A stretch of 64,000 nt of DNA, taken from assembly GCA_964590195.1 (NCBI GenBank), contig CAZPWJ010000015.1:4494-68493 (forward strand), in the 5' to 3' direction. Source of the DNA: an uncultured Rhodospirillaceae bacterium. GTDB taxonomy: Bacteria; Pseudomonadota; Alphaproteobacteria; GCA-2731375. How positions within the stretch are numbered: position 1 is the stretch's first letter; each line of letters opens with the position of its first letter. The position numbers and the translations under genes are program-made. Below, piece by piece: positions 1 through 64,000 of this stretch. The notes beneath the pieces were generated by a model. It made no database searches. It was given only the letters and a program-made list of their open reading frames with translations, and was not told where the DNA came from.

Positions 1-207
1 CGGCCCCCGCACCCGGCCCTCGGCGCGCTCTCGATCCAGGGCATCCGCAATCATATCAGTGTCCGGATTGAGGAATGCGACCGCATTGAAGGCGCCATCG
101 TCAGACGCAATGACCTGGCGAAACCCTTCGACCAGATCCTTCGAGGTCGTCGCGCCGGATTGCATCGACGCCGCCAGTTCCCGGATCGTTGCGTCCCTAA
201 GTTCCAT
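1..207 (-). CDS. amidase-signature family protein, N-terminal part (CDS continues beyond window start)
   Basis: Minus-strand ATG at 207-205 preceded by a GGGAGG RBS. Translation MELRDATIRELAASMQSGATTSKDLVEGFRQVIASDDGAFNAVAFLNPD... has the pattern of amidase/GatA-type N-termini. It is absent from the ORF track because there is no stop inside the window. Confidence 0.5.
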   Translation of the reverse strand, partial: MELRDATIRELAASMQSGATTSKDLVEGFRQVIASDDGAFNAVAFLNPDTDMIADALDRERAEGRVRGP

Positions 208-258
208 CGATCGCCTCCCGCCTAAAAGCTTATACCACTCTTGTGCCAGGACAATGGT

Positions 259-867
259 CTAGCAGTGCAGGTCGTTCCAGATTTGTGCCAAGAACTCGGG
301 GCCGCCATGGCCCATGTAGGCCGCCGTCGCAACTGCCGCGAGGGCCTGCAACCGCACCAGATCGGGCGGAGAAAAGGTGTTGCGGGCCTGGGCGGCGGTG
401 ATCAGATGGCCGATGAACCCGCCCTGCCAGATCATCGGTGCATAAATGGCCGAACCCATGCGCGCGGTTTTCAGGATCTGCTTGAAATCGCCGTGATCGT
501 CTGTGTTTTCCAGGATCAAGGCCTGTTCATTTTTCCACACCCAGCCCGGATGGCCCGTATCCAGGGGATAGTACAGACGGTGCTGTTCCGCCGGGAAGCC
601 CCATTCGGCGATCAGGAAATGCGAAAGGTTGTCCGGGCTGACCATGAAGGCGCCGCCGACACAGAAATGCCGCTCGCCCGGTTTCAGGGCGCCGGGTTTT
701 TCATGGGCCGTATCATCGCCGGTAATGCGCAGGGCGGCATGCACGATTTCACGCACGGCAGCTTCGGCGTCGGGAGCATTGGCGGCGGCCTGGGCGGCAC
801 GGGCCGTCTCGTCCCAGGGATCATGGGTCAGGCTGCCGGGAATAACCTCGATCGCTGTCGTCATCAT
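259..867 (-). CDS. GAF domain-containing protein
   Basis: 266-aa ORF 259..1059. The ATG at 867 overlaps the TGA of the upstream gene (ATGA coupling), so the likely CDS is 259..867. The sequence is a GAF-like small-molecule-binding fold with no catalytic motifs recognised. Confidence 0.5.
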   Translation of the reverse strand: MMTTAIEVIPGSLTHDPWDETARAAQAAANAPDAEAAVREIVHAALRITGDDTAHEKPGALKPGERHFCVGGAFMVSPDNLSHFLIAEWGFPAEQHRLYYPLDTGHPGWVWKNEQALILENTDDHGDFKQILKTARMGSAIYAPMIWQGGFIGHLITAAQARNTFSPPDLVRLQALAAVATAAYMGHGGPEFLAQIWNDLHC

Positions 868-1721
868 TGAGGGGCCGGATTTTGCGCCGCCCAGTTTTCG
901 GCGATCTGCTGCCGGGTAGCGATCCATACATCCGGTTTCGCGGCCACATGCTGGAAAAATTTCTCCAGATAGCCGATCCGTCCGGGCCGTCCGATGATGC
1001 GCAAATGCAGGCCGAAAGACATCATCTGGGGATCGTTCGCGCCCTCGCGGTACAGCCATTCAAAGCTATCGATGGCGTATTGCAGCCAATCACTGGGTGT
1101 CAGGGAGGGCGCGGTCCACATCTTCATATCGTTCGAGTCCACCGCGTAGGGCAGGATCATAATCGGCTTTTCGTAACTGGTATCCCAAAACGGTTTGTCG
1201 CCGGAAAAGTCATCCATGTGATAGGTGAAGCCCTCCTCCATCAACAGCCGCCGGGTATTGTCGGTCAACAGATAGCGCGACAACCAGCCCGTGGGCCGGG
1301 ATCCGGTCGTGGCCTCGATGGAGCGGACGGCCTTGCGGATGAATTCCCGCTCCGTATCCTCGTCCATGTAGTATTGATGCACCCAGCGCCAGCCGTGACT
1401 GCAAACCTCGTGGCCGCCATTAACAATGGCTCTGGTCAGATCCGGGGCCTTTTCAAGGGCCTGGGCGGCGGCGGTGAAGGTGGCCGGAAAGCCAAAGTCA
1501 TCCAATAGCTTCATGACCCGCGGCGCGCCCGCCTTCAGGCCATAGAGATAATTGCTTTCGTTGGAATAATTGCGCACCGGCTTGTGCAGGGCAACGCCAA
1601 GTTCATCGACGATTTCCGGGCCCCGGTCGCCCTCGGTGATATTCATCTCGGCGCCTTCCTCGACATTGACGACGATCGAGAGGGCGAGGCGGGCATCCCC
1701 GGGCAGGTTCCATTTCGGCAT
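864..1721 (-). CDS. polysaccharide deacetylase family protein (PuuE allantoinase-like)
   Basis: 285 aa. The N-terminal LALSIVVNVEEGAE motif plus HEVCSHGWRW.. His motifs are typical of the PuuE/chitooligosaccharide-deacetylase fold. Confidence 0.65.
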   Translation of the reverse strand: MPKWNLPGDARLALSIVVNVEEGAEMNITEGDRGPEIVDELGVALHKPVRNYSNESNYLYGLKAGAPRVMKLLDDFGFPATFTAAAQALEKAPDLTRAIVNGGHEVCSHGWRWVHQYYMDEDTEREFIRKAVRSIEATTGSRPTGWLSRYLLTDNTRRLLMEEGFTYHMDDFSGDKPFWDTSYEKPIMILPYAVDSNDMKMWTAPSLTPSDWLQYAIDSFEWLYREGANDPQMMSFGLHLRIIGRPGRIGYLEKFFQHVAAKPDVWIATRQQIAENWAAQNPAPQ

Positions 1722-1792
1722 GAGGCTTCTCTTGTTTCGGCTTCCTTGACGCCAGGGTAGACGAGACCGGACCGGCTATCAAATGCCCGCCC

Positions 1793-4700
1793 TTATTCCG
1801 CGGCGTCGGATCGCTCGCCCATGGTTTGCCGCGCCACCAGATGGGCATACAGGCCGCGATGGGCGATCAACTCGTCATGGCGGCCCTGTTCGATCAGCTT
1901 GCCCTTTTCCAGCACGACGATGTGATCGGCATCGCGCACGGTGGACAGGCGATGGGCGATGACGATGGTGGTCCGCTCCGCCATCAGATCATCCAGGGCG
2001 GCGCGCACCAATTGTTCGTTGACGGCGTCCAGGTGCGAGGTTGCTTCGTCCAGGATCAGGACCGGCGCGTCCTTCAGGAATGCCCGCGCGATGGCGACCC
2101 GCTGCCGCTGTCCGCCCGACAGGCGCATGCCGCGCTCGCCCACCGGCGTCTCCAGGCCCTCGGGCAGGCCGGCGATGAAATCATCCAGAGCGGCGCGCTG
2201 GATCGCCTGGGCCAGCTCCGCCTGGCTCGCCTCGGGGCGGGCAATATGGATATTGGCGCCTAAGCTATCGTTGAACAAATAAGTGTCCTGGGCCACCAGG
2301 GCGATGCGCTGGCGCATCTCGTCCAATTGATAATCCCGCAGATCGTTGCCATCCAGTTCGATCCGGCCCCGGTCGGGGTCCCAAAAGCGCATGAACAAAT
2401 GCGCGATGGTGGTCTTGCCGGCCCCCGACGGCCCGACCAGGGCCAGGGTGCGGCCCACGGGCACGGTGAAGCTGACCCCTTCCAGGGCCGGCGCCTTGGT
2501 CCCTGCATAGCGGAAATCCACGTTGGCGAAACTTAATCCCGACGGCGCCTCCGGAGCCACGCCGGGGCCGTCCTGTACGGGGATATCTTCGCCGTGAATG
2601 GCATGCAGGCGCCGCGTCGCGCCCAGGGTGTCGGCCAGTTGCCGGCCAATATTGGCAATCTCGGAGATCGGCAGAAAGGCCGCCATGGCCAGCAGGGTCA
2701 ACAGAGGCAATTGCGCCGCCGGCAGGGCCCCGGCGCTGACCAGATCGGCACCCACGGTCACCACGGCCAGACCGCCCAGGCCGGTGGCCAGTTCCAGGGA
2801 CACGGTCTGCAAGGTCAATTCGCGAAAAAACGGTAGCCGCACCGTGATTTGCCGCCGCGCCAAGGCCATGAAATCGGCGCCCCGGCGGTCCTCGGCCTGA
2901 AAGGCCACGACTTCCGTCAGGCCCTGGATGCTGTCGACCGCATGGGCGTTCAATTCGCCCAGAGCCTCCCGCGCGGCGGAGCCCAGACGGTCGACCCGGC
3001 CACGCCGGAAAAAGGGGCTTAGACCGACGACAAGCAGAAACGGCGCCAGGGCCAGGGCCATGGGCGCCCCGAAATAGGCCAGGGTAATCAGCACCAACAA
3101 GGGCACCAGGACGGCGACGAAGGCCGGCGCCACGGTGTGGGCAAAGAAGAATTCAACGGTTTCCACATCCTGGGTGGCGACGGAGACCAGATCACCCGTG
3201 CGCCGCCCCAACAGATAGGCCGGCGCCAGTTTGTCCAGCTTCTCGAACAGGGCGATGCGCATCTCCGCCAACAGGCGGAAGGCCATGTCGTGGGCGATCC
3301 AGCTTTCCAGCCAATGCAGGATACCGGCCATGGGCGCCATCGCCGCCACGATCCACAGTAGATAACCATACGGCAGCCCGGACTTGACGGCGGCCACGGC
3401 CAGGGCGCCGACAATGCCGATACCCGTATAGGCAACAACCCGGCTGACGCCGAAAATAAAGGTCATGATCAGGCGGCCTTTCCAGGGCGCCACATAACCT
3501 AGAAGATTGCGAAAGGCACCGGCCCAGCCCATGCCCTGGGCCCGCAATATGGCATCGCTCTCGCCCGCCTCGATCGGCGGATCCTCGGCCACGGCCGCAA
3601 TATCCGTATCCGCCGCCGCCCGGGCTTCCAGACGCTGGTCCGCGCCGGACTTGTCTTGGGCCTGGGCCGCCATCAGACGGTGATAACTGCCGCCCAGGGC
3701 CATCAGTTCGTCGTGGCTGCCACTTTCGGCGATCCCGCCTTCGCCGCTATTGCCCAAAACCAAAATTCGGTCCGCATCAATGACGGAGGACAGCCGATGC
3801 GCGAAGATCATGGTGGTCCGCCCGGCCATCAGGCGGTCCAGGGCCTGCTGGATGACCGCTTCGTTTTCCGCATCGACCGAGGATAGCGCCTCGTCCAGCA
3901 CCAGGATCGGGGCGTCACGCAGCAAGGCCCGCGCGATGGCGATACGCTGGCGCTGCCCGCCCGACAGTTTCAGGCCCCGCTCGCCGACGATAGTCGCGAA
4001 ACCTTGCGGCAGGCCGGCGATGAACTCCGTGGCATTCGCGGCCTTCGCCGCCGCCTGTACTTCCGCCTCGCTGGCATCGGGCTTGCCCAGGCGGATATTG
4101 TCCTCGACGCTGCCAAAGAACAAATAGGTATCCTGCTGCACCACGGCGAACTGTTGGCGCAGGCTGGCCAGCGACTGGCGCCGGATATCCTGGCCGGCGA
4201 TCAGGATTTGCCCCTGGTCCGGATCATACAGGCGCAGCAACAGGCGCTGGATCGTGGTCTTGCCGGCCCCCGACGGCCCGACGATGCCGACCCGCTGGCC
4301 GGCCTGAATGGTGAAGTCCAGGCCGTCATGGGCCGCCTGATGGCTGCCGGGATAGGCAAAGCGCATGTCCTTGAATTGGACTGCGGCGGCGCCATCAAGA
4401 CTCAAGGTTTCGCCGCCATCGTCCTTCAGACTGGGCTCCGCCGCCAGAATGGCCAAAATACCTGTCGCCGCCGATTGCCCGACCATGCCCTGATGCAGCA
4501 GGTTACGGAGCTCGCGCAAGGGCCGATAGACCTCCACGCCCAGCATCAGCACCACCAACAGCACCCACATCTCGGTCTGCCCGGTGCTGACCCGCCAGGC
4601 ACCCACCGCCAGCGCGCCCGCGGCACCAAGCGCGATGCCGGTATCGGTGATGCCCCGGCCCAGGGCGTTGGTGGCCAGTACCCACATTGTGGTGCGGAAC

Positions 4701-5416
4701 AGATCATGGGCCTTGTCGGCCAGGCTTTTCGCCCGCACATGGCTTTGGCCAAAGGCCTTCAAGGTGCCCAAGCCCTGTAAACTATCGAGGAATTCGGCGG
4801 CGAAGGCGCCGTAGGATTTCGCCCTTGCCCGGGCGCTTTCCTTGTCCCAGAAATGAAAGGCCGACGGCGCCACCAGGGTAATCAGCGCAAATGCCAATAA
4901 AGTGGTGGCGACAAAGGGGTCGAGAAAGACTATAAAGACAAAAATCAGCACCGGCGTCAGGGCGGCGACGAACAGCTGCGGCAGATACTGGCCGAAATAC
5001 GTTTCCAGCTGTTCCACCCCCTCGACCAGGGAGACCAGCACATCGCCCGTACGCTTCAGGCCGAAATAGGCCGGGCCCAGATAGACGACCTGTTCGTATA
5101 GCCGTTGGCGCAGGGTCAGTTGTACCTTGGCCGAGGTGCGGTGGGCGACCATGTTGCGGCTGTATTCCAGGGCTCCGCGCAAAATCATGGTGCCGCCGAC
5201 CAGCAGGATCGGCCCCCACAACTCCGTCAGGCCCGCGCCATCGAAAACCAGCCCCAGCAGCCAGCCCAGCAGGACCAGTCGCAAGACGCCAATGGCGGCG
5301 GAAAACAGGCCAATCCCCACGGCGCCGAGGAGGCGATGGCGCAAACCTGCCGTGAAGCGCCAAAGCCGGGCGTCCAGATACATATGAAATTCCCACCTAG
5401 TTCGCGTGTCCCCCAC
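1793..5416 (-). CDS. fused ABC transporter permease/ATP-binding protein, CydD-CydC type (TMD-NBD-TMD-NBD)
   Basis: 1207 aa. It has two Walker A motifs (GPSGAGKTT twice), two LSGGQRQR signatures and two 6-TM regions. The first half has the CydD-like YLPQLFVAALTP motif and the second half the CydC-like GDLVSVATQDVETVE motif. The start may be the second ATG at 5383 (MYLD...). Confidence 0.8.
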   Translation of the reverse strand: MGDTRTRWEFHMYLDARLWRFTAGLRHRLLGAVGIGLFSAAIGVLRLVLLGWLLGLVFDGAGLTELWGPILLVGGTMILRGALEYSRNMVAHRTSAKVQLTLRQRLYEQVVYLGPAYFGLKRTGDVLVSLVEGVEQLETYFGQYLPQLFVAALTPVLIFVFIVFLDPFVATTLLAFALITLVAPSAFHFWDKESARARAKSYGAFAAEFLDSLQGLGTLKAFGQSHVRAKSLADKAHDLFRTTMWVLATNALGRGITDTGIALGAAGALAVGAWRVSTGQTEMWVLLVVLMLGVEVYRPLRELRNLLHQGMVGQSAATGILAILAAEPSLKDDGGETLSLDGAAAVQFKDMRFAYPGSHQAAHDGLDFTIQAGQRVGIVGPSGAGKTTIQRLLLRLYDPDQGQILIAGQDIRRQSLASLRQQFAVVQQDTYLFFGSVEDNIRLGKPDASEAEVQAAAKAANATEFIAGLPQGFATIVGERGLKLSGGQRQRIAIARALLRDAPILVLDEALSSVDAENEAVIQQALDRLMAGRTTMIFAHRLSSVIDADRILVLGNSGEGGIAESGSHDELMALGGSYHRLMAAQAQDKSGADQRLEARAAADTDIAAVAEDPPIEAGESDAILRAQGMGWAGAFRNLLGYVAPWKGRLIMTFIFGVSRVVAYTGIGIVGALAVAAVKSGLPYGYLLWIVAAMAPMAGILHWLESWIAHDMAFRLLAEMRIALFEKLDKLAPAYLLGRRTGDLVSVATQDVETVEFFFAHTVAPAFVAVLVPLLVLITLAYFGAPMALALAPFLLVVGLSPFFRRGRVDRLGSAAREALGELNAHAVDSIQGLTEVVAFQAEDRRGADFMALARRQITVRLPFFRELTLQTVSLELATGLGGLAVVTVGADLVSAGALPAAQLPLLTLLAMAAFLPISEIANIGRQLADTLGATRRLHAIHGEDIPVQDGPGVAPEAPSGLSFANVDFRYAGTKAPALEGVSFTVPVGRTLALVGPSGAGKTTIAHLFMRFWDPDRGRIELDGNDLRDYQLDEMRQRIALVAQDTYLFNDSLGANIHIARPEASQAELAQAIQRAALDDFIAGLPEGLETPVGERGMRLSGGQRQRVAIARAFLKDAPVLILDEATSHLDAVNEQLVRAALDDLMAERTTIVIAHRLSTVRDADHIVVLEKGKLIEQGRHDELIAHRGLYAHLVARQTMGERSDAAE

Positions 5417-5439
5417 AGCCCAAGATCACGGGCCGCGTC

Positions 5440-5640
5440 CCAAGCATAATCTATGCCGTCCGGACCGCCATGCCAATGGACAAGTGGCGGGTGATTGAAG
5501 TTGTATATTTTACCGCGATATTTTGCTGGATTTCTTGTTGTATTTGATGGCGAGGCAAGTATTCTCATGGGCAACAAGAAAATCCAGCCATTGGGCCGGT
5601 ATGCCCGCGTGGCTTGGGGTATATTTGTTTTTGAGAGGAC
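5440..5640 (+). promoter_or_regulatory. AT-rich structured leader upstream of cbtB; candidate (atypical) cobalamin riboswitch
   Basis: 230-bp low-GC leader in a high-GC genome directly 5' of cbtBA. It contains GGTGATTGAAG, TGGCGAGGCAAG (compare TGGCGAGGAAAC in the cobW riboswitch), GAAAATCC and GCCATTGGGCC (B12-box-like GCCACTG). The 3' GGGAAGGC element is not seen, so the call is tentative. Confidence 0.3.
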
Positions 5641-5646
5641 AAACGC

Positions 5647-5832
5647 ATGGCGCAGACAAGAGTTGCCAACCAGACAACCGCGACACAGGTACGTACCGCA
5701 CAGGTCATGCAGGCAGGCTTGGCGGCCCTTCTGGGGCTGGCGCTGTTCATTGGCGTGGCCCTGTCCCACCCCGCCGCAGTCCATAATGCAGCCCATGATT
5801 CCCGCCATGGCATAGCGGCGCCCTGCCACTAA
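5647..5832 (+). CDS. cbtB: cobalt transporter subunit CbtB
   Basis: 61 aa with a single TM helix and a His-rich C-terminus (HNAAHDSRHG); GAGAGGA RBS; immediately upstream of cbtA. Confidence 0.7.
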   Translation: MAQTRVANQTTATQVRTAQVMQAGLAALLGLALFIGVALSHPAAVHNAAHDSRHGIAAPCH

Positions 5833-5873
5833 ACCGTTGATGCCATTTTAGGCGGCCACCCCTGGGGGATTTG

Positions 5874-6608
5874 ATGGCATTTTTCAAATCGATTCTGATC
5901 AGCGCCTTGATTGCCGGCATCGTGGCCGGCGCGGGGCTGACAGGTCTGCAAACCCTAAAGGTCTATCCCCTGATCTTTGCGGCCGAAGCCTTCGAAGACG
6001 ACGGCCAGCCGCAAGCGGCCCATGCTCATCATCAGGAAGGCAGTACGGGCAATTCAGCGGTATCGGACCATCACCATGACGAAGCCGCATGGATGCCCGC
6101 CGATGGCGCGGAACGGCTGTTCTTTTCGTTATTGTCCAATGTCCTAATGGGCGTTGCCTTGGGATTGATCCTGGCCGCGGTTTTCGCCCTACGCCAGGTG
6201 ATCAGTTGGCGACAGGGGGTGATCTGGGGCGTGGGCGGCTTTATCGCCCTTAATCTGGCGCCCGCCATGGGCGTGCCGCCGGAACTACCGGGCATGCCGG
6301 CGGGGGATTTGCTGGCGCGGCAAACCTGGTGGCTGTCCACCGCGCTGTTAACGGCGGGCGGCATTGCCCTGATCTTTCTCTCAAACGCATTGATCTGGCG
6401 CACGGCGGGCATTGCCATGATCGCCCTGCCGCATATTTTCGGCGCACCGCATCCCCATAGCATGGAAAGCGCCGTGCCGGCGGTCCTGGCGGCTGACTTT
6501 GCCACCGCCAGTCTGGCCACGAATTTAGTTTTCTGGGCCATTCTCGGCTTGCTGACGGCGGAAGCCATGGCCCGCATGCCCCGAAACGAACAGTCCGAAG
6601 CGCTTTAG
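5874..6608 (+). CDS. cbtA: cobalt transporter subunit CbtA
   Basis: 5 TM segments plus the His-rich loop HAHHQEGSTGNSAVSDHHHDE. ATG at 5874 (the ORF-track start 5871 is TTG). Paired with cbtB in a B12 locus. Confidence 0.8.
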   Translation: MAFFKSILISALIAGIVAGAGLTGLQTLKVYPLIFAAEAFEDDGQPQAAHAHHQEGSTGNSAVSDHHHDEAAWMPADGAERLFFSLLSNVLMGVALGLILAAVFALRQVISWRQGVIWGVGGFIALNLAPAMGVPPELPGMPAGDLLARQTWWLSTALLTAGGIALIFLSNALIWRTAGIAMIALPHIFGAPHPHSMESAVPAVLAADFATASLATNLVFWAILGLLTAEAMARMPRNEQSEAL

Positions 6609-6662
6609 ATTATTTTCGATTTCATCGAGTTGCCGGACCGCATTTGAAAATGCGCTAGAATC

Positions 6663-7676
6663 TTAATCTGATTTTTCCGCCACGCCGGCATCGGCGAAGC
6701 TGGCCATGCCCGCGTGTGTGGCAAGTGCCGCCCGCAACAGCGGGATCGCCGCCGCCGCGCCCGAGGCCTCGCCCAGGCGCATGCCCAGGTCCAGCAGCGG
6801 CGACAAGCCCATGCGTTGCAGCAGGCGCACATGCCCCGGTTCCGCCGAGACGTGGGCGGCCCAGCAGTGCTCCAGAAAGCCCGGTGCCGCCGCCTGCAAA
6901 GGTGCCAGAGCGGCGGAGGCCACGTAGCCGTCGATCAACAGCGGGATACGGGCCCGCCGCGCCGCCAGGGCGGCACCCGCCATGGCCGCTAATTCCCGCC
7001 CGCCCAGACAGCGGGCGATTTCCAGTGGATCGTTCAGAATATCGCCATGGCGGGATCTGCCGGCGGCCACGGCCTGGGCCTTGCGCGCCAGGCCCGCGTC
7101 ATCAACGCCGGTACCGCGCCCGGTCCAATCCTGTGCCGCGCCGCCATACAGTGCATGCGCAAGGGCGGCCGATACGGTTGTATTGCCAATGCCCATTTCG
7201 CCAATGCAGACCAGATCCGCATCATCGTCCACTTGGGTCATGCCCTGCCGCATGGCGTCGAGAAATTCCTCCCAACTCATGGCGGGACCTTGGGTGAAAT
7301 CCGCGGTTGGTTTGTCCAAATCAAGATCCAGAACTTTCAATTCCGCCCCGGCCATGGCGCACAATTGGTTGATGGCGGCGCCGCCGGCGGCGAAATTTGC
7401 CACCATCTGCGCCGTAACCTCCGCCGGAAAGGCGGAGACGCCCTGTGCGACAACGCCATGATTGCCGGCAAAGACCAGAACCTGGGCTTTATCCAGCCTC
7501 GGCACCTCGTGGCCCTGCCAGGCAGCCAGCCAGAGGACCAGATCCTCCAGCTTTCCCAGCGCCCCTTGGGGTTTGGTCAACATGTCATTGCGCGCCTTGG
7601 CATCCGCCTGTGCCTGGACATCGGCGGCAGGCAGATCGCGCAACAGGCGGCGTAGCTCTTCTTGGCTTTGTGGCAT
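6663..7676 (-). CDS. cobT: nicotinate-nucleotide--dimethylbenzimidazole phosphoribosyltransferase
   Basis: 337 aa with the MLTKPQGALGKLEDL and GEMGIGNTT motifs of CobT. Confidence 0.9.
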   Translation of the reverse strand: MPQSQEELRRLLRDLPAADVQAQADAKARNDMLTKPQGALGKLEDLVLWLAAWQGHEVPRLDKAQVLVFAGNHGVVAQGVSAFPAEVTAQMVANFAAGGAAINQLCAMAGAELKVLDLDLDKPTADFTQGPAMSWEEFLDAMRQGMTQVDDDADLVCIGEMGIGNTTVSAALAHALYGGAAQDWTGRGTGVDDAGLARKAQAVAAGRSRHGDILNDPLEIARCLGGRELAAMAGAALAARRARIPLLIDGYVASAALAPLQAAAPGFLEHCWAAHVSAEPGHVRLLQRMGLSPLLDLGMRLGEASGAAAAIPLLRAALATHAGMASFADAGVAEKSD

Positions 7677-7681
7677 GGCGT

Positions 7682-9055
7682 TTACTGGTAGTCCTGTGTT
7701 GGGGACCGGCTGTCCCGGTCGATTAAATGTATGAAGCTGCCCATGACCTTGCCGGAACGAAGGCCAACTTTGGCATCTTGCTGACCCAGGGCGTCACGGG
7801 CGCTGAATAGATGCTCGCCCTGCTCCTTTGCGATAGTAGCATAGTGAAATTCGTGGCCCCGATATGCAGCGTCTTTCGCGCCCAGGGGCCCGGCATGAAG
7901 CAGCCGCGCCTGCCGGTAACCTAGATGCAGCTTCCGCGTAGCAAACGAAGTTTCCAGGCCAAGCAGCCCGGCCATGGCATGGTGCCCGCCGTCCTGGTCG
8001 ACGACGCCTTGGCCCAGCACCATATAGCCGCCGCACTCCCCCAGAATGACGGCACCGCGCGCCGCCGCGTCCCGCAGTCCAGCTATAAAGGATTGGTTCG
8101 CGGCCAGGGCGCCTGCGTGCAGTTCGGGATAACCGCCCGGTAGATAGACCGCATCCGCGTCCGATCTGGGCGCCTCGTCCGCCAGGGGCGAGAAGATGCT
8201 GATCTCGGCGCCGGCCCGGCGCCAATCAACCAGTACATGGGGATAACAGAACTCGAAGGCGATATCCCTGGCCACCGCAATATGCTGGCCCAAGGGCGGA
8301 ACTGGGGGTGGAATTGAGGACGGCATGGCGGCGGCCGGTTCGGTAGCCGCGAAGGCCGGCGCGGCAGCGATGTCATGTAGCCCGTCCAGATCCACATCAC
8401 GGGCAAGATTATCCGCCGCGCGATCGAGCAAGGCATCCAGGTCGGCCCGCTCGGCGGCCTGCACCAGACCGAGGTGCCGGGCGTGGAGGACAAGGGTTGG
8501 GTCGGCGGCAAGCACGCCAAACACCCGGATGTTCACATCGGCGCAGGCATCAAACAGCATTTTGCGGTGACGCGGACTGCCCACTTGGGTGAAGATCACA
8601 CCGGCCACGTTCACATCCGTGCGGTAATTGACAAAGCCTTGCGCCAGCGCCGCGACCGAGGCGCCCTGGCCCTTGGTATTGATGACCAGGATCACCGGCA
8701 GCCCGTAGGCCGCCGCCAAGTCGGCGGTGGAGCCATCGCCGCTGACGGCGCCATCGAACAGGCCCATCACGCCTTCGACAAGGAAACGGCCGCCGCTTTG
8801 TGCCTGCAACAACTGGTTCAGCCTCTCCGGCGCCATGGCCCATGGATCAAGGTTGCCGCAGGTCGAGCCCGCGGCGGCAGATAGGAAACCGGGATCAATA
8901 TAGTCGGGGCCCACCTTGTAGGGCGTGACGCCACCCGCATCCCTGCTCAACAGGCGCAGCAGGGCTGCCGAGACAAGGGTCTTGCCGGAATTCGAGCATG
9001 GCGCGGCGAGCACCCAGCCACGTGCCGTATTGTCCGAATGCGCCCACTTGTTCAC
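7682..9055 (-). CDS. cobB: cobyrinic/hydrogenobyrinic acid a,c-diamide synthase
   Basis: 457 aa with an N-terminal CbiA/CobB ATPase (GKTLVSAALLRLL) and a C-terminal glutamine amidotransferase domain. Confidence 0.9.
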   Translation of the reverse strand: MNKWAHSDNTARGWVLAAPCSNSGKTLVSAALLRLLSRDAGGVTPYKVGPDYIDPGFLSAAAGSTCGNLDPWAMAPERLNQLLQAQSGGRFLVEGVMGLFDGAVSGDGSTADLAAAYGLPVILVINTKGQGASVAALAQGFVNYRTDVNVAGVIFTQVGSPRHRKMLFDACADVNIRVFGVLAADPTLVLHARHLGLVQAAERADLDALLDRAADNLARDVDLDGLHDIAAAPAFAATEPAAAMPSSIPPPVPPLGQHIAVARDIAFEFCYPHVLVDWRRAGAEISIFSPLADEAPRSDADAVYLPGGYPELHAGALAANQSFIAGLRDAAARGAVILGECGGYMVLGQGVVDQDGGHHAMAGLLGLETSFATRKLHLGYRQARLLHAGPLGAKDAAYRGHEFHYATIAKEQGEHLFSARDALGQQDAKVGLRSGKVMGSFIHLIDRDSRSPTQDYQ

Positions 9056-9140
9056 GTCGTTGTTTCTTTTCCTGGCTTGCGGCTAAGCTTAATTCATGCC
9101 TATTGCAGGGCAGGCGAGTGATCAAGAGGTTTTCGACGGA

Positions 9141-10241
9141 ATGCCGGCGAAGAAGACGGAAAAGGGCGCATTGCGGCGCGGCTGGACCACGGGCGCCTGC
9201 GCCACGGCGGCGGCCAAGGCGGCCTATGGCGCGCTTTTGCATGGCGAATTTCCCGACCCCGTGGAAATTACCCTGCCAGGCGGCCGCACGGTCGCCTTTT
9301 GCCTTTGTCGCGAGGAGCTTGGCACGGATTACGCCCTGGCGGCGGTGGAAAAAGACGCCGGCGATGATCCCGATGTCACCCATGGCGCCTTGATCCATGC
9401 CCGCGTGCGCCGCCGCCACGATGATGGTGCCGGCATCTGTTTTCTCGCGGGCGATGGCGTCGGCACGGTGAGCAAGCCGGGCCTGCCCATCGCTGTCGGG
9501 CAGGCGGCAATCAACCCGGTACCTCGCGCCATGATCACCGGCGCCTTGACCGGCCTGGCGGAAACTGCCGGCAAAACAGCTGATCTGGACGTTGAAATCT
9601 CGGTGCCCGGTGGCGAAGACATGGCGGCGCGGACCATGAACCCACGCCTGGGCATTTTGGGCGGCATATCCATACTGGGCACCACGGGTATCGTTATCCC
9701 CTATTCCTGCGCCGCCTGGATCGCCTCCATTCACCAGGGCATCGATGTGGCCCGCGCCGCCGGTCTGCGCCATCTGGGCGCCGCGACCGGGCGTACATCG
9801 GAGGCGGCCTTGCAGGAACATTATGGCTTCGATGACGGCGCATTGATCGACATGGGCGATTTCGCCGGCGGCATGTTGAAATATCTGCGCAATCATCCTG
9901 TCGAACGCTTGTCCCTGGCGGGCGGTTTCGCGAAAATATCGAAGCTGGCGGCGGGTCATATGGATCTGCATTCCAAACGTTCCCAGGTGGACTTTCAATG
10001 GTTGGCGACGGTCGCGGATGAGGCGCCCGAAGTCGCGGGCGCCAAGATCGCAGCCTTGTGCCGGACGGCCAATACGGCGGCCGAGGTTCTGGACGCGGCG
10101 CAAGCGCAAGGCTTTCCCCTGGCGGACAAGGTTGCCGCGCTGGCCCGGGATCAGGCATTGCGGATCTGCCGGGGTGCCGTGGCGGTTGAAGTTTTGATAT
10201 ACGACAGGGCGGGCGAATTGGTTGGTGGAAGCGATGGCTAA
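9141..10241 (+). CDS. cbiD: cobalt-precorrin-5B C1-methyltransferase CbiD
   Basis: LRRGWTTGACATAAAKAA signature of CbiD. The ORF track starts at 9096, but the ATG at 9141 fits family N-termini better. Confidence 0.85.
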   Translation: MPAKKTEKGALRRGWTTGACATAAAKAAYGALLHGEFPDPVEITLPGGRTVAFCLCREELGTDYALAAVEKDAGDDPDVTHGALIHARVRRRHDDGAGICFLAGDGVGTVSKPGLPIAVGQAAINPVPRAMITGALTGLAETAGKTADLDVEISVPGGEDMAARTMNPRLGILGGISILGTTGIVIPYSCAAWIASIHQGIDVARAAGLRHLGAATGRTSEAALQEHYGFDDGALIDMGDFAGGMLKYLRNHPVERLSLAGGFAKISKLAAGHMDLHSKRSQVDFQWLATVADEAPEVAGAKIAALCRTANTAAEVLDAAQAQGFPLADKVAALARDQALRICRGAVAVEVLIYDRAGELVGGSDG

Positions 10242-10980
10242 GGGCAAACTGCTAATACTTGGCGGCACCGCGTTGGCGGTGGCGCTGGCCGAGGCTGTCG
10301 CGGAGCTGGGGCTGCCGGCGGTCTATTCCCTGGCTGGCCGCACGGTAGCGGCGCCGCTGCCGGGCATGGAGATGCGCGGCACCGGTTTCGGCGGCGCGGC
10401 GGCTTTGACGGACTATCTGACAGCGGAAAATATCCTGGCCGTGATCGACGCCACCCATGCCTATGCCGGGCAAATATCGGCCAACGCGGAAGCGGCCTGC
10501 CAAAACGCGGGCCTGCCATTGCTGCGCCTGGAAAATCCGCCGTGGCAAAAGACCGCCAGTGACCAGTGGATAGATGTGCCCGACATCGGCGCGGCCCGTG
10601 ATGCCGCCGCCGATATCGCCGCACGGGTTTTCGTCTCCACGGGCCGGCAGGGCATGGCGGAATTCGCCGACGATGGGCGCTGCTGGTGGCTGGCCCGGGT
10701 CATCGCGCCGGGCGATGATCTGCCGGCGCTGGCCAATGGCCGCTATCTCTTCGCCCGCGGTCCCTTCGCGGTGGCCGACGAACTGAACTTGTTGAGCATC
10801 CATGAAATTGGGGCGGTGATATCGAAGAATGCCGGCGGCACGGCGAGCCATGCAAAAATCGTGGCGGCGCGGCAACGGAAGCTACCGGTCATCATGATCC
10901 AGCGGCCCAAAGGCGGAACGGCAGTGTGCGTCGACAGCATCGATGCCGCCATGGCCTGGCTGCAAATCTGTCTGGTTTAG
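10234..10980 (+). CDS. cobK: precorrin-6A/cobalt-precorrin-6A reductase
   Basis: [17 protein letters not shown]-terminus typical of CobK/CbiJ. The ATG at 10234 has a GGTGGAAG RBS and overlaps the cbiD stop. Confidence 0.85.
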
Positions 10981-11735
10981 CCTTCCGGCCGAAGGATATG
11001 GCGATGGTCGGCAGCATATAGGCGGCTATCGGTGGCTTCGTCCGTGTCCAAAACCCTTCCAACTAGGACCAATGCAGTACGGGTCAGCTTGGCGGCGCGG
11101 GTCTTTTCGCGAATATCGGCCAGGGTGCCGCGAATGATCTCCTGATCGGGCCAGCTGGCGCGGTAAACCAGGGCCACGGGGCAGTCTTCGCCATAGTGAG
11201 GAATCAGATCGCGGCAAACTTGCCGCAGGTTTCGGGCCGAGAGATGAATAGCCAGAGTGGCACCGGAGCGACCAAGGCTGGCCAGTTCCTCGCCCGCCGG
11301 CATGGCGGAGCTTTTCATCGCCGTGCGGGTCAGAATGATGGTCTGGCTGATATCCGGCAGGGTCAGCTCCAGTCCCAGGGCCGCCGCCGAGGCGGCGAAG
11401 GCCGGCACGCCCGGCGTAATGGTGTAATCAATGTCCAAAGCCTTCAGGCGCTTGATCTGCTCGCCGATGGCGCCATACAGCGACGGGTCGCCTGAATGCA
11501 CGCGGGCGACGTCCCGGCCTTGTTCATGCGCGGTCTTAATCTCCGCCATGATCTCGTCGAGATTCAGGGGCGCGGTATCGATTACCCTGGCATCGCTGGG
11601 CGCGAAGGCGACGACTTCGGCTGGCACCAGCGATCCGGCATAGAGGCAAACCGGGCAGGCGGCGATCAGATCGCGGCCGCGCAGGGTGATCAGGTCCGGT
11701 GCGCCGGGCCCCGCACCAATGAAATGCACGGTCAT
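10977..11735 (-). CDS. cobM: precorrin-4 C11-methyltransferase
   Basis: 252 aa tetrapyrrole methylase ([18 protein letters not shown]) with the length and pattern of CobM/CbiF. Confidence 0.9.
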
Positions 11736-11737
11736 TT

Positions 11738-13546
11738 TTAGTTTTCCTTCGCGATAGGGGTTTTTTTGACGGCATAGCCGCGCGGGGTATAGACCGACCA
11801 GCTGCCATCGCCGCGCAGCCGCGCCCGAGTCTCGGACGAGCCGATCATCACCAGGGTCAGCATATCCACGTCGTCCACTTGCAGATCGACCAGGGGCAGC
11901 GCGGTAACCTGCTCCTCTGCCCGGCCCAGATTGCGGGCCAGGATTACCGGGGTGTCCTCGGGCCGATGGCGCAGCAACAGATCCCGCGCCAGCACCAGCA
12001 GGTCGCGGCGCCGCTTGCTGACCGGATTATAAAAGGCGATGACGAAATCAGCCGACGCGGCGGCCACGATGCGGCGCAGGATAACTTCGCGAGGGGTCAA
12101 AAGATCCGACAACGAGATGGCGCAGAAATCATGTCCCAGGGGTGCGCCCGCCCGCAAGGCAGCGGCCTGCATGGCCGAGATTCCAGGCAGCAGCTCCAGC
12201 GAGATACGGTCCCAGTGCCCTGGCGTATCGTCGCGGTCCAGCAGTTCATGGGCCAGGGCGCCCATGGCGAAGACTCCCGCATCGCCCGACGAGACCAGCG
12301 CCACATTGCGGCCCGACGCCGCCAGATCGATGGCGGCGGCCACCCGTGCCTCTTCCTCGCCCAGCTGGTAAGCGCGGCAATCCTTGTCCACGATCAGATC
12401 GGCGATCAGGTCAAGATACAGGCCATAGCCGACGATGATATCCGCCTGCCGCAAGGCCGCCTCCGCCGCGCCGGTACGCCAATCAGCCCGGCCCGGCCCG
12501 ATACCGACGATGGCTAGATGGCCCCGCGCCGCGCCCAGCATTGCCGGATCAAAGATGTCATCGGCCCGCGCAATGGCACAGGTGGCGCGCTGGCTTTTAC
12601 GTTTTTCCACCACCAGTTCACCGCCCCCAGGCTCAACCGCTGCCAAGGCCGCCGCCTCGGCCACGCCGCTGACGCCAACCTCACGCTTCACCACCTCGGA
12701 GGGATTGGCAAGATTGCCTTCCTGGGCCTGAAGAGACTTCAGGTCAAAGAACCGTGCCGGGATATCGAAATGCGCGGCGGCGGCATGAATGGCCGCCTCG
12801 TCGGTCTTCAGATCCAGTGAAAAAATAGCGGCCAGGGATTGGGCGGGAAGGTTTTCCGCTGCCAAGGTTTCGCTGATCAGGCCGATCAATTCCTCCCGCT
12901 CCACGTCCCGTTCGCAACCGATGCCAAGGGCCAAGTTCTGTCGATGATAGACCAGGTGCCTCTCGTCGCCCGCCAAAGGCACATCCGAAATAATTATGCG
13001 CAAGGCGCCGTCTTCGGCTTGCGGCAGGGCACTGGCGCGCAGCCAGGCCGCCTCGCCCTCGATCGTTACCGCCGCGCCGGCGCGCAATTCGGCGACAAAG
13101 GCCTTCATGTCCCCTGGATTGGCCAGACGCCAGCCTTGCGGCGGCTCGTCCAGGGCAACGGCGAAGGCGGTATCGCTGGCGGTGGTGATGGCGGGTGCGG
13201 TGTTAAGAATTTCGCCCAGGCGCCGGGCCAGATCGTTGCCGCCATGATGGCCGCCCAATAGAGGCACGATGGCACTGCCGTCCTCGGCCACGGCCAGCAC
13301 CGGGGCATCGCCCTGCTTGCTGCCCAGGCTTGGCGCCAGATGGCGGATCACGATGCCGGCGGCGCAGAGGGCAACCAGCGGCTCGCCACTGGCAAAGCAA
13401 TCCCGCAAAGCGGCCGCCACATCATCGAATGGCCGCGCGTCAGCCGCCTGCACGCGCTTGTCATAGCCGTGGATAACGCCGCCCAGTTCGGCCTGTAAAC
13501 GCCGCGCCGTTGCCAGGCCGGTTTCGGCCAAAACCAGATAATTCAT
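11738..13546 (-). CDS. cbiGH: bifunctional CbiG (cobalt-precorrin-5A hydrolase) / CbiH-CobJ (precorrin-3B C17-methyltransferase) fusion
   Basis: 602 aa. Residues 1..~330 are CbiG-like ([30 protein letters not shown]). Residues ~345..602 are a tetrapyrrole methylase ([18 protein letters not shown]... [14 protein letters not shown]) as in CobJ/CbiH. Confidence 0.85.
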
Positions 13547-14259
13547 AGGCCTACTCCAGACTTGCGCACCAGGATCATGGCAAAATAGGGAACCTCTTCC
13601 GGATTGATCTCGGAAAGCGCCATCACTTGCTGGTCCGGCATGCTGGCATGCGCCACATAATGGGCCCGGTCCAGCAGATTCAAATCCCGCAGCACATCGA
13701 AAACCTTCGGCGCATGGCGGCCCAGCTTGATGATCGCCGCCGCGTCCGTGCGCAAAAGCCGCTCGCGCAGTTCGTCTTTCGCCATCGGCGCGGGCAAGAT
13801 ACTCAGGACTTCATTGCGCGCCGCCAATGGTGTCAGCGAGGCACCGGCACAGGCCATCAGGGACGAAATGCCGGGCACCACCTGGACCGGAAATTCATCG
13901 GTCAAACGATTGAATAGATACATAAAGCTGCCATAGAAAAACGGATCGCCTTCGCACAATACGGCGACGTCCTCGCCGCCGCGCAGCACGGCGGCGATTT
14001 CCGCCGCGCCCCTGTCATAGGCACCACGGTCGGGAAAACGTTTTGGATCAAGCGGCATGCGGATGATGATCTCGCGGCGGCCTTCGGGCAGATGCGGCGC
14101 GGCGATCTGGCGGGCCAGGCTGTCGCCGACCTCAGGCGCCGGATAGGCCAGCACCGGCGCGGTCTGCAGTATCTTGTGCGCCTTCAGGGTTATCAGGTCC
14201 GGGTCGCCGGGTCCGACGCCGATGCCGTACAATGTACCGCTCGTGACTGTGCCGCTCAT
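13543..14259 (-). CDS. cobI: precorrin-2 C20-methyltransferase
   Basis: 238 aa tetrapyrrole methylase (LYGIGVGPGDPDLITLKA) of CobI/CbiL type. It overlaps its neighbours by 4 bp. Confidence 0.9.
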   Translation of the reverse strand: MSGTVTSGTLYGIGVGPGDPDLITLKAHKILQTAPVLAYPAPEVGDSLARQIAAPHLPEGRREIIIRMPLDPKRFPDRGAYDRGAAEIAAVLRGGEDVAVLCEGDPFFYGSFMYLFNRLTDEFPVQVVPGISSLMACAGASLTPLAARNEVLSILPAPMAKDELRERLLRTDAAAIIKLGRHAPKVFDVLRDLNLLDRAHYVAHASMPDQQVMALSEINPEEVPYFAMILVRKSGVGL

Positions 14260-15458
14260 GATTTCACGCCGCGATACTGCGTCACCGGGCGCATGGCGCG
14301 CCAGGCATGCAGATCGCCCATGGCATCCAGGTGGGAGACCTCAATCCGCGTCATCCCGCCGCCTCTAACTCGCATAAACTCGAACAGTTCGGTCTCTCCT
14401 TCGATGGTCACCGCATTGGCGATCAGACGTCCGCCCTTGGACAGGGCGCGCCAACAGGCACTCAATATCTTGCGGTCGCCGACCCCGCCGCCGATGAAAA
14501 TGACATCCGGCCTGGCCAGGCCCTTCAGGGCGGCGGGGGCCGCGCCCTCGACAATGCGTAAATTCTGGACACCCAGGCCGTCGCCATTGGCGCGGATATT
14601 GCCAGCGCGCCTTGGGTTTTGCTCTATAGCGATGGCCTTGGCCGTGGGCTCGGCACGCAGAAATTCAATGGCAATGGAGCCCGCGCCGGCGCCAACATCC
14701 CACAGCAACTCACCAGGCGCGGGCGCCAAGGCGGCCAGGGTAACGGCGCGCACATCGCGCTTGGTCAGTTGGCCGTCATTTTGAAACAGCTCATCAGGCA
14801 AGCCGGCGGGCCGCATCAGGCGTGGCGCCTCGGGCTCGGCAACACAATCAACCGCGATGGTATTCAGATCGGCGGTCTTGCGCCGCCAGGTCTTGGCGTT
14901 ACCGTCGTGGCGCTTCTCCCGTGGCCCGCCCATGTTTTCGAACACGCTGATGGCGCTGTGGCCGTAGCCCGCCGCCCGCAGCGCCGCCGCGACATGCTTT
15001 GGCGTGTTGCCATCCTCGCTCAAAATCAAAATCCGCGCATTGGGCCGCAGGTGCTGGTTCAACCGGCCCAGAGGGCGACCGTGCAGGGTCATGCAATCGA
15101 CCTCCGCTAGGGGCCAGCCAAGCCGGGCACAGGCCAGGGAAAAGGCTGATTGATGCGGCATCACCAGGCAGTTCTCGATACCGAATTCTCGGCCCAAGGT
15201 GGCGCCGACGCCATAGAACATGGGATCGCCGGTGGCCAGCACGCAGAGCTGCTTGCCTTTCAGCTTACGGATCTTCGCCAAGGTGTCATGCAACGGGCTG
15301 TCCCATAACAGGCGCGGACGGGGGTCATCACCCAGCATTGCCAGATGCCGCTCGCCGCCGACCATGATTTCGGCCCGGTCGACAATAGCGCGGGCGGCTT
15401 CGCCAAGGCCGGCCAGACCGTCTTCACCGATGCCCACGATGGAGAGCCATTTCTTCAT
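14256..15458 (-). CDS. cobL: precorrin-6Y C5,15-methyltransferase (decarboxylating), CbiE/CbiT fusion
   Basis: 400 aa with an N-terminal CbiE methylase fold and a C-terminal CbiT SAM-MTase domain (LWDVGAGAGSIAIE). Confidence 0.9.
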   Translation of the reverse strand: MKKWLSIVGIGEDGLAGLGEAARAIVDRAEIMVGGERHLAMLGDDPRPRLLWDSPLHDTLAKIRKLKGKQLCVLATGDPMFYGVGATLGREFGIENCLVMPHQSAFSLACARLGWPLAEVDCMTLHGRPLGRLNQHLRPNARILILSEDGNTPKHVAAALRAAGYGHSAISVFENMGGPREKRHDGNAKTWRRKTADLNTIAVDCVAEPEAPRLMRPAGLPDELFQNDGQLTKRDVRAVTLAALAPAPGELLWDVGAGAGSIAIEFLRAEPTAKAIAIEQNPRRAGNIRANGDGLGVQNLRIVEGAAPAALKGLARPDVIFIGGGVGDRKILSACWRALSKGGRLIANAVTIEGETELFEFMRVRGGGMTRIEVSHLDAMGDLHAWRAMRPVTQYRGVKS

Positions 15459-16108
15459 GCCGGATCCCTTGCCGGCATGCGGGCCAATGCGTTGACGGCG
15501 GCGGCGGCGATGGCGCTGCCGCCCCGGCGTCCGCGCAGGGTCAGATAGGGGATATCGCCGGCGCCATCAATCAGGGCCTGTTTCGATTCCGCCGCGCCGA
15601 CAAAGCCAACGGGAAAGCCCAATATGACCGCGGGCTTTGGCGCGCCGTCCGCCAGCATCTCCAACAATCGGAACAACGCGGTCGGGGCATTGCCGATGCA
15701 AACCACCGCGCCCGCCATATCCTCGCGCCATTTCTCCACCGCGACCGCGGAACGGGTATCGCCGCGCGCCTTGGCGGTTTTCTCGACGCCAAAGGTATTC
15801 AGGGTACAGATGATCTGGTTACCCGCCGGCAAGATCCGGTCGATAATGCCGTGACGCACCATCATGACATCCACCAGGATCGGCGCGCCCCGGCGCAGTG
15901 CCGCGCGTCCCAGGCCCACGGGATCGCCGCCCCAGGCCAGGTCGGCGGGAAGGTCGGTCATGCCGCAGGCGTGGATCAGGCGTACGGCGACATCGTGCAG
16001 GCATTCGGGCAGGGGAGAGAAATCCGCCTCATCCCGCACGATGGCGAATGACTTGTCGTAGATCGCCTGGGGGTCGCGCAGATAATCGTATGTGGCGCCG
16101 TCGCCCAT
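15455..16108 (-). CDS. cobH: precorrin-8X methylmutase
   Basis: 217 aa with the CobH/CbiC family pattern (IHACGMTD... VCIGNAPTALF). Confidence 0.9.
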   Translation of the reverse strand: MGDGATYDYLRDPQAIYDKSFAIVRDEADFSPLPECLHDVAVRLIHACGMTDLPADLAWGGDPVGLGRAALRRGAPILVDVMMVRHGIIDRILPAGNQIICTLNTFGVEKTAKARGDTRSAVAVEKWREDMAGAVVCIGNAPTALFRLLEMLADGAPKPAVILGFPVGFVGAAESKQALIDGAGDIPYLTLRGRRGGSAIAAAAVNALARMPARDPA

Positions 16109-16115
16109 ATCCGCC

Positions 16116-17195
16116 CTATTTTTTCAACATACTGCGCGGACCCAGGGGATGGTCCGCGTGCGGATAGGGATGATGGGCGTGATCGTGCCCGTCGCCGTCG
16201 TCATGCGCGTGATCGTGGCCGTGATCATGCGCGTGATCGTGCCCGTGTTCCTGACCGTGCTCATGCTCATGACCCTGATGCACATGCGCCGTGGGATCGA
16301 AATCCTCGTCCGAGATCTTGCCCGTGCCGATGCCTTCCACGTGATGGTGATGGCTTTCCTGGGGCAGGCCGATCTCCGCCTCGAAGCCCAGGACCTGTTC
16401 CCGGTATTTGCAATTCAGGCAGTTCATGTTGTTGGCGCCTTCCAGGGCCTCGTTGACCCGGTCGGCGAAGGCATCCAGCACCAGGGGGTGGTCATTCAGA
16501 TACGAGGCCCTGACGAATTCGATCTCGGGATGATCGGCCGCGACCACGTCGGCATAGTGGTAAATGCGCCGAACCAGAATGCCGGTAAAGAGAAAATAGG
16601 GAAAAACGATGATCCGCTTATAGCCCAGCTTGGCCGCGTGCCGCAGGCCCGGCTCCACCAAGGGGAAGGTGACGCCGGAATAGGCCACCTCGGCCCAGCC
16701 AAAGCCAAGGCCTTCCCACAACAGGCGGCAAACTTTCGAGATATTGGAATTGGCATCCGGGTCGGAGGCGCCCCGGCCCACCACCACCAGCAGGGTTTCC
16801 TCCGGGCTGATGTGATCGCCGGCTTCCGCCATGGCTTCGCGCACCCGGTCGCCGGCGGCGCGGATCAGCTTCATATCCATGCCCAGATCCCGGCCATAGG
16901 TAATGTCCAGCTCCGGATGCTGGGCGCCATAGGTGTTGATCACGGACGGCAGGTCGTTCTTCACATGGCCGGCGGCGAACAGCATGCCGGGAATGGCGAT
17001 AATGCGTTTGTTGCCCCGCTCGCGCAGGGCGTCCAGGCGCTCGCGGATGATCGGCGTGGCGAATTCCAGAAAGCCGCTGTCCACGTCATATTGGGGCAGG
17101 CGGGCCTTGATGCCGTCGGCGACGCTTTGAAATTCAGTAACGGCGTCCACATCTCGGCTGCCGTGACCACAAACCATAATACCAATGTTCGTCAT
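16116..17195 (-). CDS. cbiX: sirohydrochlorin cobaltochelatase, long form (CbiX-L) with Fe-S motif and His-rich tail
   Basis: Two CbiX half-domains (IGIMVCGHGSRD / LLVVVGRGASDP), an MNCLNCKY (MxCxxC) motif, and a C-terminal roughly 75-aa His/Asp/Glu-rich tail (HHHH...HEHEHGQEHGHDHAHDHGHDHAHDDGDGHDHAHH). The probable start is ATG 17195 (MTNIGIM...); the ORF-track start is 17252. Confidence 0.85.
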   Translation of the reverse strand: MTNIGIMVCGHGSRDVDAVTEFQSVADGIKARLPQYDVDSGFLEFATPIIRERLDALRERGNKRIIAIPGMLFAAGHVKNDLPSVINTYGAQHPELDITYGRDLGMDMKLIRAAGDRVREAMAEAGDHISPEETLLVVVGRGASDPDANSNISKVCRLLWEGLGFGWAEVAYSGVTFPLVEPGLRHAAKLGYKRIIVFPYFLFTGILVRRIYHYADVVAADHPEIEFVRASYLNDHPLVLDAFADRVNEALEGANNMNCLNCKYREQVLGFEAEIGLPQESHHHHVEGIGTGKISDEDFDPTAHVHQGHEHEHGQEHGHDHAHDHGHDHAHDDGDGHDHAHHPYPHADHPLGPRSMLKK

Positions 17196-17287
17196 GATTG
17201 CCTCATCCACTTCCGGTACGCCACGCTTGCTCTCTGTCGGGTAATGCGGCAAACCTGCTGGCTTCGCGGCTTAGCACAGCGGTAAGC

Positions 17288-18241
17288 ATGATTGAATTCG
17301 TTTTTCCCATTCAGGCGGTATTTCTCGCCCTGGCGCTGGATCTGTTGTTCGGGGAGCCGAAATGGCTTTACGCACGCATAACACATCCCATCGTCTGGAT
17401 TGGAAATCTGATTACGGCGCTGGAAGCGCGCCTGTACCAACCCCAGGGCCAGATTTTTGCTGGTACGGCGTTGGTCGTGGTTGCCGTTCCGACCTGCGCC
17501 CTGGCCGGCGCGGCTATTGCCTGGCTGAGCGCACAGACAGCTTACGGCTGGATTGTAACCGGCATCGTTGGCTCGATCTTCCTCGCTGCCCGCAGCCTGC
17601 ATGACCATGTCGCCGCCGTGGCGCAGAGTTTGTCTCATGACCTGGAGGCGGGGCGCGGCGCGGTCAGCCACATCGTTGGCCGCGATCCCGCGCAACTGGA
17701 TGAAGCCGGCGTCGCCCGGGCGGCACTGGAATCCCTGGCCGAAAATTTTTCCGACGGTGTCGTTTCGCCCCTGTTCTGGTTCCTCGTCGCCGGCCTGCCC
17801 GGCCTGTTGGCCTACAAGGCGGTCAATACCCTGGACAGCATGGTCGGTTACCGTAACGAACGTTATTTGCGTTTTGGCCGTGTCGCGGCCCGCCTGGATG
17901 ATCTGGTCAACTGGCCCGGTGCCCGGATCACCGGTTTGCTGCTGTGTCTTGGTGCGTGGTTGATGCCGGGCGTCCGCGCGGGTGGGGCTTGGCACATCAT
18001 GTGGCGCGACCATGGCAAACATGCCTCGCCCAACGCCGGCTGGCCAGAGGCCGCCATGGCCGGCGCTCTGGACGTCGCCCTGGCCGGGCCGCGCGTCTAT
18101 GACGGTGCTGTCACCGATGGTCCCTGGCTGGGCGAAGGCGGCGGGCAGGCGACGGCGGACGACATCAGGCGCGGTTGCGCATTGTACAGCTGGACCTGCA
18201 GTTTGATCGTGCTGGCCCTGCTGACGGCAGCCATGGTGTGA
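17288..18241 (+). CDS. cobD: adenosylcobinamide-phosphate synthase
   Basis: Polytopic membrane protein of CobD/CbiB type starting MIEFVFPIQAV at ATG 17288 (the ORF-track start 17198 adds a non-conserved extension). Divergent from cbiX. Confidence 0.85.
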   Translation: MIEFVFPIQAVFLALALDLLFGEPKWLYARITHPIVWIGNLITALEARLYQPQGQIFAGTALVVVAVPTCALAGAAIAWLSAQTAYGWIVTGIVGSIFLAARSLHDHVAAVAQSLSHDLEAGRGAVSHIVGRDPAQLDEAGVARAALESLAENFSDGVVSPLFWFLVAGLPGLLAYKAVNTLDSMVGYRNERYLRFGRVAARLDDLVNWPGARITGLLLCLGAWLMPGVRAGGAWHIMWRDHGKHASPNAGWPEAAMAGALDVALAGPRVYDGAVTDGPWLGEGGGQATADDIRRGCALYSWTCSLIVLALLTAAMV

Positions 18242-18242
18242 A

Positions 18243-19727
18243 TCAGGCTGCATTGGCGATCTCCAGCATGCGGTCCAGGTCCAGGCTGGCTTCCAGATGC
18301 GCGGCTAGATCATCCAATGTCCTGTCCACCAGTGCGTCGTGATTGATGCCGCTGTGCCGTCGCGCCCGCAGCCTGGATAGATAGGCATGGCGAAAGCCGT
18401 CCGCGCGCATCAGGCCATGCAGATAACAGCCTTCAACCAGCCCGTCCGCGCTGCGGGCACCGTCCGCCTGGCCATCTGTCTCGATGAATGGCCGGGCCCG
18501 GTCCGGGCCGTCGCTATGGCCCAGATGAATTTCATAGCCCCGCAGGGCCTCGCCGCTTTCAATATGAACACCCCTGCGTTCGCCCAGGCTTTTTTCCAAG
18601 CCCAGCACGGTTTCAATATCCAACAGGCCAAGGCCATCCGCCTCCCGTACGCCGCCTTCGATGCCCTCCGGGTCGGCAACGGTCCTGCCCAGCATCTGAT
18701 AGCCGCCGCAGATCCCCAGGATGCGGCCGCCGCGCCGGTGATGGGATAGAATATCAATGTCCCAGCCCTGCCGGCGCAGAAAGGCCAGATCGGCGATGGT
18801 CGCCTTGCTGCCGGGCAGCAGGATCAGATCCGCATCCGCTGGAATGACTTCGCCCGGCGCGATAATCCGCACCTCCACGTCCGGTTCCGCGTTCAGGGGG
18901 TCCAGGTCATCGAAATTGGCGATGCGCGACAGCTTTGGTACCGCGATCAGAATGGCGCCATCATTTGGCGCGGCGGGTTTATCCAAGGCGACAGCGTCTT
19001 CCGCCGGCAGATGTACGGCGCTTGAAAAATACGGCGCGATACCAAGGGACGGCCAGCCCGTGCGTGCCGAGATTTCTTCCAGACCCGTATCGAACAGCGT
19101 GACATCGCCACGAAATTTATTGATGACATAGCCCTTGATGCGGTGCCGCGCGTCATCGCCGATGACCGCATGGGTGCCGACCAGGCTGGCGATGACGCCG
19201 CCCCGGTCAATATCCGCGACCAGAATTACTGGAACGCCGGCGGCGGCGGCGAAACCCATGTTGGCGATATCCCGGCCCGGCAGATTGATTTCCGCCGGAC
19301 TGCCCGCGCCTTCCACCAGGACCAGATCGGCGCCGGCTGCGTTGATTTGATAACTCTCCAGGACCTCGTCCAGCAAACCGGCTTTCTGGTGCTGATACTC
19401 CCGCGCCTTGGCGGCACCGCGCACCTGGCCGCGCACGATGATCTGAGCGCCGATATCGGTTTGCGGTTTCAACAGAACGGGGTTCATGTGCACGCTGGGC
19501 TCAACACGGGCGGCGACGGCCTGCAAATGCTGGGCCCGCCCGATCTCGCCGCCCCCGCCTTCGCCATCGCCCGCGATGGCCGCATTGTTGGACATGTTTT
19601 GCGGCTTGAACGGCCGTACGCTTAGACCCCGGTTGGCATAGGCGCGCGCCAGGCCGGCGACCATGAGCGATTTGCCCACGTCGGACCCGGTGCCTTGGAA
19701 CATGAGCGCTTTTGGGGCCTTTGCCAT
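18243..19727 (-). CDS. cobQ: cobyric acid synthase
   Basis: 494 aa with an N-terminal CobQ ATPase ([12 protein letters not shown]) and a C-terminal GATase domain. Confidence 0.9.
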
Positions 19728-19735
19728 TGCCGAAC

Positions 19736-20356
19736 CTAAAACTCGATGCCTTTCTGGGCCTTCACGCCGGAGCGGAATGGATGTTTCACCTGGGTCATTT
19801 CCGTCACCAGATCGGCGATCTCGATCAGCTCGTCCTTGGCATTGCGGCCCGTGACGATGACGTGCAGATCCTCGGGCTTGTTTGCCAGGGTCTCGATAAT
19901 TTCATCCAGAGGCAGGTTGTCGTAGCGCAGCACGATGTTCAATTCATCCAGCAGGATCATATCGAACGCCGGGTTCGGTCCCCGCGAGGCCTCGATCATT
20001 TCCTTGGATTTGTCCCAGGCCTTGCGCGCGGCGGCAATGTCGCGGGCCTTGTCCTGGGTTTCCCAGCTGAAGCCTTCGCCCATGGCGTGGATCTCGATCT
20101 GTTCGGGGAAGTGTTCCAGGATATCGCGCTCTCCGGTCTCCCACTTGCCCTTGACGAATTGGATCACGCCGACCCGCATGCCGTTGCCCATGGCCCGCGC
20201 CACCAGGCCAAAGGCAGCGGTGGATTTGCCCTTGCCCTTGCCGGTGTGGACGATCAGCAGGCCCTTTTCGATGGTTTTCGAGGCCAGCATTTTCTCGCGC
20301 GCGCGTTTCTTGTTGGCGGCCTTTTCGTTGGCGCGGGCGTATTGATCTTCAGTCAT
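19736..20356 (-). CDS. cobO: cob(I)yrinic acid a,c-diamide adenosyltransferase
   Basis: 206 aa with the P-loop [14 protein letters not shown] typical of CobO/BtuR. Confidence 0.9.
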
Positions 20357-23300
20357 TGTTGTTCTCCCATGTTCACGGATTGGTTGGCCGCGATCAGATC
20401 ACGCAGGGCATCCGGCGTGGAATTGGAACGGGTCTGCCACAGGCCGCGTTCCAGCGCTTCCGCCAGCCGCTCCGCCATTTCCCGCAGCGCTGCCGGATTG
20501 TTTTGGCGCAGAAAATCCAGCACCTCTTCGTCCTTCAAATAGGCCTCATAGACCGCATCGAAATGATGGTCCGAGACCACCCGCGCCGTCGCCGCGAAGG
20601 CAAACAGGTAATCCACCGTCGCCGCCATCTCAAAGGCGCCCTTGTAGCCATGGCGCATGACGCCGGAAATCCATTTTGGATTGACCACCCTGGATCTGAC
20701 CACGCGGCCGATTTCATCTTCCAGGCTGCGGATTTTCGGCGCGAAGGGCCGGCTGTGGTCGTTGTGATAGATCGCCGGCTGGGCACCTGAATAATGCCGC
20801 ACGGCAGCGGTCAAGCCGCCTTCGAACTGGTAGTAGTCATCGGAATCCAGCAGGTCATGTTCCCGGTTGTCCTGGTTCTGCACCACGCCTTGGGTGGAGG
20901 ACAGCAAGGACTGGAATTGGCCATGGGCGGGCCGGCCGGATGTCTTGCCGCCATATGCATAGCCGCCCCAGGCCAGATAGGCCCGGGCCAGATCGCCGTC
21001 ATCCTGCCAGCCTCGCTCGTCCATCAGGGCCTGCAGACCAGCGCCATAGGCGCCTGGTTTGGAACCAAAAACACGCGCGGCGGCCAGATGATCGGCTTCT
21101 TCGCTGGAATGGCCGGCCTGGCGCAGGCGCACGCCGTCGGCGCGGGCGCGGGCCGCCAATGGATTGTCGCGCTCGCTTTCGTCTAGGGCCGCGACTTCCC
21201 GGGCGGCGCTGTCGAACAGGTCAATCTGGGTGGGAAAGGCATCGCGGAAAAAACCCGATATGCGCAAGGTTACGTCCACGCGGGGCCGATCCAGCATATG
21301 GATCGGCAGGATGTCGAAACCGATCACCCGGCGGGAGGCCGGCTCCCACTTTGGCTGCACGCCCATCAGGGCCAGGGCCTGGGCGATGTCGTCGCCGCCC
21401 GTACGCATATTGGCAGTGCCCCAGGCGCTGAGCGCCAGATGTTTCGGCCATTCGCCGTGGGTCTGGCGGTATTCGTCCAACAAAAGGTTGGCTGACTTCC
21501 AGCCCAGCTGCCAGGCGGCGGGGGTGGGCACGGTGCGGCTGTCGACGGAATAGAAATTGCGCCCCGTGGGCAACACATCCAGGCGTCCCCGTGTCGGCGC
21601 CCCCGATGCCCCCGGTTCAACGAATTCGCCATCCAGGCCACGAACTAGAGCGGAGATTTCCACCGCGCCGCAGGCATCCACGGTGGGTGCGACATGTTCC
21701 TTGATGGCGTCCAACACGGCGCGGGTCGCCGTCCATTCAGGCTGGGCCGATGCCGTGCCCTCAACCAGCGCGGCGGCCAATTCCTCCAGCCTCTCCACGG
21801 TGTCGCCATGGCTGCGCCAGGCCGCGCCGCTTTGCAGCACGGAAGGTCTTGCGCCGTTCCAGGCATCGCCCAGGGCGCAATCCAGCGGGTCGAAGGCAAG
21901 CTCCAAATCATTCGCCAGCGCCCTGATCAACGATGCATCGCCGGCATTGTCACCTTGCCGGGGCAGCCGGGTCAGGGCGACCAGCAGATCCCGGCGCAGG
22001 CGGCCTTCCAGCGGTTGGCCCAGAATGTGCAGGCCGTCGCGGATCTGCATTTCCTTCAGATCACAGAGATAATTGTCCAGCTTGGCCAGGGCCGCTGCCT
22101 CATCATCGGCCTCGGCGATGCCCGCGTCCTTGTCCAGTCCGATGTCGCGGGTCAGCTCCAGGATCTGCCCGCGCAACAGGTTCAAACGGCGCGGGTCCAG
22201 TCCGGCGGCTTCGTAGAACTCGTCAACCAGCAATTCCAGCTCCGCCAGGGGGCCATAGCTTTCCGCCCGGGTCAGGGGCGGCGTCAAATGATCCACGATC
22301 ACCGCCTGGGCCCGCCGCTTGGCCTGGGTGCCTTCGCCGGGGTCATTGACGATAAAGGGATAAAGATGCGGCAGCGGGCCAAAAACAGCTTCTGGGAAGC
22401 AGCTATCGGAAAGTGCCAGGGATTTGCCCGGCAGCCATTCCAGATTGCCGTGCTTGCCCATGTGGACCACGGCCTGGGCGGTAAAGCCCCGGCGCAGCCA
22501 GCCGTAGAAGGCCAGATAGCCGTGCGGCGGCACCAGGTCAGGATCGTGATAGCTCGACTTGGGATCGATGTTGTAACCCCTGGCCGGTTGCAGGCCGATC
22601 ACCACGTTGCCCAGAGTGAAGGCGGGCAGGACAAAATTCCCGCCGACCACGAAGGGATCATCCTTGGCCGGACCCCAGCGCTCGTCAACTTTTTCCCGCA
22701 CTGCCTCGGGCAGATCGTCAAAAAAGTTTTGATAGTCGGCCACGGCGAACTCAATACCACCCGCACGGCTGGCGCGGTCCTTCAGATTGTTGGTGGGGCC
22801 GGCGGCCAGCTTGCGGATCAGGTCATCGCCCTTGCCCGGCAGGTCCCCCACGTCATAGCCGGCATCGGCCAGGGCGCGCAGCAGGTTCAGGGCCGAGGCC
22901 GGCGAATCCAGCCCGACGCCATTGCCCATGCGCCCATCCTTGTTGGGGTAGTTGGCGAAAATCAGCGCCAGGCGGCGCTCCGCCGCGGGTGTTTGCGCCA
23001 ACGTCAACCAATTGGCGGCCAGCTGACAGACGAAATCAATACGGTCCGGCACGCCCTGGTAGGCGATCACCGGCAGCTGCGTGGCTTCATCGAAGCGCGC
23101 CTCGGCCTTGAACGAGACGGCGCGGGAGATGATGCGGCCATCGACCTCGGGCAGGGCAACGTTCATGGCGATGTCCCGGGCGCTCAAACCGTTCAGGTTA
23201 TCCCTCCAATCATCCTCGTTGCCGCCTGAGAATATCATCTGAATGACCGGCACGCCGGGACGCTCCAGCGGTGAATCCGCCCGCGCGCCGCCGGGTTTGG

Positions 23301-24105
23301 AAACGGCGAAACCGGTGGCATTCAGGATCACGCCGGGCGGTTCCTCGGCAAAGATGGAATTCACGGTTTCCGCCGATACGCCCTCCTTCAGGGAGGCGAC
23401 GAAGACCGGCAGCGGGTTAAGGCCTTTTTCGCGCAGACTTTGGATAACGCCGTCCACCGGGTCCAGATTGCCGGCCTGATACAGCGCCCGATAAAAGGTT
23501 ACCGCCGCCACCGGCGCGCCGGGCCGCCAATGCCGGCGCAGATCGTCCAACGACAGGGTGCCCTGGCCAGGCCAGTAGAGGCCCGCGCGCAGCAAGGGTG
23601 CCGGTTCCCGCCATTCGTTTGGCTGGCCCAGCAGATCGGCGGCGTAGGCCAGCAGATTGCCGCCGTTGTCCGGGCCGCCATGGACGAAATATTGCCATAG
23701 GCGATGGCAGCTCTCCGCCGGCAGGGTCGAGAGGCCATGCAGCTCCGCATCGGGCTGATCGTCGCCGGGAATGATCGCCAGGGCGATATTTTCGCGCCGG
23801 CAGCATTGCACCACCTGTTCCACGCCATAGGGCCAATAATTGACACCGCCCAGCAGGCGGACGATAACCAGCCTGGCCGCGCTGATGATGTCGCCGACGT
23901 AAAGATCGACGGACATGTTGTGGCTCAGGTTCATCAGGTTGGCCAGACGCAGACTCGGCCTATTCGAATCCTGCCGGACAGCCGCCAGCATCTGCAAATC
24001 CGTGTCCGCCGCCGATAGGATTACGATGTCGCCGGGGCTTTGGCCCAGGTCCACCGCCTCCGCGCCATCGGAGATTCCGCCGGGTTTGGCCGCGAGCAAA
24101 TGCAT
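20353..24105 (-). CDS. cobN: cobaltochelatase large subunit CobN
   Basis: 1250 aa of the CobN/Mg-chelatase H family, immediately downstream of cobW in a B12 operon. Confidence 0.9.
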   Translation of the reverse strand: MHLLAAKPGGISDGAEAVDLGQSPGDIVILSAADTDLQMLAAVRQDSNRPSLRLANLMNLSHNMSVDLYVGDIISAARLVIVRLLGGVNYWPYGVEQVVQCCRRENIALAIIPGDDQPDAELHGLSTLPAESCHRLWQYFVHGGPDNGGNLLAYAADLLGQPNEWREPAPLLRAGLYWPGQGTLSLDDLRRHWRPGAPVAAVTFYRALYQAGNLDPVDGVIQSLREKGLNPLPVFVASLKEGVSAETVNSIFAEEPPGVILNATGFAVSKPGGARADSPLERPGVPVIQMIFSGGNEDDWRDNLNGLSARDIAMNVALPEVDGRIISRAVSFKAEARFDEATQLPVIAYQGVPDRIDFVCQLAANWLTLAQTPAAERRLALIFANYPNKDGRMGNGVGLDSPASALNLLRALADAGYDVGDLPGKGDDLIRKLAAGPTNNLKDRASRAGGIEFAVADYQNFFDDLPEAVREKVDERWGPAKDDPFVVGGNFVLPAFTLGNVVIGLQPARGYNIDPKSSYHDPDLVPPHGYLAFYGWLRRGFTAQAVVHMGKHGNLEWLPGKSLALSDSCFPEAVFGPLPHLYPFIVNDPGEGTQAKRRAQAVIVDHLTPPLTRAESYGPLAELELLVDEFYEAAGLDPRRLNLLRGQILELTRDIGLDKDAGIAEADDEAAALAKLDNYLCDLKEMQIRDGLHILGQPLEGRLRRDLLVALTRLPRQGDNAGDASLIRALANDLELAFDPLDCALGDAWNGARPSVLQSGAAWRSHGDTVERLEELAAALVEGTASAQPEWTATRAVLDAIKEHVAPTVDACGAVEISALVRGLDGEFVEPGASGAPTRGRLDVLPTGRNFYSVDSRTVPTPAAWQLGWKSANLLLDEYRQTHGEWPKHLALSAWGTANMRTGGDDIAQALALMGVQPKWEPASRRVIGFDILPIHMLDRPRVDVTLRISGFFRDAFPTQIDLFDSAAREVAALDESERDNPLAARARADGVRLRQAGHSSEEADHLAAARVFGSKPGAYGAGLQALMDERGWQDDGDLARAYLAWGGYAYGGKTSGRPAHGQFQSLLSSTQGVVQNQDNREHDLLDSDDYYQFEGGLTAAVRHYSGAQPAIYHNDHSRPFAPKIRSLEDEIGRVVRSRVVNPKWISGVMRHGYKGAFEMAATVDYLFAFAATARVVSDHHFDAVYEAYLKDEEVLDFLRQNNPAALREMAERLAEALERGLWQTRSNSTPDALRDLIAANQSVNMGEQQ

Positions 24106-24112
24106 CGCCGGT

Positions 24113-25168
24113 TCAGTCCTCGGTCTTGGCCACGATCATGGCGCGGATGGCGCCCTCGTCCAGACCATGCAGACCGATCACTACAAGCTGCGAGGTCCGC
24201 GCCTCCCCCTCGCCCCAGTCCCGGTCGTAATAGTGCTGATAGCGGTCGCCAACGCCCTGTACCAACAGGCGCATATCCTTGCCTTCAACGGCAATGAAGC
24301 CCTTCATGCGCAAGACATCATGGGCGGCGGCGGCCTGGCGCAGTTTGGCCACCAGTGCCTCGGGCTCGGCCACGGCATCGAAAGTCACCACGAAGCTGTC
24401 GAAATCGTCGTGTTCGTGGTCGTCCTCGTCGTCATGATGCGAGGGACGGTTGTCCAGATCGTCTTCCGCCGCCGCGTCCAGGCCCAACAGCGTGTCGGCG
24501 GCAATGGCGCCGTGTTGCGCCGTTACCACGCGGACCGATGGGCGCAGGGCGGCTTGCAGGTCCCCGGCCACGCGGGGTGTCTGGTCAGCGGCCAGCAGGT
24601 CCGATTTGTTCATCACCACCATGTCGGCGCAGGCCAGCTGGTCCGTGAACAGCTCCGCCAGCGGGCTGTCGTGATCCAACGCTTCGTCCGCCTGCCGCTG
24701 CGCCGCCACGGCGTCGGGATCATCAGCGAACAGACCGGCGGCAAAGGCCGGCCCGTCGACCACGGCGACCACGCCATCGACGGTGATACGGGTGCGGATG
24801 GCCGGCCAGTTGAAGGCCTTCAGAAGAGGTTTCGGCAAAGCCAGGCCCGAGGTTTCGATAATGATGTGGTCAATACCCTCGGGCCGGTCCAGCAGGGCCT
24901 CCATGGTGGGTACGAAATCGTCGGCCACGGTGCAGCAGATGCAGCCGTTGGCCAATTCGACAATGTCCTCCTCGGCGCAGTTCTCGGCGCCGCAGGCCTT
25001 GAGGATATTGCCGTCGACCCCCATATCGCCGAATTCGTTGATAATCAGCGCCAGACGCTTGCCATTGGCGGTCTGTAGCAGATGCCGGATCATTGAGGTC
25101 TTGCCGGCGCCAAGAAAGCCGGTAATCACGGTGGCGGGAATACGTTGCAGATTACTCATGGATGGCAT
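24113..25168 (-). CDS. cobW: cobalamin biosynthesis GTPase CobW (COG0523 metallochaperone)
   Basis: GFLGAGKTS P-loop, GCICC metal-binding motif and a His-rich segment (SHHDDEDDHEHDD). It is the first gene after the riboswitch. Confidence 0.85.
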   Translation of the reverse strand: MPSMSNLQRIPATVITGFLGAGKTSMIRHLLQTANGKRLALIINEFGDMGVDGNILKACGAENCAEEDIVELANGCICCTVADDFVPTMEALLDRPEGIDHIIIETSGLALPKPLLKAFNWPAIRTRITVDGVVAVVDGPAFAAGLFADDPDAVAAQRQADEALDHDSPLAELFTDQLACADMVVMNKSDLLAADQTPRVAGDLQAALRPSVRVVTAQHGAIAADTLLGLDAAAEDDLDNRPSHHDDEDDHEHDDFDSFVVTFDAVAEPEALVAKLRQAAAAHDVLRMKGFIAVEGKDMRLLVQGVGDRYQHYYDRDWGEGEARTSQLVVIGLHGLDEGAIRAMIVAKTED

Positions 25169-25244
25169 GGTTTAGCGCCCTCCCTCCGAGGATCGGTTAC
25201 ATGGTTACAACAAGCCGCGCGCGTCTCCTGGCTTTGGGTCGTCG

Positions 25245-25405
25245 GTCGCGGGGCCTTCCCGGCGGTTGCCCCGCCAGTGACAGTTTCCCGTTTCCTCGCC
25301 ATTCACAGTTGCGGGGGCAGCGCCGGATTTTAGAGACCTTGCGGCCTTTCGGGGCAAGGATGGAACACCGGCTTCCGCGCCACGGCGGGCGCAACCTAGC
25401 ACGCA
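25245..25405 (-). promoter_or_regulatory. cobalamin riboswitch (cis-regulatory RNA) upstream of cobW-cobN-cobO-cobQ
   Basis: The minus strand reads ...AAAATCCGGCGCTGCCCCCGCAACTGTGAATGGCGAGGAAACGGGAAACTGTCACTGGCGGGGCAACCGCCGGGAAGGCC... This matches the conserved core (GAAAATCC...CCCGCCACTGT) and the B12 box (GCCACTGG...GGGAAGGC) of cobalamin riboswitches. It lies in the 330-bp gap 5' of cobW. Confidence 0.6.
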
Positions 25406-25499
25406 TGGCATCCTGGCGGCAATTGAATTGCCGCTGGCATAATTTGCCGCGCCAGCGTAAAGCTAGAGATTGTTCGGGTCTGCGTATTTTGGATTTTCG

Positions 25500-26216
25500 A
25501 TGTCAACAATTCTTGTCATGGGCTTTCTGTTGGGACTGCAACACGCCATGGAGGCCGATCACATCGCCGCCGTCGCGGCGCTGGCCGCCGGCAAGGGCCG
25601 CCTGCATTGGATCATGCGCCATGGCTTGTTTTGGGGCCTGGGCCACGCCCTGGCGCTTAGCGCCTTCGCGGGCGCCGTGATGTTGGCGCGGGGCAGCATT
25701 CCCACAGGGTTGAGCGCGGCTTTGGAATTCGCCGTTGCATGTATGTTGATCAGCCTGGGTGCCCTGGTGATCTGGCGCCTGGTACGGGAACGGCTGCACT
25801 TTCATTTGCACCGCCACCGGGACGGAAAACTGCATTTTCACGCCCATAGCCATGCCGGCGAGCGGCAAACCCACGACAAAAACAAACATGATCACCAACA
25901 TGATGGCAACGGTGTCCGCCGCAGCCTGGCCGTCGGCGTGATGCATGGCCTTGCCGGCTCCGCCGCGCTCATCGCCCTGGCCGCGCCGGGACAATTTCTC
26001 GATGGCATGGGATTTATCTTTCTGTTCGGCGTCGGCTCCATTTTGGGCATGTTGGTGCTGTCATCGGTTATTGCCTTGCCGTTGCTATTGTCGGGCCGGC
26101 TGCTGACCGGCCTTAATCGCGGACTGCGGCTGGGTATTGGCATGGTCTCCATTGCCATTGGCTGTTTTTATGCCTACGCCGGCGCGCCCGCGATGTTGGC
26201 GCTACTGCAGTCGTGA
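25500..26216 (+). CDS. NicO/RcnA-family nickel/cobalt transporter with His-rich loop
   Basis: TM protein with the HAMEADHIAA motif (HX4DH of NiCoT/RcnA) and the loop HFHLHRHRDGKLHFHAHSHAGERQTHDKNKHDHQHD. ATG at 25500; divergent from cobW. Confidence 0.6.
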   Translation: MSTILVMGFLLGLQHAMEADHIAAVAALAAGKGRLHWIMRHGLFWGLGHALALSAFAGAVMLARGSIPTGLSAALEFAVACMLISLGALVIWRLVRERLHFHLHRHRDGKLHFHAHSHAGERQTHDKNKHDHQHDGNGVRRSLAVGVMHGLAGSAALIALAAPGQFLDGMGFIFLFGVGSILGMLVLSSVIALPLLLSGRLLTGLNRGLRLGIGMVSIAIGCFYAYAGAPAMLALLQS

Positions 26217-27208
26217 CCAAGATACCCATGGGACTGCCGCATGGCGGCGAACCGCCCCTAGATAACATGAACGGCGGATCGGATTGGCTGGACCTTTCCA
26301 CCGGCATCGCGCCTTTTGCCTATCCGTTTGCGCCGCCGCCCCAGAATACCTGGAGCCATCTGCCCCGCCGGCGGGAAGAACAAACGTTGCTATCAGCCGC
26401 CGCCGCCCATTTTGGCCTGGACCGTCTAGACAATCTTTGCCTTGGCCCCGGCTCCCAGGCCTTGTTGCAGCTGTTGCCCGAGCTGTTGCCCGTTGGGACC
26501 GCCGCCGTGCTGGCGCCGACCTATAACGAGCATGCCCACCGCTGGGCTCGCGCCGGCCACCGCGTCGAAGAGATAGCCAGCCTCGCGGCATTGCCGGCGC
26601 AATGCCGTTACCTCGTCGTGGTCAATCCAAACAATCCGACAGGCGAGATGCAAATGCGCGGGGAGCTGCTGGCGCTGGCCGAGAAAATGGCGGCGCGGGA
26701 CGGCTATCTAATCGTGGACGAGGCGTTTTGCGACCTTGTGCCCGGGGTCAGCCTGGGGCCGGAGGCCGGGCGGTCCGGTCTGTTGCTCCTACGCTCGTTC
26801 GGCAAGTTTTTCGGCCTGGCGGGTCTGCGTCTTGGATTTTTGCTGGGGCCGGCGGCATTCATCGCCACGGCGCGGGAACGCATCGGCCCTTGGCCCGTGA
26901 ACGGACCGGCCCTAGCGATTGCGGCTCAGGCCTATGGTGATGGGGCCTGGATCACGGCTCACCGGAAGGCCCTGGCCCAGCAAGCGGAGCGGTTGCGGCA
27001 GACATTGGCGCGCCACGGCCAGATCATCGGCGGCACTGATTTGTTTGTTCTGTTGCAAGCGGGCAATAGCGCGGCAATTCACGCTGGTTTGGCCGCGGCC
27101 CAAATCCACGTGCGTAATTTTGCCGAACAGGGCACATGGCTACGCTTTGGGTTGCCGGGAGAAGAGGCTGCCTGGAAGCGTTTCGAGGCCGCGCTTACCC
27201 TTATCTGA
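26213..27208 (+). CDS. cobC: threonine-phosphate decarboxylase (PLP aminotransferase fold; CobC of P. denitrificans / CobD of S. enterica)
   Basis: 331 aa with the N-terminal LPHGG motif and an aminotransferase class I/II fold. GTG 26213 overlaps the previous stop; an alternative ATG is at 26228. Confidence 0.75.
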
Positions 27209-28199
27209 GGTGGCAGGAGACCACGTGGCCCGGTCCGAATTCCTTTAGCGGCGGCTCTTCGACCTTGCAGCGTTCCTCGGCATAGGGGCAGCGGGTATGG
27301 AAATGGCAGCCTGGCGGCGGCTTAATCGGGCTGGGAACATCGCCTTGCAGAATGGTTTTCTTGCGCCTGATGGTCGGGTCTGGAATGGGCACCGCCGACA
27401 GCAACGCCTCGGTATAGGGATGCTGGGGATTGGTGAACAGGGTTTTCTTGTCGGTGTATTCGACGATCTTGCCCAGATACATCACCGCGATGCGGTCGCT
27501 GATATGTTCGACAACGGCCAGATCATGGGCGATGAAGAGATACGATAGATTCAGCTCCGACTGCAGGTCCATCAGCAGATTGATCACTTGCGCCTGGATC
27601 GAGACATCCAGGGCCGAGACCGGTTCGTCTCCGATGATCACCTGCGGGTTCAAGGCCAGGGCCCGGGCGATGCCGATGCGTTGACGCTGGCCGCCGGAAA
27701 ATTCGTGCGGGAAACTTTCCAATTGCGCCTTGCGCAGGCCCACGCGCTCGAACAATTCCGCCGCCCGTTCCTTGCGTTCGGCCGGGGTGCCGATATCGTG
27801 GACGCGCAGCATTTCCTCGACAATGCCACCCGCCGTCATGCGCGGGTTCAGCGAGGAATACGGATCCTGAAAGATAATCTGCATTTCGCGCCGGACCGGA
27901 CGCATGTCGGTCTTGCTTAAATGCGTGATGTCACGGCCGTTCAGCTTGATGCTGCCGTCGGTCGGGTCCAACAGGCGCAGAACCGTGCGGCCCACGGTGG
28001 ACTTGCCGCAACCGCTTTCCCCAACCAGACCCAGGGTTTCGCCCTGGTTGATGTGAAAGCTGACGCCATCGACGGCGTAAACATAACCCGCGTTTCGCGA
28101 CAACAGCCCCTTGGAGAGGGGGAAATGTTTTTTCAGGCCCGTTACTTCCAACAGGGGCGGTTCGCCGTCTTGCATCGAAATCTGCGCGGAATCAGTCAT
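27201..28199 (-). CDS. dppF: oligopeptide/dipeptide/nickel-type ABC transporter ATP-binding protein
   Basis: Walker [18 protein letters not shown] signature and a C-terminal oligopeptide-transporter extension. The likely ATG at 28199 overlaps the stop of dppD (ATGACTGA). Confidence 0.8.
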
Positions 28200-29271
28200 T
28201 CTGACCTCCATACAAGTTGTCAGAATGCCAACAGGCAGCCCAATGTCCGGGCCGTTTTTCTTCGTAAACCGGATATTCCGCCCGGCATTTATCATCGGCG
28301 TATTTGCAGCGAGGTGCGAAGGCGCAGCCTGGCGGCAGATCGTTCAATGGCGGTACGATGCCGGGGATCTCCTCCAGCCGCTCGGCCAGATGATCACCGC
28401 TGCCCTGCTCAACGCCGGTCATGATTTCAAGCTGCGGCACCGAAGCCATCAGGCCGTGGGTATATGGGTGCATGGGCTCGGCGAACAGTGGTTCAACATC
28501 CGCCTCTTCCACCTTGCGCCCGGCGTACATGACGACGACGCGGCGGGCGGTTTCCGCGATAACGCCCAGGTCATGGGTAATCAGAATTACCGCCGTGCCC
28601 AACTCTTCCTGCAATTGTACGATCAGGTCCAGGATCTGTGCCTGGATGGTCACGTCCAGCGCCGTTGTCGGCTCGTCGGCGATCAGGACTTTCGGGTTGC
28701 AGGCCAGGGCCATGGCGATCATCGCCCGCTGCCGCATGCCGCCCGAAAGTTGGTGCGGGTATTCCTTGGCGCGTTGCGCCGGTTCCGGGATCTTGACCAG
28801 ATCCAGCATCTCCACCGCCCGCTCCAGGGCCCTGGCCTTGGAATAATCCTGATGCAAAATCAGCGCCTCGGCGATTTGATAGCCGATGGTCAGAACCGGG
28901 TTGAGCGAGGTCATCGGCTCCTGAAAAATCATCGAGATATCGTTGCCCCGGATACCCCGCATCTCGGCTTCGCTCAAGGCCAGAAGGTCCGTGCCATCCA
29001 GCTTCACCGTGCCGCCAATAATCCGGCCGGGAGGTTCCGGTACCAGGCGCATGACTGAAAGCGCCGTGATGCTTTTACCACAGCCTGACTCTCCAACGAT
29101 GCCCAGGGTTTCGCCCTTGCGCAGATTAAACGAAACGCCGTCCACCGCCTTGACCGTGCCCTGTCGGGTAAAGAAGTACGTCTGCAACCCCTCTACTTCC
29201 AACGCCAGCTCGCTGCTTTGCGGCTCGACCCGCGCGGATGGGTCCAGGTCACTGTTCGCCATGTCTGTCAT
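28192..29271 (-). CDS. dppD: oligopeptide/dipeptide/nickel-type ABC transporter ATP-binding protein
   Basis: 359 aa with GESGCGKS and LSGGMRQR motifs. Confidence 0.85.
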
Positions 29272-29282
29272 GCTGCTGTTGC

Positions 29283-30176
29283 CTAACTACGCTGTCTTGG
29301 ATCGAGAATGTCGCGCAGGGCATCGCCGAACAAATTGGCGCCAAACACGGCCATGGAAATTGCCAGGCCCGGGAAGATCACCAGCCAGGGCGCGACGCGG
29401 ACATACTCCGCCGCTGATTCAGATAGCATGCGGCCCCAGGACGGATGTGGCTCCGGCACGCCCAGGCCGAGGAAGGAAAGCGAGGCTTCAACCAGAATGG
29501 CGGCGCCAAGCTGGGCTGTGAACAGGACGATCAGGGGCGCCAGAATATTGGGTAATACATGACGCAACGCCACGCGCATTTCGCTCATCCCCGCGGCGCG
29601 GGCCGCTTCGACAAACGGCATCTCGCGCAATGATAGGGTGGATGACCGCACCACCCGGGCCACGTTCGGTATCAAGGGGATGGAAATGGCAAGAATGGTG
29701 TTTTCCAACGATGGCCCCAACGAGGCTGCCATCACCAGGGCCAGCACCAACAGCGGCAGGGCCTGCATAATGTCTATCAGGCGCTGCATGAGAAGATCGA
29801 ACCAGCCCATCAGGTAACCTGACATCAATCCGATAAAGACCCCGATGAAGCCGCCCAGCATGATTGATGCCACACCTACCGTTAACGAAATCCGGGCGCC
29901 ATGGATGATCCGGCTGTACATATCCCGGCCCATCATATCGGCGCCCATGACGAACTCGGCGGTCGGTGGCGATAGGGAGGACTCGGCCCTGGTTTGCAGC
30001 GGGTCGTGCGGGGCAAGCACATCAGCGAATATGGCCGAGAATATGAATACCACCATGATCACCGCGCCGATCGCCCCCAGGGGATAGCGCCGGGCATAGA
30101 ACATCGTCTTGTCCCAGCGGCCCGAGACATGTGCGCCGGCCTTGACCAGTTCCGCTTGATGGTCGATATCAGCCAT
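29283..30176 (-). CDS. dppC: ABC transporter permease (DppC/NikC type)
   Basis: 297 aa with 6 TM segments and the BPD_transp_1 EAA-like motif. Confidence 0.85.
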
Positions 30177-30205
30177 TGCCGTCGTCCTTTATGAAGCGAT
30201 TTGTT

Positions 30206-31153
30206 CTAGTCGGCATATTTAATCCTCGGGTCCAAAACCGCGTACAGCAAGTCGACCCCGAAATTGATCAAAACCGTGACCAGTGCGATCAGCATGACCA
30301 GGTTCTGCACGATCGGGTAATCCCGCATCAAAATCGCCTCGACCAGGAAATGCGCCACGCCGGGAATATTGAAGACCGTCTCGGTGATGATCAGGCCGCC
30401 GATCAGAAACGCCGCCTCGATGCCGATAATCGTGGTCACCGGCAGCACCGCGTTCTTCAGGGCATGATGATAGTTGACCGAATTGTCCGAGGCGCCCTTG
30501 GAACGCGCCGTGCGGATATAATCCTGGCGCATCACCTCCAGCATGGAGGATCGGGTCAGCCGCATGATCAGGGCGGAGGATCTGAAGCCCACCGCCGCCG
30601 CCGGTATGGAATAGAGCACCAACTCGTCCCACAGATTTTCCGGCGGGTCCATATAGATTGGAATATCACCCAGGTAGGTGACGAAAAACATCAGGATCAA
30701 CAGTGCCAGCCAGAATGACGGCAGGGACAGGCCGCTCAGGGAGATGACCCGCAGGGTATAATCGAGCGCCGTATCCTGCTTCACCGCGCAGATCACGCCC
30801 AGGGGCAGGCCGAACAGGACGGAAAAGCCCAGCGCCAATGCCGCCAGTTTCGCGGTAATGGGAATGCGCGGGCCCAGCTCGTCGATCGCCGGCATTTCCG
30901 AGACAAAGGAAAAGCCCAGATCCCAGACCAACAGCCCCTTCATCCAATGGTAATATTGCACCGGGATCGGCAGATCCAGGCCAAGTTCTTTTTCGATCTG
31001 GGCCTTCTCCGCCGGATCAACGAAGCCGGCGGAATCGAACATGATATCGGCGATATTGCCCGGCATCAGCCGCAGCAGCACGAAGATGATGATGGATATC
31101 CCGATCAATGTCAGGACCATCAGTAGAAAGCGTTTCACTAAGTATGAGCCCAA
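30206..31153 (-). CDS. dppB: ABC transporter permease (DppB/NikB type)
   Basis: 315 aa with 6 TM segments; the true start may be the GTG at 31138 (MKRFLLMVL). Confidence 0.85.
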   Translation of the reverse strand: MGSYLVKRFLLMVLTLIGISIIIFVLLRLMPGNIADIMFDSAGFVDPAEKAQIEKELGLDLPIPVQYYHWMKGLLVWDLGFSFVSEMPAIDELGPRIPITAKLAALALGFSVLFGLPLGVICAVKQDTALDYTLRVISLSGLSLPSFWLALLILMFFVTYLGDIPIYMDPPENLWDELVLYSIPAAAVGFRSSALIMRLTRSSMLEVMRQDYIRTARSKGASDNSVNYHHALKNAVLPVTTIIGIEAAFLIGGLIITETVFNIPGVAHFLVEAILMRDYPIVQNLVMLIALVTVLINFGVDLLYAVLDPRIKYAD

Positions 31154-31294
31154 CGTCTGTCCCGCCCGTCCTTGGTCTTAATGCGTCTAACAAAATACCT
31201 AAAAAAATAATCGGTCGAATCTTTGGCCGACCGGGACGCCGTCACGGTAATAATCCGCAGGGCGCCCCGGTCTTTAGCCAAATAAAGCCTGGAC

Positions 31295-32893
31295 CTACTT
31301 GTCCAGCCAGACGTCTTCCATGCGCCAGTTGTTATAGATACTGTTCACATGGGTGACGAAGCCCTTGACATATGGCTGCCAGCATTGTGCCGCCTTGCCG
31401 TGCATGATCATCGGCCGGGCCGCATCTTCCTGCAGCTTTTTGTCAATTTCCCAAACCAGCTTCTTACGCGCTGCCTGGTCTTCCATCATGGATTGCTTCG
31501 CGAACAGCTCTTCCATTTCCGGCTTGCAGTAGCCCGTGTAGTTGCGCTGCGAACCGCAGGAATAGTTTTCGTAGAAGTTCGCATCCGGATCATCAACACC
31601 GATGCCGGTCAGGTTTAGGCCAACCATGTAGTCCTTGCGGGCCACCTTGGCATGCCAGTTACTGGTCTCCACCGTATCCAACGTGGCATCGATGTAGATC
31701 TCTTTCAGATGATCGATCAGGATCACCGCCGGATCACGATAGACCGCGATGTTTCGGGTCGAGACCTTGACCTTCAGCTTCTTGTCCGGACCATATCCGA
31801 GACTCTTCATGATCTCGCGCGCCTTGGCCCGATTGCCGGCTACGTCCGCACTATAACCGGCCACCGTCTTCAGGAATTTCGGCGGCATACCCCAGACACC
31901 CGACGGCGGCGGCATCATCGCTCCGCCCTGGACGTTCTGACCTTCGCTGAGAATGTCGATGAAGGCCTTACGGTCCATCGTCATGACCATCGCCTTGCGG
32001 ATCTTGGCGTTGTCGAACGGCGGTTTGAATTGGTTGACGATGAGATTGAAGGAAACGTTCGTCGTCACCAATTCACAGACCGCGTGCGGCGCCTGTGCCT
32101 TCACGTCCTTCAACAGCGGAATGGTCACATCCACATTAAAGGTGAAGTCGAACTTGCCCGCGACAAAAGCCAGAACCCGAGTCGAACGGCTTTTGATAAT
32201 GGTCCAATCGATACCATCAAGATGGGGCAGGCCCTTTTTCCAATAGTTCTCGTTCTTCTTGAACTTCACATGCTCGTTCTGTTTCAGGCTGACGAACTTG
32301 AAGGGACCGGTGCCGATGGGATGGGTCCGCATCTTTTTCGGTGGCACGTGGCAGGGATAGACCGGCGAATAACCGCCCGCCAGCAATGCCACGAACGCGG
32401 GCTGCTTGCGTTTCAGGTGGAAGGTTGCCTGATAGTCGTTATCGGCGGTCACTTTATCCAGGTTCTTGTACCAGGATTTGCGCGGGTTCTTGCGCAGCTT
32501 GGCCTTGCCTTTGCCTTGCACCAGGTTCCAGGTGCAGACCACATCCTTGGCCGTGAAGGGTTTGCCGTCATGGAACTTCACGCCCTTGCGCAGCTTGAAG
32601 GTCAGCTTGGTCTTGTCGCTGTTCCAGGCCCATTCGGTGGCCAGATCGGGGACGATAGTGTCCAGGCTTTCAACGGCCTTGGCTTGATCGTACATGATCA
32701 GATTGTTGAACACGCCCATGTACGGCGCGACAGTTGAGTTCGTGGCTTCTTCATGAATAGAGCCACTGGGTGGGGTACCACGGTGGTAGGCCTTCAAGAC
32801 GCCACCGCTTTTTTGCGCCATGGCCGCCTCGGCGCTGAGCATCAGCCCAACCATCGAAACCGCGGACGCAATTGTAAAGAGTCTACGCTTCAT
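31295..32893 (-). CDS. dppA: ABC transporter substrate-binding protein, family 5 (DppA/NikA type)
   Basis: 532 aa with a signal peptide (MKRRLFTIASAVSMVGLMLSAEAAMA) and Lys-rich periplasmic SBP_bac_5 features. Confidence 0.85.
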   Translation of the reverse strand: MKRRLFTIASAVSMVGLMLSAEAAMAQKSGGVLKAYHRGTPPSGSIHEEATNSTVAPYMGVFNNLIMYDQAKAVESLDTIVPDLATEWAWNSDKTKLTFKLRKGVKFHDGKPFTAKDVVCTWNLVQGKGKAKLRKNPRKSWYKNLDKVTADNDYQATFHLKRKQPAFVALLAGGYSPVYPCHVPPKKMRTHPIGTGPFKFVSLKQNEHVKFKKNENYWKKGLPHLDGIDWTIIKSRSTRVLAFVAGKFDFTFNVDVTIPLLKDVKAQAPHAVCELVTTNVSFNLIVNQFKPPFDNAKIRKAMVMTMDRKAFIDILSEGQNVQGGAMMPPPSGVWGMPPKFLKTVAGYSADVAGNRAKAREIMKSLGYGPDKKLKVKVSTRNIAVYRDPAVILIDHLKEIYIDATLDTVETSNWHAKVARKDYMVGLNLTGIGVDDPDANFYENYSCGSQRNYTGYCKPEMEELFAKQSMMEDQAARKKLVWEIDKKLQEDAARPMIMHGKAAQCWQPYVKGFVTHVNSIYNNWRMEDVWLDK

Positions 32894-33104
32894 TACAGTC
32901 CTCCCTTATTGGTTTTCTAAATTCAGGAAGGAGTATGCGCAAACAATTCGCTTATGCCAAGTGATCGTTAACCAAAAGTTAACCATAACTGATTTCACAT
33001 TTGTCTTTAAGCCTGCCAAATTTTGATTTCCGCCTCGCTGGTTTCAGCCACCAACCGGCCCACTTTTATTGCATGGTCGGGTGCGGAGCGACTACAATCC
33101 CGCG

Positions 33105-33716
33105 ATGTCCTCGCCCGAACGTCAACTCGCCGCCATTGTGATCGCCCACGGGGTCGGCGCCCATGAAGAATGCGGCGACCTGGTTGAGGACATCTTCAAA
33201 CCCTACCTGAAGCAATTTAACGGCCGCCTGATCAGGGCCGGAGACGATCAATTGTTGCTGACCTTCACCTCCGCCGTGGCGGCGGTGAATTTTGCCCTTG
33301 ATGTCCAACGCACCCTGCCCATCCACCAAAGCGATTGGCCCCAGGAGCGGCGCCTGCGCTTTCGCCTCGGCATCAATCTGGGCGAGATCATTGTCGAGGG
33401 CGACGATATCCAAGGCGACGGCGTCGACGCCGCCGCCGGCCTGGGCGCGCTGGCGGAGCCGGGCGGCATCGTGATCGCCGGCAATGTTCTGGAACAGGTC
33501 CGCCGGCGCCTTGACCACGTGGCGTTCGAGGACATGGGCCCGCAAAGCCTGGCGGACATGCCCGGCCCGGTGCCGGCCTACCGGGTGCTGCTGGACGTCG
33601 CCGTTGTCGAGAAGGCCGTTCGCGGCGGCTCGATCTTCACCGGGCGCCGCATCGCCCTGGCGTTGCTGGTATTGGTGCTTCTTGCCGGCGCGGCGCTGTG
33701 GAAACTGCGGGGTTAA
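33105..33716 (+). CDS. class III adenylate/guanylate cyclase domain protein with C-terminal TM anchor
   Basis: RQLAAIVIAHGVG ... RFRLGINLGEIIVEGDDIQGDGVDAAAGL is a CYTH-less class-III cyclase core; the C-terminal LALLVLVLLAGAALW is a TM helix. ATG at 33105. Confidence 0.6.
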   Translation: MSSPERQLAAIVIAHGVGAHEECGDLVEDIFKPYLKQFNGRLIRAGDDQLLLTFTSAVAAVNFALDVQRTLPIHQSDWPQERRLRFRLGINLGEIIVEGDDIQGDGVDAAAGLGALAEPGGIVIAGNVLEQVRRRLDHVAFEDMGPQSLADMPGPVPAYRVLLDVAVVEKAVRGGSIFTGRRIALALLVLVLLAGAALWKLRG

Positions 33717-33863
33717 ACGGCCACGATCCTGCCGCGGTCCCGCTGCAGTTCGGGTGCTGTTCGAGAGCGGCGTTGCCACCGTGCGGTTTTATCCTTGCAC
33801 GGCTGGGTCCTATCGCTAGATTGCCCATAATTGTTGCGTAATTTTTGTTGTGAGGACGCCGTA

Positions 33864-34538
33864 ATGGATTTCGAGACACTTGTTAAAGAACGTAGAAGCA
33901 TCCGTGGCTACAAGCCCGACCCGGTGCCAAAAGAGGTTATCGAGGAAATCGTCGAGATCGCCAAGGGCGCGCCGTCGTCGATGAATACCCAGCCCTGGTT
34001 TCTGCACGTGATCACCGGCGAACCGCTGGACCGCATCCGCGAGGGCAATACGGAACGCATGCTGGGCGGGGCCGAGGTCAACCGCGAGATCCCCGTGCGC
34101 GACGGCTATGAAGGCGTGCATCGTCAGCGCCAGATCGAGGTCGCGATCCAGCTGTTCGAGGCCATGGGCATCGAACGGGACGACAAGGAACGGCGTCAGG
34201 ACTGGGTGTTGCGCGGCTTTCGCCAGTTCGACGCCCCGGTCTCCATCGTCGTGACCTATGACAAAAGCCTGGAGCCCGCCACCATCAGCCACTTCGACCT
34301 TGGCGCCATCGTCTACGGCCTGACCCTGGCCGCCTGGACCCGCGGCCTGGGCACGGTGATCAACGGCCAGGGCATCATGCAGTCGGACGTGGTCCGCGAA
34401 CATGCCAAGATTCCCGAATGGCAGACCATCATGACCTGCGTTGCCATGGGTTATCCCAACGATGATTTCTCCGCCAACAAGGTGAAATCCCGACGCACGC
34501 CGAACGAGGAGATTATCAGCTACGTCGGTTTCGAATAG
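33864..34538 (+). CDS. nitroreductase family protein
   Basis: MDFETLVKERRSIRGY N-terminus is the classic NfsB/nitroreductase FMN-binding start. ATG at 33864. Confidence 0.8.
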   Translation: MDFETLVKERRSIRGYKPDPVPKEVIEEIVEIAKGAPSSMNTQPWFLHVITGEPLDRIREGNTERMLGGAEVNREIPVRDGYEGVHRQRQIEVAIQLFEAMGIERDDKERRQDWVLRGFRQFDAPVSIVVTYDKSLEPATISHFDLGAIVYGLTLAAWTRGLGTVINGQGIMQSDVVREHAKIPEWQTIMTCVAMGYPNDDFSANKVKSRRTPNEEIISYVGFE

Positions 34539-34579
34539 GGCGGGGCTACGAGGTCAGAACAAATAGATTGCGCGTATCG

Positions 34580-35458
34580 TCAATACGGCCTCTCACCCAG
34601 GGTCATGGTGCGATACAGTTTGCGGCGCTGACCTGGATCGTAATCCGATCCGGCTTTGTGCAGGGCGGTTCGATTGTCGATGATCAGAAGGTCGCCGGGC
34701 CGCCAATCATGGGTATAGGTGAATTCCGGCTTTATGATGTCCTGCAGCAGATCCGCGAGAAATTCCTGGGTCTCGGCTGGGTCCATATCGTCGATCGATT
34801 CGGTCTTTCCCATATGGAACCAGATCGCCTTGGTGCCGCGTTCAGGGTGGGTGCGTACGAGAGGATGAACGACTGGCAGTTCGGCCAATTTCTCTTGTTC
34901 GGCCACGCTGTCGCGATTGGCGATCGCTAACCGGGCGCTGCTGACCCGAACATTACGGGTCTTCATTTTGTCGAGCTTGGCGCGGGTCTCTGCCGGAAGC
35001 GCAAGGTAGGCCGCATGCATGTTGGCGGCCGATGTGCCGCCGCCTTTCTCGGGAATTTCCACCGCATGCAGAAATGTAAAACAGGGCGGAATCTCCTTGT
35101 TGGTATGGTCGGTGTGCCAGGTCGCGTTCTTGTGCACGATCGCCTGTTTGCCTTGGCTGTCCTTTTCGAAGTTGTCCAAAATGCTAACCATCGGCAAACC
35201 CTCGACCAGATTGGTCTTGATCTGGTCTGGCATCAATTCGCCAAACAATTCCGCCGCCGCCGCGAATGTCTTTGGAGAAAAATTCTGATCGCGGACGACC
35301 ACGGCAACATGATCGACCACGGCTTCATAAAGCGCATCTCGGGTGGTCCCATCTATTGGCTGGGTCAGGTCGATCCCCGTAATTTCGGCACCAATATGTT
35401 CCTTGATCGGTGTCGCCTTGAATGACTGCCCGACGGTGGTATCCGCTTCAACAATCAT
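34580..35458 (-). CDS. TauD/TfdA-family alpha-ketoglutarate-dependent dioxygenase
   Basis: HTDHT...D Fe-binding motif (WHTDHTNKEIPP) and C-terminal HKAGSDYDPGQRR. ATG at 35458 with GGGGAG upstream. Confidence 0.75.
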   Translation of the reverse strand: MIVEADTTVGQSFKATPIKEHIGAEITGIDLTQPIDGTTRDALYEAVVDHVAVVVRDQNFSPKTFAAAAELFGELMPDQIKTNLVEGLPMVSILDNFEKDSQGKQAIVHKNATWHTDHTNKEIPPCFTFLHAVEIPEKGGGTSAANMHAAYLALPAETRAKLDKMKTRNVRVSSARLAIANRDSVAEQEKLAELPVVHPLVRTHPERGTKAIWFHMGKTESIDDMDPAETQEFLADLLQDIIKPEFTYTHDWRPGDLLIIDNRTALHKAGSDYDPGQRRKLYRTMTLGERPY

Positions 35459-35528
35459 GCGCCTTGTTCTCCCCATAAAAGAAAGCCTGTTATCAACGGG
35501 CTCAGAAAAAAATAGATGTTCCCGTGGA

Positions 35529-36500
35529 TCAAAAAGCCGCGCCACTGCTGGCCGTTGTTGCCTTGTAGCGCCGGTCGTCTGTTTCCTCGCGCAGCAACGC
35601 CAATTCGTCGGCCAGGGCCTGCCGGCCTGCTTCGGCCTCTGGGTCAGTCGGGTTGTAGGCAAATTCGGTGTCCTCGCCCGCTACCCGCGTGCCAACGACG
35701 ATCCTTGGCTTGCTGTAATCATATGGCAGGGCGCGGTGCAGCAGGGCGCGGTTATCCCAGAACAGCAGATCACCGGGGCGATAATTGTGTTCATAGACCC
35801 GCGCCGGATCGGAAATAACAAAATCCAGGAGGGAGCGCAGCAAGGCACCGCTCTCGTCCCGGCTCAAACCGGGAATGGCAAATGCGTGCCTGCCAATGAA
35901 TAGATTCCTAACGCCGGTCTGGGGGTGCACCTTGACCAGGGGGCGCAGGTAGGCCTCGCCATGATAGATCGAGTCCGCCTGCTCGACGGGGAAATCGCCC
36001 ACATCGTTGGCCTGGGAATACTGGTTGGAATGATAGGCGCTAAGGTCCGCGATGCGGTCCTTTGTCTCCTGATCCAGGGCCGCGTATCCGGCCCGGGTGT
36101 CGGCCAGCGCCGTGCCGCCGCCCTGTTCGGGGATATCCACCGCCGCCAGCATGGCGCATTTGCTGCTGTAGGGTTTGTAGGTTGAATCCGTGTGCCAGGC
36201 TTCATTGCCGATAATCATCCGCATGCGCTGGGAATTGATATCCAGGATCTCCCCCCGCGAACCATCGTCGTTGACATCCTGGTTCGAGAGAAAGGATATG
36301 GCCGCGAATTCCAGTTCGCCGAAACGTCTACCGAATTCGGTACAGTCCTCGTTCGATGGGAAAAGTTCCGGAAAGACCAGGAAACCATATTCCAGAAACG
36401 CCGCTTCCATTCCCCCGAATTCGCCGTCGCTTAGGCGGCCCAGATTCACATCCGTGACAACGGCGCCAAACGTCTTGTTTTCCACTGGCCTGATTTTCAT
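35529..36500 (-). CDS. TauD/TfdA-family alpha-ketoglutarate-dependent dioxygenase (second paralog)
   Basis: WHTDSTYKPYSS motif and a C-terminal LHRALPYD segment; 323 aa. Confidence 0.75.
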   Translation of the reverse strand: MKIRPVENKTFGAVVTDVNLGRLSDGEFGGMEAAFLEYGFLVFPELFPSNEDCTEFGRRFGELEFAAISFLSNQDVNDDGSRGEILDINSQRMRMIIGNEAWHTDSTYKPYSSKCAMLAAVDIPEQGGGTALADTRAGYAALDQETKDRIADLSAYHSNQYSQANDVGDFPVEQADSIYHGEAYLRPLVKVHPQTGVRNLFIGRHAFAIPGLSRDESGALLRSLLDFVISDPARVYEHNYRPGDLLFWDNRALLHRALPYDYSKPRIVVGTRVAGEDTEFAYNPTDPEAEAGRQALADELALLREETDDRRYKATTASSGAAF

Positions 36501-36570
36501 CTTGCTTTCCCCCTATGCACTCAAACTCTAAGGCTACAGAAGTGGCCCTTGCAGGTCAAAGAGCAGCTAT

Positions 36571-37902
36571 TTAGCCCTTGGCGGGGAAAAACTGGTTTTC
36601 CGGCCGGGGCAGCCCGAGATTTTCCCGCAACGTCCTGCCCTCGTATTCCGTTCGGAACAGGCCGCGCCTTTGTAGTTCCGGCACCACCTGGTCGACGAAA
36701 TCATCCAGGCCGGCGGGCAGATAGGGGAACATGACGTTGAAGCCGTCGCAGGCGTCCCCCAACAGCCATTCCTGCATTTGATCCGCGATCATCGACGCCG
36801 TGCCAACCATGGCCAGCCCGGAATAGCCGCCCAGGCGTCCGGCCAGCTGGCGGACGTTCAGGTTCTCCCGTTCCGCCAGGGCCAGCACCCGTTCGCGGCC
36901 GCTTTTCGAGGCATTGCTCTCCGGGATCGGCGGCAACGGTCCATCCGGGTCAAAGGCGGAGGCATCATGGCCCAAGGCAATGGAGAGCGAGGCAATGGCG
37001 CTGTCGTAATGCACCAGACTGTCGAGCAGCGCGCGTTTTTCCCTTGCCTCGGCCTCCGTCTCGCCCACGACGACAAAGGCGCCGGGCAGAATTTTCAGAT
37101 GCTCCCGGCCCCGGCCCAGGGCGTCCATGCGGCCCTTGACGTCGGCGTAAAAGGCCTGGCCGTCCGCCAAGGTGGTCTGGGCGGCGAAAATAACCTCCGC
37201 CGTTTCCGCCGCCAGCTGCCGGCCCGCGTCCGAGGCGCCGGCCTGCACGATCACCGGCCAGCCCTGGGGGGGCCGGGCGATGTTCAGCGGCCCGCGCACG
37301 GAGAGATAGTCGCCCTTATGATTGAGAACGTGCAGTTTATCGGGATCGAAAAAAACGCCGCTATCCACGTCACGAATGAAGGCATCATCGGCCCAGCTGT
37401 CCCACAGGCCGGTGATCACATCGACGAATTCCCGAGCCCGGCGGTAACGCTCGCCATGCTCCATATGGTCTTCCATGCCGAAATTCAAGGCGGCATCCGG
37501 GTTCGAGGTGGTGACCAGGTTCCAGGCCGCCCGCCCGCCGCTGATATGGTCCAACGAAGCAAAACGCCGGGCAATCGTATAAGGCGGCTCGAAGGTGGTG
37601 GACGCCGTCGCGATCAGGCCCAGATGCTCCGTCACCATGGCCAGGGCCGGCAACAGGGTCAGGGGGTCGAACGAGGTCGAGGTGGCGCTGCGTTTCAATG
37701 CCTCCATGGGCATGTTCAAAACCGCCAGATGATCGGCCATGAAAAAGGCATCGAACCTGCCCTGCTCCAGCTTTTGCGCATAACGGGTCAGGGCCTTGAG
37801 GTCGAAGTTGGCGTTCGGCGTGCCGCCTGGATAGCGCCAGGCGGCGGTATGAATGCTGGCCGGGCGCATGAAGGCACCCAGGCGCAGTTGACGGTCCCCC
37901 AT
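36571..37902 (-). CDS. LLM-class flavin-dependent monooxygenase, NtaA/SnaA/DszA family
   Basis: 443 aa with a luciferase-like TIM barrel (FMADHLAV ... NLVTTSNPDAALNFG), the length typical of NtaA/DszA. Confidence 0.8.
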   Translation of the reverse strand: MGDRQLRLGAFMRPASIHTAAWRYPGGTPNANFDLKALTRYAQKLEQGRFDAFFMADHLAVLNMPMEALKRSATSTSFDPLTLLPALAMVTEHLGLIATASTTFEPPYTIARRFASLDHISGGRAAWNLVTTSNPDAALNFGMEDHMEHGERYRRAREFVDVITGLWDSWADDAFIRDVDSGVFFDPDKLHVLNHKGDYLSVRGPLNIARPPQGWPVIVQAGASDAGRQLAAETAEVIFAAQTTLADGQAFYADVKGRMDALGRGREHLKILPGAFVVVGETEAEAREKRALLDSLVHYDSAIASLSIALGHDASAFDPDGPLPPIPESNASKSGRERVLALAERENLNVRQLAGRLGGYSGLAMVGTASMIADQMQEWLLGDACDGFNVMFPYLPAGLDDFVDQVVPELQRRGLFRTEYEGRTLRENLGLPRPENQFFPAKG

Positions 37903-37916
37903 GATGTCCCCTTTCG

Positions 37917-38522
37917 TTATTTTTGCTTTTCGATCTCTTCCTCGACGCCCACCAGGCGGTCCTTGCCGAAGAAGATTTCGTCACCGACATAGAAGGTCGG
38001 GCTGCCGAAGGTGCCCCGTTCGGCCGAGGCCGTGGTGTTGGCCAGCAACTCATCCTTGACGGACTGATCCTGAATAGCCTCCGCCATGGCGGCGCTGTCC
38101 AGGCCATCCTTGTCCAGGGCCGCCTTGATCACCTCCGGATCATCCATTTTCAGGCCCTCTTCCCACATATGGCGATACACGGCGTCGACATAGTGTTCGA
38201 AACAGCCCTGGCGCTTGGCCCAAACGGCGCCGCGCATGATTTGCACGGTGTTGACGGGGAAGTGGGGATTGCGGGAATAAGCGGTCAGGCCGTGCTTGTC
38301 GATAAAGCGCTGCATCTCCAACTGACCGTATTCGTTTTTGTTTTTGATGCCTTGAAATTGTTCCATTGGCGATTTGTTGTTGGTCAGTTTAAAAACCCCA
38401 CCAAGCAATACAGGCACATACTCGCAGGCCACACCCGTACGCTCGACGATGCCGGGGATCAGCTTGTGTGAGATGTAGGCGTTGGGGCTGCCGAAATCGA
38501 AATGAAATTCAAAGGTAGGCAT
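37917..38522 (-). CDS. DsbA-like thioredoxin-fold protein, 2-hydroxychromene-2-carboxylate isomerase family
   Basis: 201 aa starting MPTFEFHFDFGSPNAY, typical of HCCA isomerase / DsbA_FrnE-like proteins. Confidence 0.65.
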   Translation of the reverse strand: MPTFEFHFDFGSPNAYISHKLIPGIVERTGVACEYVPVLLGGVFKLTNNKSPMEQFQGIKNKNEYGQLEMQRFIDKHGLTAYSRNPHFPVNTVQIMRGAVWAKRQGCFEHYVDAVYRHMWEEGLKMDDPEVIKAALDKDGLDSAAMAEAIQDQSVKDELLANTTASAERGTFGSPTFYVGDEIFFGKDRLVGVEEEIEKQK

Positions 38523-38554
38523 GTGGGACTTCCTCGATTACAAAAATTGGGTGC

Positions 38555-39799
38555 ATGACTTTGCCCCATAGTATCCCGGCCATGCATGAAAGCGAAACCT
38601 CTCTGTGGCGCGACACCAGGGCGTTGTCCTTTGTCATCTGGCTGTCCATCGCCCAGACCGTGTCCTGGGGCATCATGTTCTATGGCTTCGCGGTTTTCAT
38701 CAAACCCCTGACGGCAGAGTTTGGTTGGAGCAAGGCGGACATCACCGGCGCCTTTACGGTTTCCCTGCTGGTCGTGGGCCTGCTCTCGGTTACGGCGGGC
38801 ACAATTCTTGATCGTTTCGGCGGGCGCTGGTTGATGACCGGGGCCTCGGCCCTGGGCGCGGTGATCCTGTTGGCGGCGGCCCATGTGGAAAACCTGTCGG
38901 CCTATTATGTGGTCTGGATCGGCCTGGGCCTGGCCATGTCGGCAACGCTCTATCCGGCGGGCTTTGCCGTGCTGGTCGCCACCCTGGGCCCGCGGGCGCG
39001 CCAGGGCGTCACAATAATGACCCTGATCGCGGGGTTCGCCAGCACCGTGTTTATTCCGTTCATCAGCCTGTTGTTGGAACTGATGGACTGGCGGGAAACC
39101 TTTACCATGTTGGGGCTGATCCTGGCGGGCATCTGCGTGCCCATCCATGCCTATGTGCTGCGCCTGGAGCGCATACCCGGCACCGGCCAGACCGGGCGGC
39201 CCAGAATTTTCACCATCGATTTGCAGGACGGCCCCGTGGCCGCGGGTCTGCGCAATCCGGCGTTCTGGTGGATCGGCATCTGTTTTACCGCGAACTCCCT
39301 GGTGATGGCCGGGGTCACCGTGCATATCATCCCATTGATGCTGGAACGAGGTTTCGCCATGGCGGCCATCGTCGCCACCATCGCCATGATCGGGCCCATG
39401 CAGGTTGCCGGGCGCGTGGTGATTACCGTGTTCGAAAAATGGCTGGATTTCCGCAAGGCCGGTCTGATGTCAGGCGTCTTCCTGCTGATCGGCTTCGCCC
39501 TGTTGTCACTGGCCCAGCCGGACAATTACCTGAACTATCTGTTCCCCATATTCTATGGCAGCTCCCTCGGTATCATAACCATTGTGCGCGCCCTGGCCGT
39601 GCCCGAGTTGATCGGGCCGGAAGCCTATGGTGCCCTGAACGGTCTGTTGGGACTGGCCTCGTCATTGGCGCTGGCCGTCACGCCGGTGCTGATCAGTTGG
39701 GTCTGGCTGCTCAGCCAATCCTACACCGCGCCCCTGATCGTCCTCTCGGCGGTCGGCTTGGCATCATTGCTCAGTTTCATCATGGCGGTGCGGCGATGA
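38555..39799 (+). CDS. MFS transporter
   Basis: 414 aa with 12 predicted TM segments and MFS-like loops (GTILDRFGGRWL). Confidence 0.75.
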   Translation: MTLPHSIPAMHESETSLWRDTRALSFVIWLSIAQTVSWGIMFYGFAVFIKPLTAEFGWSKADITGAFTVSLLVVGLLSVTAGTILDRFGGRWLMTGASALGAVILLAAAHVENLSAYYVVWIGLGLAMSATLYPAGFAVLVATLGPRARQGVTIMTLIAGFASTVFIPFISLLLELMDWRETFTMLGLILAGICVPIHAYVLRLERIPGTGQTGRPRIFTIDLQDGPVAAGLRNPAFWWIGICFTANSLVMAGVTVHIIPLMLERGFAMAAIVATIAMIGPMQVAGRVVITVFEKWLDFRKAGLMSGVFLLIGFALLSLAQPDNYLNYLFPIFYGSSLGIITIVRALAVPELIGPEAYGALNGLLGLASSLALAVTPVLISWVWLLSQSYTAPLIVLSAVGLASLLSFIMAVRR

Positions 39800-39980
39800 G
39801 CGGCTTCCAACAGCGGCGGCAATTGTTTACAGTTCGCCGTGAAACAGGGGAGAATGCATGATGAAAGGGCCGGCAAAGAGCTTGTCACTCATAAGACGCC
39901 TGTCAAAGACCCATCGTTACGGCCTTGCCGCCGTCATCGCGATGCTGGTCATCTATCATTCCTATCAAATCTGGTACGGA

Positions 39981-40018
39981 TAGAGCATCTCGCAAAAAAT
40001 GGCCGGATGCAGATGCAT
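39981..40018 (-). terminator. rho-independent terminator of the CNPC-repeat/P460 gene
   Basis: Perfect 11-bp inverted repeat GGCCGGATGCA-gatgca-TGCATCCGGCC (39991..40018). On the minus strand it is followed by AUUUUUUG (complement of cgcaaaaaat at 39981..39990). It sits between convergent genes. Confidence 0.55.
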
Positions 40019-40095
40019 GCATCCGGCCAGTCTTGGAGGTGTGACAACAGGATGAACGAACGGTCCAAACGAACCAATCGTACTAACGTGTGGGA

Positions 40096-41331
40096 CTAAC
40101 GTACGCGGTACTCATCCGGCAGGAACATCAGGCTGTCCTGTTCCTCGGCGACAGCCATGTGGCATTCGTAGCAGAAGTTCATCTTGGCCGAGCCGGCGCC
40201 ATTGGTGGTGCCGAATACCTGGCCGTTGGGCAGCACCATGGTGTAACGCCAGTTGCCTGAGGCCTTGTTGAAACCAGCCGGCATTTTCTCCATCAGGAAC
40301 AGCGGCCCCGCCGCCAGCTTGCCGTCAGCCTTGGCGACGAAGCTGTCCTTGGCCAATAGGGCACCAACGGCCATGCGGCCCGCCGCTTCATATTTGCCGT
40401 AGTTGCCGGCGGAGGTATTGCCGTAATTGTTGACGTAGCGCCCGCCATGGGTGTCCGAAACATAGGGCTGCGAGGAATAGTTCTTCCAATCCTTGTAGTG
40501 GCTGGCCACGGTCAGACCGGACTTGGAATAGCCGGCAACAAGATCCTCGACCAGGCAGTCATAGGCCTTGCGCGCCTCGGCCGCCGTCAACTCGGCCACG
40601 GCACCGGCGCCACAGGGATTACACGGATTGCAGGGATTGCAAGGGCCGCAGCCTTTCTTGGCGGCGCATGGGTTGCACGGATTGCAGGCTTTCTTGGCGG
40701 CACATGGATTGCATGGGCTGCAAGCTTTCTTGGCGGCGCACGGGTTGCAGGCGCCACAGCCCTTCTTTTTGGCCGCACAGGGATTGCACAATGAAGCCTT
40801 GACCAGGCGTGGAATGGCGCATTTCAGTGATGCCGAGGCGCCGCCGGCACCGCAAGGATTACAGGGATTACAGGCACCGCAACCCTTTTTCGCGGCGCAG
40901 GGATTGCACGGATTACAGGCCTTCTTGGCGGCGCAGGGATTGCAGGCGCCACAGGCCTTTTTCGCCGCACAGGGATTGCAGGCGCCGCAACCTTTCTTCT
41001 TGGCCGCGCATGGATTGCAGGCACCGCAGCCGCGTTTCTTACTGGCGCACGGGTTGCACGCGGCGGCCAGCCGCATTGGTCCTTGGTCTCTGGGCGCGGC
41101 GGGTGCGTTGGGCTGTTGGCCCCCGGCCAAAGTCCCCCTGGCGACGGCGGTGGGATTAATCCCATTGGAGGCGCCGGACGCTGAAGCCGTCTGGGCGGCT
41201 CTGGCAAAGGCGACATCAGCTAAAGGAATAGTGGCACCGGCCGCCAAGGCCGCCCCCATGACCACTTGCAACACGGATGATTTGATGATTTTGCTTTTCG
41301 TTGATCGCACGATCCAGCCTCCAGCATTCAT
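40096..41331 (-). CDS. secreted fusion protein: signal peptide + two arrays of CNPC/Lys-rich tandem repeats + C-terminal cytochrome P460-family domain (CXXCH)
   Basis: ATG at 41331 with a GGGGAA RBS (the ORF-track start 41346 is TTG). The N-region/hydrophobic signal peptide is followed by an Ala/Gly/Gln/Pro linker. Residues ~97-246 hold 17 C-N-P-C motifs in units such as CNPCAAKK(K)GCGA and CNPCNPC, arranged as two diverged ~75-aa blocks. The C-terminus ...[10 protein letters not shown]...[26 protein letters not shown] resembles cytochrome P460 (GNW.Y... C..CH ... D.VF..FYP). Confidence 0.6.
40609..41058 (-). repeat. in-frame coding tandem repeat (9-39 bp units, gggattgca core) encoding CNPC / CAAKK units
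   Basis: The plus strand shows a reiterated gggattgca(c/g)gg... with ttcttggcggcgca(c/t)gg units in two blocks (40609..40800 and 40835..41058). Synonymous third-position drift between blocks argues against a recent duplication. Confidence 0.85.
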
Positions 41332-41458
41332 TTGATTGTTCCCCAATTTTTTTCGTGCCCTATATCTGCACCCGCCACCCGGTAGAAACGAGTCACATCA
41401 ACTCAAACTTCCGTGAGCGGGCCTGGGAATCCGATGCCACCGTCTGTAATTTCACATC

Positions 41459-42346
41459 ATGAGGAAGCTTTCGAAGCGTGCACCGGCATTCATCATGGCA
41501 GTCTGTACCGTCATCATCGGTGCGGTGGATGACGGTGTGCAGGCGGGGGAAATCCCGGTGCCGGCAACCGTCAACATCCAGGCGGGTGGCTTCATCGCCG
41601 GTTCCGGCCAGGCCGAGCGTGACGCAGCCTATGATCTGGACCAGGCCGCCTATGGCCATGACCGCACCCGTCAGTGGGGCTGGTACGATGATGAACGGCC
41701 CCGGCGGCGGCATCACTTGCCGGCCTTTGCCATCACCCGGAGCACGATTACCAACCACCAATATGCGGCCTTTGTCGCGGCCACCGGGCACCCCGCCCCC
41801 GACGTCGACCGGGCGACCTGGCTCGGCTACCGTCTGATCCATCCCTATCAGCGCACCTGGCGCCACGCCTGGCGCAAACGGCTGCCGCCGCCGGGACGGG
41901 AAGAGCATCCGGTGGTACTCGTTTCCCACGTCGATGCCCTGGCCTATGCCGCATGGCTAAGCGCCGAGAGCGGACATAGCTGGCGCCTGCCAAACGAGTT
42001 GGAGTGGGAAAAGGCGGCACGGGGTACCGATGGCCGATACTTTCCCTGGGGCAATGAATATGACGCTGGGCGTCTGAACAGCCATGACGCGGGCCCATTT
42101 GACACCATGGCGGTTGGACAATTCAGCAACGGGGCCAGCCCCTTTGGTCTGTTGGATCCCGCCGGCCAGGTTTTTGAATGGACCGCCACACCGGCAAACG
42201 GCCAAAGTGGGCAGCCGGCCCGCTATCTGGTCAAGGGTGGCTCATGGGATGACAAGGGGTGCGGCGTTTGCCGGCCCGCCGCGCGCCATGGCCGACCGGC
42301 GGCCATAAAGCATATTCTGATCGGCTTTCGGTTGGTCAGGGAATAA
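41459..42346 (+). CDS. formylglycine-generating enzyme (FGE/SUMF1) family protein, periplasmic (NirV-like)
   Basis: Signal peptide, then HPVVLVSHVDALAYAAWL, RLPNELEWEKAARG, and C-terminal GGSW...R...IGFRLV motifs of the FGE-sulfatase family. Divergent from the CNPC/P460 gene with 127 bp between the starts. Confidence 0.8.
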   Translation: MRKLSKRAPAFIMAVCTVIIGAVDDGVQAGEIPVPATVNIQAGGFIAGSGQAERDAAYDLDQAAYGHDRTRQWGWYDDERPRRRHHLPAFAITRSTITNHQYAAFVAATGHPAPDVDRATWLGYRLIHPYQRTWRHAWRKRLPPPGREEHPVVLVSHVDALAYAAWLSAESGHSWRLPNELEWEKAARGTDGRYFPWGNEYDAGRLNSHDAGPFDTMAVGQFSNGASPFGLLDPAGQVFEWTATPANGQSGQPARYLVKGGSWDDKGCGVCRPAARHGRPAAIKHILIGFRLVRE

Positions 42347-42384
42347 GGCAGAATGAAAATAGTGACGGAAACGAGGGCGATGTC

Positions 42385-43086
42385 ATGAGTTTGTTCGACG
42401 GTTTATCGCGGCAACGGTTGGAGAAAATGGCCGCCGCTGGGGCTGAAGTCCTGGAGTGCTACCGGGTGCTGGAGAAGACCTCGGCCAACGTGGTGGGCCA
42501 GGTGATCGAACACGGCGGTACCTTCTATGAATGGGATCATTACCCGGAAGGCGACGTCTATGACCATGAAACCTATGGGCAGTATTATTACCATTCGCAC
42601 CGCCCGGAAGAGGGCGAACACGGCCATTTCCACCTCTTCGTCCGGCGCGAGGCCATTCCCGACCGGATGCGCCCCATCCCCTTTGCCGGTACCGATGAGT
42701 GGCCCGAGGGCGACGAGGTCATCTGTCATCTGGGCGCTATCTCCATGGACCAGAAGGGCTTTCCGACGCATCTGTTCACCACCAACCGCTGGGTCACCGG
42801 TGAACATTGGTACGGCGCCGCCGACGTGACCGAACTGCTGGACAAATTCGTTATCGACCACACCTTTCCCTCCTGGGCCGTAAACCGCTGGATCACGGCC
42901 ATGGTGGCCCTGTATCAGCCGCAGATGGCGCAATTGCTGATCGAACGGGATGCCGCCGTGCAGACCTGGTCCGATAGCCATGCGGGCGATGTGCTGGAGG
43001 ACCGGGATCTGGAGCTGACCTCGAAAATCGCTCTGGACATCCCGCACCAGATCAAGCAAATCAACAAGGCATTGAAAAAATTCTAG
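42385..43086 (+). CDS. hypothetical protein with His-rich patch (YYYHSHRPEEGEHGHFHLF)
   Basis: 233 aa from ATG 42385. No family recognised by eye; likely cytoplasmic; co-oriented with the FGE gene and msrB. Confidence 0.45.
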   Translation: MSLFDGLSRQRLEKMAAAGAEVLECYRVLEKTSANVVGQVIEHGGTFYEWDHYPEGDVYDHETYGQYYYHSHRPEEGEHGHFHLFVRREAIPDRMRPIPFAGTDEWPEGDEVICHLGAISMDQKGFPTHLFTTNRWVTGEHWYGAADVTELLDKFVIDHTFPSWAVNRWITAMVALYQPQMAQLLIERDAAVQTWSDSHAGDVLEDRDLELTSKIALDIPHQIKQINKALKKF

Positions 43087-43100
43087 GGGAATTTTGAGGA

Positions 43101-43505
43101 ATGGGGATGGATAAAATCACAAAGACCGACGCGGAATGGCGGGCACAGCTGACGGACGAGGAATATCACGTGGCCCGAAAAAAGGGCACCGAACGGCCCT
43201 TTGGCCCCGGCTATAACAGCTGTCACGATGCAGGCATCTACACCTGTGTCTGCTGTGGGTTGGAGCTGTTTTCGTCCGAGGCAAAGTTCGATTCTGGCAC
43301 CGGCTGGCCCAGCTTTCACACCCCCCTGGTGGCGGAGAACGTGGCCGAGGAGTCTGACAATTCCCTGTTCATGCGGCGCACGGAAGTCCTGTGCGCCCGC
43401 TGCGACGGCCATCTTGGCCACGTCTTTCCCGATGGCCCTGCGCCTACGGGCTTGCGCTATTGCCTGAATTCGGCTTCCCTGCGCCTGGTTCAGGACGACA
43501 AATAG
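43101..43505 (+). CDS. msrB: peptide-methionine (R)-S-oxide reductase MsrB
   Basis: Two CxxC zinc motifs (CVCCGLELF ... [12 protein letters not shown]) and the catalytic RYCLNS motif. Confidence 0.9.
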
Positions 43506-43518
43506 AAAGCACATTCGT

Positions 43519-44178
43519 ATGAGTACGCAGAGCACAAGTATCAAGGCCGTATTGTGGGATTTCGGCGGCGTTTTCACGACATCGCCCTTCGCCGCCTTCG
43601 CCCGCTATGAAGAAGAACATGGCCTGCCCAAGGATTTCATCCGTTCCATCAATGCCACCAACCCGGACGCCAATGCCTGGGCCAAGATGGAGCGGAACGA
43701 GGTCAGTCACGCGGAATTCGGCGATCTGTTCGAGGCGGAATCCGCTGCCGCCGGCCATGCGGTCAACGGCAGCGAAATCCTGCCCCTGTTGTCGGGCAGC
43801 CTGCAGCCCGAAATGGTCACGGCCCTGGAGATTGTCGCCAAGAACTACAAGACGGCCTGTCTGACCAACAACATGCGCACGGGCCATGGCCCCTCCATGA
43901 GCCGGGACCCGGAAAAGGCGGCGCAGATCGGCAAGGTCATGGAAATCTTTGAACAAGTGGTGGAATCCAGCCAGGTCGGCATCCGCAAGCCGGAGCCAAA
44001 ATTCTATCAGATCGCCTGTGAAATGCTGGGCGTGGAGCCGTCCCAGGCGGTCTTCCTCGATGATCTTGGCGTCAACCTGAAACCGGCCAAGGCCATGGGC
44101 ATGACAACCATCAAGGTTATTTCAGCCGGCCAGGCCATCGACGATCTGGAAGCGGTGCTGGGTATTTCGCTCCGCTAG
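43519..44178 (+). CDS. HAD-superfamily hydrolase
   Basis: VLWDFGGVF (DxG motif I) ... FLDDLGVN (motif IV); 219 aa. Confidence 0.7.
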   Translation: MSTQSTSIKAVLWDFGGVFTTSPFAAFARYEEEHGLPKDFIRSINATNPDANAWAKMERNEVSHAEFGDLFEAESAAAGHAVNGSEILPLLSGSLQPEMVTALEIVAKNYKTACLTNNMRTGHGPSMSRDPEKAAQIGKVMEIFEQVVESSQVGIRKPEPKFYQIACEMLGVEPSQAVFLDDLGVNLKPAKAMGMTTIKVISAGQAIDDLEAVLGISLR

Positions 44179-45098
44179 AACCGCTTGATCCGATAGCCGA
44201 TACGGGGGAAGCGCACGCAGACTTGGCCGGCTTGATCATCTTCGCGCAGAATGGCGGCGTGGTTGGCCGATAGACTGTGCAGGCGCCCGACGACTTGCGG
44301 GCCGCCGCTGGCCGGTTCGATGCCGATCCGATCACCGATCTTCAGTCCCATGGGATCTCCGGGGTCCGCCTGTTCCGGTGTTTGCGGTTCAGCCTTCGCG
44401 GCAATTTCCAGCGCCTCCAGATCGCCCAGATCCTCTGGCCGGCCATGGCCGATGTTCTTCACCCGTTGTTCCCAGGCCAGCAGGTTTTGGAATTGGGCCA
44501 GGAAGCCCGCGCCCTCCGCCATGCGATCACGCAGGAACCAGACCAGATAATAGGCCAGGGCATCGGGCAGGCCGGGTTCGGCCCCCAGCATGAAATCGCG
44601 GGCGGCGACACGTTTGTCCATCCAGCCGAATTGTGCCCGGATATTGGTCAAACATTCGGCGTATCTGTCCTTGATATTTTCCAGGCTGAAATCCGGGCCG
44701 AAATACAGCGGGCCGCGGTCGGCCAGGAATTCCGGCGGCATGTTGGGGCTCATCTCCACCAACGCCACGTTGATGACATCCTGGAACAGCGGCCCATCGG
44801 TCCATTGCCCGACGCCCCATGCCATGCCGGCGGCGCCGCCGGGAAATAATGTCGGCTCTGGAAAGCGGCGCTCCAACTCGCGAATAATGCATTTGGTATC
44901 GCAATAGATATCGGCGCCGATCTGCATCACCGGCGTCAGGCGATAGCCCCCGGTCAACGGCATCAGGTTCGGTTTCGGCGGCAGGCGCGGAATTTCCACG
45001 GATTTCCAGGCAAGATTTTTCATGCCCAGCACGACACGGACCTTTTCGCTGACCGGTGATTGCGGATAGTGGTGCAGTATGACCTGATCTTGGCTCAT
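44175..45098 (-). CDS. glutathione S-transferase family protein
   Basis: VILHHYPQSPVSEKVRVVL thioredoxin-like GST N-domain. ATG at 45098 (the ORF-track start 45215 adds 39 non-conserved aa). Confidence 0.65.
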   Translation of the reverse strand: MSQDQVILHHYPQSPVSEKVRVVLGMKNLAWKSVEIPRLPPKPNLMPLTGGYRLTPVMQIGADIYCDTKCIIRELERRFPEPTLFPGGAAGMAWGVGQWTDGPLFQDVINVALVEMSPNMPPEFLADRGPLYFGPDFSLENIKDRYAECLTNIRAQFGWMDKRVAARDFMLGAEPGLPDALAYYLVWFLRDRMAEGAGFLAQFQNLLAWEQRVKNIGHGRPEDLGDLEALEIAAKAEPQTPEQADPGDPMGLKIGDRIGIEPASGGPQVVGRLHSLSANHAAILREDDQAGQVCVRFPRIGYRIKRF

Positions 45099-45329
45099 TG
45101 ATGTTTCCCCTGAATTAAGCAAGGGAGTTGTAGCCGGCCCGCAACAGCCCGCAAGGCACATTTTGGTGATCGGATCGCCAGATGCCGCATCGTGCCTACC
45201 GCATCCCACAGCCATGCTTGCTGGCCGCCGCCTTCAAACCCCGGCTGCAGACGACCGCGCGGGCGGCCCAAATCACCAAGTCGGCGATCACCGAACTGCA
45301 AATCGTGCCGTTAAATATCTGAGACGAAA

Positions 45330-45753
<424 letters not shown>

Positions 45754-45859
45754 GATGTTTGACGGGACCGAAAAGTTAACCTTTTCGATCGCATCATCCG
45801 CTACTATCTATGTGGATTAACTATACCTAAACGACGCGTGATGGCGGGGGACGCTTTAG

Positions 45860-46675
45860 ATGACCAAAGCGAGTACAGTATTTCTAGTTGGCGCCGGTCC
45901 GGGGGATCCGGAACTGTTGACTATGAAGGCGCACCGATTGCTGCAGGCCGCCGAAGTGGTGGTCTATGACCGCTTGGTTTCGGCTGAAATTCTGGCTCTG
46001 ATCCCGTCGGGCACGACATTGATCAGCGTTGGCAAACAGCCCCGCAACCATTCCGTCCCGCAGCCCGAAATCAACCAATTGCTGGTCCGTTTGGCAAAAT
46101 CCGGGCGCAATGTCGTGCGCCTGAAGGGCGGCGATCCTTATGTCTTTGGCCGCGGCTCGGAAGAGGCCATGACCCTGGTCGAAAATGGCGTGCCATTCGA
46201 AGTGGTGCCGGGCATTACCTCGGCCTCGGCCTGTTCGGCCTCCGTCGGCATGCCGCTGACCCATCGCGGCCTGGCCACGGGCGTGCGTTATCTGACCGGC
46301 CATTGCCGGGAAGACAGCGAGCTGGATTTCGACTGGCGGGGCCTGGCCGATCCATCGACTACCCTGGTGATCTATATGGGCATGGCCAATGTGGAACAGA
46401 TCACCACGAATTTGATTGAACACGGCGCCGACCCGGAATTACCCGCCGCCGCCATCAACAATGGCAGTACGCCGGCGCAACGGCACATTGTCTCCACGTT
46501 GGAAAGCCTGGCCAGCGACGCGAGGGCCGCCGAGTTTAATGGACCGGTATTGTTCGTCGTCGGTCAAGTCGTGGCTCTGCATGCCATTTTGGGCGCGCAG
46601 CCGGATGCCAATCAAGATCAGGCCCCAGGTGCCGAACAGGACGATGAACAGCCGAATTCCGCCGTGGGCAGCTAG
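45860..46675 (+). CDS. nirE: uroporphyrinogen-III C-methyltransferase (SUMT) of the heme d1 pathway
   Basis: 271 aa tetrapyrrole methylase (VFLVGAGPGDPELLTMKA ... VVRLKGGDPYVFGRGSEE). Confidence 0.85.
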   Translation: MTKASTVFLVGAGPGDPELLTMKAHRLLQAAEVVVYDRLVSAEILALIPSGTTLISVGKQPRNHSVPQPEINQLLVRLAKSGRNVVRLKGGDPYVFGRGSEEAMTLVENGVPFEVVPGITSASACSASVGMPLTHRGLATGVRYLTGHCREDSELDFDWRGLADPSTTLVIYMGMANVEQITTNLIEHGADPELPAAAINNGSTPAQRHIVSTLESLASDARAAEFNGPVLFVVGQVVALHAILGAQPDANQDQAPGAEQDDEQPNSAVGS

Positions 46676-47015
46676 CGCCTTTCTGACAGCCGCCTTTACC
46701 GCTACCTTGACTGCCGCCGCGACAACCCCAGTTTGGAGCGAAGGAAGCATCTCGGAAACGCGGCAGAAGGAATTGCTGTATCTCTTGCAACAGGATTGCG
46801 GCTCCTGCCATGGCCTGACCCTCAAGGGCGGCCTTGGCGGTCCCCTTTTACCCGCCAACTTGGCGGATAAACCCGATGATGCCCTGGTTGAGGTTATCAT
46901 GCAGGGTCTGCCCGGTACGCCCATGCCACCCTGGCGGTTCCTGCTCAAGGAAAAGGAGGCCGCCTTCCTGGTGCGGGCCATGAAGTCGGGCCAAACTTTG
47001 AAAATAGAGCAATGA
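46644..47015 (+). CDS. nirC: monoheme c-type cytochrome c55X
   Basis: Signal peptide plus a single CGSCHG heme motif and a MPPW-type distal Met region. The ATG at 46644 overlaps the nirE 3' end by 32 nt (the ORF track begins at 46416 in the same frame). Confidence 0.7.
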   Translation: MNSRIPPWAASAFLTAAFTATLTAAATTPVWSEGSISETRQKELLYLLQQDCGSCHGLTLKGGLGGPLLPANLADKPDDALVEVIMQGLPGTPMPPWRFLLKEKEAAFLVRAMKSGQTLKIEQ

Positions 47016-47025
47016 AAGCCGAACA

Positions 47026-48228
47026 ATGAGGATCCTTGCGAAAATTTCCGCCGTTCTGGCAACTGCCGTTCTGCTTGTCTCGGCCATGGCCAATGGCCAT
47101 GCCGATGATGCTTCCATACTGCGCGGTACCGGCGATCTGGGCCTGGTGATCGAACGCGCCCATGGCAGCATCCAGATTATCGATACCACACACCGCGCGG
47201 CCCTGGGCCGGGTCAAGGGCCTGGGCGATCTCAGCCATGCCTCCGCCGTCTATTCACGGGATGGGCGCTACGCCTACATTTTTGGCCGCGATGGCGGCTT
47301 GAGCAAGGTTGATATTTTGCAACAGCGGATCGTCAAGCGGATCGTACAGGGCGGCAATAGTATTGGCGGCGCGATCTCCCAGGACGGCAGCCTGGTCGCC
47401 GTCTCCAATTACAAGCCGGGCGGGGTCAAGGTGTTTAATGCGGCCACGCTGGAGCAAGTGGCCGATATTCCGGCCCAGGCCAGTGACGGCAGCGGCCTGT
47501 CCAAGGTGGTCGGCCTGGCCGACGCGCCGGGGCAGCGCTTTATCTTTTCGTTGTATAACGCGGGCGAAATCTGGATCGCTGATTTTTCCGACCGCGCCAA
47601 CATGCGGCTCACGAAACACACGGACATTGGCGAACTGCCCTATGACGGCCTGATTACCGATGATGGCCGTTATTACATCGCCGGCCTGTTTGGCGAGGAT
47701 GGCATGGCCATGCTGGATTTGTGGCAGTCCGAGAAAGGCGTGCGCCGCATACTCGACGGCTATGGCCGGGGCGAGGAGAAGTTGCCGGTCTACAAGATGC
47801 CCCATCTGGAAGGCTGGGCCCGCGCCGGCGATGTGATTTTCCTGCCCGCCGTGGGCCGGCACGAAGTCCTGATGGTGGAACCCGGCAGCTGGAAAGAAGT
47901 CGGGCGCATCGCCGTTCATGGCCAGCCGATCTTTGCCGTGGCACGGCCCGACGGGCGCCAGGTCTGGGTCAATTTCGCCCATCCGCGAAACGACACGGTG
48001 CAGGTCATCGATGTGCCCAGCCGCAAGATCGTGCACGAATTCAAGCCGGGCAAGGCGGTGCTGCATCTGGAGTTCACGCCGCGCGGCGAACAGGTATGGA
48101 TTTCCGTACGCGATGCCAACCGGGTCGATGTCTATGACACCGAAAGTTTCAAACAGCTGCGGACCCTGCCGGCACAAAAACCATCGGGCATTTTCCTTAC
48201 CGCCCGGGCCAATCGGATCGGCTTGTAG
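47026..48228 (+). CDS. nirF: heme d1 biosynthesis protein NirF (cd1-type beta-propeller without a cytochrome c domain)
   Basis: 400 aa with a signal/lipoprotein-like N-terminus and 8-bladed-propeller repeats homologous to the nirN propeller in the same window. Confidence 0.85.
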   Translation: MRILAKISAVLATAVLLVSAMANGHADDASILRGTGDLGLVIERAHGSIQIIDTTHRAALGRVKGLGDLSHASAVYSRDGRYAYIFGRDGGLSKVDILQQRIVKRIVQGGNSIGGAISQDGSLVAVSNYKPGGVKVFNAATLEQVADIPAQASDGSGLSKVVGLADAPGQRFIFSLYNAGEIWIADFSDRANMRLTKHTDIGELPYDGLITDDGRYYIAGLFGEDGMAMLDLWQSEKGVRRILDGYGRGEEKLPVYKMPHLEGWARAGDVIFLPAVGRHEVLMVEPGSWKEVGRIAVHGQPIFAVARPDGRQVWVNFAHPRNDTVQVIDVPSRKIVHEFKPGKAVLHLEFTPRGEQVWISVRDANRVDVYDTESFKQLRTLPAQKPSGIFLTARANRIGL

Positions 48229-48232
48229 CGCC

Positions 48233-48691
48233 ATGCCCACCGTGCAATCCATCACGGAGCAGGAGCGGGCGCTGCTGAACGGCTATCAGCGGGACTTTCC
48301 CCTGGAACCCCGCCCTTACGCGGCCATGGCGGCGGCCATGGGGATGGACGAGGATGCCCTGCTGGCCATGCTGCGGGATTTGCGGGAACGCGGTATCCTG
48401 GGCCGGGTCGGCGTCACTGTACGGCCCAACAGCGCCGGTGCCTCCACCCTGGCGGCATTGGCGGTGCCGCCGGCGCGCCTGGATGAAGTGGCCGAACAAG
48501 TCAGCGCCCTACCTTCGGTAAATCATAATTACGCCCGCGAGCATGATTTTAATCTCTGGTTTGTCCTGACCGCCGCCGATGACGCCGGGTTGGATGAGGC
48601 CCTGGCCCAGATCGAAAACGAAACCGGTCTGATGCCCATAAAGCTGCCCCTGGACGCGGAATATCACATCGATCTGGGATTCACTCTATGA
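48233..48691 (+). CDS. nirD: siroheme decarboxylase subunit (AsnC/Lrp-like)
   Basis: 152 aa from ATG 48233, 4 bp after the nirF stop. It shares the HNYAREHDFNLWFVL motif with the next three paralogs. Confidence 0.8.
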   Translation: MPTVQSITEQERALLNGYQRDFPLEPRPYAAMAAAMGMDEDALLAMLRDLRERGILGRVGVTVRPNSAGASTLAALAVPPARLDEVAEQVSALPSVNHNYAREHDFNLWFVLTAADDAGLDEALAQIENETGLMPIKLPLDAEYHIDLGFTL

Positions 48692-49191
48692 TCGAACTTG
48701 CGGACCAGGATCACCAGCTACTGGCGCGCCTGGCCGATGGGCTGCCCCTGGTATCCCGGCCCTATGCCGAATTGGGTGCGGAATTGGGTCTGTCCGAGGA
48801 TGATGTTATCGCCTGCCTGCGCCGCCTGGTGGACGGCGGCGTCATCCGCCGTTTCGGCCTGATCGTACGGCATCATGAATTGGGCTATCGGGCCAATGCC
48901 ATGTCGGTCTGGGATGTGCCCGATGACCAGGTCGATGCCCTGGGCAAGGATCTGGCCGCCTACCCTTTCGTTACCCTGTGCTACCGCCGCCGCCGCCAGC
49001 CGCCGAACTGGCCCTATAATCTATTCGCCATGGTGCACGGCAAGGAACGGGCCCATGTGCTGAGCCAGATCGCGCAGCTGAATGAACAACTTGGCCTGGA
49101 ACATCTGCGCCACCACGTCTTGTTCTCCACCAAACGCTATAAACAAAGCGCGGCCCGCTTCGGCGGCCGCGGCATGGCGAAGGCCGGCTGA
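48688..49191 (+). CDS. nirL: siroheme decarboxylase subunit (AsnC/Lrp-like)
   Basis: 167 aa; HHELGYRANAMSVWDVPDD ... PYNLFAMVHG motif shared with the nirH paralog; ATGA overlap with nirD. Confidence 0.8.
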   Translation: MIELADQDHQLLARLADGLPLVSRPYAELGAELGLSEDDVIACLRRLVDGGVIRRFGLIVRHHELGYRANAMSVWDVPDDQVDALGKDLAAYPFVTLCYRRRRQPPNWPYNLFAMVHGKERAHVLSQIAQLNEQLGLEHLRHHVLFSTKRYKQSAARFGGRGMAKAG

Positions 49192-49652
49192 TGACGGAAA
49201 AACACACATTGGACGAGATCGACCGCCGGATCATTAATAGCCTGCAGGGTGGCTTTCCCATCTGCCCATCGCCCTATGCCGCCGTGGCAAATGACATGGG
49301 CATTGACGAGGATGACCTGCTGCACCGTTTGCAGCGTCTGCGTGACGACGGTCTGTTGAGCCGCTTCGGGCCCATGTATCACGCCGAAAAACTGGGCGGT
49401 GCCCTGACCCTGGCCGCGATTTCCGTACCCGAGGCGCGCTACGACGAAGTCGCCGAACAGGTCAATGCCCACGCCGAGGTCGCCCATAATTACGCCCGTG
49501 AACATCAGCTGAATATGTGGTTTGTTCTGGCAACGGAACAATTTTCGCGGATTGATGAAGTAATCGCCGAGATCGAGGCGGAAACCGGTCTGAAGGTCTT
49601 TAACATGCCGAAAAAGGAAGAGTACTTTATCGGCCTGAGATTTGAAGCATGA
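49191..49652 (+). CDS. nirG: siroheme decarboxylase subunit (AsnC/Lrp-like)
   Basis: 153 aa; HNYAREHQLNMWFVL motif; overlaps nirL by 1 nt. Confidence 0.8.
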   Translation: MTEKHTLDEIDRRIINSLQGGFPICPSPYAAVANDMGIDEDDLLHRLQRLRDDGLLSRFGPMYHAEKLGGALTLAAISVPEARYDEVAEQVNAHAEVAHNYAREHQLNMWFVLATEQFSRIDEVIAEIEAETGLKVFNMPKKEEYFIGLRFEA

Positions 49653-50134
49653 ACGGCATCGTGGACGAAACCGACCGGCGCATCATCGTCGCCACCCAGG
49701 GTGGTTTGCCCCTGGTCGCGGAACCTTATCAGGCGGTGGCCGATGAATTGGATATGGATGTCGCCGACGTCATGGCGCGCATGCAGCGGATGCTGGACGG
49801 CGGCCTGATCCGCCGCATCGGCGCCGTGCCCAACCATTATGCCCTGGGCTACCGTGCCAACGGCATGTCGGTCTGGGATGTGCCGGACGAAGATATCTCG
49901 GACATTGGCAAAATGGTTGGGGATCTGGATTTCGTCTCGCACTGCTATCATCGGCCCCGGCATTTGCCGTATTGGAGCTATAATCTGTTTGCCATGGTGC
50001 ATGGCCGGGATCGGGATGAAGTATCGGACAAAGTAGAACGAATCGCAAAGTTGATGGGGATCAAGGATCGCGGGCACGAGATTTTATACTCTCACCGCAT
50101 CCTGAAAAAGACGGGTTTGCGTTTCACGGCCTGA
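49649..50134 (+). CDS. nirH: siroheme decarboxylase subunit (AsnC/Lrp-like)
   Basis: 161 aa; NHYALGYRANGMSVWDVPDED ... SYNLFAMVHG; ATGA overlap with nirG. Confidence 0.8.
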   Translation: MNGIVDETDRRIIVATQGGLPLVAEPYQAVADELDMDVADVMARMQRMLDGGLIRRIGAVPNHYALGYRANGMSVWDVPDEDISDIGKMVGDLDFVSHCYHRPRHLPYWSYNLFAMVHGRDRDEVSDKVERIAKLMGIKDRGHEILYSHRILKKTGLRFTA

Positions 50135-50193
50135 GTTCGAGTGAGATAGGCCGCCAGTAATAGACCGCCTGCAATAAATTTGGGGACACATTC

Positions 50194-51420
50194 ATGATTC
50201 GTATTAGCCAGTATATGCGCGAAATCAACTCGCCCACGCCGCTGCCGGCACCCGGCGCGCCAAGGCGCGGGCCGTCCGGGCCGGTGGTGATCTGGAATTT
50301 GATCCGGCGCTGCAATCTGAACTGCAAGCATTGCTATTCGATCTCCGCCGATACGGACTTCGCGGGCGAATTGAGCACGGACGAAATTTTCACCGTGATG
50401 ACGGACCTGCGCGGCTTTGGCGTGCCGGTGCTGATCCTCTCGGGCGGCGAGCCGCTGTTGCGCCCGGACATTTTTGAAATTTCGGCTAAGGCCAAGGAGA
50501 TGGGATTCTACGTCGGCCTGTCGTCGAACGGCACCCTGATCAACGGCGAAAATATCGAGGCCATAAAGGATGCCGACTACAACTACGTGGGCGTCTCCCT
50601 AGACGGTATCGGCGCCACCCACGATGCCTTCCGCCGCAAGGAGGGCGCCTATGATACGTCCCTGGCCGGCGTGCGGCTGTGTCTAGAGGCCGGGATCAAG
50701 GTCGGTCTGCGCTTTACCATGACCATGGATAATGCCCATCAGTTGCCCAATATGCTGTCCCTGGTCGAGGCGGAAAATATCGATAAGTTCTATCTTTCGC
50801 ACCTGAATTACGCCGGGCGGGGCAACCGCAACCGGGCCGACGATGCCCAGCACGCCAACACCCGCCAGGCCATGGACCTGATGTTCGATACCGCCTGGGA
50901 TCATGTTCAGCGCGGACTGGATACGGAATTCGTCTCCGGCAACAACGATGCCGACGGGGTTTATCTGCTGTTCTGGCTGCAAAAACGCTTCCCCGACCGG
51001 CCCGAACTGCTGGCCCATATGCGCGCCAAGCTGGCCCTGTGGGGCGGCAATTCCTCCGGCGTCAACGTTGCCAATATCGACAATCTGGGCAATGTGCATC
51101 CCGATACCATGTGGTGGCATTACGATTTGGGCAATGTCCGCGAACGGCCATTTTCCGAGATCTGGGTCGATACCTCCGATCCCATCATGGCCGGCTTGAA
51201 ACAGAGCCCGCGCCAGGTCAAGGGCCGTTGCGGGGCCTGCCAGTATTTCGATATCTGCGCCGGCAACACCCGTGTGCGCGCCCTGCAACTGACCGGCGAT
51301 GCCTGGGCCGAGGACCCTGCATGTTACCTGAACGATCAGGAAATCGGTATCGAGGACGGCGGCGAACGCCTGACCGTGACGCCCTATACGCGGGAGAGCC
51401 AACGTGCGCTGGGTCTTTAG
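50194..51420 (+). CDS. nirJ: radical SAM heme d1 biosynthesis protein NirJ
   Basis: CNLNCKHC (CxxxCxxC) radical-SAM motif plus a C-terminal SPASM-like Cys cluster (CGACQYFDICAGNTRVRA). Confidence 0.9.
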   Translation: MIRISQYMREINSPTPLPAPGAPRRGPSGPVVIWNLIRRCNLNCKHCYSISADTDFAGELSTDEIFTVMTDLRGFGVPVLILSGGEPLLRPDIFEISAKAKEMGFYVGLSSNGTLINGENIEAIKDADYNYVGVSLDGIGATHDAFRRKEGAYDTSLAGVRLCLEAGIKVGLRFTMTMDNAHQLPNMLSLVEAENIDKFYLSHLNYAGRGNRNRADDAQHANTRQAMDLMFDTAWDHVQRGLDTEFVSGNNDADGVYLLFWLQKRFPDRPELLAHMRAKLALWGGNSSGVNVANIDNLGNVHPDTMWWHYDLGNVRERPFSEIWVDTSDPIMAGLKQSPRQVKGRCGACQYFDICAGNTRVRALQLTGDAWAEDPACYLNDQEIGIEDGGERLTVTPYTRESQRALGL

Positions 51421-52990
51421 TTTAGTCGTACTGCTAGGTCTCGCTTCGACGCCGGCCCTGGCCAGTCAGGCCAAACCTGGCGAGGCCGCCGCCAACGCGA
51501 GCGCGTTGTACGCCGAACATTGCGCGGCCTGTCATGGCGCCGACCGCCTGGGACAAAGCGGGCCGGCCCTGCTGCCGCAGAACCTGCGCCGGCTGCGCCA
51601 GGCCAAGGCGGTCAAGGTCATCAACAAGGGCCGCATCGCCACCCAGATGCCTGGTTTCAGCGAGGTTTTGCAGGCGGACGAAATCGCCGCCCTGGTGAAG
51701 CTGATCTATACCCCCCTGAGCACGCGGCCCGTATGGGGCAAGGCCGAGATCCAGGCCAGTCGGGTGGTCGAGAAAGATGCCCTGAACCTGCCGAACAAAC
51801 CGGTCTTCAATGCCGATCCGCTGAACCTGTTCGTGGTGGTGGAAACCGGCGATCACCACGCGAGTATCCTGGATGGCGACAGTTTCGAAAGGCTGCATCG
51901 TTTCCCAACCCGCTTTGCCCTGCATGGTGGGCCGAAATTTTCGCCGAAAGGCCGTTTTGTCTATTTCGGCTCCCGCGATGGCTGGGTCTCCAAGTATGAT
52001 TTGTATAATTTCAGGCTGGTGGCCGAGGTCCGCGCCGGCATAAATATGCGCAACATCGCCATTTCCGCCGACGGCAAGTATCTGGCGGCGGCGAATTATC
52101 TGCCCCATTCCATTGCGCTGTTGGACGCCCACGACCTGTCATTGCTGAAACTGATTCCGGTGGTGGACTATTTCAAGAAGAAAACCTCGCGGGTTTCCGC
52201 CGTCTATCAGGCCCGCCCGCGCAATTCCTTTATCGCCGCCCTCAAGGATGTGCCGGAAATCTGGGAAATCTCGACCGACCCCAACGCCCCGCCGGTGGTC
52301 ACCGGCCTGGCGCACAGCAACGAACAGGGCCACGAGGAGACTTTGACGAACAACAACAAGGGCCTGTTCGCCCTGCGCCGGATGCTGATCAAGGAACCCC
52401 TGGACGACTTTTTCTTTGATCCGCCCTACCGCAACCTGATCGGCTCCTCACGGGACGGCAAGCATGGCATTGTCGTCAATCTGAATGTGGGCAAGGAAAT
52501 CCGCAGCGTCGGCCTGCCGGGCCTGCCGCATCTCGGCTCGGGCATCACCTGGGAATGGCAGGGCCGGCCGGTTATGGCGACGCCGCATCTACGCGGCGGC
52601 CAGGTCTCCGTGATCGACATGGAGGAATGGAAGGTCATTAAAAGCATCAAGACCAAGGGACCGGGATTCTTCATGCGCGGCCATGAAAACAGCCCCTACG
52701 CCTGGGTCGATGTTTTTTTTGGCCCAAACCGGGATCTGATGCATGTCTTCGACACGCGTAGCCTGGAGATCATCAAGACCCTGCGGCCGGCGCCGGGCAA
52801 AACCGCCGCCCATGTGGAGTTTACCCGCGACGGCTCCCACGCCCTGGTTTCGATCTGGGACATGGACGGCGCCCTGGTGGTCTATGACGCCAAGACCCTG
52901 GAGGAAGTGAAGCGTATCCCGATGGTCAAACCGTCCGGTAAATACAATGTCTTCAACAAGATTACCCTGTCCGCCGGCACCTCCCATTAG
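51404..52990 (+). CDS. nirN: cytochrome cd1-like dihydro-heme d1 dehydrogenase NirN
   Basis: Signal peptide, one heme c motif (CAACHG), then a d1-type beta-propeller ending KPSGKYNVFNKITLSAGTSH. GTG 51404 overlaps the nirJ stop. Confidence 0.85.
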   Translation: MRWVFSLVVLLGLASTPALASQAKPGEAAANASALYAEHCAACHGADRLGQSGPALLPQNLRRLRQAKAVKVINKGRIATQMPGFSEVLQADEIAALVKLIYTPLSTRPVWGKAEIQASRVVEKDALNLPNKPVFNADPLNLFVVVETGDHHASILDGDSFERLHRFPTRFALHGGPKFSPKGRFVYFGSRDGWVSKYDLYNFRLVAEVRAGINMRNIAISADGKYLAAANYLPHSIALLDAHDLSLLKLIPVVDYFKKKTSRVSAVYQARPRNSFIAALKDVPEIWEISTDPNAPPVVTGLAHSNEQGHEETLTNNNKGLFALRRMLIKEPLDDFFFDPPYRNLIGSSRDGKHGIVVNLNVGKEIRSVGLPGLPHLGSGITWEWQGRPVMATPHLRGGQVSVIDMEEWKVIKSIKTKGPGFFMRGHENSPYAWVDVFFGPNRDLMHVFDTRSLEIIKTLRPAPGKTAAHVEFTRDGSHALVSIWDMDGALVVYDAKTLEEVKRIPMVKPSGKYNVFNKITLSAGTSH

Positions 52991-53732
52991 GCATCGGCAT
53001 GGGAAGAACGGCAGCCTGCTGATCGTGGTCGGCCACGGTACGGGCACGGCGGCCGGTGATGCCACGCTGCACGCCCTGGCCGCTGATCTTGGGGCGCGGG
53101 AGGGCTTTGCCCGGGTCAGGGCCGCCGTGTTGCGCGGCACGCCCGCGCTCGGGGATGTTCTGAGCCAGCTCGACACCGGGCCGGGCGCTCAATTGCCTTG
53201 CCTGCTGCCATTCATGATGAGTGACGGTGTGACCTTCCGTCAGGGCCTGATGGAGGCCATGGCCCATATTCCAGGCCCGCGAAGGCCGCTCTTGTATCCC
53301 CCCCTGGGACTGAACCCAGGACTGGCCGAATTGATCGCCAGGCGGGGCGAAAAGGCGGCCAGGGCGGCGTCCTGGAAAGCGGCGGATTGCCGGCTGCTAT
53401 TGATTGCCCATGGCTCGCTACAGGATCCGGCCTCGGCCCAGGCCGCGCGGGCACATCAGGAACGCATCGCCGCCCAACATGGATTTGCCACCGTCGAAGT
53501 GGCGTTTTTGGATCAACCGCCGCATTTGGACGAGGTTCTGGCACGGAATGGCGGCCCGGTGCTTGGCGTCGGCCTATTTGCGGGCGAAGGCCGTCATGGC
53601 GCCGAGGATATGAAAAAGGCTTTTGCCCTGGCCGCCTGTCCGGCCCGTTATTGCGGCACCATTGGCGGCGATCAAGGCCTCGCCGCCCTGGCCGTCGAGC
53701 ACCTGAAAACCGAGCCCCAAACAAGCCTGTAG
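52947..53732 (+). CDS. CbiX/SirB-type two-domain chelatase (putative sirohydrochlorin ferrochelatase for the siroheme-to-heme d1 route)
   Basis: Two CbiX-like halves (LLIVVGHGTGTAAGD / LLLIAHGSLQDPASAQAA). The only in-frame ATG is at 52947, overlapping nirN by 44 nt. Confidence 0.6.
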   Translation: MSSTRLPCPPAPPIRHRHGKNGSLLIVVGHGTGTAAGDATLHALAADLGAREGFARVRAAVLRGTPALGDVLSQLDTGPGAQLPCLLPFMMSDGVTFRQGLMEAMAHIPGPRRPLLYPPLGLNPGLAELIARRGEKAARAASWKAADCRLLLIAHGSLQDPASAQAARAHQERIAAQHGFATVEVAFLDQPPHLDEVLARNGGPVLGVGLFAGEGRHGAEDMKKAFALAACPARYCGTIGGDQGLAALAVEHLKTEPQTSL

Positions 53733-53768
53733 CCCGACCTGCGTTAGCTCCGCGGACCGTCCAGATCT

Positions 53769-53782
53769 TTGACGCGGGTCAA
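53769..53782 (+). promoter_or_regulatory. FNR/Dnr/NnrR-type box TTGAC-GCGG-GTCAA
   Basis: Perfect inverted repeat TTGACgcggGTCAA, about 60 bp upstream of the hemerythrin-like gene start. Confidence 0.5.
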
Positions 53783-53835
53783 GGCGGCAATTCGCACTTA
53801 AGAATAGGTTTACATTCGAAGCAGGAGTTGGCGGA

Positions 53836-54429
53836 TTGGCTAGAAATTTAAAAAACGAGAAGCCGCGCAAGCGGGAACCTCTGGTCCTGGAGCTGATTCC
53901 GGAGAACCTGTTGCGCGAGCCTATCGAGTATATTTTTGCCGATCACTACCGTATGCGCCAGATCATCGCCACCATGGACAGGTTTCTCGTCGATGGCGTC
54001 TATGCCCAGCCGCCGACAAACGACGGTCTGATCGCCGACATGACGGTTATCGAGGCCTATTTGCGTAACGAGCTGCCGCCGCATATCGCCGACGAGGAAG
54101 AAGATCTGTTCCCCTGTCTGGAGCGGCGCAGTCAAGGCGACAACGAGACAAAACAGATCCTGGCCACCCTGCATCAGGAGCATGAGGAAGACTTTGCCTT
54201 GCTGCCGCCGCTTATTGACGGCCATTCGGATTTGTTGGCCGGCCGGCCGGTGGCCGAACGGGAGCTGTTTGAAACCTCCGTCGTCCGCTTCGTGGAAACC
54301 CAGCGGCGCCACGTTATCTGGGAGAATAATATTGTTCTGCCCCTGGCCCGGCGACGGCTCAGCGCCGAGGATATGGAAAAAATCGGCCGTGACATGGCGG
54401 CCCGCCGGGGTCTTGAATACCCGGCCTAA
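53836..54429 (+). CDS. hemerythrin HHE cation-binding domain protein (DnrN/NorA-like candidate)
   Basis: ADHYRMRQ, LHQEHEEDF and RRHVIWENNIVLP motifs (H/E-x-x-x-E pairs) of hemerythrin-like di-iron proteins; 197 aa. Confidence 0.55.
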   Translation: MARNLKNEKPRKREPLVLELIPENLLREPIEYIFADHYRMRQIIATMDRFLVDGVYAQPPTNDGLIADMTVIEAYLRNELPPHIADEEEDLFPCLERRSQGDNETKQILATLHQEHEEDFALLPPLIDGHSDLLAGRPVAERELFETSVVRFVETQRRHVIWENNIVLPLARRRLSAEDMEKIGRDMAARRGLEYPA

Positions 54430-54467
54430 TAGTTCGTTTACGGACGCAATGCTATATAATTGCAGTA

Positions 54468-56402
54468 ATGAATCAGCCCCTTCCTGAAAATGGCGCGACC
54501 AAAGGTGTAATCGGCCGATTCCTTCGGCTGTTTGTGCCTGTTGCCGTTATCTGTGTTGGCGGGGCGATTGTCCTGTTTCGCTCGGAACTGGATACCGACC
54601 TGACAAAAATCCGCGCCTCGGAAACCATGTCCGTGCAACTGGGCGTCAGCTCCATTAGCCGCGCGGTGCAAACAATAACCAGGGATACAGCCTATCTGGC
54701 GGCCCAGGGACGATTGCTGGACGAGCTGTCGAATTCACGGGTAGAGGCCGATGGCTATCTTGCCGCGGACTGGCTGACTTTTTCCCGGACCAGAGGAATC
54801 TATGATCAAATCCGCCTGCTTGATGCGACTGGCCAGGAACGTGAGCGGGTAAATTTTAATGGCGGATATCCCGCTAGCGTCGCAAAAGAGAAACTGCAGA
54901 ATAAAGGCAAGCGCTACTATTTTACCGATACGATCAAGCTGGGCCGAGGCGAGTTTTTTATCTCGCCGCTTGATCTAAACATCGAAGGCGGCAGGGTGGA
55001 GACACCGATCAAGCCAACGATACGTATTGGCACCCCTGTTTTTGACAGACGGGGACGGAAGAGCGGCATCGTCCTGCTGAACTATTATGGCGACAGAATG
55101 CTCGGCGAATTTGGCCGCACCATGGGCGCGAATAAGGCCAGGGCCTGGCTGCTGAATAATCAGGGATTCTGGCTGAAGGGGCCGTCTGATGATCTGGAAT
55201 GGGGTTTCATGCACCAGCGGCCGGATGCATCCATGGCGCATCGCTATCCGGACGCATGGCAACGGATACTTGCGGCCGATCAAGGGCAGTTCGAGAATGA
55301 GCAGGGCCTTTGGACCTTCGCCACCGCCGTTCCACTGATTGAGGGGCAAAAGACCTCTTCCGGCACCCACGAAGCCTTTGCCCCCAGCAGATCGGAGTTG
55401 GAAAGCCGCGACTATTTCTGGAAGGCGGTGCTCTTGCTGCCACGGGAGGCCTATCGCGGCAGCATGTGGCAGACCGGCGTCAATATATTGGCGGCGGCGG
55501 CCATTCTGCTTGCCGGCCTGTTCATCGGCTGCTGGCGCCTGGCCAGCGCCTGGGTCCGCCAGGAGCAGGCCGAGGCGGAGGTGCGCCGGATCAACCAGGG
55601 CCTGGAAGTCATGGTGGACGCGCGGACGGAGGAACTGAGGACAAAGAACGATGAGCTGGAAAGCCTGATCTATGTGGTTTCCCATGACCTTCGCGCGCCC
55701 ATCCTCAAGTTCCAGGAATTCAGCGCCTTGTTCGAAAAGCTGGTCCGCAACGTCGAGGAGCGCCTGAAGACAGACGAGCCATCGGTCCAGGAACTGGAAA
55801 CGATCGCCGCGCAGCTCGGCGGACAGATCCCGGCATCACTGACGACGATGCTCGAAAATACTGACCGGATGTATCCGCTGGTCAATGGTTTGCACCATAT
55901 CTCGCGTGCCAATCGAGCCATCCTCGACATTCAGCCCTTGGACATGAACGCCATGCTGTCGAAAATCGCCGCGGAGCTGGACGCCGAGCTAAGGGCTACG
56001 GGCGGTACGATTGAAATTGCCGATCTGCCCGATTGCATGGGCGATGCGGCGCATCTGGAGATGGTTTTCACCAACCTTCTCGGCAATGCCATTAAATACC
56101 GCCATCCCGATCGTCCCCCCGCCGTGCGGATCTCAGGCGAGATGACGGACGGCCGCGCGGTCTACGAGGTCTCCGACAATGGGGTGGGTTTCGCCGCCGA
56201 GCATTGCCAGCATGTCTGGGATCTGTTTTACCGCCGGGTGCTGATGGGCGAAACGGAAGGCCAGGGCCTTGATCTGACCCTGGTCCGGCGCATCGTGGAG
56301 CGCCATCACGGACGCATATCCCTGGAATCCGAGGAAGGCGTCGGCAGCCGGTTTCTGGTCGCCCTGCCCCCCGCGGCACAAGGCGAAACGGTTACAGAAT
56401 AA
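54468..56402 (+). CDS. sensor histidine kinase with periplasmic sensor domain (no cognate response regulator adjacent)
   Basis: TM1, a roughly 280-aa periplasmic domain, TM2, a coiled coil, HisKA ([10 protein letters not shown]) and HATPase_c (N-box [10 protein letters not shown]-boxes DNGVGF / GQGLDLTL). Confidence 0.8.
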
Positions 56403-57705
56403 ACTTCGACAGATCAGCGTTTTTAGCCAAATCGCCCATGTTGTCGCGCACGTATGCGGCATCAATGGTCACGGTTTCGCCGGGCCGATCCGTGGCGGTA
56501 AAGCTGATTTCGTCCAGCACGCGCTCCAAAATCGTATGCAGACGCCTGGCGCCGATATTCTCCACGTTCTGGTTGACCTCCGCCGCAACGGCGGCGATTT
56601 CGTCGATGGCGTCATCGGCGAATTCCAGGGTCACGCCCTCGGTATCCATCAGGGCGACATACTGCTTGATCAACGAAGCTTCCGGTTCCAGCAGGATGCG
56701 CTTGAAGTCATCCGCGCCCAGGGCCGACAGCTCCACCCGAATGGGCAGGCGGCCCTGTAACTCGGGCAACAGGTCCGACGGCTTGGCCAGATGGAAGGCG
56801 CCCGAGGCGATGAACAGGACATGGTCGGTCTTGATGGCGCCATACTTAGTGGACACGGTGGTGCCTTCCAACAGGGGCAACAGATCCCGCTGCACTCCCT
56901 CGCGGCTGACATCGCCGCCCGAGCGTTCCGAGCGCGCGGTAACCTTGTCAATCTCGTCCAGGAAGACGATGCCGTTTTCCTCCACTGCCTGCAAGGCATC
57001 GCGGACCAGGGCCTCTTCATCCAACAGCTTATCGGATTCCTCCGCCACCAGGACGTCATAGGATTCCGCCACCGTCAGACGCCGGCGCTTGGTGCGTTCG
57101 CCGCCCAGGGCCTTGCCCAGCATATCGTTCAGATTCAGCATGCCCATCTGGGCCCCGGGCATGCCCGGCACCTCGAACGTGGGCAAGCCGCCACCGCCGG
57201 TGTCGGCCAGGTCAAGTTCGACCTCTTTTTCCGCCAGCTCGCCTTCGCGCAGTTTCTTGCGAAAGGCATCGCGCGTGGACTCGGATGCGGTATCGCCCAC
57301 CAGGGCATCAAGCACGCGTTCTTCCGCTGCCAACTCGGCCTTGGCCTGAACGGTTTCACGGCGTTTATCGCGCATCATGGTCAGGGCGATTTCCACCAGA
57401 TCGCGGACGATCTGTTCCACATCCCGGCCCACATAGCCGACTTCGGTGAACTTCGTGGCTTCAACCTTGACGAACGGCGCGCCGGCCAGCCGCGCCAGAC
57501 GGCGGGCAATCTCGGTCTTGCCGACGCCGGTGGGGCCGATCATCAGAATATTCTTCGGCATTACCTCTTCGCGCATATTGCCTTCCAGCTGCATCCGCCG
57601 CCAGCGGTTGCGCAGGGCGATGGCAACGGCGCGTTTGGCATCGTTCTGGCCGACGATAAAACGGTCGAGTTCGGAAACTATTTCCCGAGGGCTGAATTCT
57701 GTCAT
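56392..57705 (-). CDS. hslU: ATP-dependent protease ATPase subunit HslU
   Basis: [37 protein letters not shown]... with the P-loop [18 protein letters not shown] at 57705 (the ORF track extends to 57993 through hslV in another frame). Confidence 0.9.
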
Positions 57706-58271
57706 GTGTCGCTTTCGGGACTTAGGGATTCCACGGTAACATTTTCGTTGGTGTAAACGCAGATGCCGGCGGCAATCTGCATGGCGCGGCGGGCAATGTC
57801 CTCCGACCCCATGTCGTCCCGGTCGATCAGGGCGCGGGCCGCCGCCAGGGCGTAGGAGCCGCCCGAGCCGATACCGATCAGGCCGTCCTCGGGTTCCAGC
57901 ACGTCGCCGGTACCGGTCAGGACCAGCGAGGTATCCACATCCGCCACCGCCATCATCGCCTCCAGACGGCGCAGATAACGGTCGGTGCGCCAATCCTTGG
58001 CCATTTCCACCGCCGCCCGGGTCAGGTTGCCGGGATGCTGTTCCAGCTTGCCCTCCAGGCGCTCGAACAAGGTAAAGGCGTCCGCCGTGGCGCCGGCGAA
58101 ACCGGCGACGATCTTGCCCCCCGTGCCCAGGCGCCGCACCTTGCGGGCATTGGCCTTGATCACGGTCTGGCCCAGGCTGACCTGGCCGTCGCCGGCCATG
58201 ACCACCGTATCACCCTTGCGGACGCACAAAATCGTCGTGCCGTACCAGGTTTCGCTGTTCGTATGATCCAC
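57702..58271 (-). CDS. hslV: ATP-dependent protease subunit HslV
   Basis: 189 aa; the N-terminal Thr active site follows [21 protein letters not shown]; overlaps hslU by 4 bp. Confidence 0.9.
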
Positions 58272-58466
58272 GTGTTCAGTATCCTTTGTGTCAGGCCCTT
58301 CATGTATGGCGAAACGCCGATCTATTCAAGCTTCGCGAATTCCAGGCGCGAAGCAATCAAGGTTAACGAACGGCGCACTGGCGATTGCCGCGCCGGGCTG
58401 TTATACCGCGCGGTATATACAGAGCAGTCGGGAAATGACTTCCGGCGGCAGTAAGGAGCAGAGGCC

Positions 58467-59066
58467 ATGCGCCAGGCCAAGGTGGAACGCAATACCAAGG
58501 AAACCCAGATCACCGTCGAGGTGAACCTGGACGGTACGGGCAGCTATGACGTGCAGACCGGATTGGGCTTTCTTGATCATATGCTGGAGCAGCTGTCGCG
58601 CCACAGCCTGATCGACCTGACGGTCCGGGCTGACGGCGATTTGCACATTGACGGCCACCACACCACCGAGGATACCGGCCTGGCCATTGGTGAGGCGATC
58701 CGCCAGGCCTTGGGCGAGCGTACGGGCATTGTCCGCTATGGCAACGCCGTGGTGCCCATGGACGAGACCCTGACCCGGGTGGCGCTCGATCTGTCGGACC
58801 GGCCCTATTTGATCTGGAAGGTTGCCTTCAATCGTCCGAAACTGGGCGATATGGACACGGAACTGTTCCGCGAATGGTTTCAGGCCATCAGCCAGGCCGC
58901 CGGCATCACCCTGCATGTGGAAGTGCTGTATGGCGAGAACAATCACCACATGATCGAAAGCTGCTTCAAGGCCCTGGCCCGCAGCCTGCGCCAGGCGGTG
59001 GAGATCGACCCTCGCCGGGCCGATGCCGTGCCCTCGACCAAGGGCGTCCTGGGCGGCAGCCTTTAA
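58467..59066 (+). CDS. hisB: imidazoleglycerol-phosphate dehydratase
   Basis: RNTKETQI ... HHTTEDTG ... motifs; AAGGAG RBS 8 nt upstream. Confidence 0.9.
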
Positions 59067-59075
59067 AGAGGGCTA

Positions 59076-59537
59076 TTGATGCGCCTCTATACGGTTCAGC
59101 ACCGGCCAGCCGGTGACAGCGCACAAGATCCGGACGTGGTCCTGATCAAGGAAGGCTTTTGCTGGCCGGCCTTGTTCGTCCCGTTTCTGTGGCTGCTGTA
59201 CCGTGGGCAATTCTGGGGCCTCGTGGCCTATCTGGGGCTGACCGCAGGATTGTCCGCCGTGGCTTATGGCGCCAGCCTGAACGAGATCGCCGTGCTGTTG
59301 CTCTCGCTGGTGCTATCCTTGCTGGTGGCCGCGCAGGCCAACGATTGGCGCCGCTGGCGCTTAAGCGCCAAGGGTTATGAACTGGTAACTGTGGTTGCCG
59401 CCGGCAGTTTGCGCCAGGCGGAGGAGATATTTTTTCACCACCGTTGGCAAAACCCCAATGCCGCGTCAACGCCGGCGCCGGTTCCTCTGCCCGCAAGCGC
59501 CCTGACCCCGTTCGCCACGCCCTTTGATCCTGTCTGA
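59076..59537 (+). CDS. DUF2628-like small membrane protein conserved between hisB and hisH in alphaproteobacteria
   Basis: 153 aa with two TM helices and a Pro/Ala-rich C-terminal tail; its position inside the his operon is typical of alphaproteobacteria. Confidence 0.55.
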   Translation: MMRLYTVQHRPAGDSAQDPDVVLIKEGFCWPALFVPFLWLLYRGQFWGLVAYLGLTAGLSAVAYGASLNEIAVLLLSLVLSLLVAAQANDWRRWRLSAKGYELVTVVAAGSLRQAEEIFFHHRWQNPNAASTPAPVPLPASALTPFATPFDPV

Positions 59538-59555
59538 TTGAGTTTGAGAACATCC

Positions 59556-60200
59556 ATGCGTATCGCAATTGTCGACTATGGCTCCGGCAATCTCCGCTCC
59601 GCCGCCAAGGCGTTCGAACGCGCCGGCGAGGATCATGACGGCGCGGTCGAGGTCGTGGTGACTTCCAGGGCCGATGTGGTCGCCGCCGCCGACCGGGTGG
59701 TGCTGCCAGGTGTGGGCGCCTTTGCCGATTGCCGGGCCGGTCTTGGCGCGGTTGATGGAATGGTCGAGGCGTTGCAGGAATTCGTCCAGCAAAGCGGCCG
59801 GCCGTTTCTGGGCATCTGCGTCGGCATGCAATTGCTGGCCGACCGCGGCCTGGAACATGGCGAGCATGCGGGCCTGGGTTGGATCGGCGGCGAGGTTAGC
59901 GCCATCGAGCCGGGCGACCGGCGCATGAAGGTGCCGCACATGGGCTGGAACGCCCTGCGCATCAAGGAAACGCCGCCAACGCTGTTCCATGGGATTGATC
60001 CGGGCGCGCATGTCTATTTCGTGCATTCCTATGGCTTCGTGCCCACGCAGCAGAGCTGCATTCTGGCCGAGGTGGATTACGGCCCGCCAATTGTTGCCGC
60101 CATTGGCCAGGACAATATCGCCGGCACGCAATTCCATCCGGAGAAGAGCCAGGCCGTGGGTCTGCGCTTCATCGCCAACTTCCTTTCCTGGTCACCCTGA
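59556..60200 (+). CDS. hisH: imidazole glycerol phosphate synthase, glutamine amidotransferase subunit
   Basis: MRIAIVDYGSGNLRS ... GICVGMQLL ... class-I GATase catalytic triad region. ATG at 59556 (the ORF-track start 59538 is TTG). Confidence 0.9.
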   Translation: MRIAIVDYGSGNLRSAAKAFERAGEDHDGAVEVVVTSRADVVAAADRVVLPGVGAFADCRAGLGAVDGMVEALQEFVQQSGRPFLGICVGMQLLADRGLEHGEHAGLGWIGGEVSAIEPGDRRMKVPHMGWNALRIKETPPTLFHGIDPGAHVYFVHSYGFVPTQQSCILAEVDYGPPIVAAIGQDNIAGTQFHPEKSQAVGLRFIANFLSWSP

Positions 60201-60226
60201 ATGGTCACCCTAATGAGACGCGTAAA

Positions 60227-60961
60227 ATGAATTTGTATCCCGCCATTGACCTGAAGGACGGCGACTGCGTGCGGTTGCTGCGTGGTGAAATGGATGCCGC
60301 GACGGTCTTCAACAATGACCCAGCCGCCCAGGCGAAATCGTTTCAGGATGCGGGCTGCCAGTGGCTGCATCTGGTGGACCTGAACGGCGCCATCGAAGGC
60401 CGGCCCGTCAACGGCGAGGCGGTGGCCGCGATCCTTGATGCCCTTTCCATCCCCGTGCAACTGGGCGGCGGCATCCGGGACGAGGCCACGGCGTTGGCCT
60501 GGCTGGAAGCCGGCATCCGCCGCGTCATCATCGGCACATTGGCGCTGCGCGAACCTGACCTGGTGGCCGACCTGTGTCGCCGCCATCCGGGCCGCGTCGC
60601 CATCGGCATTGATGGCCGGGATGGCCGCGTCGCGGTCGAAGGCTGGGTCGAACAATCGGACAGGCCGGTGATTGATCTGGCCCGCCATTTCGAAGGCGCC
60701 GGCGCCGCCGCCATTATTTACACCGACATTGACCGCGACGGCGCCATGCAGGGCCATAACGTTGCCGCGACGTCCCAATTAGCCGAGGGCATCTCCACGC
60801 CGGTCATTGCCTCCGGCGGGGTGACTAACCTGGACGATCTGCATGCCCTGCGCGCCGCCGCCGCGACAGGTATCGAAGGGGTGATCGTCGGCCGGGCGCT
60901 CTATGACGGCGCCTTTGACGTCGCCGCCGGCCTGGCGGCTTTGTCCGGCGAGGGGGCCTAG
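60227..60961 (+). CDS. hisA: 1-(5-phosphoribosyl)-5-[(5-phosphoribosylamino)methylideneamino]imidazole-4-carboxamide isomerase
   Basis: [18 protein letters not shown]-terminus and (beta/alpha)8 HisA pattern. Confidence 0.9.
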
Positions 60962-60963
60962 GC

Positions 60964-61728
60964 ATGTTGACCAAACGCGTCATTCCCTGTCTCGACGTCA
61001 AGGATGGCCGGGTGGTCAAGGGTGTCAACTTTGTCGATCTGGTCGATGCGGGCGATCCGGTGGAGCAGGCCAAGATTTACGACAAGGCCGGCGCCGACGA
61101 ACTGACATTCCTGGATATCACCGCATCATCGGATAACCGCGACATCATCTATGACGTGGTCAGCGCCACGGCGGAACATTGCTTCATGCCATTGACCGTG
61201 GGTGGCGGTGTCCGGGTGGTCGAAGACGTGCGCAAGCTGCTCCTGGCCGGCGCCGACAAGGTTTCCATCAACACCGCCGCCGTTAACCGACCGGAGTTCG
61301 TGGGCGAGGCGGCCTTGAAATTCGGCAACCAGTGCATTGTCGTCGCCATCGACGCCAAGCGCGACGGCCACGGCGGCTTCGAGGTCTTCACCCACGGCGG
61401 GCGCAACCCCACGGGTATCGAGGTAATCGGCTGGGCCCGGCGCATGGTGGAACTGGGGGCCGGTGAAATTCTGCTCACCTCAATGGACCGGGACGGCACC
61501 AAGTCGGGCTTCGACGTGGAATTGACCCGCGCCGTGGCCGATGCCATCAGCGTGCCCGTTATCGCCTCGGGCGGCGTCGGTACCTTGGATCATATGGTCG
61601 ACGGCATTGTAGAGGGCCATGCGGACGCGGTTTTGGCCGCCTCGATCTTTCATTTTGGCGAATATTCTATTACGGAAGCGAAACAGGCCATGCGCGCGGC
61701 GGGGCTACCGGTACGGTTGGAGGCTTAG
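60964..61728 (+). CDS. hisF: imidazole glycerol phosphate synthase cyclase subunit
   Basis: [23 protein letters not shown]-terminus typical of HisF. Confidence 0.9.
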
Positions 61729-61729
61729 C

Positions 61730-62248
61730 GTGCCGACCCTGTACTTATTGCGCCATGGCAACGCCGGTTTTGGCGGCCCAGGGCAGCAGGATCGGGAGCG
61801 CGCATTGAATCCGGCGGGACGACAGGCTGCCACCTTGGTGGGGCGGTATCTGGCGCGATTGCCGGCGCGGCTCGATCTGGTCCTCTGTTCCGCCGCCGAG
61901 CGAACGCGGCAGACCTGGGCCCTAGTGGCGGCTGAACTGGACAATCCGCCCGAGGCGGAATTCGACGAAGCGCTTTATCTTTGTTCCGGCGCCGCACTGC
62001 GGCAACGGGTGGGCGGGCTACCCGAGACGGCGGAAAGCGTCATGATCATCGGTCATAATCCGGGGCTGCACGAAACCGCGTTGTTTTATAGCGGCGCCGG
62101 CGGCGGTGATGTGATAGGTCAGTTGCTGCTGGATTTCCCCCCCGCTGGCCTTGTCGGCCTAGAATTTGATCAACCCTGGGCGGCGGCAGCCCAGCAGGCA
62201 GCACATTTACGGTTTGTTGTCTCGCCCAAAGAGCTAACCGAGATCTAA
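61730..62248 (+). CDS. histidine phosphatase superfamily protein (SixA-like phosphohistidine phosphatase)
   Basis: A GTG start overlaps the hisF stop. LYLLRHGNAG (RHG catalytic motif) and IGHNPGLHE (second His); about 172 aa. Confidence 0.6.
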   Translation: MPTLYLLRHGNAGFGGPGQQDRERALNPAGRQAATLVGRYLARLPARLDLVLCSAAERTRQTWALVAAELDNPPEAEFDEALYLCSGAALRQRVGGLPETAESVMIIGHNPGLHETALFYSGAGGGDVIGQLLLDFPPAGLVGLEFDQPWAAAAQQAAHLRFVVSPKELTEI

Positions 62249-62270
62249 CTTCAATCCAACGAAAGCTTCC

Positions 62271-62633
62271 ATGATGTCAGAGCAAGAAACAGCGGACCCG
62301 GTACGGGGCAGTGAAATCCTCGACCAGCTCTATACAGTCATCGAACAACGGCGCGGCGCCGATCCGTCCGATTCCTGGACCGCCAAGCTGTTGCACAAGG
62401 GCGTGCCCAAGATCTGCCAAAAAGTCGGCGAGGAGGCCACCGAAGTCGTGGTCGCCGCCCTGGCGGAAAGCCGGGAAGAGCTGTTGGAGGAAAGCGCCGA
62501 TCTGCTGTATCACCTGCTTGTCCTATTGGCCGCCAAGGGCGTGCAGCCCGACGAGGTCTATGAGGTGCTGCGCCGCCGCCGCATTGAAATGGACATCAAG
62601 AAAAAGACGCAAAAGAAGCTCGAAAAGAAATAG
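62271..62633 (+). CDS. hisE: phosphoribosyl-ATP pyrophosphatase with Lys-rich C-terminal tail
   Basis: ILDQLYTVIEQRR...KLLHKGVPKICQKVGEEATEVVVAA is the HisE/MazG-like core, followed by an unusual RRRRIEMDIKKKTQKKLEKK tail. Confidence 0.85.
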   Translation: MMSEQETADPVRGSEILDQLYTVIEQRRGADPSDSWTAKLLHKGVPKICQKVGEEATEVVVAALAESREELLEESADLLYHLLVLLAAKGVQPDEVYEVLRRRRIEMDIKKKTQKKLEKK

Positions 62634-62663
62634 TTCGAAGAGAATTGGGGTAAATGACACGCC

Positions 62664-63032
62664 ATGGCCTATGACCAGAACAATATCTTCGCCCGCATCC
62701 TGCGCGGCGAGATTCCCTGCAAGAAAGTGCACGAGAACGAGCACGCCCTGGCCTTTCACGACATCAACCCGCAGATGCCCGTGCATGTTCTGGTGATCCC
62801 GAAGGGCCCCTACACCAATCTGGCCGAGTTCAACGCGGGCGCCACGGTGGAGGAAATGGGCGCCTTCATGCGGGCGGTGGCGGAAACCGCCAAGATCGTC
62901 GGCGTGGAAGAGTCAGGCTATCGCCTTGTCGCCAACAATGGCGAGGATGCGCACCAGGAAGTGCCGCATTTCCACATGCATATCTTTGGCGGCCGGCGCA
63001 TCATGGGCCGGATGATCAAAGCGCAGGACTAG
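62664..63032 (+). CDS. HIT-family (histidine triad) nucleotide-binding protein
   Basis: HVLVIPK and the C-terminal HFHMHIFGG histidine-triad motif. Confidence 0.85.
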   Translation: MAYDQNNIFARILRGEIPCKKVHENEHALAFHDINPQMPVHVLVIPKGPYTNLAEFNAGATVEEMGAFMRAVAETAKIVGVEESGYRLVANNGEDAHQEVPHFHMHIFGGRRIMGRMIKAQD

Positions 63033-63225
63033 GCCCGCCGAAAATTAGGGCGCACCCCGGTCCGCGTAGAATTGGCCTAGAATGTGGCAATTCCGCGAAA
63101 TTCTTACAACCAGGATCGACTTGTTCTCTTCCCGCAACAATTTTTCCGACAATATTTATGGTAGTTCAATTTCATAACATGAATTACCATAATCCTTGGG
63201 AGAAATTGGGGAAGGTGTCGTTGTT

Positions 63226-64000
63226 ATGTCATTTCAACAAGGCTCCGACGATGCGACGGTCGCCGGCACGCATGCGGGCAGACTAGCCGGCTCACGCCTC
63301 GATAGAATTTTCAAGCGTGGCGATGGTGTGACAAAGGGTTTGCATCTTCAATTTATCCTCTTCATCAGTTTCGTGTTGATCTCCGCCCTGCCGGTCGTCC
63401 TGCTTTCGATCTGGGATCAGCATGCCGCCTTGCGTGATGAATATGACTCGGTCAACGAAAAGCACCTGATCATTGCAAAAAACCTGAGCGGCGTGTTCGA
63501 GCGTTATGTTGGCGACGTAAAGGAAGGGTTTCGCTTTGCCGTCCTCGGCGCGGACAACAGCGAACCGAACCAAGCGTCACATCGTTTCCTAAAATCATTG
63601 AGTTTTTGTGATGTCAGCATTCTCGACGGCTCCAACGCCGTCATCCGCTCCTTGATGGAGCCCCACGACAGCAAGCCCCCCTATCCCAGCACAGAGGTGA
63701 TCGCGCGACTGCGTGATGCGGCCGGCCCGGCGAACGGCGATATCTTTGTCTCCAATATTATCCAGGACCGAGGAGCCCCCCTGTTCTTTGTCGTCATGGC
63801 GCTGGACCATTCGAGGATCGCGATTGGCAGCCTGACTACCGATTATATTCGCGAGATCCAACGGCAGATCGGCTTTGGCGAGCGTGGCCACTCCATGGTC
63901 GTCGATGCAAATGGTGTTGTCGTCGCCCATCCGAACGCGACATGGGAAGAGACATCGAAAGACGCCTCCAGGTTATCAGTGGTCGGCGCCATGATGCGCG
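63226..64000 (+). CDS. N-terminal part of a membrane sensor protein (TM + Cache-like periplasmic domain); CDS runs off window end
   Basis: Manual translation from ATG 63226 has no stop to the window end. It reads MSFQQGSDDATVAG...LQFILFISFVLISALPVVLLSIWDQHAALRDEYDSVNEKHLIIAKNLSGVFERYV...: a TM helix followed by a periplasmic sensing domain typical of MCPs or sensor kinases. It is absent from the ORF track. Confidence 0.45.
   Translation, partial: MSFQQGSDDATVAGTHAGRLAGSRLDRIFKRGDGVTKGLHLQFILFISFVLISALPVVLLSIWDQHAALRDEYDSVNEKHLIIAKNLSGVFERYVGDVKEGFRFAVLGADNSEPNQASHRFLKSLSFCDVSILDGSNAVIRSLMEPHDSKPPYPSTEVIARLRDAAGPANGDIFVSNIIQDRGAPLFFVVMALDHSRIAIGSLTTDYIREIQRQIGFGERGHSMVVDANGVVVAHPNATWEETSKDASRLSVVGAMMR

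Follow-up and report, generated by a model that had tools for sequence, protein, structure and literature searches.

Analysis of a 64,000-nucleotide stretch of DNA from an uncultured Rhodospirillaceae bacterium (the whole stretch is hereafter called the window) demonstrated that one of its genes encodes a protein in which a predicted periplasmic haem domain of the cytochrome P460 type is fused to two arrays of Cys/Lys-rich repeats. This fusion had been proposed in an initial annotation of the DNA, and it was confirmed by an intact open reading frame (ORF), a fold match and the occurrence of the fusion in relatives. The identity and anatomy of the protein taken jointly, that is, its fold, its haem, the insertion of the arrays, a disulfide, the mobile repeat module and the coupling to genes for an FGE-like protein and a DUF6969 protein, can be regarded as highly probable.

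Gene structure and export signals

The coding sequence of the NPC-repeat/P460 fusion (NPC-P460) occupies 40096–41310 on the minus strand and encodes 404 amino acids (aa) followed by a TAG stop codon. The longest possible ORF runs without interruption from a TTG codon at 41346 to 40096 on this strand, but the GTG codon at 41310 was considered the most likely start, since a ribosome-binding site (GGAGG; 41318–41322, minus strand) lies 7 nt upstream of it and the homologue N-termini (MRSTKSK... and MKSHKSNLL...) agree with it. The CTGGAGGCTGGATC block of the ribosome-binding site region was kept in nine orthologous intergenic regions. An intrinsic terminator (40000–40029, minus strand) is composed of a 12-bp stem with eight GC pairs followed by TTTTTT, so that the ribosome-binding site and the strong terminator noted in the initial annotation were both found. 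The conserved intergenic element GGAAGTTTGAGTTGATGTGACTCGTT (41387–41412, minus strand) is oriented toward the P460 gene and was kept in 9/9 orthologous divergent intergenic regions. It looks like an ECF-sigma promoter (GGAAG-N17-CGTT) and may act as one; the bare pattern was not enriched in the window (four matches versus 1.67 expected). A search of Rfam returned no match in the region from 38.0 to 45.5 kb.

The first 36 residues (41203–41310, minus strand) read as a Sec-type signal peptide with a Lys-rich n-region, a hydrophobic core and AFA ahead of the predicted cleavage site. The signal peptide is conserved in homologues, in agreement with the secretion claimed earlier, and no twin-arginine motif was found in it. 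The prediction that the gene product is a Sec-exported periplasmic haem protein is thus strongly supported.

Cysteine/lysine arrays and the inter-array spacer

The remainder of the protein, encoded throughout on the minus strand, consists of a low-complexity linker (aa 37–84; 41059–41202) with an NPxAVAR motif and a pre-array junction of the form phi-x-L-A-A-C, array 1 (aa 85–153; 40852–41058) with six CxxCxxC-type units, an inter-array spacer (40789–40851), array 2 (aa 175–233; 40612–40788) and the P460-fold haem domain (aa 234–404; 40099–40611). The units of array 1 are CGACNPC or CNPCNPC, divided by AAKK(K)(G/A), and TRF detected tandem periods of 36 and 72 nt. Together, the arrays comprise about 151 residues (aa 85–233 from the GTG start), as the earlier estimate of approximately 150 had suggested. 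The whole protein contains 16 CNPC motifs, 18 CxPC motifs, 38 Cys, 36 Lys and one CXXCH, which corrects the 17 CNPC motifs and more than 40 Cys counted initially. The arrays are composed of 23% Cys, 21% Ala, 15% Lys, 13% Pro, 11% Asn and 10% Gly, and aromatic residues are missing.

When array 2 was compared with part of array 1, 56 of 61 aligned residues matched (92% protein identity), and 32 of the 56 matching residues were encoded by different synonymous codons, with a nucleotide identity of 79%. Contrary to the initial annotation, the two blocks are therefore not fully identical at the protein level, whereas their synonymous divergence was borne out. Since the protein is conserved while its codons have diverged, and since the architecture is conserved in homologues, these results support the earlier view that the repeat architecture is under selection and reflects neither recent slippage nor an artefact. 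The number of CNPC motifs per protein ranged from 2 to 36, and copy number varied freely even between close relatives, including one 12-aa unit indel between relatives at 97% identity.

The spacer motif S-x-K-C-x-[VI]-P-R-L-x-x-A-A was found at 111 sites in the best 120 homologues. Its Cys (Cys164; 40819–40821) covaries with a Cys in the first helix of the haem domain (Cys252; 40555–40557), with counts of 139/2/31/57 (Fisher 1.7e-28). P460-domain relatives without arrays also exist, and in one relative (P0497) arrays are present even within a beta-hairpin of the haem domain. The array-less relatives and the covariation of the two Cys suggest that the arrays are insertions around a disulfide. 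Array 1 appears to have been inserted between the signal peptide and the C-x-V-P-R-L segment, and array 2 between this segment and the first haem-domain helix. Cys164 and Cys252 probably form a disulfide, which would close array 2 into a loop and leave array 1 as a free tail.

Other readings of the Cys motifs were considered. Neither the C-x-V-P-R-L spacer nor the L-A-A-C junction could be matched to a lipobox, a signal-peptidase site or an FGE motif, owing to a misfit in register and in distance from the h-region, and the spacer Cys is better explained as the putative disulfide partner of the helix Cys. The FGE-substrate motif C-x-P-x-R does not occur in the units, which read C-N-P-C-A or C-N-P-C-N with no Arg at +4, and the spacer C-x-[VI]-P-R is in another register. 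Cofactor-loaded Fe-S proteins are exported via Tat, and an Fe-S reading of CxxCxxC was set aside because the signal peptide appears to be of the Sec type without a twin-arginine motif. The array unit CGACNPC fits the CGxCxxC pattern of zf-CXXC, but the Pfam match (PF02008; 16.4 bits versus a cutoff of 26.5; E value, 0.009) was far below the gathering score, and TET CXXC domains in the PDB matched the array only at an E value of 0.3.

Haem domain and its assignment to the P460 family

To determine the family of the haem domain, profile, structure and profile–profile comparisons were combined. The Pfam family PF16694 matched the window protein with an E value of 1.2e-5. In this HMM check, which had been suggested in the initial annotation, the score of 26.1 bits was just under the gathering score of 27. 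Among six homologues scanned, four matched at 24.6–34.5 bits and two gave no match at E ≤ 0.1, and a precomputed PF16694 match was present on most of the best 120 homologues. An AF2 model of the domain (pLDDT, 93.2; pTM, 0.89) was compared with the PDB by Foldseek, and the 14 best matches were all cytochromes c'-beta or P460 (probability, 1.00; TM, 0.44–0.70). Twelve of these had E values of at most 0.001 (1.9e-5 to 1e-3) and the next match had an E value of 0.19, so that P460 and c'-beta were the only significant structural matches. The closest known proteins are the P460s NeP460 (2JE2/2JE3), McP460 (6HIU) and NsP460 (6AMG) and the cytochromes c'-beta 7EAD and 7S5O. It is therefore strongly supported, at the level of the model, that the C-terminal 170 residues adopt the P460/c'-beta beta-sheet fold, in line with the family originally proposed.

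When the haem domain was used to query PDB sequences by phmmer and by profiles, no solved P460 was found, and the relationship was visible only by Pfam, hhalign and fold comparison. The sub-cutoff Pfam score and these null searches indicate that the domain represents a remote P460 subfamily. Alignment by hhalign to the verified NeP460 sequence gave an E value of 4.4e-5, with the CXXCH and a Lys aligned. The CYECH motif (40159–40173) lies 24 residues before the C-terminus, and this distance was 21–26 residues in all of the best 120 homologues; the prediction that the domain carries one c-type haem at CYECH is strongly supported.

The Lys of the family motif ‘LAKDSF’ was placed by hhalign on Lys70 of NeP460 (‘TVTVKELV’; numbering from the 2025 P460 review), with a probability of only 69%, which makes the register likely but not certain. 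The column at this position is K in 215/229 proteins. Lys321 (40348–40350) is a candidate for the haem–Lys cross-link and likely corresponds to Lys70 in the N. europaea protein. NH2OH-oxidising P460s carry a precisely placed distal carboxylate (Glu96 in NeP460 and Asp102 in McP460) plus a capping residue. The NeP460 loop bearing Glu96 is missing or unalignable in the NPC-P460 domain and falls in an hhalign gap, and the distal carboxylate position could not be placed. A near-invariant Glu in ‘LFLMEKM’ and an invariant, polar T-H-G-x-R loop, which aligns with the capping loop of NeP460, are candidates for distal residues.

Distribution of the fusion and the mobile NPC module

A homologue search returned 803 homologues, and relatives of the haem domain were encoded in at least 551 species-level genomes. 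The fusion architecture was present in all of the best 120 of the 803 homologues and in all 76 complete ORFs recognised among 80 loci, which include long-read chromosomes and isolates. One locus (L087) had been read as ‘split’, with a stand-alone P460 beside a small NPC protein, but re-reading of the ORF yielded a full 367-aa fusion, and the Rosetta-stone argument was therefore dropped.

The initial annotation had suggested a search for the CNPC module in other genomes. A search with the repeat alone gave 693 hits, among which were stand-alone proteins as well as proteins that combine the repeat with cytochrome c, LysM or other domains. The module occurs as secreted proteins of approximately 90 aa, in combination with LysM, and at either end of a SoxA-like mono-haem cytochrome c. 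The haem domain of this NPC–cytochrome c–NPC protein showed weak similarity to SoxA or SoxA-TsdA (27 bits versus a threshold of 110; PDB E value of about 0.01–0.02), and an additional invariant Cys (‘QFC’) follows its CXXCH at a distance of about 40 residues. The junction phi-x-phi-A-A-C-N-P-C is found alike in stand-alone NPC proteins and in the fusions to P460 and to cytochrome c. Some NPC modules are free of Lys (P0159), and the polycationic character is therefore dispensable. Judging from this distribution, the NPC repeat is a mobile module on predicted periplasmic proteins and not a private N-terminal extension of P460.

Gene neighbourhood

The gene divergent from the P460-NPC gene (41459..42346, plus strand) encodes an FGE-sulfatase-family protein (PF03781; E value, 9e-43) with a signal peptide. 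Its conserved C-terminal motif, KGGSWDDKGCG[VI]CRPAARH, contains a CG[VI]C pair that was found in 68 of 72 neighbouring FGE-like copies (one further copy has CGFC) and that sits in a loop aligned with the C-terminal region of SUMF2, in the SUMF catalytic region. The nearest solved structures are ToxD and CalU17 (the best matches), OvsA and FGE (E value, 1e-12), and the NCBIfam hits to SenA, EgtB, PvdO, GldK and OvoA were all far below their cutoffs. Next on the plus strand are genes for a DUF6969 protein (42385..43086), which has no signal peptide but has the invariant His/Glu/Asp clusters EWDH, YYYHxH and EHGHFH, for MsrB (43101–43505) and for a HAD-type phosphatase (43519–44178), forming an operon-like run with the FGE-like gene up to 44178. 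Fold comparison of DUF6969 gave no informative match. The order FGE-like, DUF6969, MsrB (Pfam SelR) and HAD recurs in the related loci L002, L003, L005 and L007–L014 and in other loci.

The FGE-like gene and DUF6969 lie beside P460 fusions in 22 of 46 well-flanked genome loci, including 6/6 close relatives; about half of the P460-NPC loci have neither gene within 10 kb. The pair also flanks stand-alone NPC genes. Starting from DUF6969 as the anchor, an NPC ORF was found within 1.5 kb in 24/35 well-flanked metagenome loci, and the DNA farther than 4 kb from the DUF6969 anchors, 107 kb in all, contained none. Unbiased neighbour clustering agreed with this coupling. These results strongly support a genetic link between the NPC module and two proteins, one a periplasmic member of the FGE family and the other a cytoplasmic His-rich DUF6969 protein; the co-occurrence with FGE genes raised in the initial annotation is real and extends to DUF6969.

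Other neighbours were less regular. A small class I cytochrome c adjoins the P460-NPC gene in 27/81 loci, and SCO1/SenC and a cupredoxin-like protein are present in some loci. Genes for Sulf_transp (YeeE/YedE-like), DUF302 and cysteine-desulfurase-like proteins occur in several DUF6969/NPC loci; sulfur-related neighbours were found in only 10–14 of 81 loci and may reflect lineage synteny. In distant lineages, a true Sel1-repeat protein often lies immediately downstream, at a frequency that is not firm, as the single-linkage neighbour cluster was contaminated by alternative-frame ORFs. In the window, the P460-NPC gene is flanked to one side by genes for TauD, a luciferase-like monooxygenase, a DsbA-like protein and an MFS protein and to the other by genes for haem d1 (nir) biosynthesis, which begin at 45.8 kb, 4.5 kb from it. 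The gene thus lies between an organosulfur/redox island and the nir locus, as first described, but the nir genes do not adjoin in related loci. A link to denitrification was rejected on this ground, and the nir locus therefore provides no functional evidence.

Comparison with known systems

To our knowledge, the P460s characterised so far all consist of a single domain and come from nitrifiers, methanotrophs and a few other bacteria. Like P460 and c'-beta, NPC-P460 is predicted to be secreted and has a mono-haem beta-sheet domain of about 160–170 aa with the CXXCH near the C-terminus, and it shares with the P460s a Lys at the cross-link position, where c'-beta has Phe or Met. In contrast, the domain shares only 14–21% identity with the solved P460/c'-beta proteins, its Pfam scores straddle the cutoff, and a conserved Cys lies in an additional helix at its N-terminus. 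The usual P460 context of ammonia or methane oxidisers is missing. The architecture had been thought undescribed, and no description of it was found in the literature searched, in which no P460 carries Cys-rich arrays of approximately 150 residues (including the 2025 P460 review). Searches on DUF6969, on P460 with cysteine-rich repeats and on FGE with periplasmic copper found nothing relevant, and the nirV/FGE literature gave no useful lead.

Bufferins/oxazolins are Sec-exported, Cys-rich, copper-chelating RiPPs/proteins that are modified by MNIO and are sometimes long and repetitive, with up to 58 Cys. NPC-P460 resembles them in its predicted periplasmic location, Sec signal and repetitive, Cys-motif-rich sequence, and rare bufferin fusions (Buf1|Cytochrom_C|FGE-sulfatase) unite a Cys module, a c-type haem and an FGE domain, as here (PMC12452194). 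However, the NPC unit is unrelated to DUF2282, Buf_6/12Cys and EGKCG, and its partners are the FGE-like protein and DUF6969; no MNIO (DUF692), DUF2063 or DoxX was found among the Pfam-annotated neighbours in the window and nine related loci. In composition, the arrays are similar to metallothioneins (approximately 23% Cys with Lys, Ala and Gly, no aromatics and low complexity), but they would be periplasmic rather than cytosolic, are built of regular Asn-Pro tandem units and are fused to haem domains.

A c-type haem beside a flexible Cys-bearing arm is also a feature of SoxXA-SoxY/TsdA, whereas the SoxY GGCGG arm and the SoxYZ/B/CD genes are missing here and the P460 domain is unrelated to SoxA. 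As in FGE/sulfatase systems, an FGE-sulfatase-fold neighbour with a C-terminal Cys pair accompanies many C-x-P sites, but there is no sulfatase in the locus. In true FGE, the Cys pair is spaced as Cx4C. The FGE-like protein differs in its predicted secretion and CxxC spacing, and it is no closer to FGE than to ToxD, CalU17, EgtB or OvsA.

Possible functions of the arrays

We tentatively favour a model in which a buffer of thiophilic metal (Cu(I)) or of thiols is joined to a redox haem, although the mechanism as a whole must be seen as possible rather than established. In the periplasm, the arrays would provide a flexible surface of many thiolates, resembling a metallothionein, which could bind thiophilic metal ions (Cu(I) being the most likely) and/or be consumed sacrificially as a thiol buffer. 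Electrons would pass between the attached low-potential haem and either the bound metal or the thiol/disulfide array, probably via a neighbouring soluble cytochrome c. The FGE-like partner, of a cuproprotein family, might load, oxidise or modify the Cys-x-Pro sites, and the whole set might be expressed as an envelope stress module alongside MsrB. This leaning is based on the composition of the arrays, the weak zf-CXXC (CGxCxxC) match, the Cys pair of the FGE-like protein, the SCO1/SenC and cupredoxin-like proteins in some loci, the co-operonic MsrB, the cytochrome c neighbours and the published Buf1|Cytochrom_C|FGE-sulfatase fusions in bufferin families (PMC12452194).

Several observations count against it. 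The Lys-free NPC modules and the half of the loci that lack the FGE-like/DUF6969 pair do not fit readily; Sulf_transp, DUF302 and the SoxA-like haem domain point to sulfur chemistry; the FGE-like protein is far from true FGEs; and DUF6969 is without an informative fold match. The hhalign alignment did not locate the distal carboxylate that NH2OH oxidation requires. In addition, CxxC pairs in an oxidising periplasm would tend to form disulfides rather than thiolates.

Sulfur chemistry is central to an alternative that we consider unlikely, in which the array Cys would be a carrier arm for small sulfur or nitrogen species, with the haem coupling a substrate oxidatively to the thiols of its own protein, as SoxXA loads the Cys of SoxY. 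The substrate could be thiosulfate or sulfide, or NO/NH2OH reacting via an electrophilic {FeNO}6 to give S-nitrosothiols, with the arrays as a high-capacity sink or relay. The SoxA-like mono-haem domain flanked by the module, with its invariant extra Cys, the sulfur-related genes in several DUF6969/NPC loci, the organosulfur genes adjoining in the window and the cytochrome c neighbours as possible electron acceptors are consistent with this proposal, and P460 chemistry does proceed via nucleophilic attack on {FeNO}6 (2025 P460 review). On the other hand, the SoxA similarity is under every curated threshold, no sox genes or SoxYZ-like partners were seen in the loci, and the sulfur neighbours are infrequent. 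The loop insertions and the LysM fusion would also be easier to reconcile with some general physical property of the arrays than with a precisely acting swinging arm.

The strong, repeated coupling to a secreted FGE-family protein with a conserved Cys pair raises the question of whether the arrays are instead substrates, the C-x-P Cys being converted to formylglycine or otherwise modified and the aldehydes reacting with Lys so that the protein becomes cross-linked or anchored in the envelope, which would make the module a matured scaffold and not a metal binder. C-x-P, the core of the FGE motif CxPxR, is present in every unit, Ala-flanked Lys pairs follow each unit, and the conserved pre-array junction and spacer motif could be recognition elements. 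Nevertheless, the Arg of CxPxR is missing from the units, the enzyme has CxxC rather than Cx4C and is nearer to ToxD, CalU17 and OvsA than to FGE, Lys-free modules exist, and the enzyme is missing nearby in half of the P460-NPC loci. This proposal was considered improbable.

We give equally little credence to an ordinary P460 with a passive tether, which would detoxify NH2OH/NO for a denitrifier while the arrays, themselves chemically inactive, would be no more than a disulfide-stapled, polycationic spacer or envelope anchor. The P460 features of the domain, the haem d1/nir genes 4.5 kb away in this host and the LysM fusion, which suggests association with the envelope, would accord with it, and freely varying copy number (2–36 CNPC; the 12-aa indel) is typical of linkers. 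However, the nir adjacency is not conserved, the unit residues are conserved despite synonymous divergence, and the module is coupled to the FGE-like gene and DUF6969 even where there is no haem domain.

Finally, chance, an assembly artefact and a pseudogene are effectively refuted: although 36/72-nt tandem repeats are prone to assembly error and gene callers sometimes truncate such genes (L087 was called only as its C-terminal 140 aa), the collapsed or expanded repeats or frameshift envisaged as a danger in the initial annotation are at odds with a single uninterrupted frame, with the same fusion in the best 120 homologues and in every complete ORF among 80 independent loci, and with array blocks that differ at 21% of nucleotides and would not easily be collapsed.

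Significance

P460 cytochromes have been studied as sources of NO/N2O and as models for unusual haem cross-links. The present analysis reveals that marine heterotrophs, among them metagenome-assembled genomes whose names suggest oxygen-poor or deep waters, contain a P460-type clade that is large and uncharacterised, and most clade members near the P460-NPC gene bear tens of Cys on flexible arrays. The NPC repeat is a transferable module that occurs time and again together with c-type haem domains and with two functionally uncharacterised proteins, one of which is from a cuproenzyme family. NPC arrays, the secreted CG[VI]C FGE-family protein and DUF6969 may constitute a widespread envelope system, so far unrecognised, in bacteria from the sea and from sediments, mostly Alphaproteobacteria. 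In this system, the poly-Cys module may be grafted onto the tails or loops of periplasmic c-type haem proteins (P460-type or SoxA-like) or produced as a free peptide, and the FGE-like protein may mature or load it. As a haem-coupled poly-thiolate device for copper (or sulfur/NO), it would have no described counterpart; this broader proposal is possible and is offered with reserve. Cultured carriers exist (Pelagibius litoralis DSM 21314, Sneathiella sedimenti and Sneathiella sp. HT1-7), and the question is therefore directly testable. If the arrays bind copper or carry sulfur/NO adducts, they would represent a new coupling of haem redox chemistry to a periplasmic poly-thiol reservoir, and, if true, this would yield first clues to the function of DUF6969, which has more than 5000 homologous proteins/clusters, and of a distinct FGE-like subfamily.

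Sequence features of the P460-NPC gene

The P460-NPC gene lies in one unbroken frame on the minus strand (40096..41346), as the initial annotation had proposed. Its likely start is the GTG codon at 41310 (minus), since homologues start at an equivalent MRSTKSK or MKSHKSNLL and GGAGG is found 7 nt upstream. A terminator composed of a 12-bp stem and T6 is located at 40029..40000 on the same strand. By inspection of its sequence, the protein starts with a predicted Sec signal peptide: a Lys-rich n-region leads into a hydrophobic core, and AFA precedes the cleavage site. The protein contains 16 CNPC, 18 CxPC, and 24 CxxC motifs, 38 Cys, and 36 Lys; the earlier counts of 17 CNPC and more than 40 Cys were slightly too high. 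Its only haem motif, CYECH, lies 24 residues before the C-terminus.

Tandem Repeats Finder detected repeat periods of 36 and 72 nt at 40613-40788 and 40856-41031. Each repeat unit (NPC repeat) opens with three Cys in the pattern CxxCxxC (CGACNPC or CNPCNPC) and closes with AAKK(K)(G/A). The arrays are composed of Cys (23%), Ala (21%), Lys (15%), Pro (13%), Asn (11%), and Gly (10%), and aromatic residues are absent. Array 2 matches part of array 1 at 56 of 61 residues with 79% DNA identity, and 32 of these 56 residues are encoded by different codons. The description of the two blocks as identical in protein and synonymously diverged was essentially right, except that protein identity is 92%, not 100%. 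An antisense ORF of 255 aa (40568-41335, plus strand), rich in GLHGLQ repeats, mirrors the CNPC arrays; every related locus has an equivalent spurious ORF, a possible source of false gene calls.

The haem domain

The C-terminal domain, which had been assigned to the P460 family, matched Pfam Cytochrome_P460 over residues 283-402 (numbered from the TTG start) with an E value of 1.2e-5 and 26.1 bits, just below the gathering score of 27. Family members matching the model scored 24.6-34.5 bits. Neither phmmer nor two family profiles found a P460 among PDB matches of the domain, which is therefore a remote P460 branch. The C-terminal 169 residues were modeled confidently by AlphaFold2 from a 48-sequence input (pLDDT, 93.2; pTM, 0.89). 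The best 14 Foldseek matches in the PDB were all cytochromes c'-beta (7EAD, 7S5O) or P460 (2JE2, 6HIU, 6AMG, and mutants), with E values of 1.9e-5 to 1.2e-3 (12 at E ≤ 0.001), probability 1.00, and TM scores of 0.44-0.70; the next match had an E value of 0.19.

A 24-sequence family profile was aligned by hhalign with the sequence of Nitrosomonas europaea cytochrome P460 (NeP460) recovered exactly from the PDB. The alignment (E value, 4.4e-5) superposed the CXXCH motifs and placed the Lys of the family segment 'LAKDSF' on Lys70 of NeP460 'TVTVKELV'. According to a 2025 review, Lys70 is the residue whose cross-link to haem defines P460s; cytochromes c'-beta have Phe or Met instead. This column is Lys in 215 of 229 relatives with a complete domain. 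The NeP460 loop bearing the catalytic Glu96 could not be aligned to the family profile. Within the family, a T-H-G-x-R segment is invariant and the Glu of 'LFLMEKM' is nearly so, a hint of a candidate polar pocket. The P460-NPC protein is a secreted haem protein of the P460 fold in which the cross-link position is occupied by a conserved Lys.

Distribution of the family and position of the arrays

Significant homologues in a protein search numbered 803. Each of the best 120 is 256-494 aa long, carries 2-36 CNPC motifs, and has its single CXXCH 21-26 residues before the C-terminus. When one genome per species was scanned, at least 551 species proved to encode haem-domain relatives. Most carriers are marine Alphaproteobacteria (Rhodospirillaceae, Sneathiellales, Kiloniellales, Pelagibius, and Rhodovibrionaceae); both isolates (Pelagibius litoralis DSM 21314 and Sneathiella sedimenti, among others) and closed long-read chromosomes are represented. 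The closest homologue, from a Rhodospirillaceae MAG, is 98% identical, and repeat copy number differs by one 12-aa unit even between 97%-identical proteins. Of the 80 top-ranking genome loci and five additional ones, 76 had a complete ORF, and in every one of these it was fused. An assembly artefact is ruled out by this fusion, the size of the family, the isolates, and the long-read chromosomes.

Homologues are labeled 'hypothetical' or 'cytochrome P460 family protein' in databases, and repeat-rich members are probably under-annotated. At locus L087 (3648-4513 and 4698-5801), only the C-terminal 140 aa of the fusion are retained in the public gene call, and a run of masked N interrupts the FGE-like gene (FGE-sulfatase family).

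When 1.84 billion cluster representatives were searched exhaustively with phmmer, 545 clusters matched (317 at E ≤ 1e-10), many of them 200-240 aa long and consisting of a signal peptide, a helix, and the domain, with no array. The inter-array motif S-x-K-C-x-[VI]-P-R-L-x-x-A-A was found at 111 sites in 120 proteins. Its Cys covaries with a Cys of the first helix ('YDCL'): both are present in 139 proteins and neither in 57 (Fisher test, 1.7e-28, uncorrected for phylogeny). Two proteins, both alignment gaps, have the spacer motif without the helix Cys, and 31, mostly relaxed C-[VA]-[VI]-x-R, single-array, or truncated forms, retain the helix Cys but lack the strict motif. Array-less relatives keep the pair directly after the signal peptide. 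The simplest reading of these sequences is a Cys164-Cys252 disulfide between spacer and helix (numbered from the GTG start); array 2 would then be an insertion into the loop that it closes, and array 1 an insertion in the N-terminal tail. In one 710-aa homologue (P0497), NPCAA arrays lie within a beta-hairpin of the P460 domain, between 'SFRVPPT' and 'GPLFIMEKM', which shows that NPC repeats are able to colonise loops; this protein also has a long C-terminal extension after the domain.

The NPC repeat in other proteins

Searching with the arrays alone gave 693 matches, P460 fusions among them. The other architectures included secreted proteins of approximately 90 aa with only a signal peptide and NPC units (four proteins), proteins of approximately 260 aa with arrays flanking a mono-haem cytochrome c domain (NPC-cyt c-NPC; four proteins, and observed at 11 loci), one LysM fusion, and three fusions to domains without assignment. 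A phi-x-phi-A-A-C-N-P-C junction before the array is common to all architectures, the P460 fusions included. The haem domain of NPC-cyt c-NPC (approximately 115 aa) has invariant CxxCH, PYPH, and 'QFC', and a His/Cys-ligated haem is possible from these motifs. It resembles SoxA/TsdA and CCP/MauG haem domains only below threshold (PF21342, weak; TIGR04484, 27 bits vs 110; PDB E values, 0.003-0.02). The gene often ends approximately 30 nt before DUF6969.

Gene neighbourhood and partner proteins

A run of four genes is divergent from the P460-NPC gene: the FGE-like gene, with a signal peptide (41459-42346), DUF6969, without one (42385-43086), MsrB (43101-43505), and a HAD phosphatase (43519-44178). 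This arrangement recurs in three related loci with different outer flanks, and a more distant locus retains DUF6969 nearby. In 22 of 46 species-level loci with adequate flanks, FGE-like and/or DUF6969 lay within 10 kb of the P460-NPC gene (6/6 at ≥ 75% haem-domain identity, 9/11 at 62-75%, and 7/29 below). In three loci, a stand-alone NPC gene has a divergent FGE-like gene on one side and DUF6969 downstream; in one, L087, the full fusion, a small NPC gene, and DUF6969 follow in succession.

The suggested co-occurrence of the repeat with FGE genes was borne out. Among 80 metagenome loci anchored on DUF6969, 35 had at least 1.5 kb on both sides; an ORF with ≥ 4 NPC motifs lay within 1.5 kb in 24 and an FGE-like gene was present in 18. 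In 107 kb of sequence at distances above 4 kb from DUF6969, no such ORF occurred; the whole 64-kb window has a single one. Unbiased clustering of neighbours in 81 loci recovered NPC-cyt c-NPC (36), FGE-like (35), a cupredoxin-like 169-aa protein (14), DUF302 (12), and Sulf_transp (10). These results show that the NPC repeat, with its conserved Cys arrays, is a mobile module and that it is genetically coupled with the FGE-like gene and DUF6969.

Among proteins of the FGE fold, the FGE-like protein is divergent. Its best PDB matches were ToxD (6e-22), CalU17, OvsA, and FGE (1e-12), and every match to NCBIfam equivalogs was far below cutoff. The C-terminus KGGSWDD[KS]GCG[VI]CRPAARH is conserved, with CG[VI]C in 68 of 72 neighbour copies and CGFC in one more. 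SUMF2 aligns in the region of this motif; in true FGEs, the Cys pair that binds Cu is located in this loop and is spaced as Cx4C. For DUF6969, 5212 homologues were found, and it carries invariant His/Glu/Asp clusters; its model was confident (pLDDT 89.5), and structural comparison gave no informative neighbour.

A class I cytochrome c adjoins the P460-NPC gene in 27 of 81 loci. A secreted Sel1-repeat protein of approximately 155 aa lies 6-100 nt downstream of the P460-NPC gene in nine loci from distant lineages (Kiloniellales, Pelagibius, and others), often with class I cytochrome c just upstream; this is a conserved setting distinct from the FGE-like/DUF6969 one.

A haem d1 biosynthesis cluster (45860-53732, plus strand) encodes a nirE-like TP_methylase, a nirF-like d1 domain, four NirD/L/G/H-type AsnC-like proteins, the radical-SAM NirJ, NirN (cytochrome c and d1), and CbiX; no nirS was seen in the scanned part of the window. 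The adjacency of nir genes is not conserved in related loci and therefore lends no support to a role in denitrification. An organosulfur/redox set at 35529-39799 (TauD-family dioxygenase, luciferase-like monooxygenase, DSBA-like protein, and MFS transporter) is syntenic with the P460-NPC gene in ten close relatives and not in more distant ones.

The divergent intergenic region

A conserved block of approximately 30 nt, TCACGGAAGTTTGAG..GATGTGACTCGT, separates the P460-NPC and FGE-like genes in 9/9 orthologous loci. In the window it is a GGAAG-N17-CGTT element (41383-41416, core 41387-41412, minus) pointing at the P460-NPC gene, with a second conserved element, GGTGCAGAT, approximately 20 nt downstream. 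The alphaproteobacterial EcfG consensus is GGAAC-N16-17-CGTT, and the block is a putative ECF/EcfG-type promoter, as a lead only. Across the window, matches to the bare pattern show no enrichment (4 vs 1.67 expected), so the support for the element is its conservation. A perfect palindrome at 20425-20452, GGAACGGGTCTGCCACAGGCCGCGTTCC-like, matches the ECF pattern on both strands and is probably a terminator stem or operator.

Possible function of the arrays

Our preferred reading, a tentative one, is that the arrays would form a periplasmic metallothionein-like poly-thiolate that buffers oxidants and/or a thiophilic metal, for which Cu(I) is the likeliest candidate; a low-potential haem would be wired to this buffer, and the cuproprotein-like FGE-family partner would service it. 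The reading is based on the composition of the arrays, a weak resemblance of CGxCxxC to zf-CXXC (a zinc-binding motif), the Cys pair in the FGE-like protein, the occurrence at some loci of SCO1 and cupredoxin-like neighbours, and co-operonic MsrB. It is also favoured by the published Buf1|Cytochrom_C|FGE-sulfatase fusions, an occasional form of copper-chelating bufferins (PMC12452194), in which the same three ingredients are combined. As a rival, the arrays could carry sulfur or NO species covalently, in the manner of SoxY, as the SoxA-like sister architecture NPC-cyt c-NPC and the Sulf_transp and DUF302 neighbours would suggest. They could also be a passive tether on an ordinary NH2OH/NO-detoxifying P460. 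A further rival, maturation of array Cys to formylglycine with subsequent Lys cross-linking, would use the C-x-P sites of the arrays, but these lack Arg at +4.

The searched literature contained nothing on the NPC-P460 architecture, the NPC repeat, or DUF6969, and a 2025 review of the P460 superfamily mentions neither fusions nor Cys-rich modules. The association of NPC repeats with the FGE-like protein and DUF6969 may represent a new system of putative function.

Follow-up and report, generated by a model that had tools for sequence, protein, structure and literature searches.

The window, a 64,000-nucleotide stretch of DNA from an uncultured Rhodospirillaceae bacterium, encodes a predicted periplasmic protein that, judged from its sequence, has the formylglycine-generating enzyme (FGE) fold, belongs to an uncharacterised alphaproteobacterial clade, and is neither a NirV protein nor a sulfatase-activating FGE. 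Proteins of this clade carry a clade-specific cysteine pair, CGxC, and their genes recur, in several gene orders, beside genes for cysteine-repeat proteins that are also predicted to be exported. The conserved neighbourhood points to a periplasmic system, as yet undescribed, for handling cysteine or copper. The FGE-like gene comprises the following features (positions are those of the window):

41459..42346, plus strand: FGE-like gene, 295 amino acids, product predicted to be secreted (open reading frame and Pfam PF03781)
41459..41542, plus strand: predicted Sec signal peptide of the FGE-like protein, residues 1-28, MRKLSKRAPAFIMAVCTVIIGAVDDGVQA followed by GE (read from the sequence)
42236..42289, plus strand: codons of the GGSWDDKGCGVCRPAARH loop, with C268 at 42260-42262 and C271 at 42269-42271 (motif alignment)

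A Pfam scan matched residues 34-294 of the FGE-like protein to the FGE-sulfatase family PF03781 (E = 9.2e-43), and the landmarks RLPxExEWEKAARG, FPWG, GxVxEWT and GGS...AAR...GFR are common to the window protein and FGE. In a 23-sequence alignment the clade has a mean column identity of 69%; numerous His, Asp and Trp positions never vary, and an additional conserved stretch, inserted at about residues 108-140, includes the invariant H128 and H136. The motif GGSWDDxGCGxCRPAARHxRP is invariant in the same alignment, and this CGxC-containing motif was present in 81 of the 86 loci scanned. A sister clade carries the motif GCSWDD..G.CR. A sequence-only reading of the window had assigned signal peptides to this protein and to the product of the divergent gene beside it; both are supported, as predictions, by charged and then hydrophobic N-terminal segments in the sequences and homologue alignments. 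A hydrophobic N-terminus is common to all aligned FGE-like homologues, and to the protein of locus L174.

The position of the cysteine pair relative to the FGE active site was assessed by aligning the clade profile with human SUMF1 using hhalign (the SUMF1 sequence was checked against PDB 2aii). In this alignment C268 falls on C341 of SUMF1, C336 lies in a two-residue deletion, and C271 aligns with Y344. The Cys loop can be aligned in more than one way: the spacing from the GGS anchor would pair C271 with C341 instead, but under neither alignment does C336 have an equivalent. When the clade profile was compared with PDB sequences, the nearest solved relative was ToxD (7spq, E = 4.5e-35), CalU17 was matched at E = 6e-26, and the true FGEs scored below ToxD, CalU17, OvsA and SUMF2. 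A tblastn search of plasmids returned distant matches alone, all below 40% identity; the first match on pSymA was not nirV, and the best plasmid match (38.5% identity) is a ToxD-like gene adjoining ribA and a beta-propeller gene. Both the Pfam match and the name 'formylglycine-generating enzyme required for sulfatase activity', given to homologues in some sources, would fit a conventional sulfatase-activating aerobic FGE. That assignment is almost certainly wrong, given the deletion of the C336 equivalent, the ranking of the PDB matches and the absence of a sulfatase signature from the window and from 160 related loci; on the first and last of these grounds a canonical aerobic FGE was ruled out.

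The sequence-only reading had called the protein NirV-like and pointed to a nir locus about 3 kb away, from which a NirV-type accessory role in nitrite reductase function or denitrification would follow. There are likenesses: NirV of S. meliloti, which we took to be the FGE-domain reading frame directly 3' of the multicopper nirK reading frame on pSymA (L089:17737-18651), has the same FGE-sulfatase domain, a similar length (304 amino acids vs 295 here), a hydrophobic N-terminus read as a signal peptide, and a single cysteine, in a 'CGI' context, that aligns with C268. However, NirV has neither GGSW nor the second Cys, and NirV and the window protein are just 29% identical over 179 amino acids with 27% gaps (42 bits), ToxD being much closer. 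NirV is tied to nirK, whereas a tblastn search with S. meliloti NirK matched nothing, either in the window or across the 160 related loci; the label was dropped, and orthology to NirV rejected, on the low identity and the lack of nirK near any relative. The nir cluster is where it was said to be, starting about 3 kb downstream of the FGE-like gene, with a nirS remnant at 45385 and nirE at 45860, then nirC, nirF, nirJ and nirN, but its link to the FGE-like gene did not hold up. The local genes are of the cd1/heme d1 type, nirS is a remnant of merely 122 amino acids, and nir genes adjoin the FGE-like gene only in contigs of the window's own population; elsewhere the sole match was a weak one (46%) to the nirS-remnant reading frame in one of 80 genome loci, with none in 80 metagenome loci. 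In addition, FNR/NnrR boxes (TTGAT-N4-ATCAA) are no commoner in the upstream regions than in shuffled sequence. A conserved nir-locus link was rejected, and since nir linkage is not conserved the NirV reading is largely refuted; we consider it extremely improbable.

The divergent pairing of the FGE-like gene with a CNPC-repeat/P460 gene, which the sequence-only reading had described, is confirmed by the reading frames at 41459-42346 (plus) and 40096-41346 (minus). The neighbouring gene is built as follows:

40096..41346, minus strand: Cys-repeat/P460 gene, 416 amino acids, encoding a signal peptide, repeat block 1, a conserved linker, repeat block 2 and a heme domain (open reading frame, Pfam, fold and orthologues)
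40852..41061, minus strand: Cys-repeat block 1, residues 96-165, with CNPCNPC among its units (residue positions; DNA tandem repeat at 40862-41031, periods 36/72 nt)
40789..40851, minus strand: conserved linker between the blocks, with the core C-x-[IV]-P-R-L common to orthologues (orthologue sequences)
40612..40788, minus strand: Cys-repeat block 2, residues 187-245 (residue positions; tandem repeat at 40613-40788)
40099..40596, minus strand: cytochrome P460/c'-beta-like domain, residues 251-416, with a CYECH heme-attachment motif at 40159-40173 (Pfam, AF2 and Foldseek)
40000..40029, minus strand: intrinsic-terminator-like hairpin, a 12-bp stem and a T run, 67 nt past the Cys-repeat/P460 stop codon (sequence)

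The terminator-like hairpin suggests that the Cys-repeat/P460 gene is monocistronic. Its repeat-coding DNA shows tandem periodicities of 36 and 72 nt, and the encoded repeat region holds 35 cysteines among 156 residues, spaced mostly by three, in a composition of 22% Cys, 22% Ala and 14% Lys that is free of Phe, Tyr, Trp and His. Seventeen C-N-P-C units had been claimed; our count is 16 CNPC, one CSPC and one CGPC, or 18 CxPC units. The protein contains no CxPxR or CxPxK, so the missing arginine noted earlier is indeed missing. The resemblance that had been drawn between the repeats and the C-x-P-x site of FGE substrates is weakened by the lack of the arginine, by the lack of C336 in the enzyme, and by locus L084, whose orthologous neighbour has 44 cysteines and no CxPx at all. 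Given this last protein, period-3 CxxC is the constant feature, and across the orthologues it is indeed the CxxC spacing, not CxPx, that is invariant. In both L084 and L066 the Pro-free repeats stand beside an FGE-like enzyme with an unchanged motif, and the enzyme motif CG[VI]C is of the same type as the repeat units CGAC, CGPC and CNPC. Scans of the repeat modules against Pfam and NCBIfam gave noise only and no family model. Public gene callers give only the last 164-167 amino acids of the Cys-repeat/P460 genes.

The C-terminal domain was assigned largely from its predicted fold. Its Pfam Cytochrome_P460 (PF16694) score of 26.1 bits lies just below the cut-off of 27. Most of its homologues carry a precomputed PF16694 match, and searches of PDB sequences with the single sequence and with a profile returned nothing significant; the fold search alone worked. 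The AlphaFold (AF2) model has a pLDDT of 88, and its best 14 PDB fold matches in Foldseek are all cytochrome c'-beta or P460 (E = 3.5e-5 to 4e-3), with TM-scores of 0.57-0.68 and identities of 13-21% to the best of these structures. C142, C145 and H146 (domain numbering) are invariant in the homologue alignment.

Conservation of the gene pair was examined in 66 species-level genome loci with enough flanking sequence. The synteny is conserved, in favour of the pairing that the sequence-only reading had proposed and would have abandoned had synteny been lacking: a Cys-repeat gene directly adjoins the FGE-like gene in 45-46 of them (~70%), as a divergent reading frame lying 236-736 nt from the FGE-like start in 43 and directly downstream in two further loci, and a second small Cys-repeat reading frame lies about 1 kb beyond the FGE-like gene in 12. 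The pair occurs in at least four gene orders. The two genes are divergent in the window; they run FGE-CysRep in L044 and L079; DUF6969 lies beyond the P460 gene in L067, L072, L081 and L083; and in L174 the order is DUF6969-FGE-short CysRep-CysRep/P460 on one strand, with 8 nt between DUF6969 and the FGE-like gene downstream of it. Viewed from the other side, an FGE-like gene is found upstream in 12 of 30 metagenomic Cys-repeat/P460 loci and is not adjacent in 55-60% of Cys-repeat/P460 loci. No Cys-repeat gene lies within 6 kb of the FGE-like gene in about 30% of the FGE-like loci, and a distance of 57 kb separates the two genes in Pelagibius sp. Alg239-R121.

The heme domain offers one possible reason for the pairing, namely a role for the FGE-like protein in maturing the heme of the adjacent P460 domain, such as by cross-linking heme to protein. 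A gene with a P460/c'-beta-fold heme domain adjoins the FGE-like gene in 35 of the 66 loci, and the domain has an invariant lysine, K83, on a predicted beta strand, which might correspond to the cross-linking Lys of P460. Against this, the partner in eight loci is a short secreted repeat-only protein that has no P460 domain, and therefore the link is to the repeat module, in agreement with the partner proposed in the sequence-only reading; most Cys-repeat/P460 genes also have no FGE-like gene next to them. Moreover, the Lys-heme cross-link of P460 has been reported to form without an accessory enzyme. A heme-maturation role is accordingly very unlikely.

Between the paired genes, and 3' of the FGE-like gene, the window contains:

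41347..41458, no strand assigned: divergent intergenic region, 112 bp from a TTG start; the 127 bp given in the sequence-only reading is reproduced with the minus-strand ATG at 41331 (reading-frame starts)
41388..41416, minus strand: conserved upstream element, minus-strand TCACGGAAGTTTGAG-TTGATGTGACTCGT (intergenic-region alignment)
42385..43086, plus strand: DUF6969 gene, 233 amino acids, no signal peptide, a His-rich conserved motif, 38 nt 3' of the FGE-like gene (Pfam PF22308, E = 1.3e-81)
43101..43505, plus strand: msrB (methionine-R-sulfoxide reductase), which follows DUF6969 in part of the clade only (Pfam SelR, E = 1.6e-49)

Close relatives share a TATAAT-like block that precedes the start codon of the FGE-like gene by about 20-40 nt. 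On the opposite strand the core of the conserved element, TCAC-N6-TTTGAG, is found upstream of Cys-repeat/P460 genes in about 20 loci. An ECF/EcfG-type promoter (GGAAC-N16-17-CGTT) was also considered for the Cys-repeat gene, with matches in seven of 87 upstream regions vs 1.8 in shuffles; it was rejected as a general feature because it is confined to the closest clade. The DUF6969 gene, whose product is predicted to be cytoplasmic, appears from its position to be usually co-operonic with the FGE-like gene. The AF2 model of DUF6969 has a pLDDT of 86.8 and no fold match in the PDB, and our literature search returned no mention of the family. The msrB gene is also present in L007-L017 and in L090, L096, L098 and L105.

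These neighbours bear on the possibility that the genes are co-regulated and their products do not interact, the FGE-like protein and DUF6969 acting on some other substrate (a small molecule or another periplasmic protein) within one stress regulon, whether oxidative, NO or general. In ~55 of 80 genome loci a DUF6969 gene is found close to the FGE-like gene, a pairing slightly more constant than that of the FGE-like and Cys-repeat genes. It is kept there in loci that have no Cys-repeat gene and instead a TRAP-permease gene upstream, after which some of these loci have a universal-stress-protein-like reading frame. DUF6969 also adjoins the Cys-repeat/P460 gene where there is no FGE-like gene (Pelagibius L170, L119 and L142), some of the loci with the conserved upstream element likewise have no FGE-like gene, and redox-repair genes recur nearby, including msrB, a GST gene with a DSBA-like gene, and AhpC/Redoxin in L174. 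However, of the two proteins that would have to share a substrate only the FGE-like protein has a signal peptide, and therefore it and DUF6969 cannot share a compartment. Furthermore, the adjacency of the Cys-repeat gene outlasts at least four rearrangements and extends to repeat-only proteins and second copies, which exceeds the usual loose regulon. We regard simple co-regulation as unlikely.

The explanation that we favour, although it falls somewhat short of being probable, is that the FGE-like protein is a periplasmic Cys-pair and probably copper-dependent oxidase, or exchange partner, that acts on the poly-CxxC proteins. The module would consist of the FGE-fold enzyme, one or two secreted poly-Cys proteins (period-3 CxxC, mostly CNPC), in many cases joined to a heme domain of the cytochrome P460/c'-beta kind, and usually the cytoplasmic DUF6969 protein. 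The enzyme would act directly on the repeat proteins after Sec export. Its invariant CGxC pair, which like the cysteine pair of FGE probably holds Cu(I), would join with a CxxC unit in an intermediate that is either a shared Cu(I)-thiolate or a mixed disulfide; oxidation of the unit by O2 could then yield formylglycine, a disulfide or another cross-link. Several observations count for this reading: the FGE fold taken with the high column identity, the placement of C268 at the Cu-binding C341 with an invariant cysteine three residues on, the persistence of the pairing through rearrangement and with repeat-only partners, and the export signals on both proteins together with the likeness of CG[VI]C to the repeat units. 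Counting against it are the absence of C336 and the ambiguous Cys-loop alignment, the lack of a CxPxR arginine in the window repeats and the Pro-free repeats of L084 and L066, the unpaired loci in both directions with the wide gap in Pelagibius, and the fact that many FGE-fold proteins (for example ToxD, EgtB, PvdO and PorK) do not oxidise cysteine.

The same components could instead form a metal-buffering module that involves no covalent modification. In such a module the poly-CxxC region would take up or store Cu(I), or another soft metal, in the periplasm much as a metallothionein does; the FGE-like protein, as its partner, would bind Cu(I) and either receive copper from the repeats or pass it to them via CGxC; and DUF6969 would be a cytoplasmic metal-related partner. 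Metallochaperones and their targets share CxxC-type motifs in Atx1/CopZ-type proteins, and the enzyme and the repeats share a CxxC-type motif in the same way. The metallothionein-like composition of the repeats, the invariance of CxxC rather than CxPx, and the residues that are invariant in the DUF6969 alignment (H52, H70, H72, E78, H81 and H83) all fit this arrangement, as does the binding of Cu(I) by FGE cysteine pairs (summarised in bioRxiv 10.1101/2021.05.21.445229). However, the Pfam scan of window genes revealed no known copper-homeostasis gene, the very high conservation seen across the entire FGE fold, many invariant residues included, looks more like that of an enzyme than of a chaperone, and the Dsb system would be expected to oxidise unprotected periplasmic thiols. 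Metal buffering of this kind is rather doubtful. In its fullest form, which we put forward only tentatively, the oxidase or exchange reading would amount to an undescribed periplasmic post-translational system, in which an FGE-fold enzyme with a relocated Cys pair processes dozens of CxxC units in secreted poly-Cys proteins. Poly-formylglycine or cross-linked material might result, or else Cu-thiolate clusters serving as a tether for a P460-type heme that binds NO or hydroxylamine; DUF6969 would be a third component.

FGE is the sole enzyme known to oxidise a protein cysteine via a bis-cysteine Cu(I) site, and the sulfatases are its one established class of substrate. If the favoured reading is true, the clade with the rearranged Cys pair and its repeat partner would represent a second and very different FGE substrate class, and a possible source of new aldehyde-tag-like chemistry. 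The poly-CxxC proteins are of interest themselves, as they combine a metallothionein-like composition with predicted export and frequent fusion to a P460/c'-beta domain, and are largely missed by current gene callers. Our searches of Pfam, NCBIfam and the literature found no family model for the module and no paper describing it; specifically, no literature was found that pairs cytochrome P460 with 'cysteine-rich', or that joins periplasmic metallothionein, cysteine-rich repeat, FGE and copper. Most of the related genomes are MAGs of marine Alphaproteobacteria, several with names indicative of waters that are deep or poor in oxygen (Saanich Inlet, Arabian Sea, 3000-4000 m), where copper, thiol and NO chemistry is relevant to N2O production. 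The module is small and directly amenable to co-expression and mass spectrometry.

Among known systems, FGE itself (SUMF1; PDB 1y1e, 2aii, 6muj and 6s07) has the same PF03781 fold as the window protein, which carries one cysteine that aligns with the catalytic C341. Like FGE, the window protein would meet a Cys-containing and partly C-x-P-x substrate in an oxidising compartment. It differs in that its clade has no C336 and places the second cysteine three residues after the first, and in its extra insert, the absence of a CxPxR substrate and the absence of a sulfatase neighbour. Moreover, an FGE substrate presents one target cysteine, whereas the putative repeat substrate would present dozens per protein. 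By sequence the nearest solved relatives of the clade are the ToxD (toxoflavin biosynthesis) and CalU17 group, for which our literature search found no biochemistry on ToxD. In the alignment ToxD has neither cysteine of CGxC, and the toxoflavin-type FGE-like proteins are cytoplasmic and encoded in clusters with GTP cyclohydrolase II, beta-propeller ToxC and methyltransferase genes, in contrast to the window protein with its N-terminal signal sequence. The ToxD-like plasmid gene has small-molecule biosynthesis neighbours, whereas the window and related loci have no tox-like ones; none were found among the window genes scanned against Pfam.

The partner protein likewise combines familiar and unfamiliar features. 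Its heme domain has a predicted fold that matches cytochrome P460 and c'-beta (PDB 7ead, 6hiu, 2je2 and 7s5o), proteins that are periplasmic and also have a single C-terminal CxxCH, but unlike them it carries a ~150-residue N-terminal extension of CxxC repeats for which no curated model or matching paper was found. In composition the repeat region resembles metallothioneins and copper storage proteins, being likewise Cys-rich, free of aromatic residues and His, and made of CxxC with small residues and Lys. Unlike metallothioneins, the repeat protein is predicted to be exported, has strict tandem repeats and is fused to a heme domain; the bacterial metallothioneins described so far are cytosolic. 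A parallel in concept is provided by the bufferin-type RiPP precursors, signal-peptide-bearing, Cys-containing peptides that are modified for copper binding. In both cases small Sec-exported Cys-containing proteins are encoded beside a dedicated modifying enzyme, a putative one here, the counterparts being the short repeat-only proteins of 100-175 amino acids, such as those at L174:6328-6849 and L041:5461-5952. The bufferins are modified by an MNIO/DUF692 enzyme, whereas here the candidate enzyme has the FGE fold and is itself predicted to be exported, and any modification would take place after export.

The sequence-only reading set a gene for an exported FGE-family protein divergently beside a CNPC-repeat/P460 gene, an arrangement that is borne out with small corrections:

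41459-42346, + strand: FGE-like gene, an intact 295-codon ORF.
40096-41346, - strand: CysRep/P460 gene, a divergent ORF of 416 aa.

Between the two start codons lie 112 bp; the 127-bp gap proposed earlier is obtained with an ATG at 41331. The FGE-like product has the FGE fold, as the PF03781 FGE-sulfatase domain spans it end to end (Pfam, E 9.2e-43). Its N-terminus (MRKLSKR, a 16-residue hydrophobic stretch, then VQA|GE) looks by eye like a Sec signal peptide, as had been proposed, and a comparable hydrophobic segment occurs in all aligned homologues. The protein belongs to a tight clade (23 homologues, 65-73% identity, 69% mean column identity), in whose alignment the C-terminal motif GGSWDDxGCGxCRPAARHxRP is invariant; the motif is present in 81 of 86 scanned loci. 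Clade members carry the NCBI label 'SUMF1/EgtB/PvdO family nonheme iron enzyme'. The solved structure closest to the clade profile is ToxD of toxoflavin biosynthesis (7spq, E 4.5e-35), followed by CalU17, OvsA and SUMF2, with true FGEs ranking only after those. The best plasmid relative (locus L088, Streptomyces sp. NBC_00316 plasmid, 1243-4777, 38.5% identity) follows the gene for a PQQ-like beta-propeller and ribA, so that this actinomycete shows a ToxC-ToxB-ToxD order like that of toxoflavin clusters.

To relate the two cysteines of the CGxC motif, C268 and C271, to those of human FGE (SUMF1), a SUMF1 segment was checked against PDB 2aii (100% identical) and aligned to the clade profile. 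C268 falls opposite the catalytic C341 and C271 opposite Y344, and C336 lies inside a two-residue deletion. Spacing from the GGS anchor permits the alternative assignment of C271 to C341, since sister clades (42-50% identity) keep a Cys directly before R-x-A-x-R-H and have the second Cys at another position (GCSWDD..G.CR) or none. Members of the GCSWDD..G.CR clade (P0377, P0378, P0389, P0406, P0409, P0412, P0429, P0432, P0442 and P0459) place the partner Cys at the second Gly of the GGS motif. In either alignment one canonical Cys is retained and the other relocated, and the CGxC pair is confined to the FGE-like protein's own clade. With C336 missing, and with the window and 160 related loci free of sulfatase signatures, the protein is not a canonical FGE; despite the shared fold, a canonical FGE role is highly improbable.

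The NirV-like label drew on a nir locus about 3 kb away, and a nir cluster does begin about 3 kb downstream of the FGE-like gene. Identity to S. meliloti NirV, encoded directly downstream of nirK on pSymA, is 29% over 179 aa with many gaps, and nirK is absent from the window and from every related locus searched; the NirV identity is rejected on these grounds. Moreover, nir genes adjoin the FGE-like gene only in the window population's own contigs, so the proximity that prompted the NirV idea is a local accident, and a NirV-type role has very little probability. Within this cluster the heme d1 biosynthesis genes nirE, C, F, DLGH, J and N are apparently intact, and the stretch of the window from the GST gene to nirE holds no nirS ORF of full length. 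A 122-aa ORF directly upstream of nirE (45385-45753, + strand) matches only the last 58 positions of Cytochrom_D1 (residues 53-117 against profile 311-368 of 368) and looks like a nirS remnant. Cobalamin-type cobN and cobW upstream (20353-25168, - strand) and a CbiX-type chelatase after nirN (52947-53732, + strand) are ordinary context.

The 416-aa CysRep/P460 protein contains 16 CNPC units, one CSPC and one CGPC; cysteine makes up 35 of the 156 residues of the repeat region, mostly at spacing 3, and the DNA that encodes it forms tandem repeats (periods 36 and 72 nt). Its C-terminal 166 residues score 26.1 bits against Pfam Cytochrome_P460, just below the threshold of 27. The heme-domain AlphaFold model built from 26 homologues is of high confidence (pLDDT 88), a fold search with it against the PDB puts cytochrome c'-beta or cytochrome P460 structures in all of the first 14 places, and CxxCH is invariant among homologues. 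Orthologues share the order signal peptide or anchor, Cys-repeat block 1, a C-x-[IV]-P-R-L linker, block 2 and heme domain, so that both partners carry export signals; they contain 15 to 73 Cys. The description of the units as C-x-P-x-like and lacking Arg stands in that no CxPxR occurs in this protein. CxPx is not constant: the unit drifts between orthologues (NPCAANPC is among the variants), and locus L084, with the unit CGACGAC, has 44 Cys and zero CxPx. The constant feature is thus a period-3 CxxC, for which neither Pfam nor NCBIfam holds a family model.

In public annotations the gene is mostly reduced to a 'cytochrome P460 family protein' of 164-167 aa that lacks the signal peptide. The antisense frame of the repeats yields long open 'GLQAPQPFF' ORFs (window 40568-41335, + strand; L001 9356-9877; L003 5887-6654) that public pipelines call as genes, the real gene being shortened to 164-167 aa or split, a systematic annotation artefact for this family. 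The full-length frame is supported because it is open, starts with a conserved export signal and keeps its Cys codons in dozens of species. Repeat number may also vary: L005 (1400-2529) and L001 (8641-10001) have 100% identical FGE-like genes, but the distance from P460 domain to FGE-like start is 632 nt versus 863 nt, and the 231-nt difference implies about 77 fewer repeat codons in L005, either a population polymorphism or assembly collapse. In L068 (4295-5836, - strand) a lipoprotein-like P460 homologue (39% identity) beside the FGE-like gene has only 5 Cys, no repeats, a long C-terminal LDPNAPV repeat tail, and CKKCT in place of CxxCH, hence no heme-ligand His.

The synteny of the two families is conserved. 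A forward scan with one genome per species gave 80 loci (FGE-like identity 61-90%; most relatives are MAGs), and a Cys-repeat gene adjoins the FGE-like gene in 45-46 of the 66 whose upstream sequence spans at least 1.5 kb. In 43 of the 66 it is encoded on the other strand at 236-736 nt from the start of the FGE-like gene, in two it lies directly downstream on the same strand, and one further paired locus (L046) has a repeat of lower density. In 12 of the 66 there is also a second Cys-repeat ORF, small and secreted, about 1 kb past the FGE-like gene. Elsewhere these loci contain just three Cys-rich windows, all spurious. Among the 43 divergent ORFs, 35 are fused to a P460 domain, an association that a heme-maturation role would accommodate, and 8 are short repeat-only proteins (e.g. 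L041 5461-5952) in which a signal peptide is followed by ACNPCKPACGAC... and a stop codon, with no heme domain. Such short neighbours link the FGE-like gene with the repeat module and not with P460, and heme maturation is accordingly most improbable.

The neighbourhood also withstands rearrangement. L174 and L175 have, on one strand, DUF6969, the FGE-like gene, a 173-aa CNPCAAKK protein, a 407-aa CysRep/P460 protein and an SNase-like gene; L079 has DUF6969, the FGE-like gene and a Cys-repeat protein with at least 92 Cys; and in L067, L072, L081 and L083 DUF6969 lies beyond the P460 gene. The L079 protein (6930-8393, + strand; at least 488 aa, running off the contig end) consists of super-repeats of about 100 aa, each closing with KSGSLQPGNGFAVKRARVGSHKACEAA. 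A small secreted SNase (thermonuclease)-like protein adjoins the CysRep/P460 gene in L174 (8455-8922), L170 (7435-7923), L048 and L083. In a reverse scan with the P460-domain profile, nearly all 80 metagenomic loci have the Cys-repeat extension, and the FGE-like gene is upstream in 12 of the 30 whose upstream flank reaches at least 2.5 kb; neither it nor DUF6969 occurs in 6 of 11 loci flanked on both sides. In Pelagibius sp. Alg239-R121 the CysRep/P460, SNase-like and DUF6969 genes cluster with the FGE-like gene 57 kb off on the same contig, and in Sneathiella the P460 and DUF6969 genes are each solitary. From these counts and cases, the association is strong and not obligatory in either direction.

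In about 55 of 80 loci, DUF6969 (window 42385-43086, + strand) is found close to the FGE-like gene; the gaps of 38 nt in the window and 8 nt in L174 make co-transcription probable, and some members of the clade have msrB next after DUF6969. The protein lacks a signal peptide and has an invariant His-rich motif (H52, H70, H72, E78, H81, H83). Its confidently predicted model (pLDDT 86.8) has no PDB fold relative with E below 1 (Foldseek), so that DUF6969 may be an undescribed fold with a metal-type motif; no mention of it was found in the literature searched.

Upstream regions show no enrichment of FNR/NnrR boxes. A 29-nt element at 41388-41416 is common to close relatives, and its core, TCAC-N6-TTTGAG in gene-strand reading, stands ahead of the Cys-repeat/P460 gene at about 20 loci (e.g. 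L018, L030, L078, L133, L146), lengthened to TCACGGAAGTTTGAGKYGATGTKACTCGT in close relatives; an ECF-like reading of it was rejected as valid only in the nearest clade. A strong terminator lies 3' of the P460 gene in the window. Co-regulation without interaction would be compatible with the core, which also occurs where the FGE-like gene is not adjacent; the pairing with Cys-repeat genes survives rearrangement, and we consider this explanation unlikely.

The FGE-like protein could instead take the poly-CxxC proteins as direct targets in the periplasm. In FGE, two Cys hold Cu(I), which binds the substrate Cys and activates O2 (bioRxiv 10.1101/2021.05.21.445229), and for this reason the simplest extrapolation would be that CxxC units are oxidised by Cu(I)- or thiol-centred chemistry. 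The CG[VI]C motif is similar to the repeat units CGAC, CGPC and CNPC, a likeness that would be compatible with a shared Cu(I)/mixed-disulfide intermediate or with plain metal hand-over. A non-covalent metal-buffer module, which the latter would suit, is rather unlikely, and direct oxidative action on the repeat proteins is the reading that we tentatively favour on evidence that is genomic throughout, at somewhat less than even probability. Formylglycine specifically would be a minority outcome, given the lack of Arg in the repeat units, the existence of repeats free of Pro and the absence of C336. The CGxC clade, the secreted poly-CxxC proteins, their P460-type heme fusion and the DUF6969 partner are undescribed in Pfam, NCBIfam and the literature searched; the FGE superfamily and cytochrome P460 are already known.
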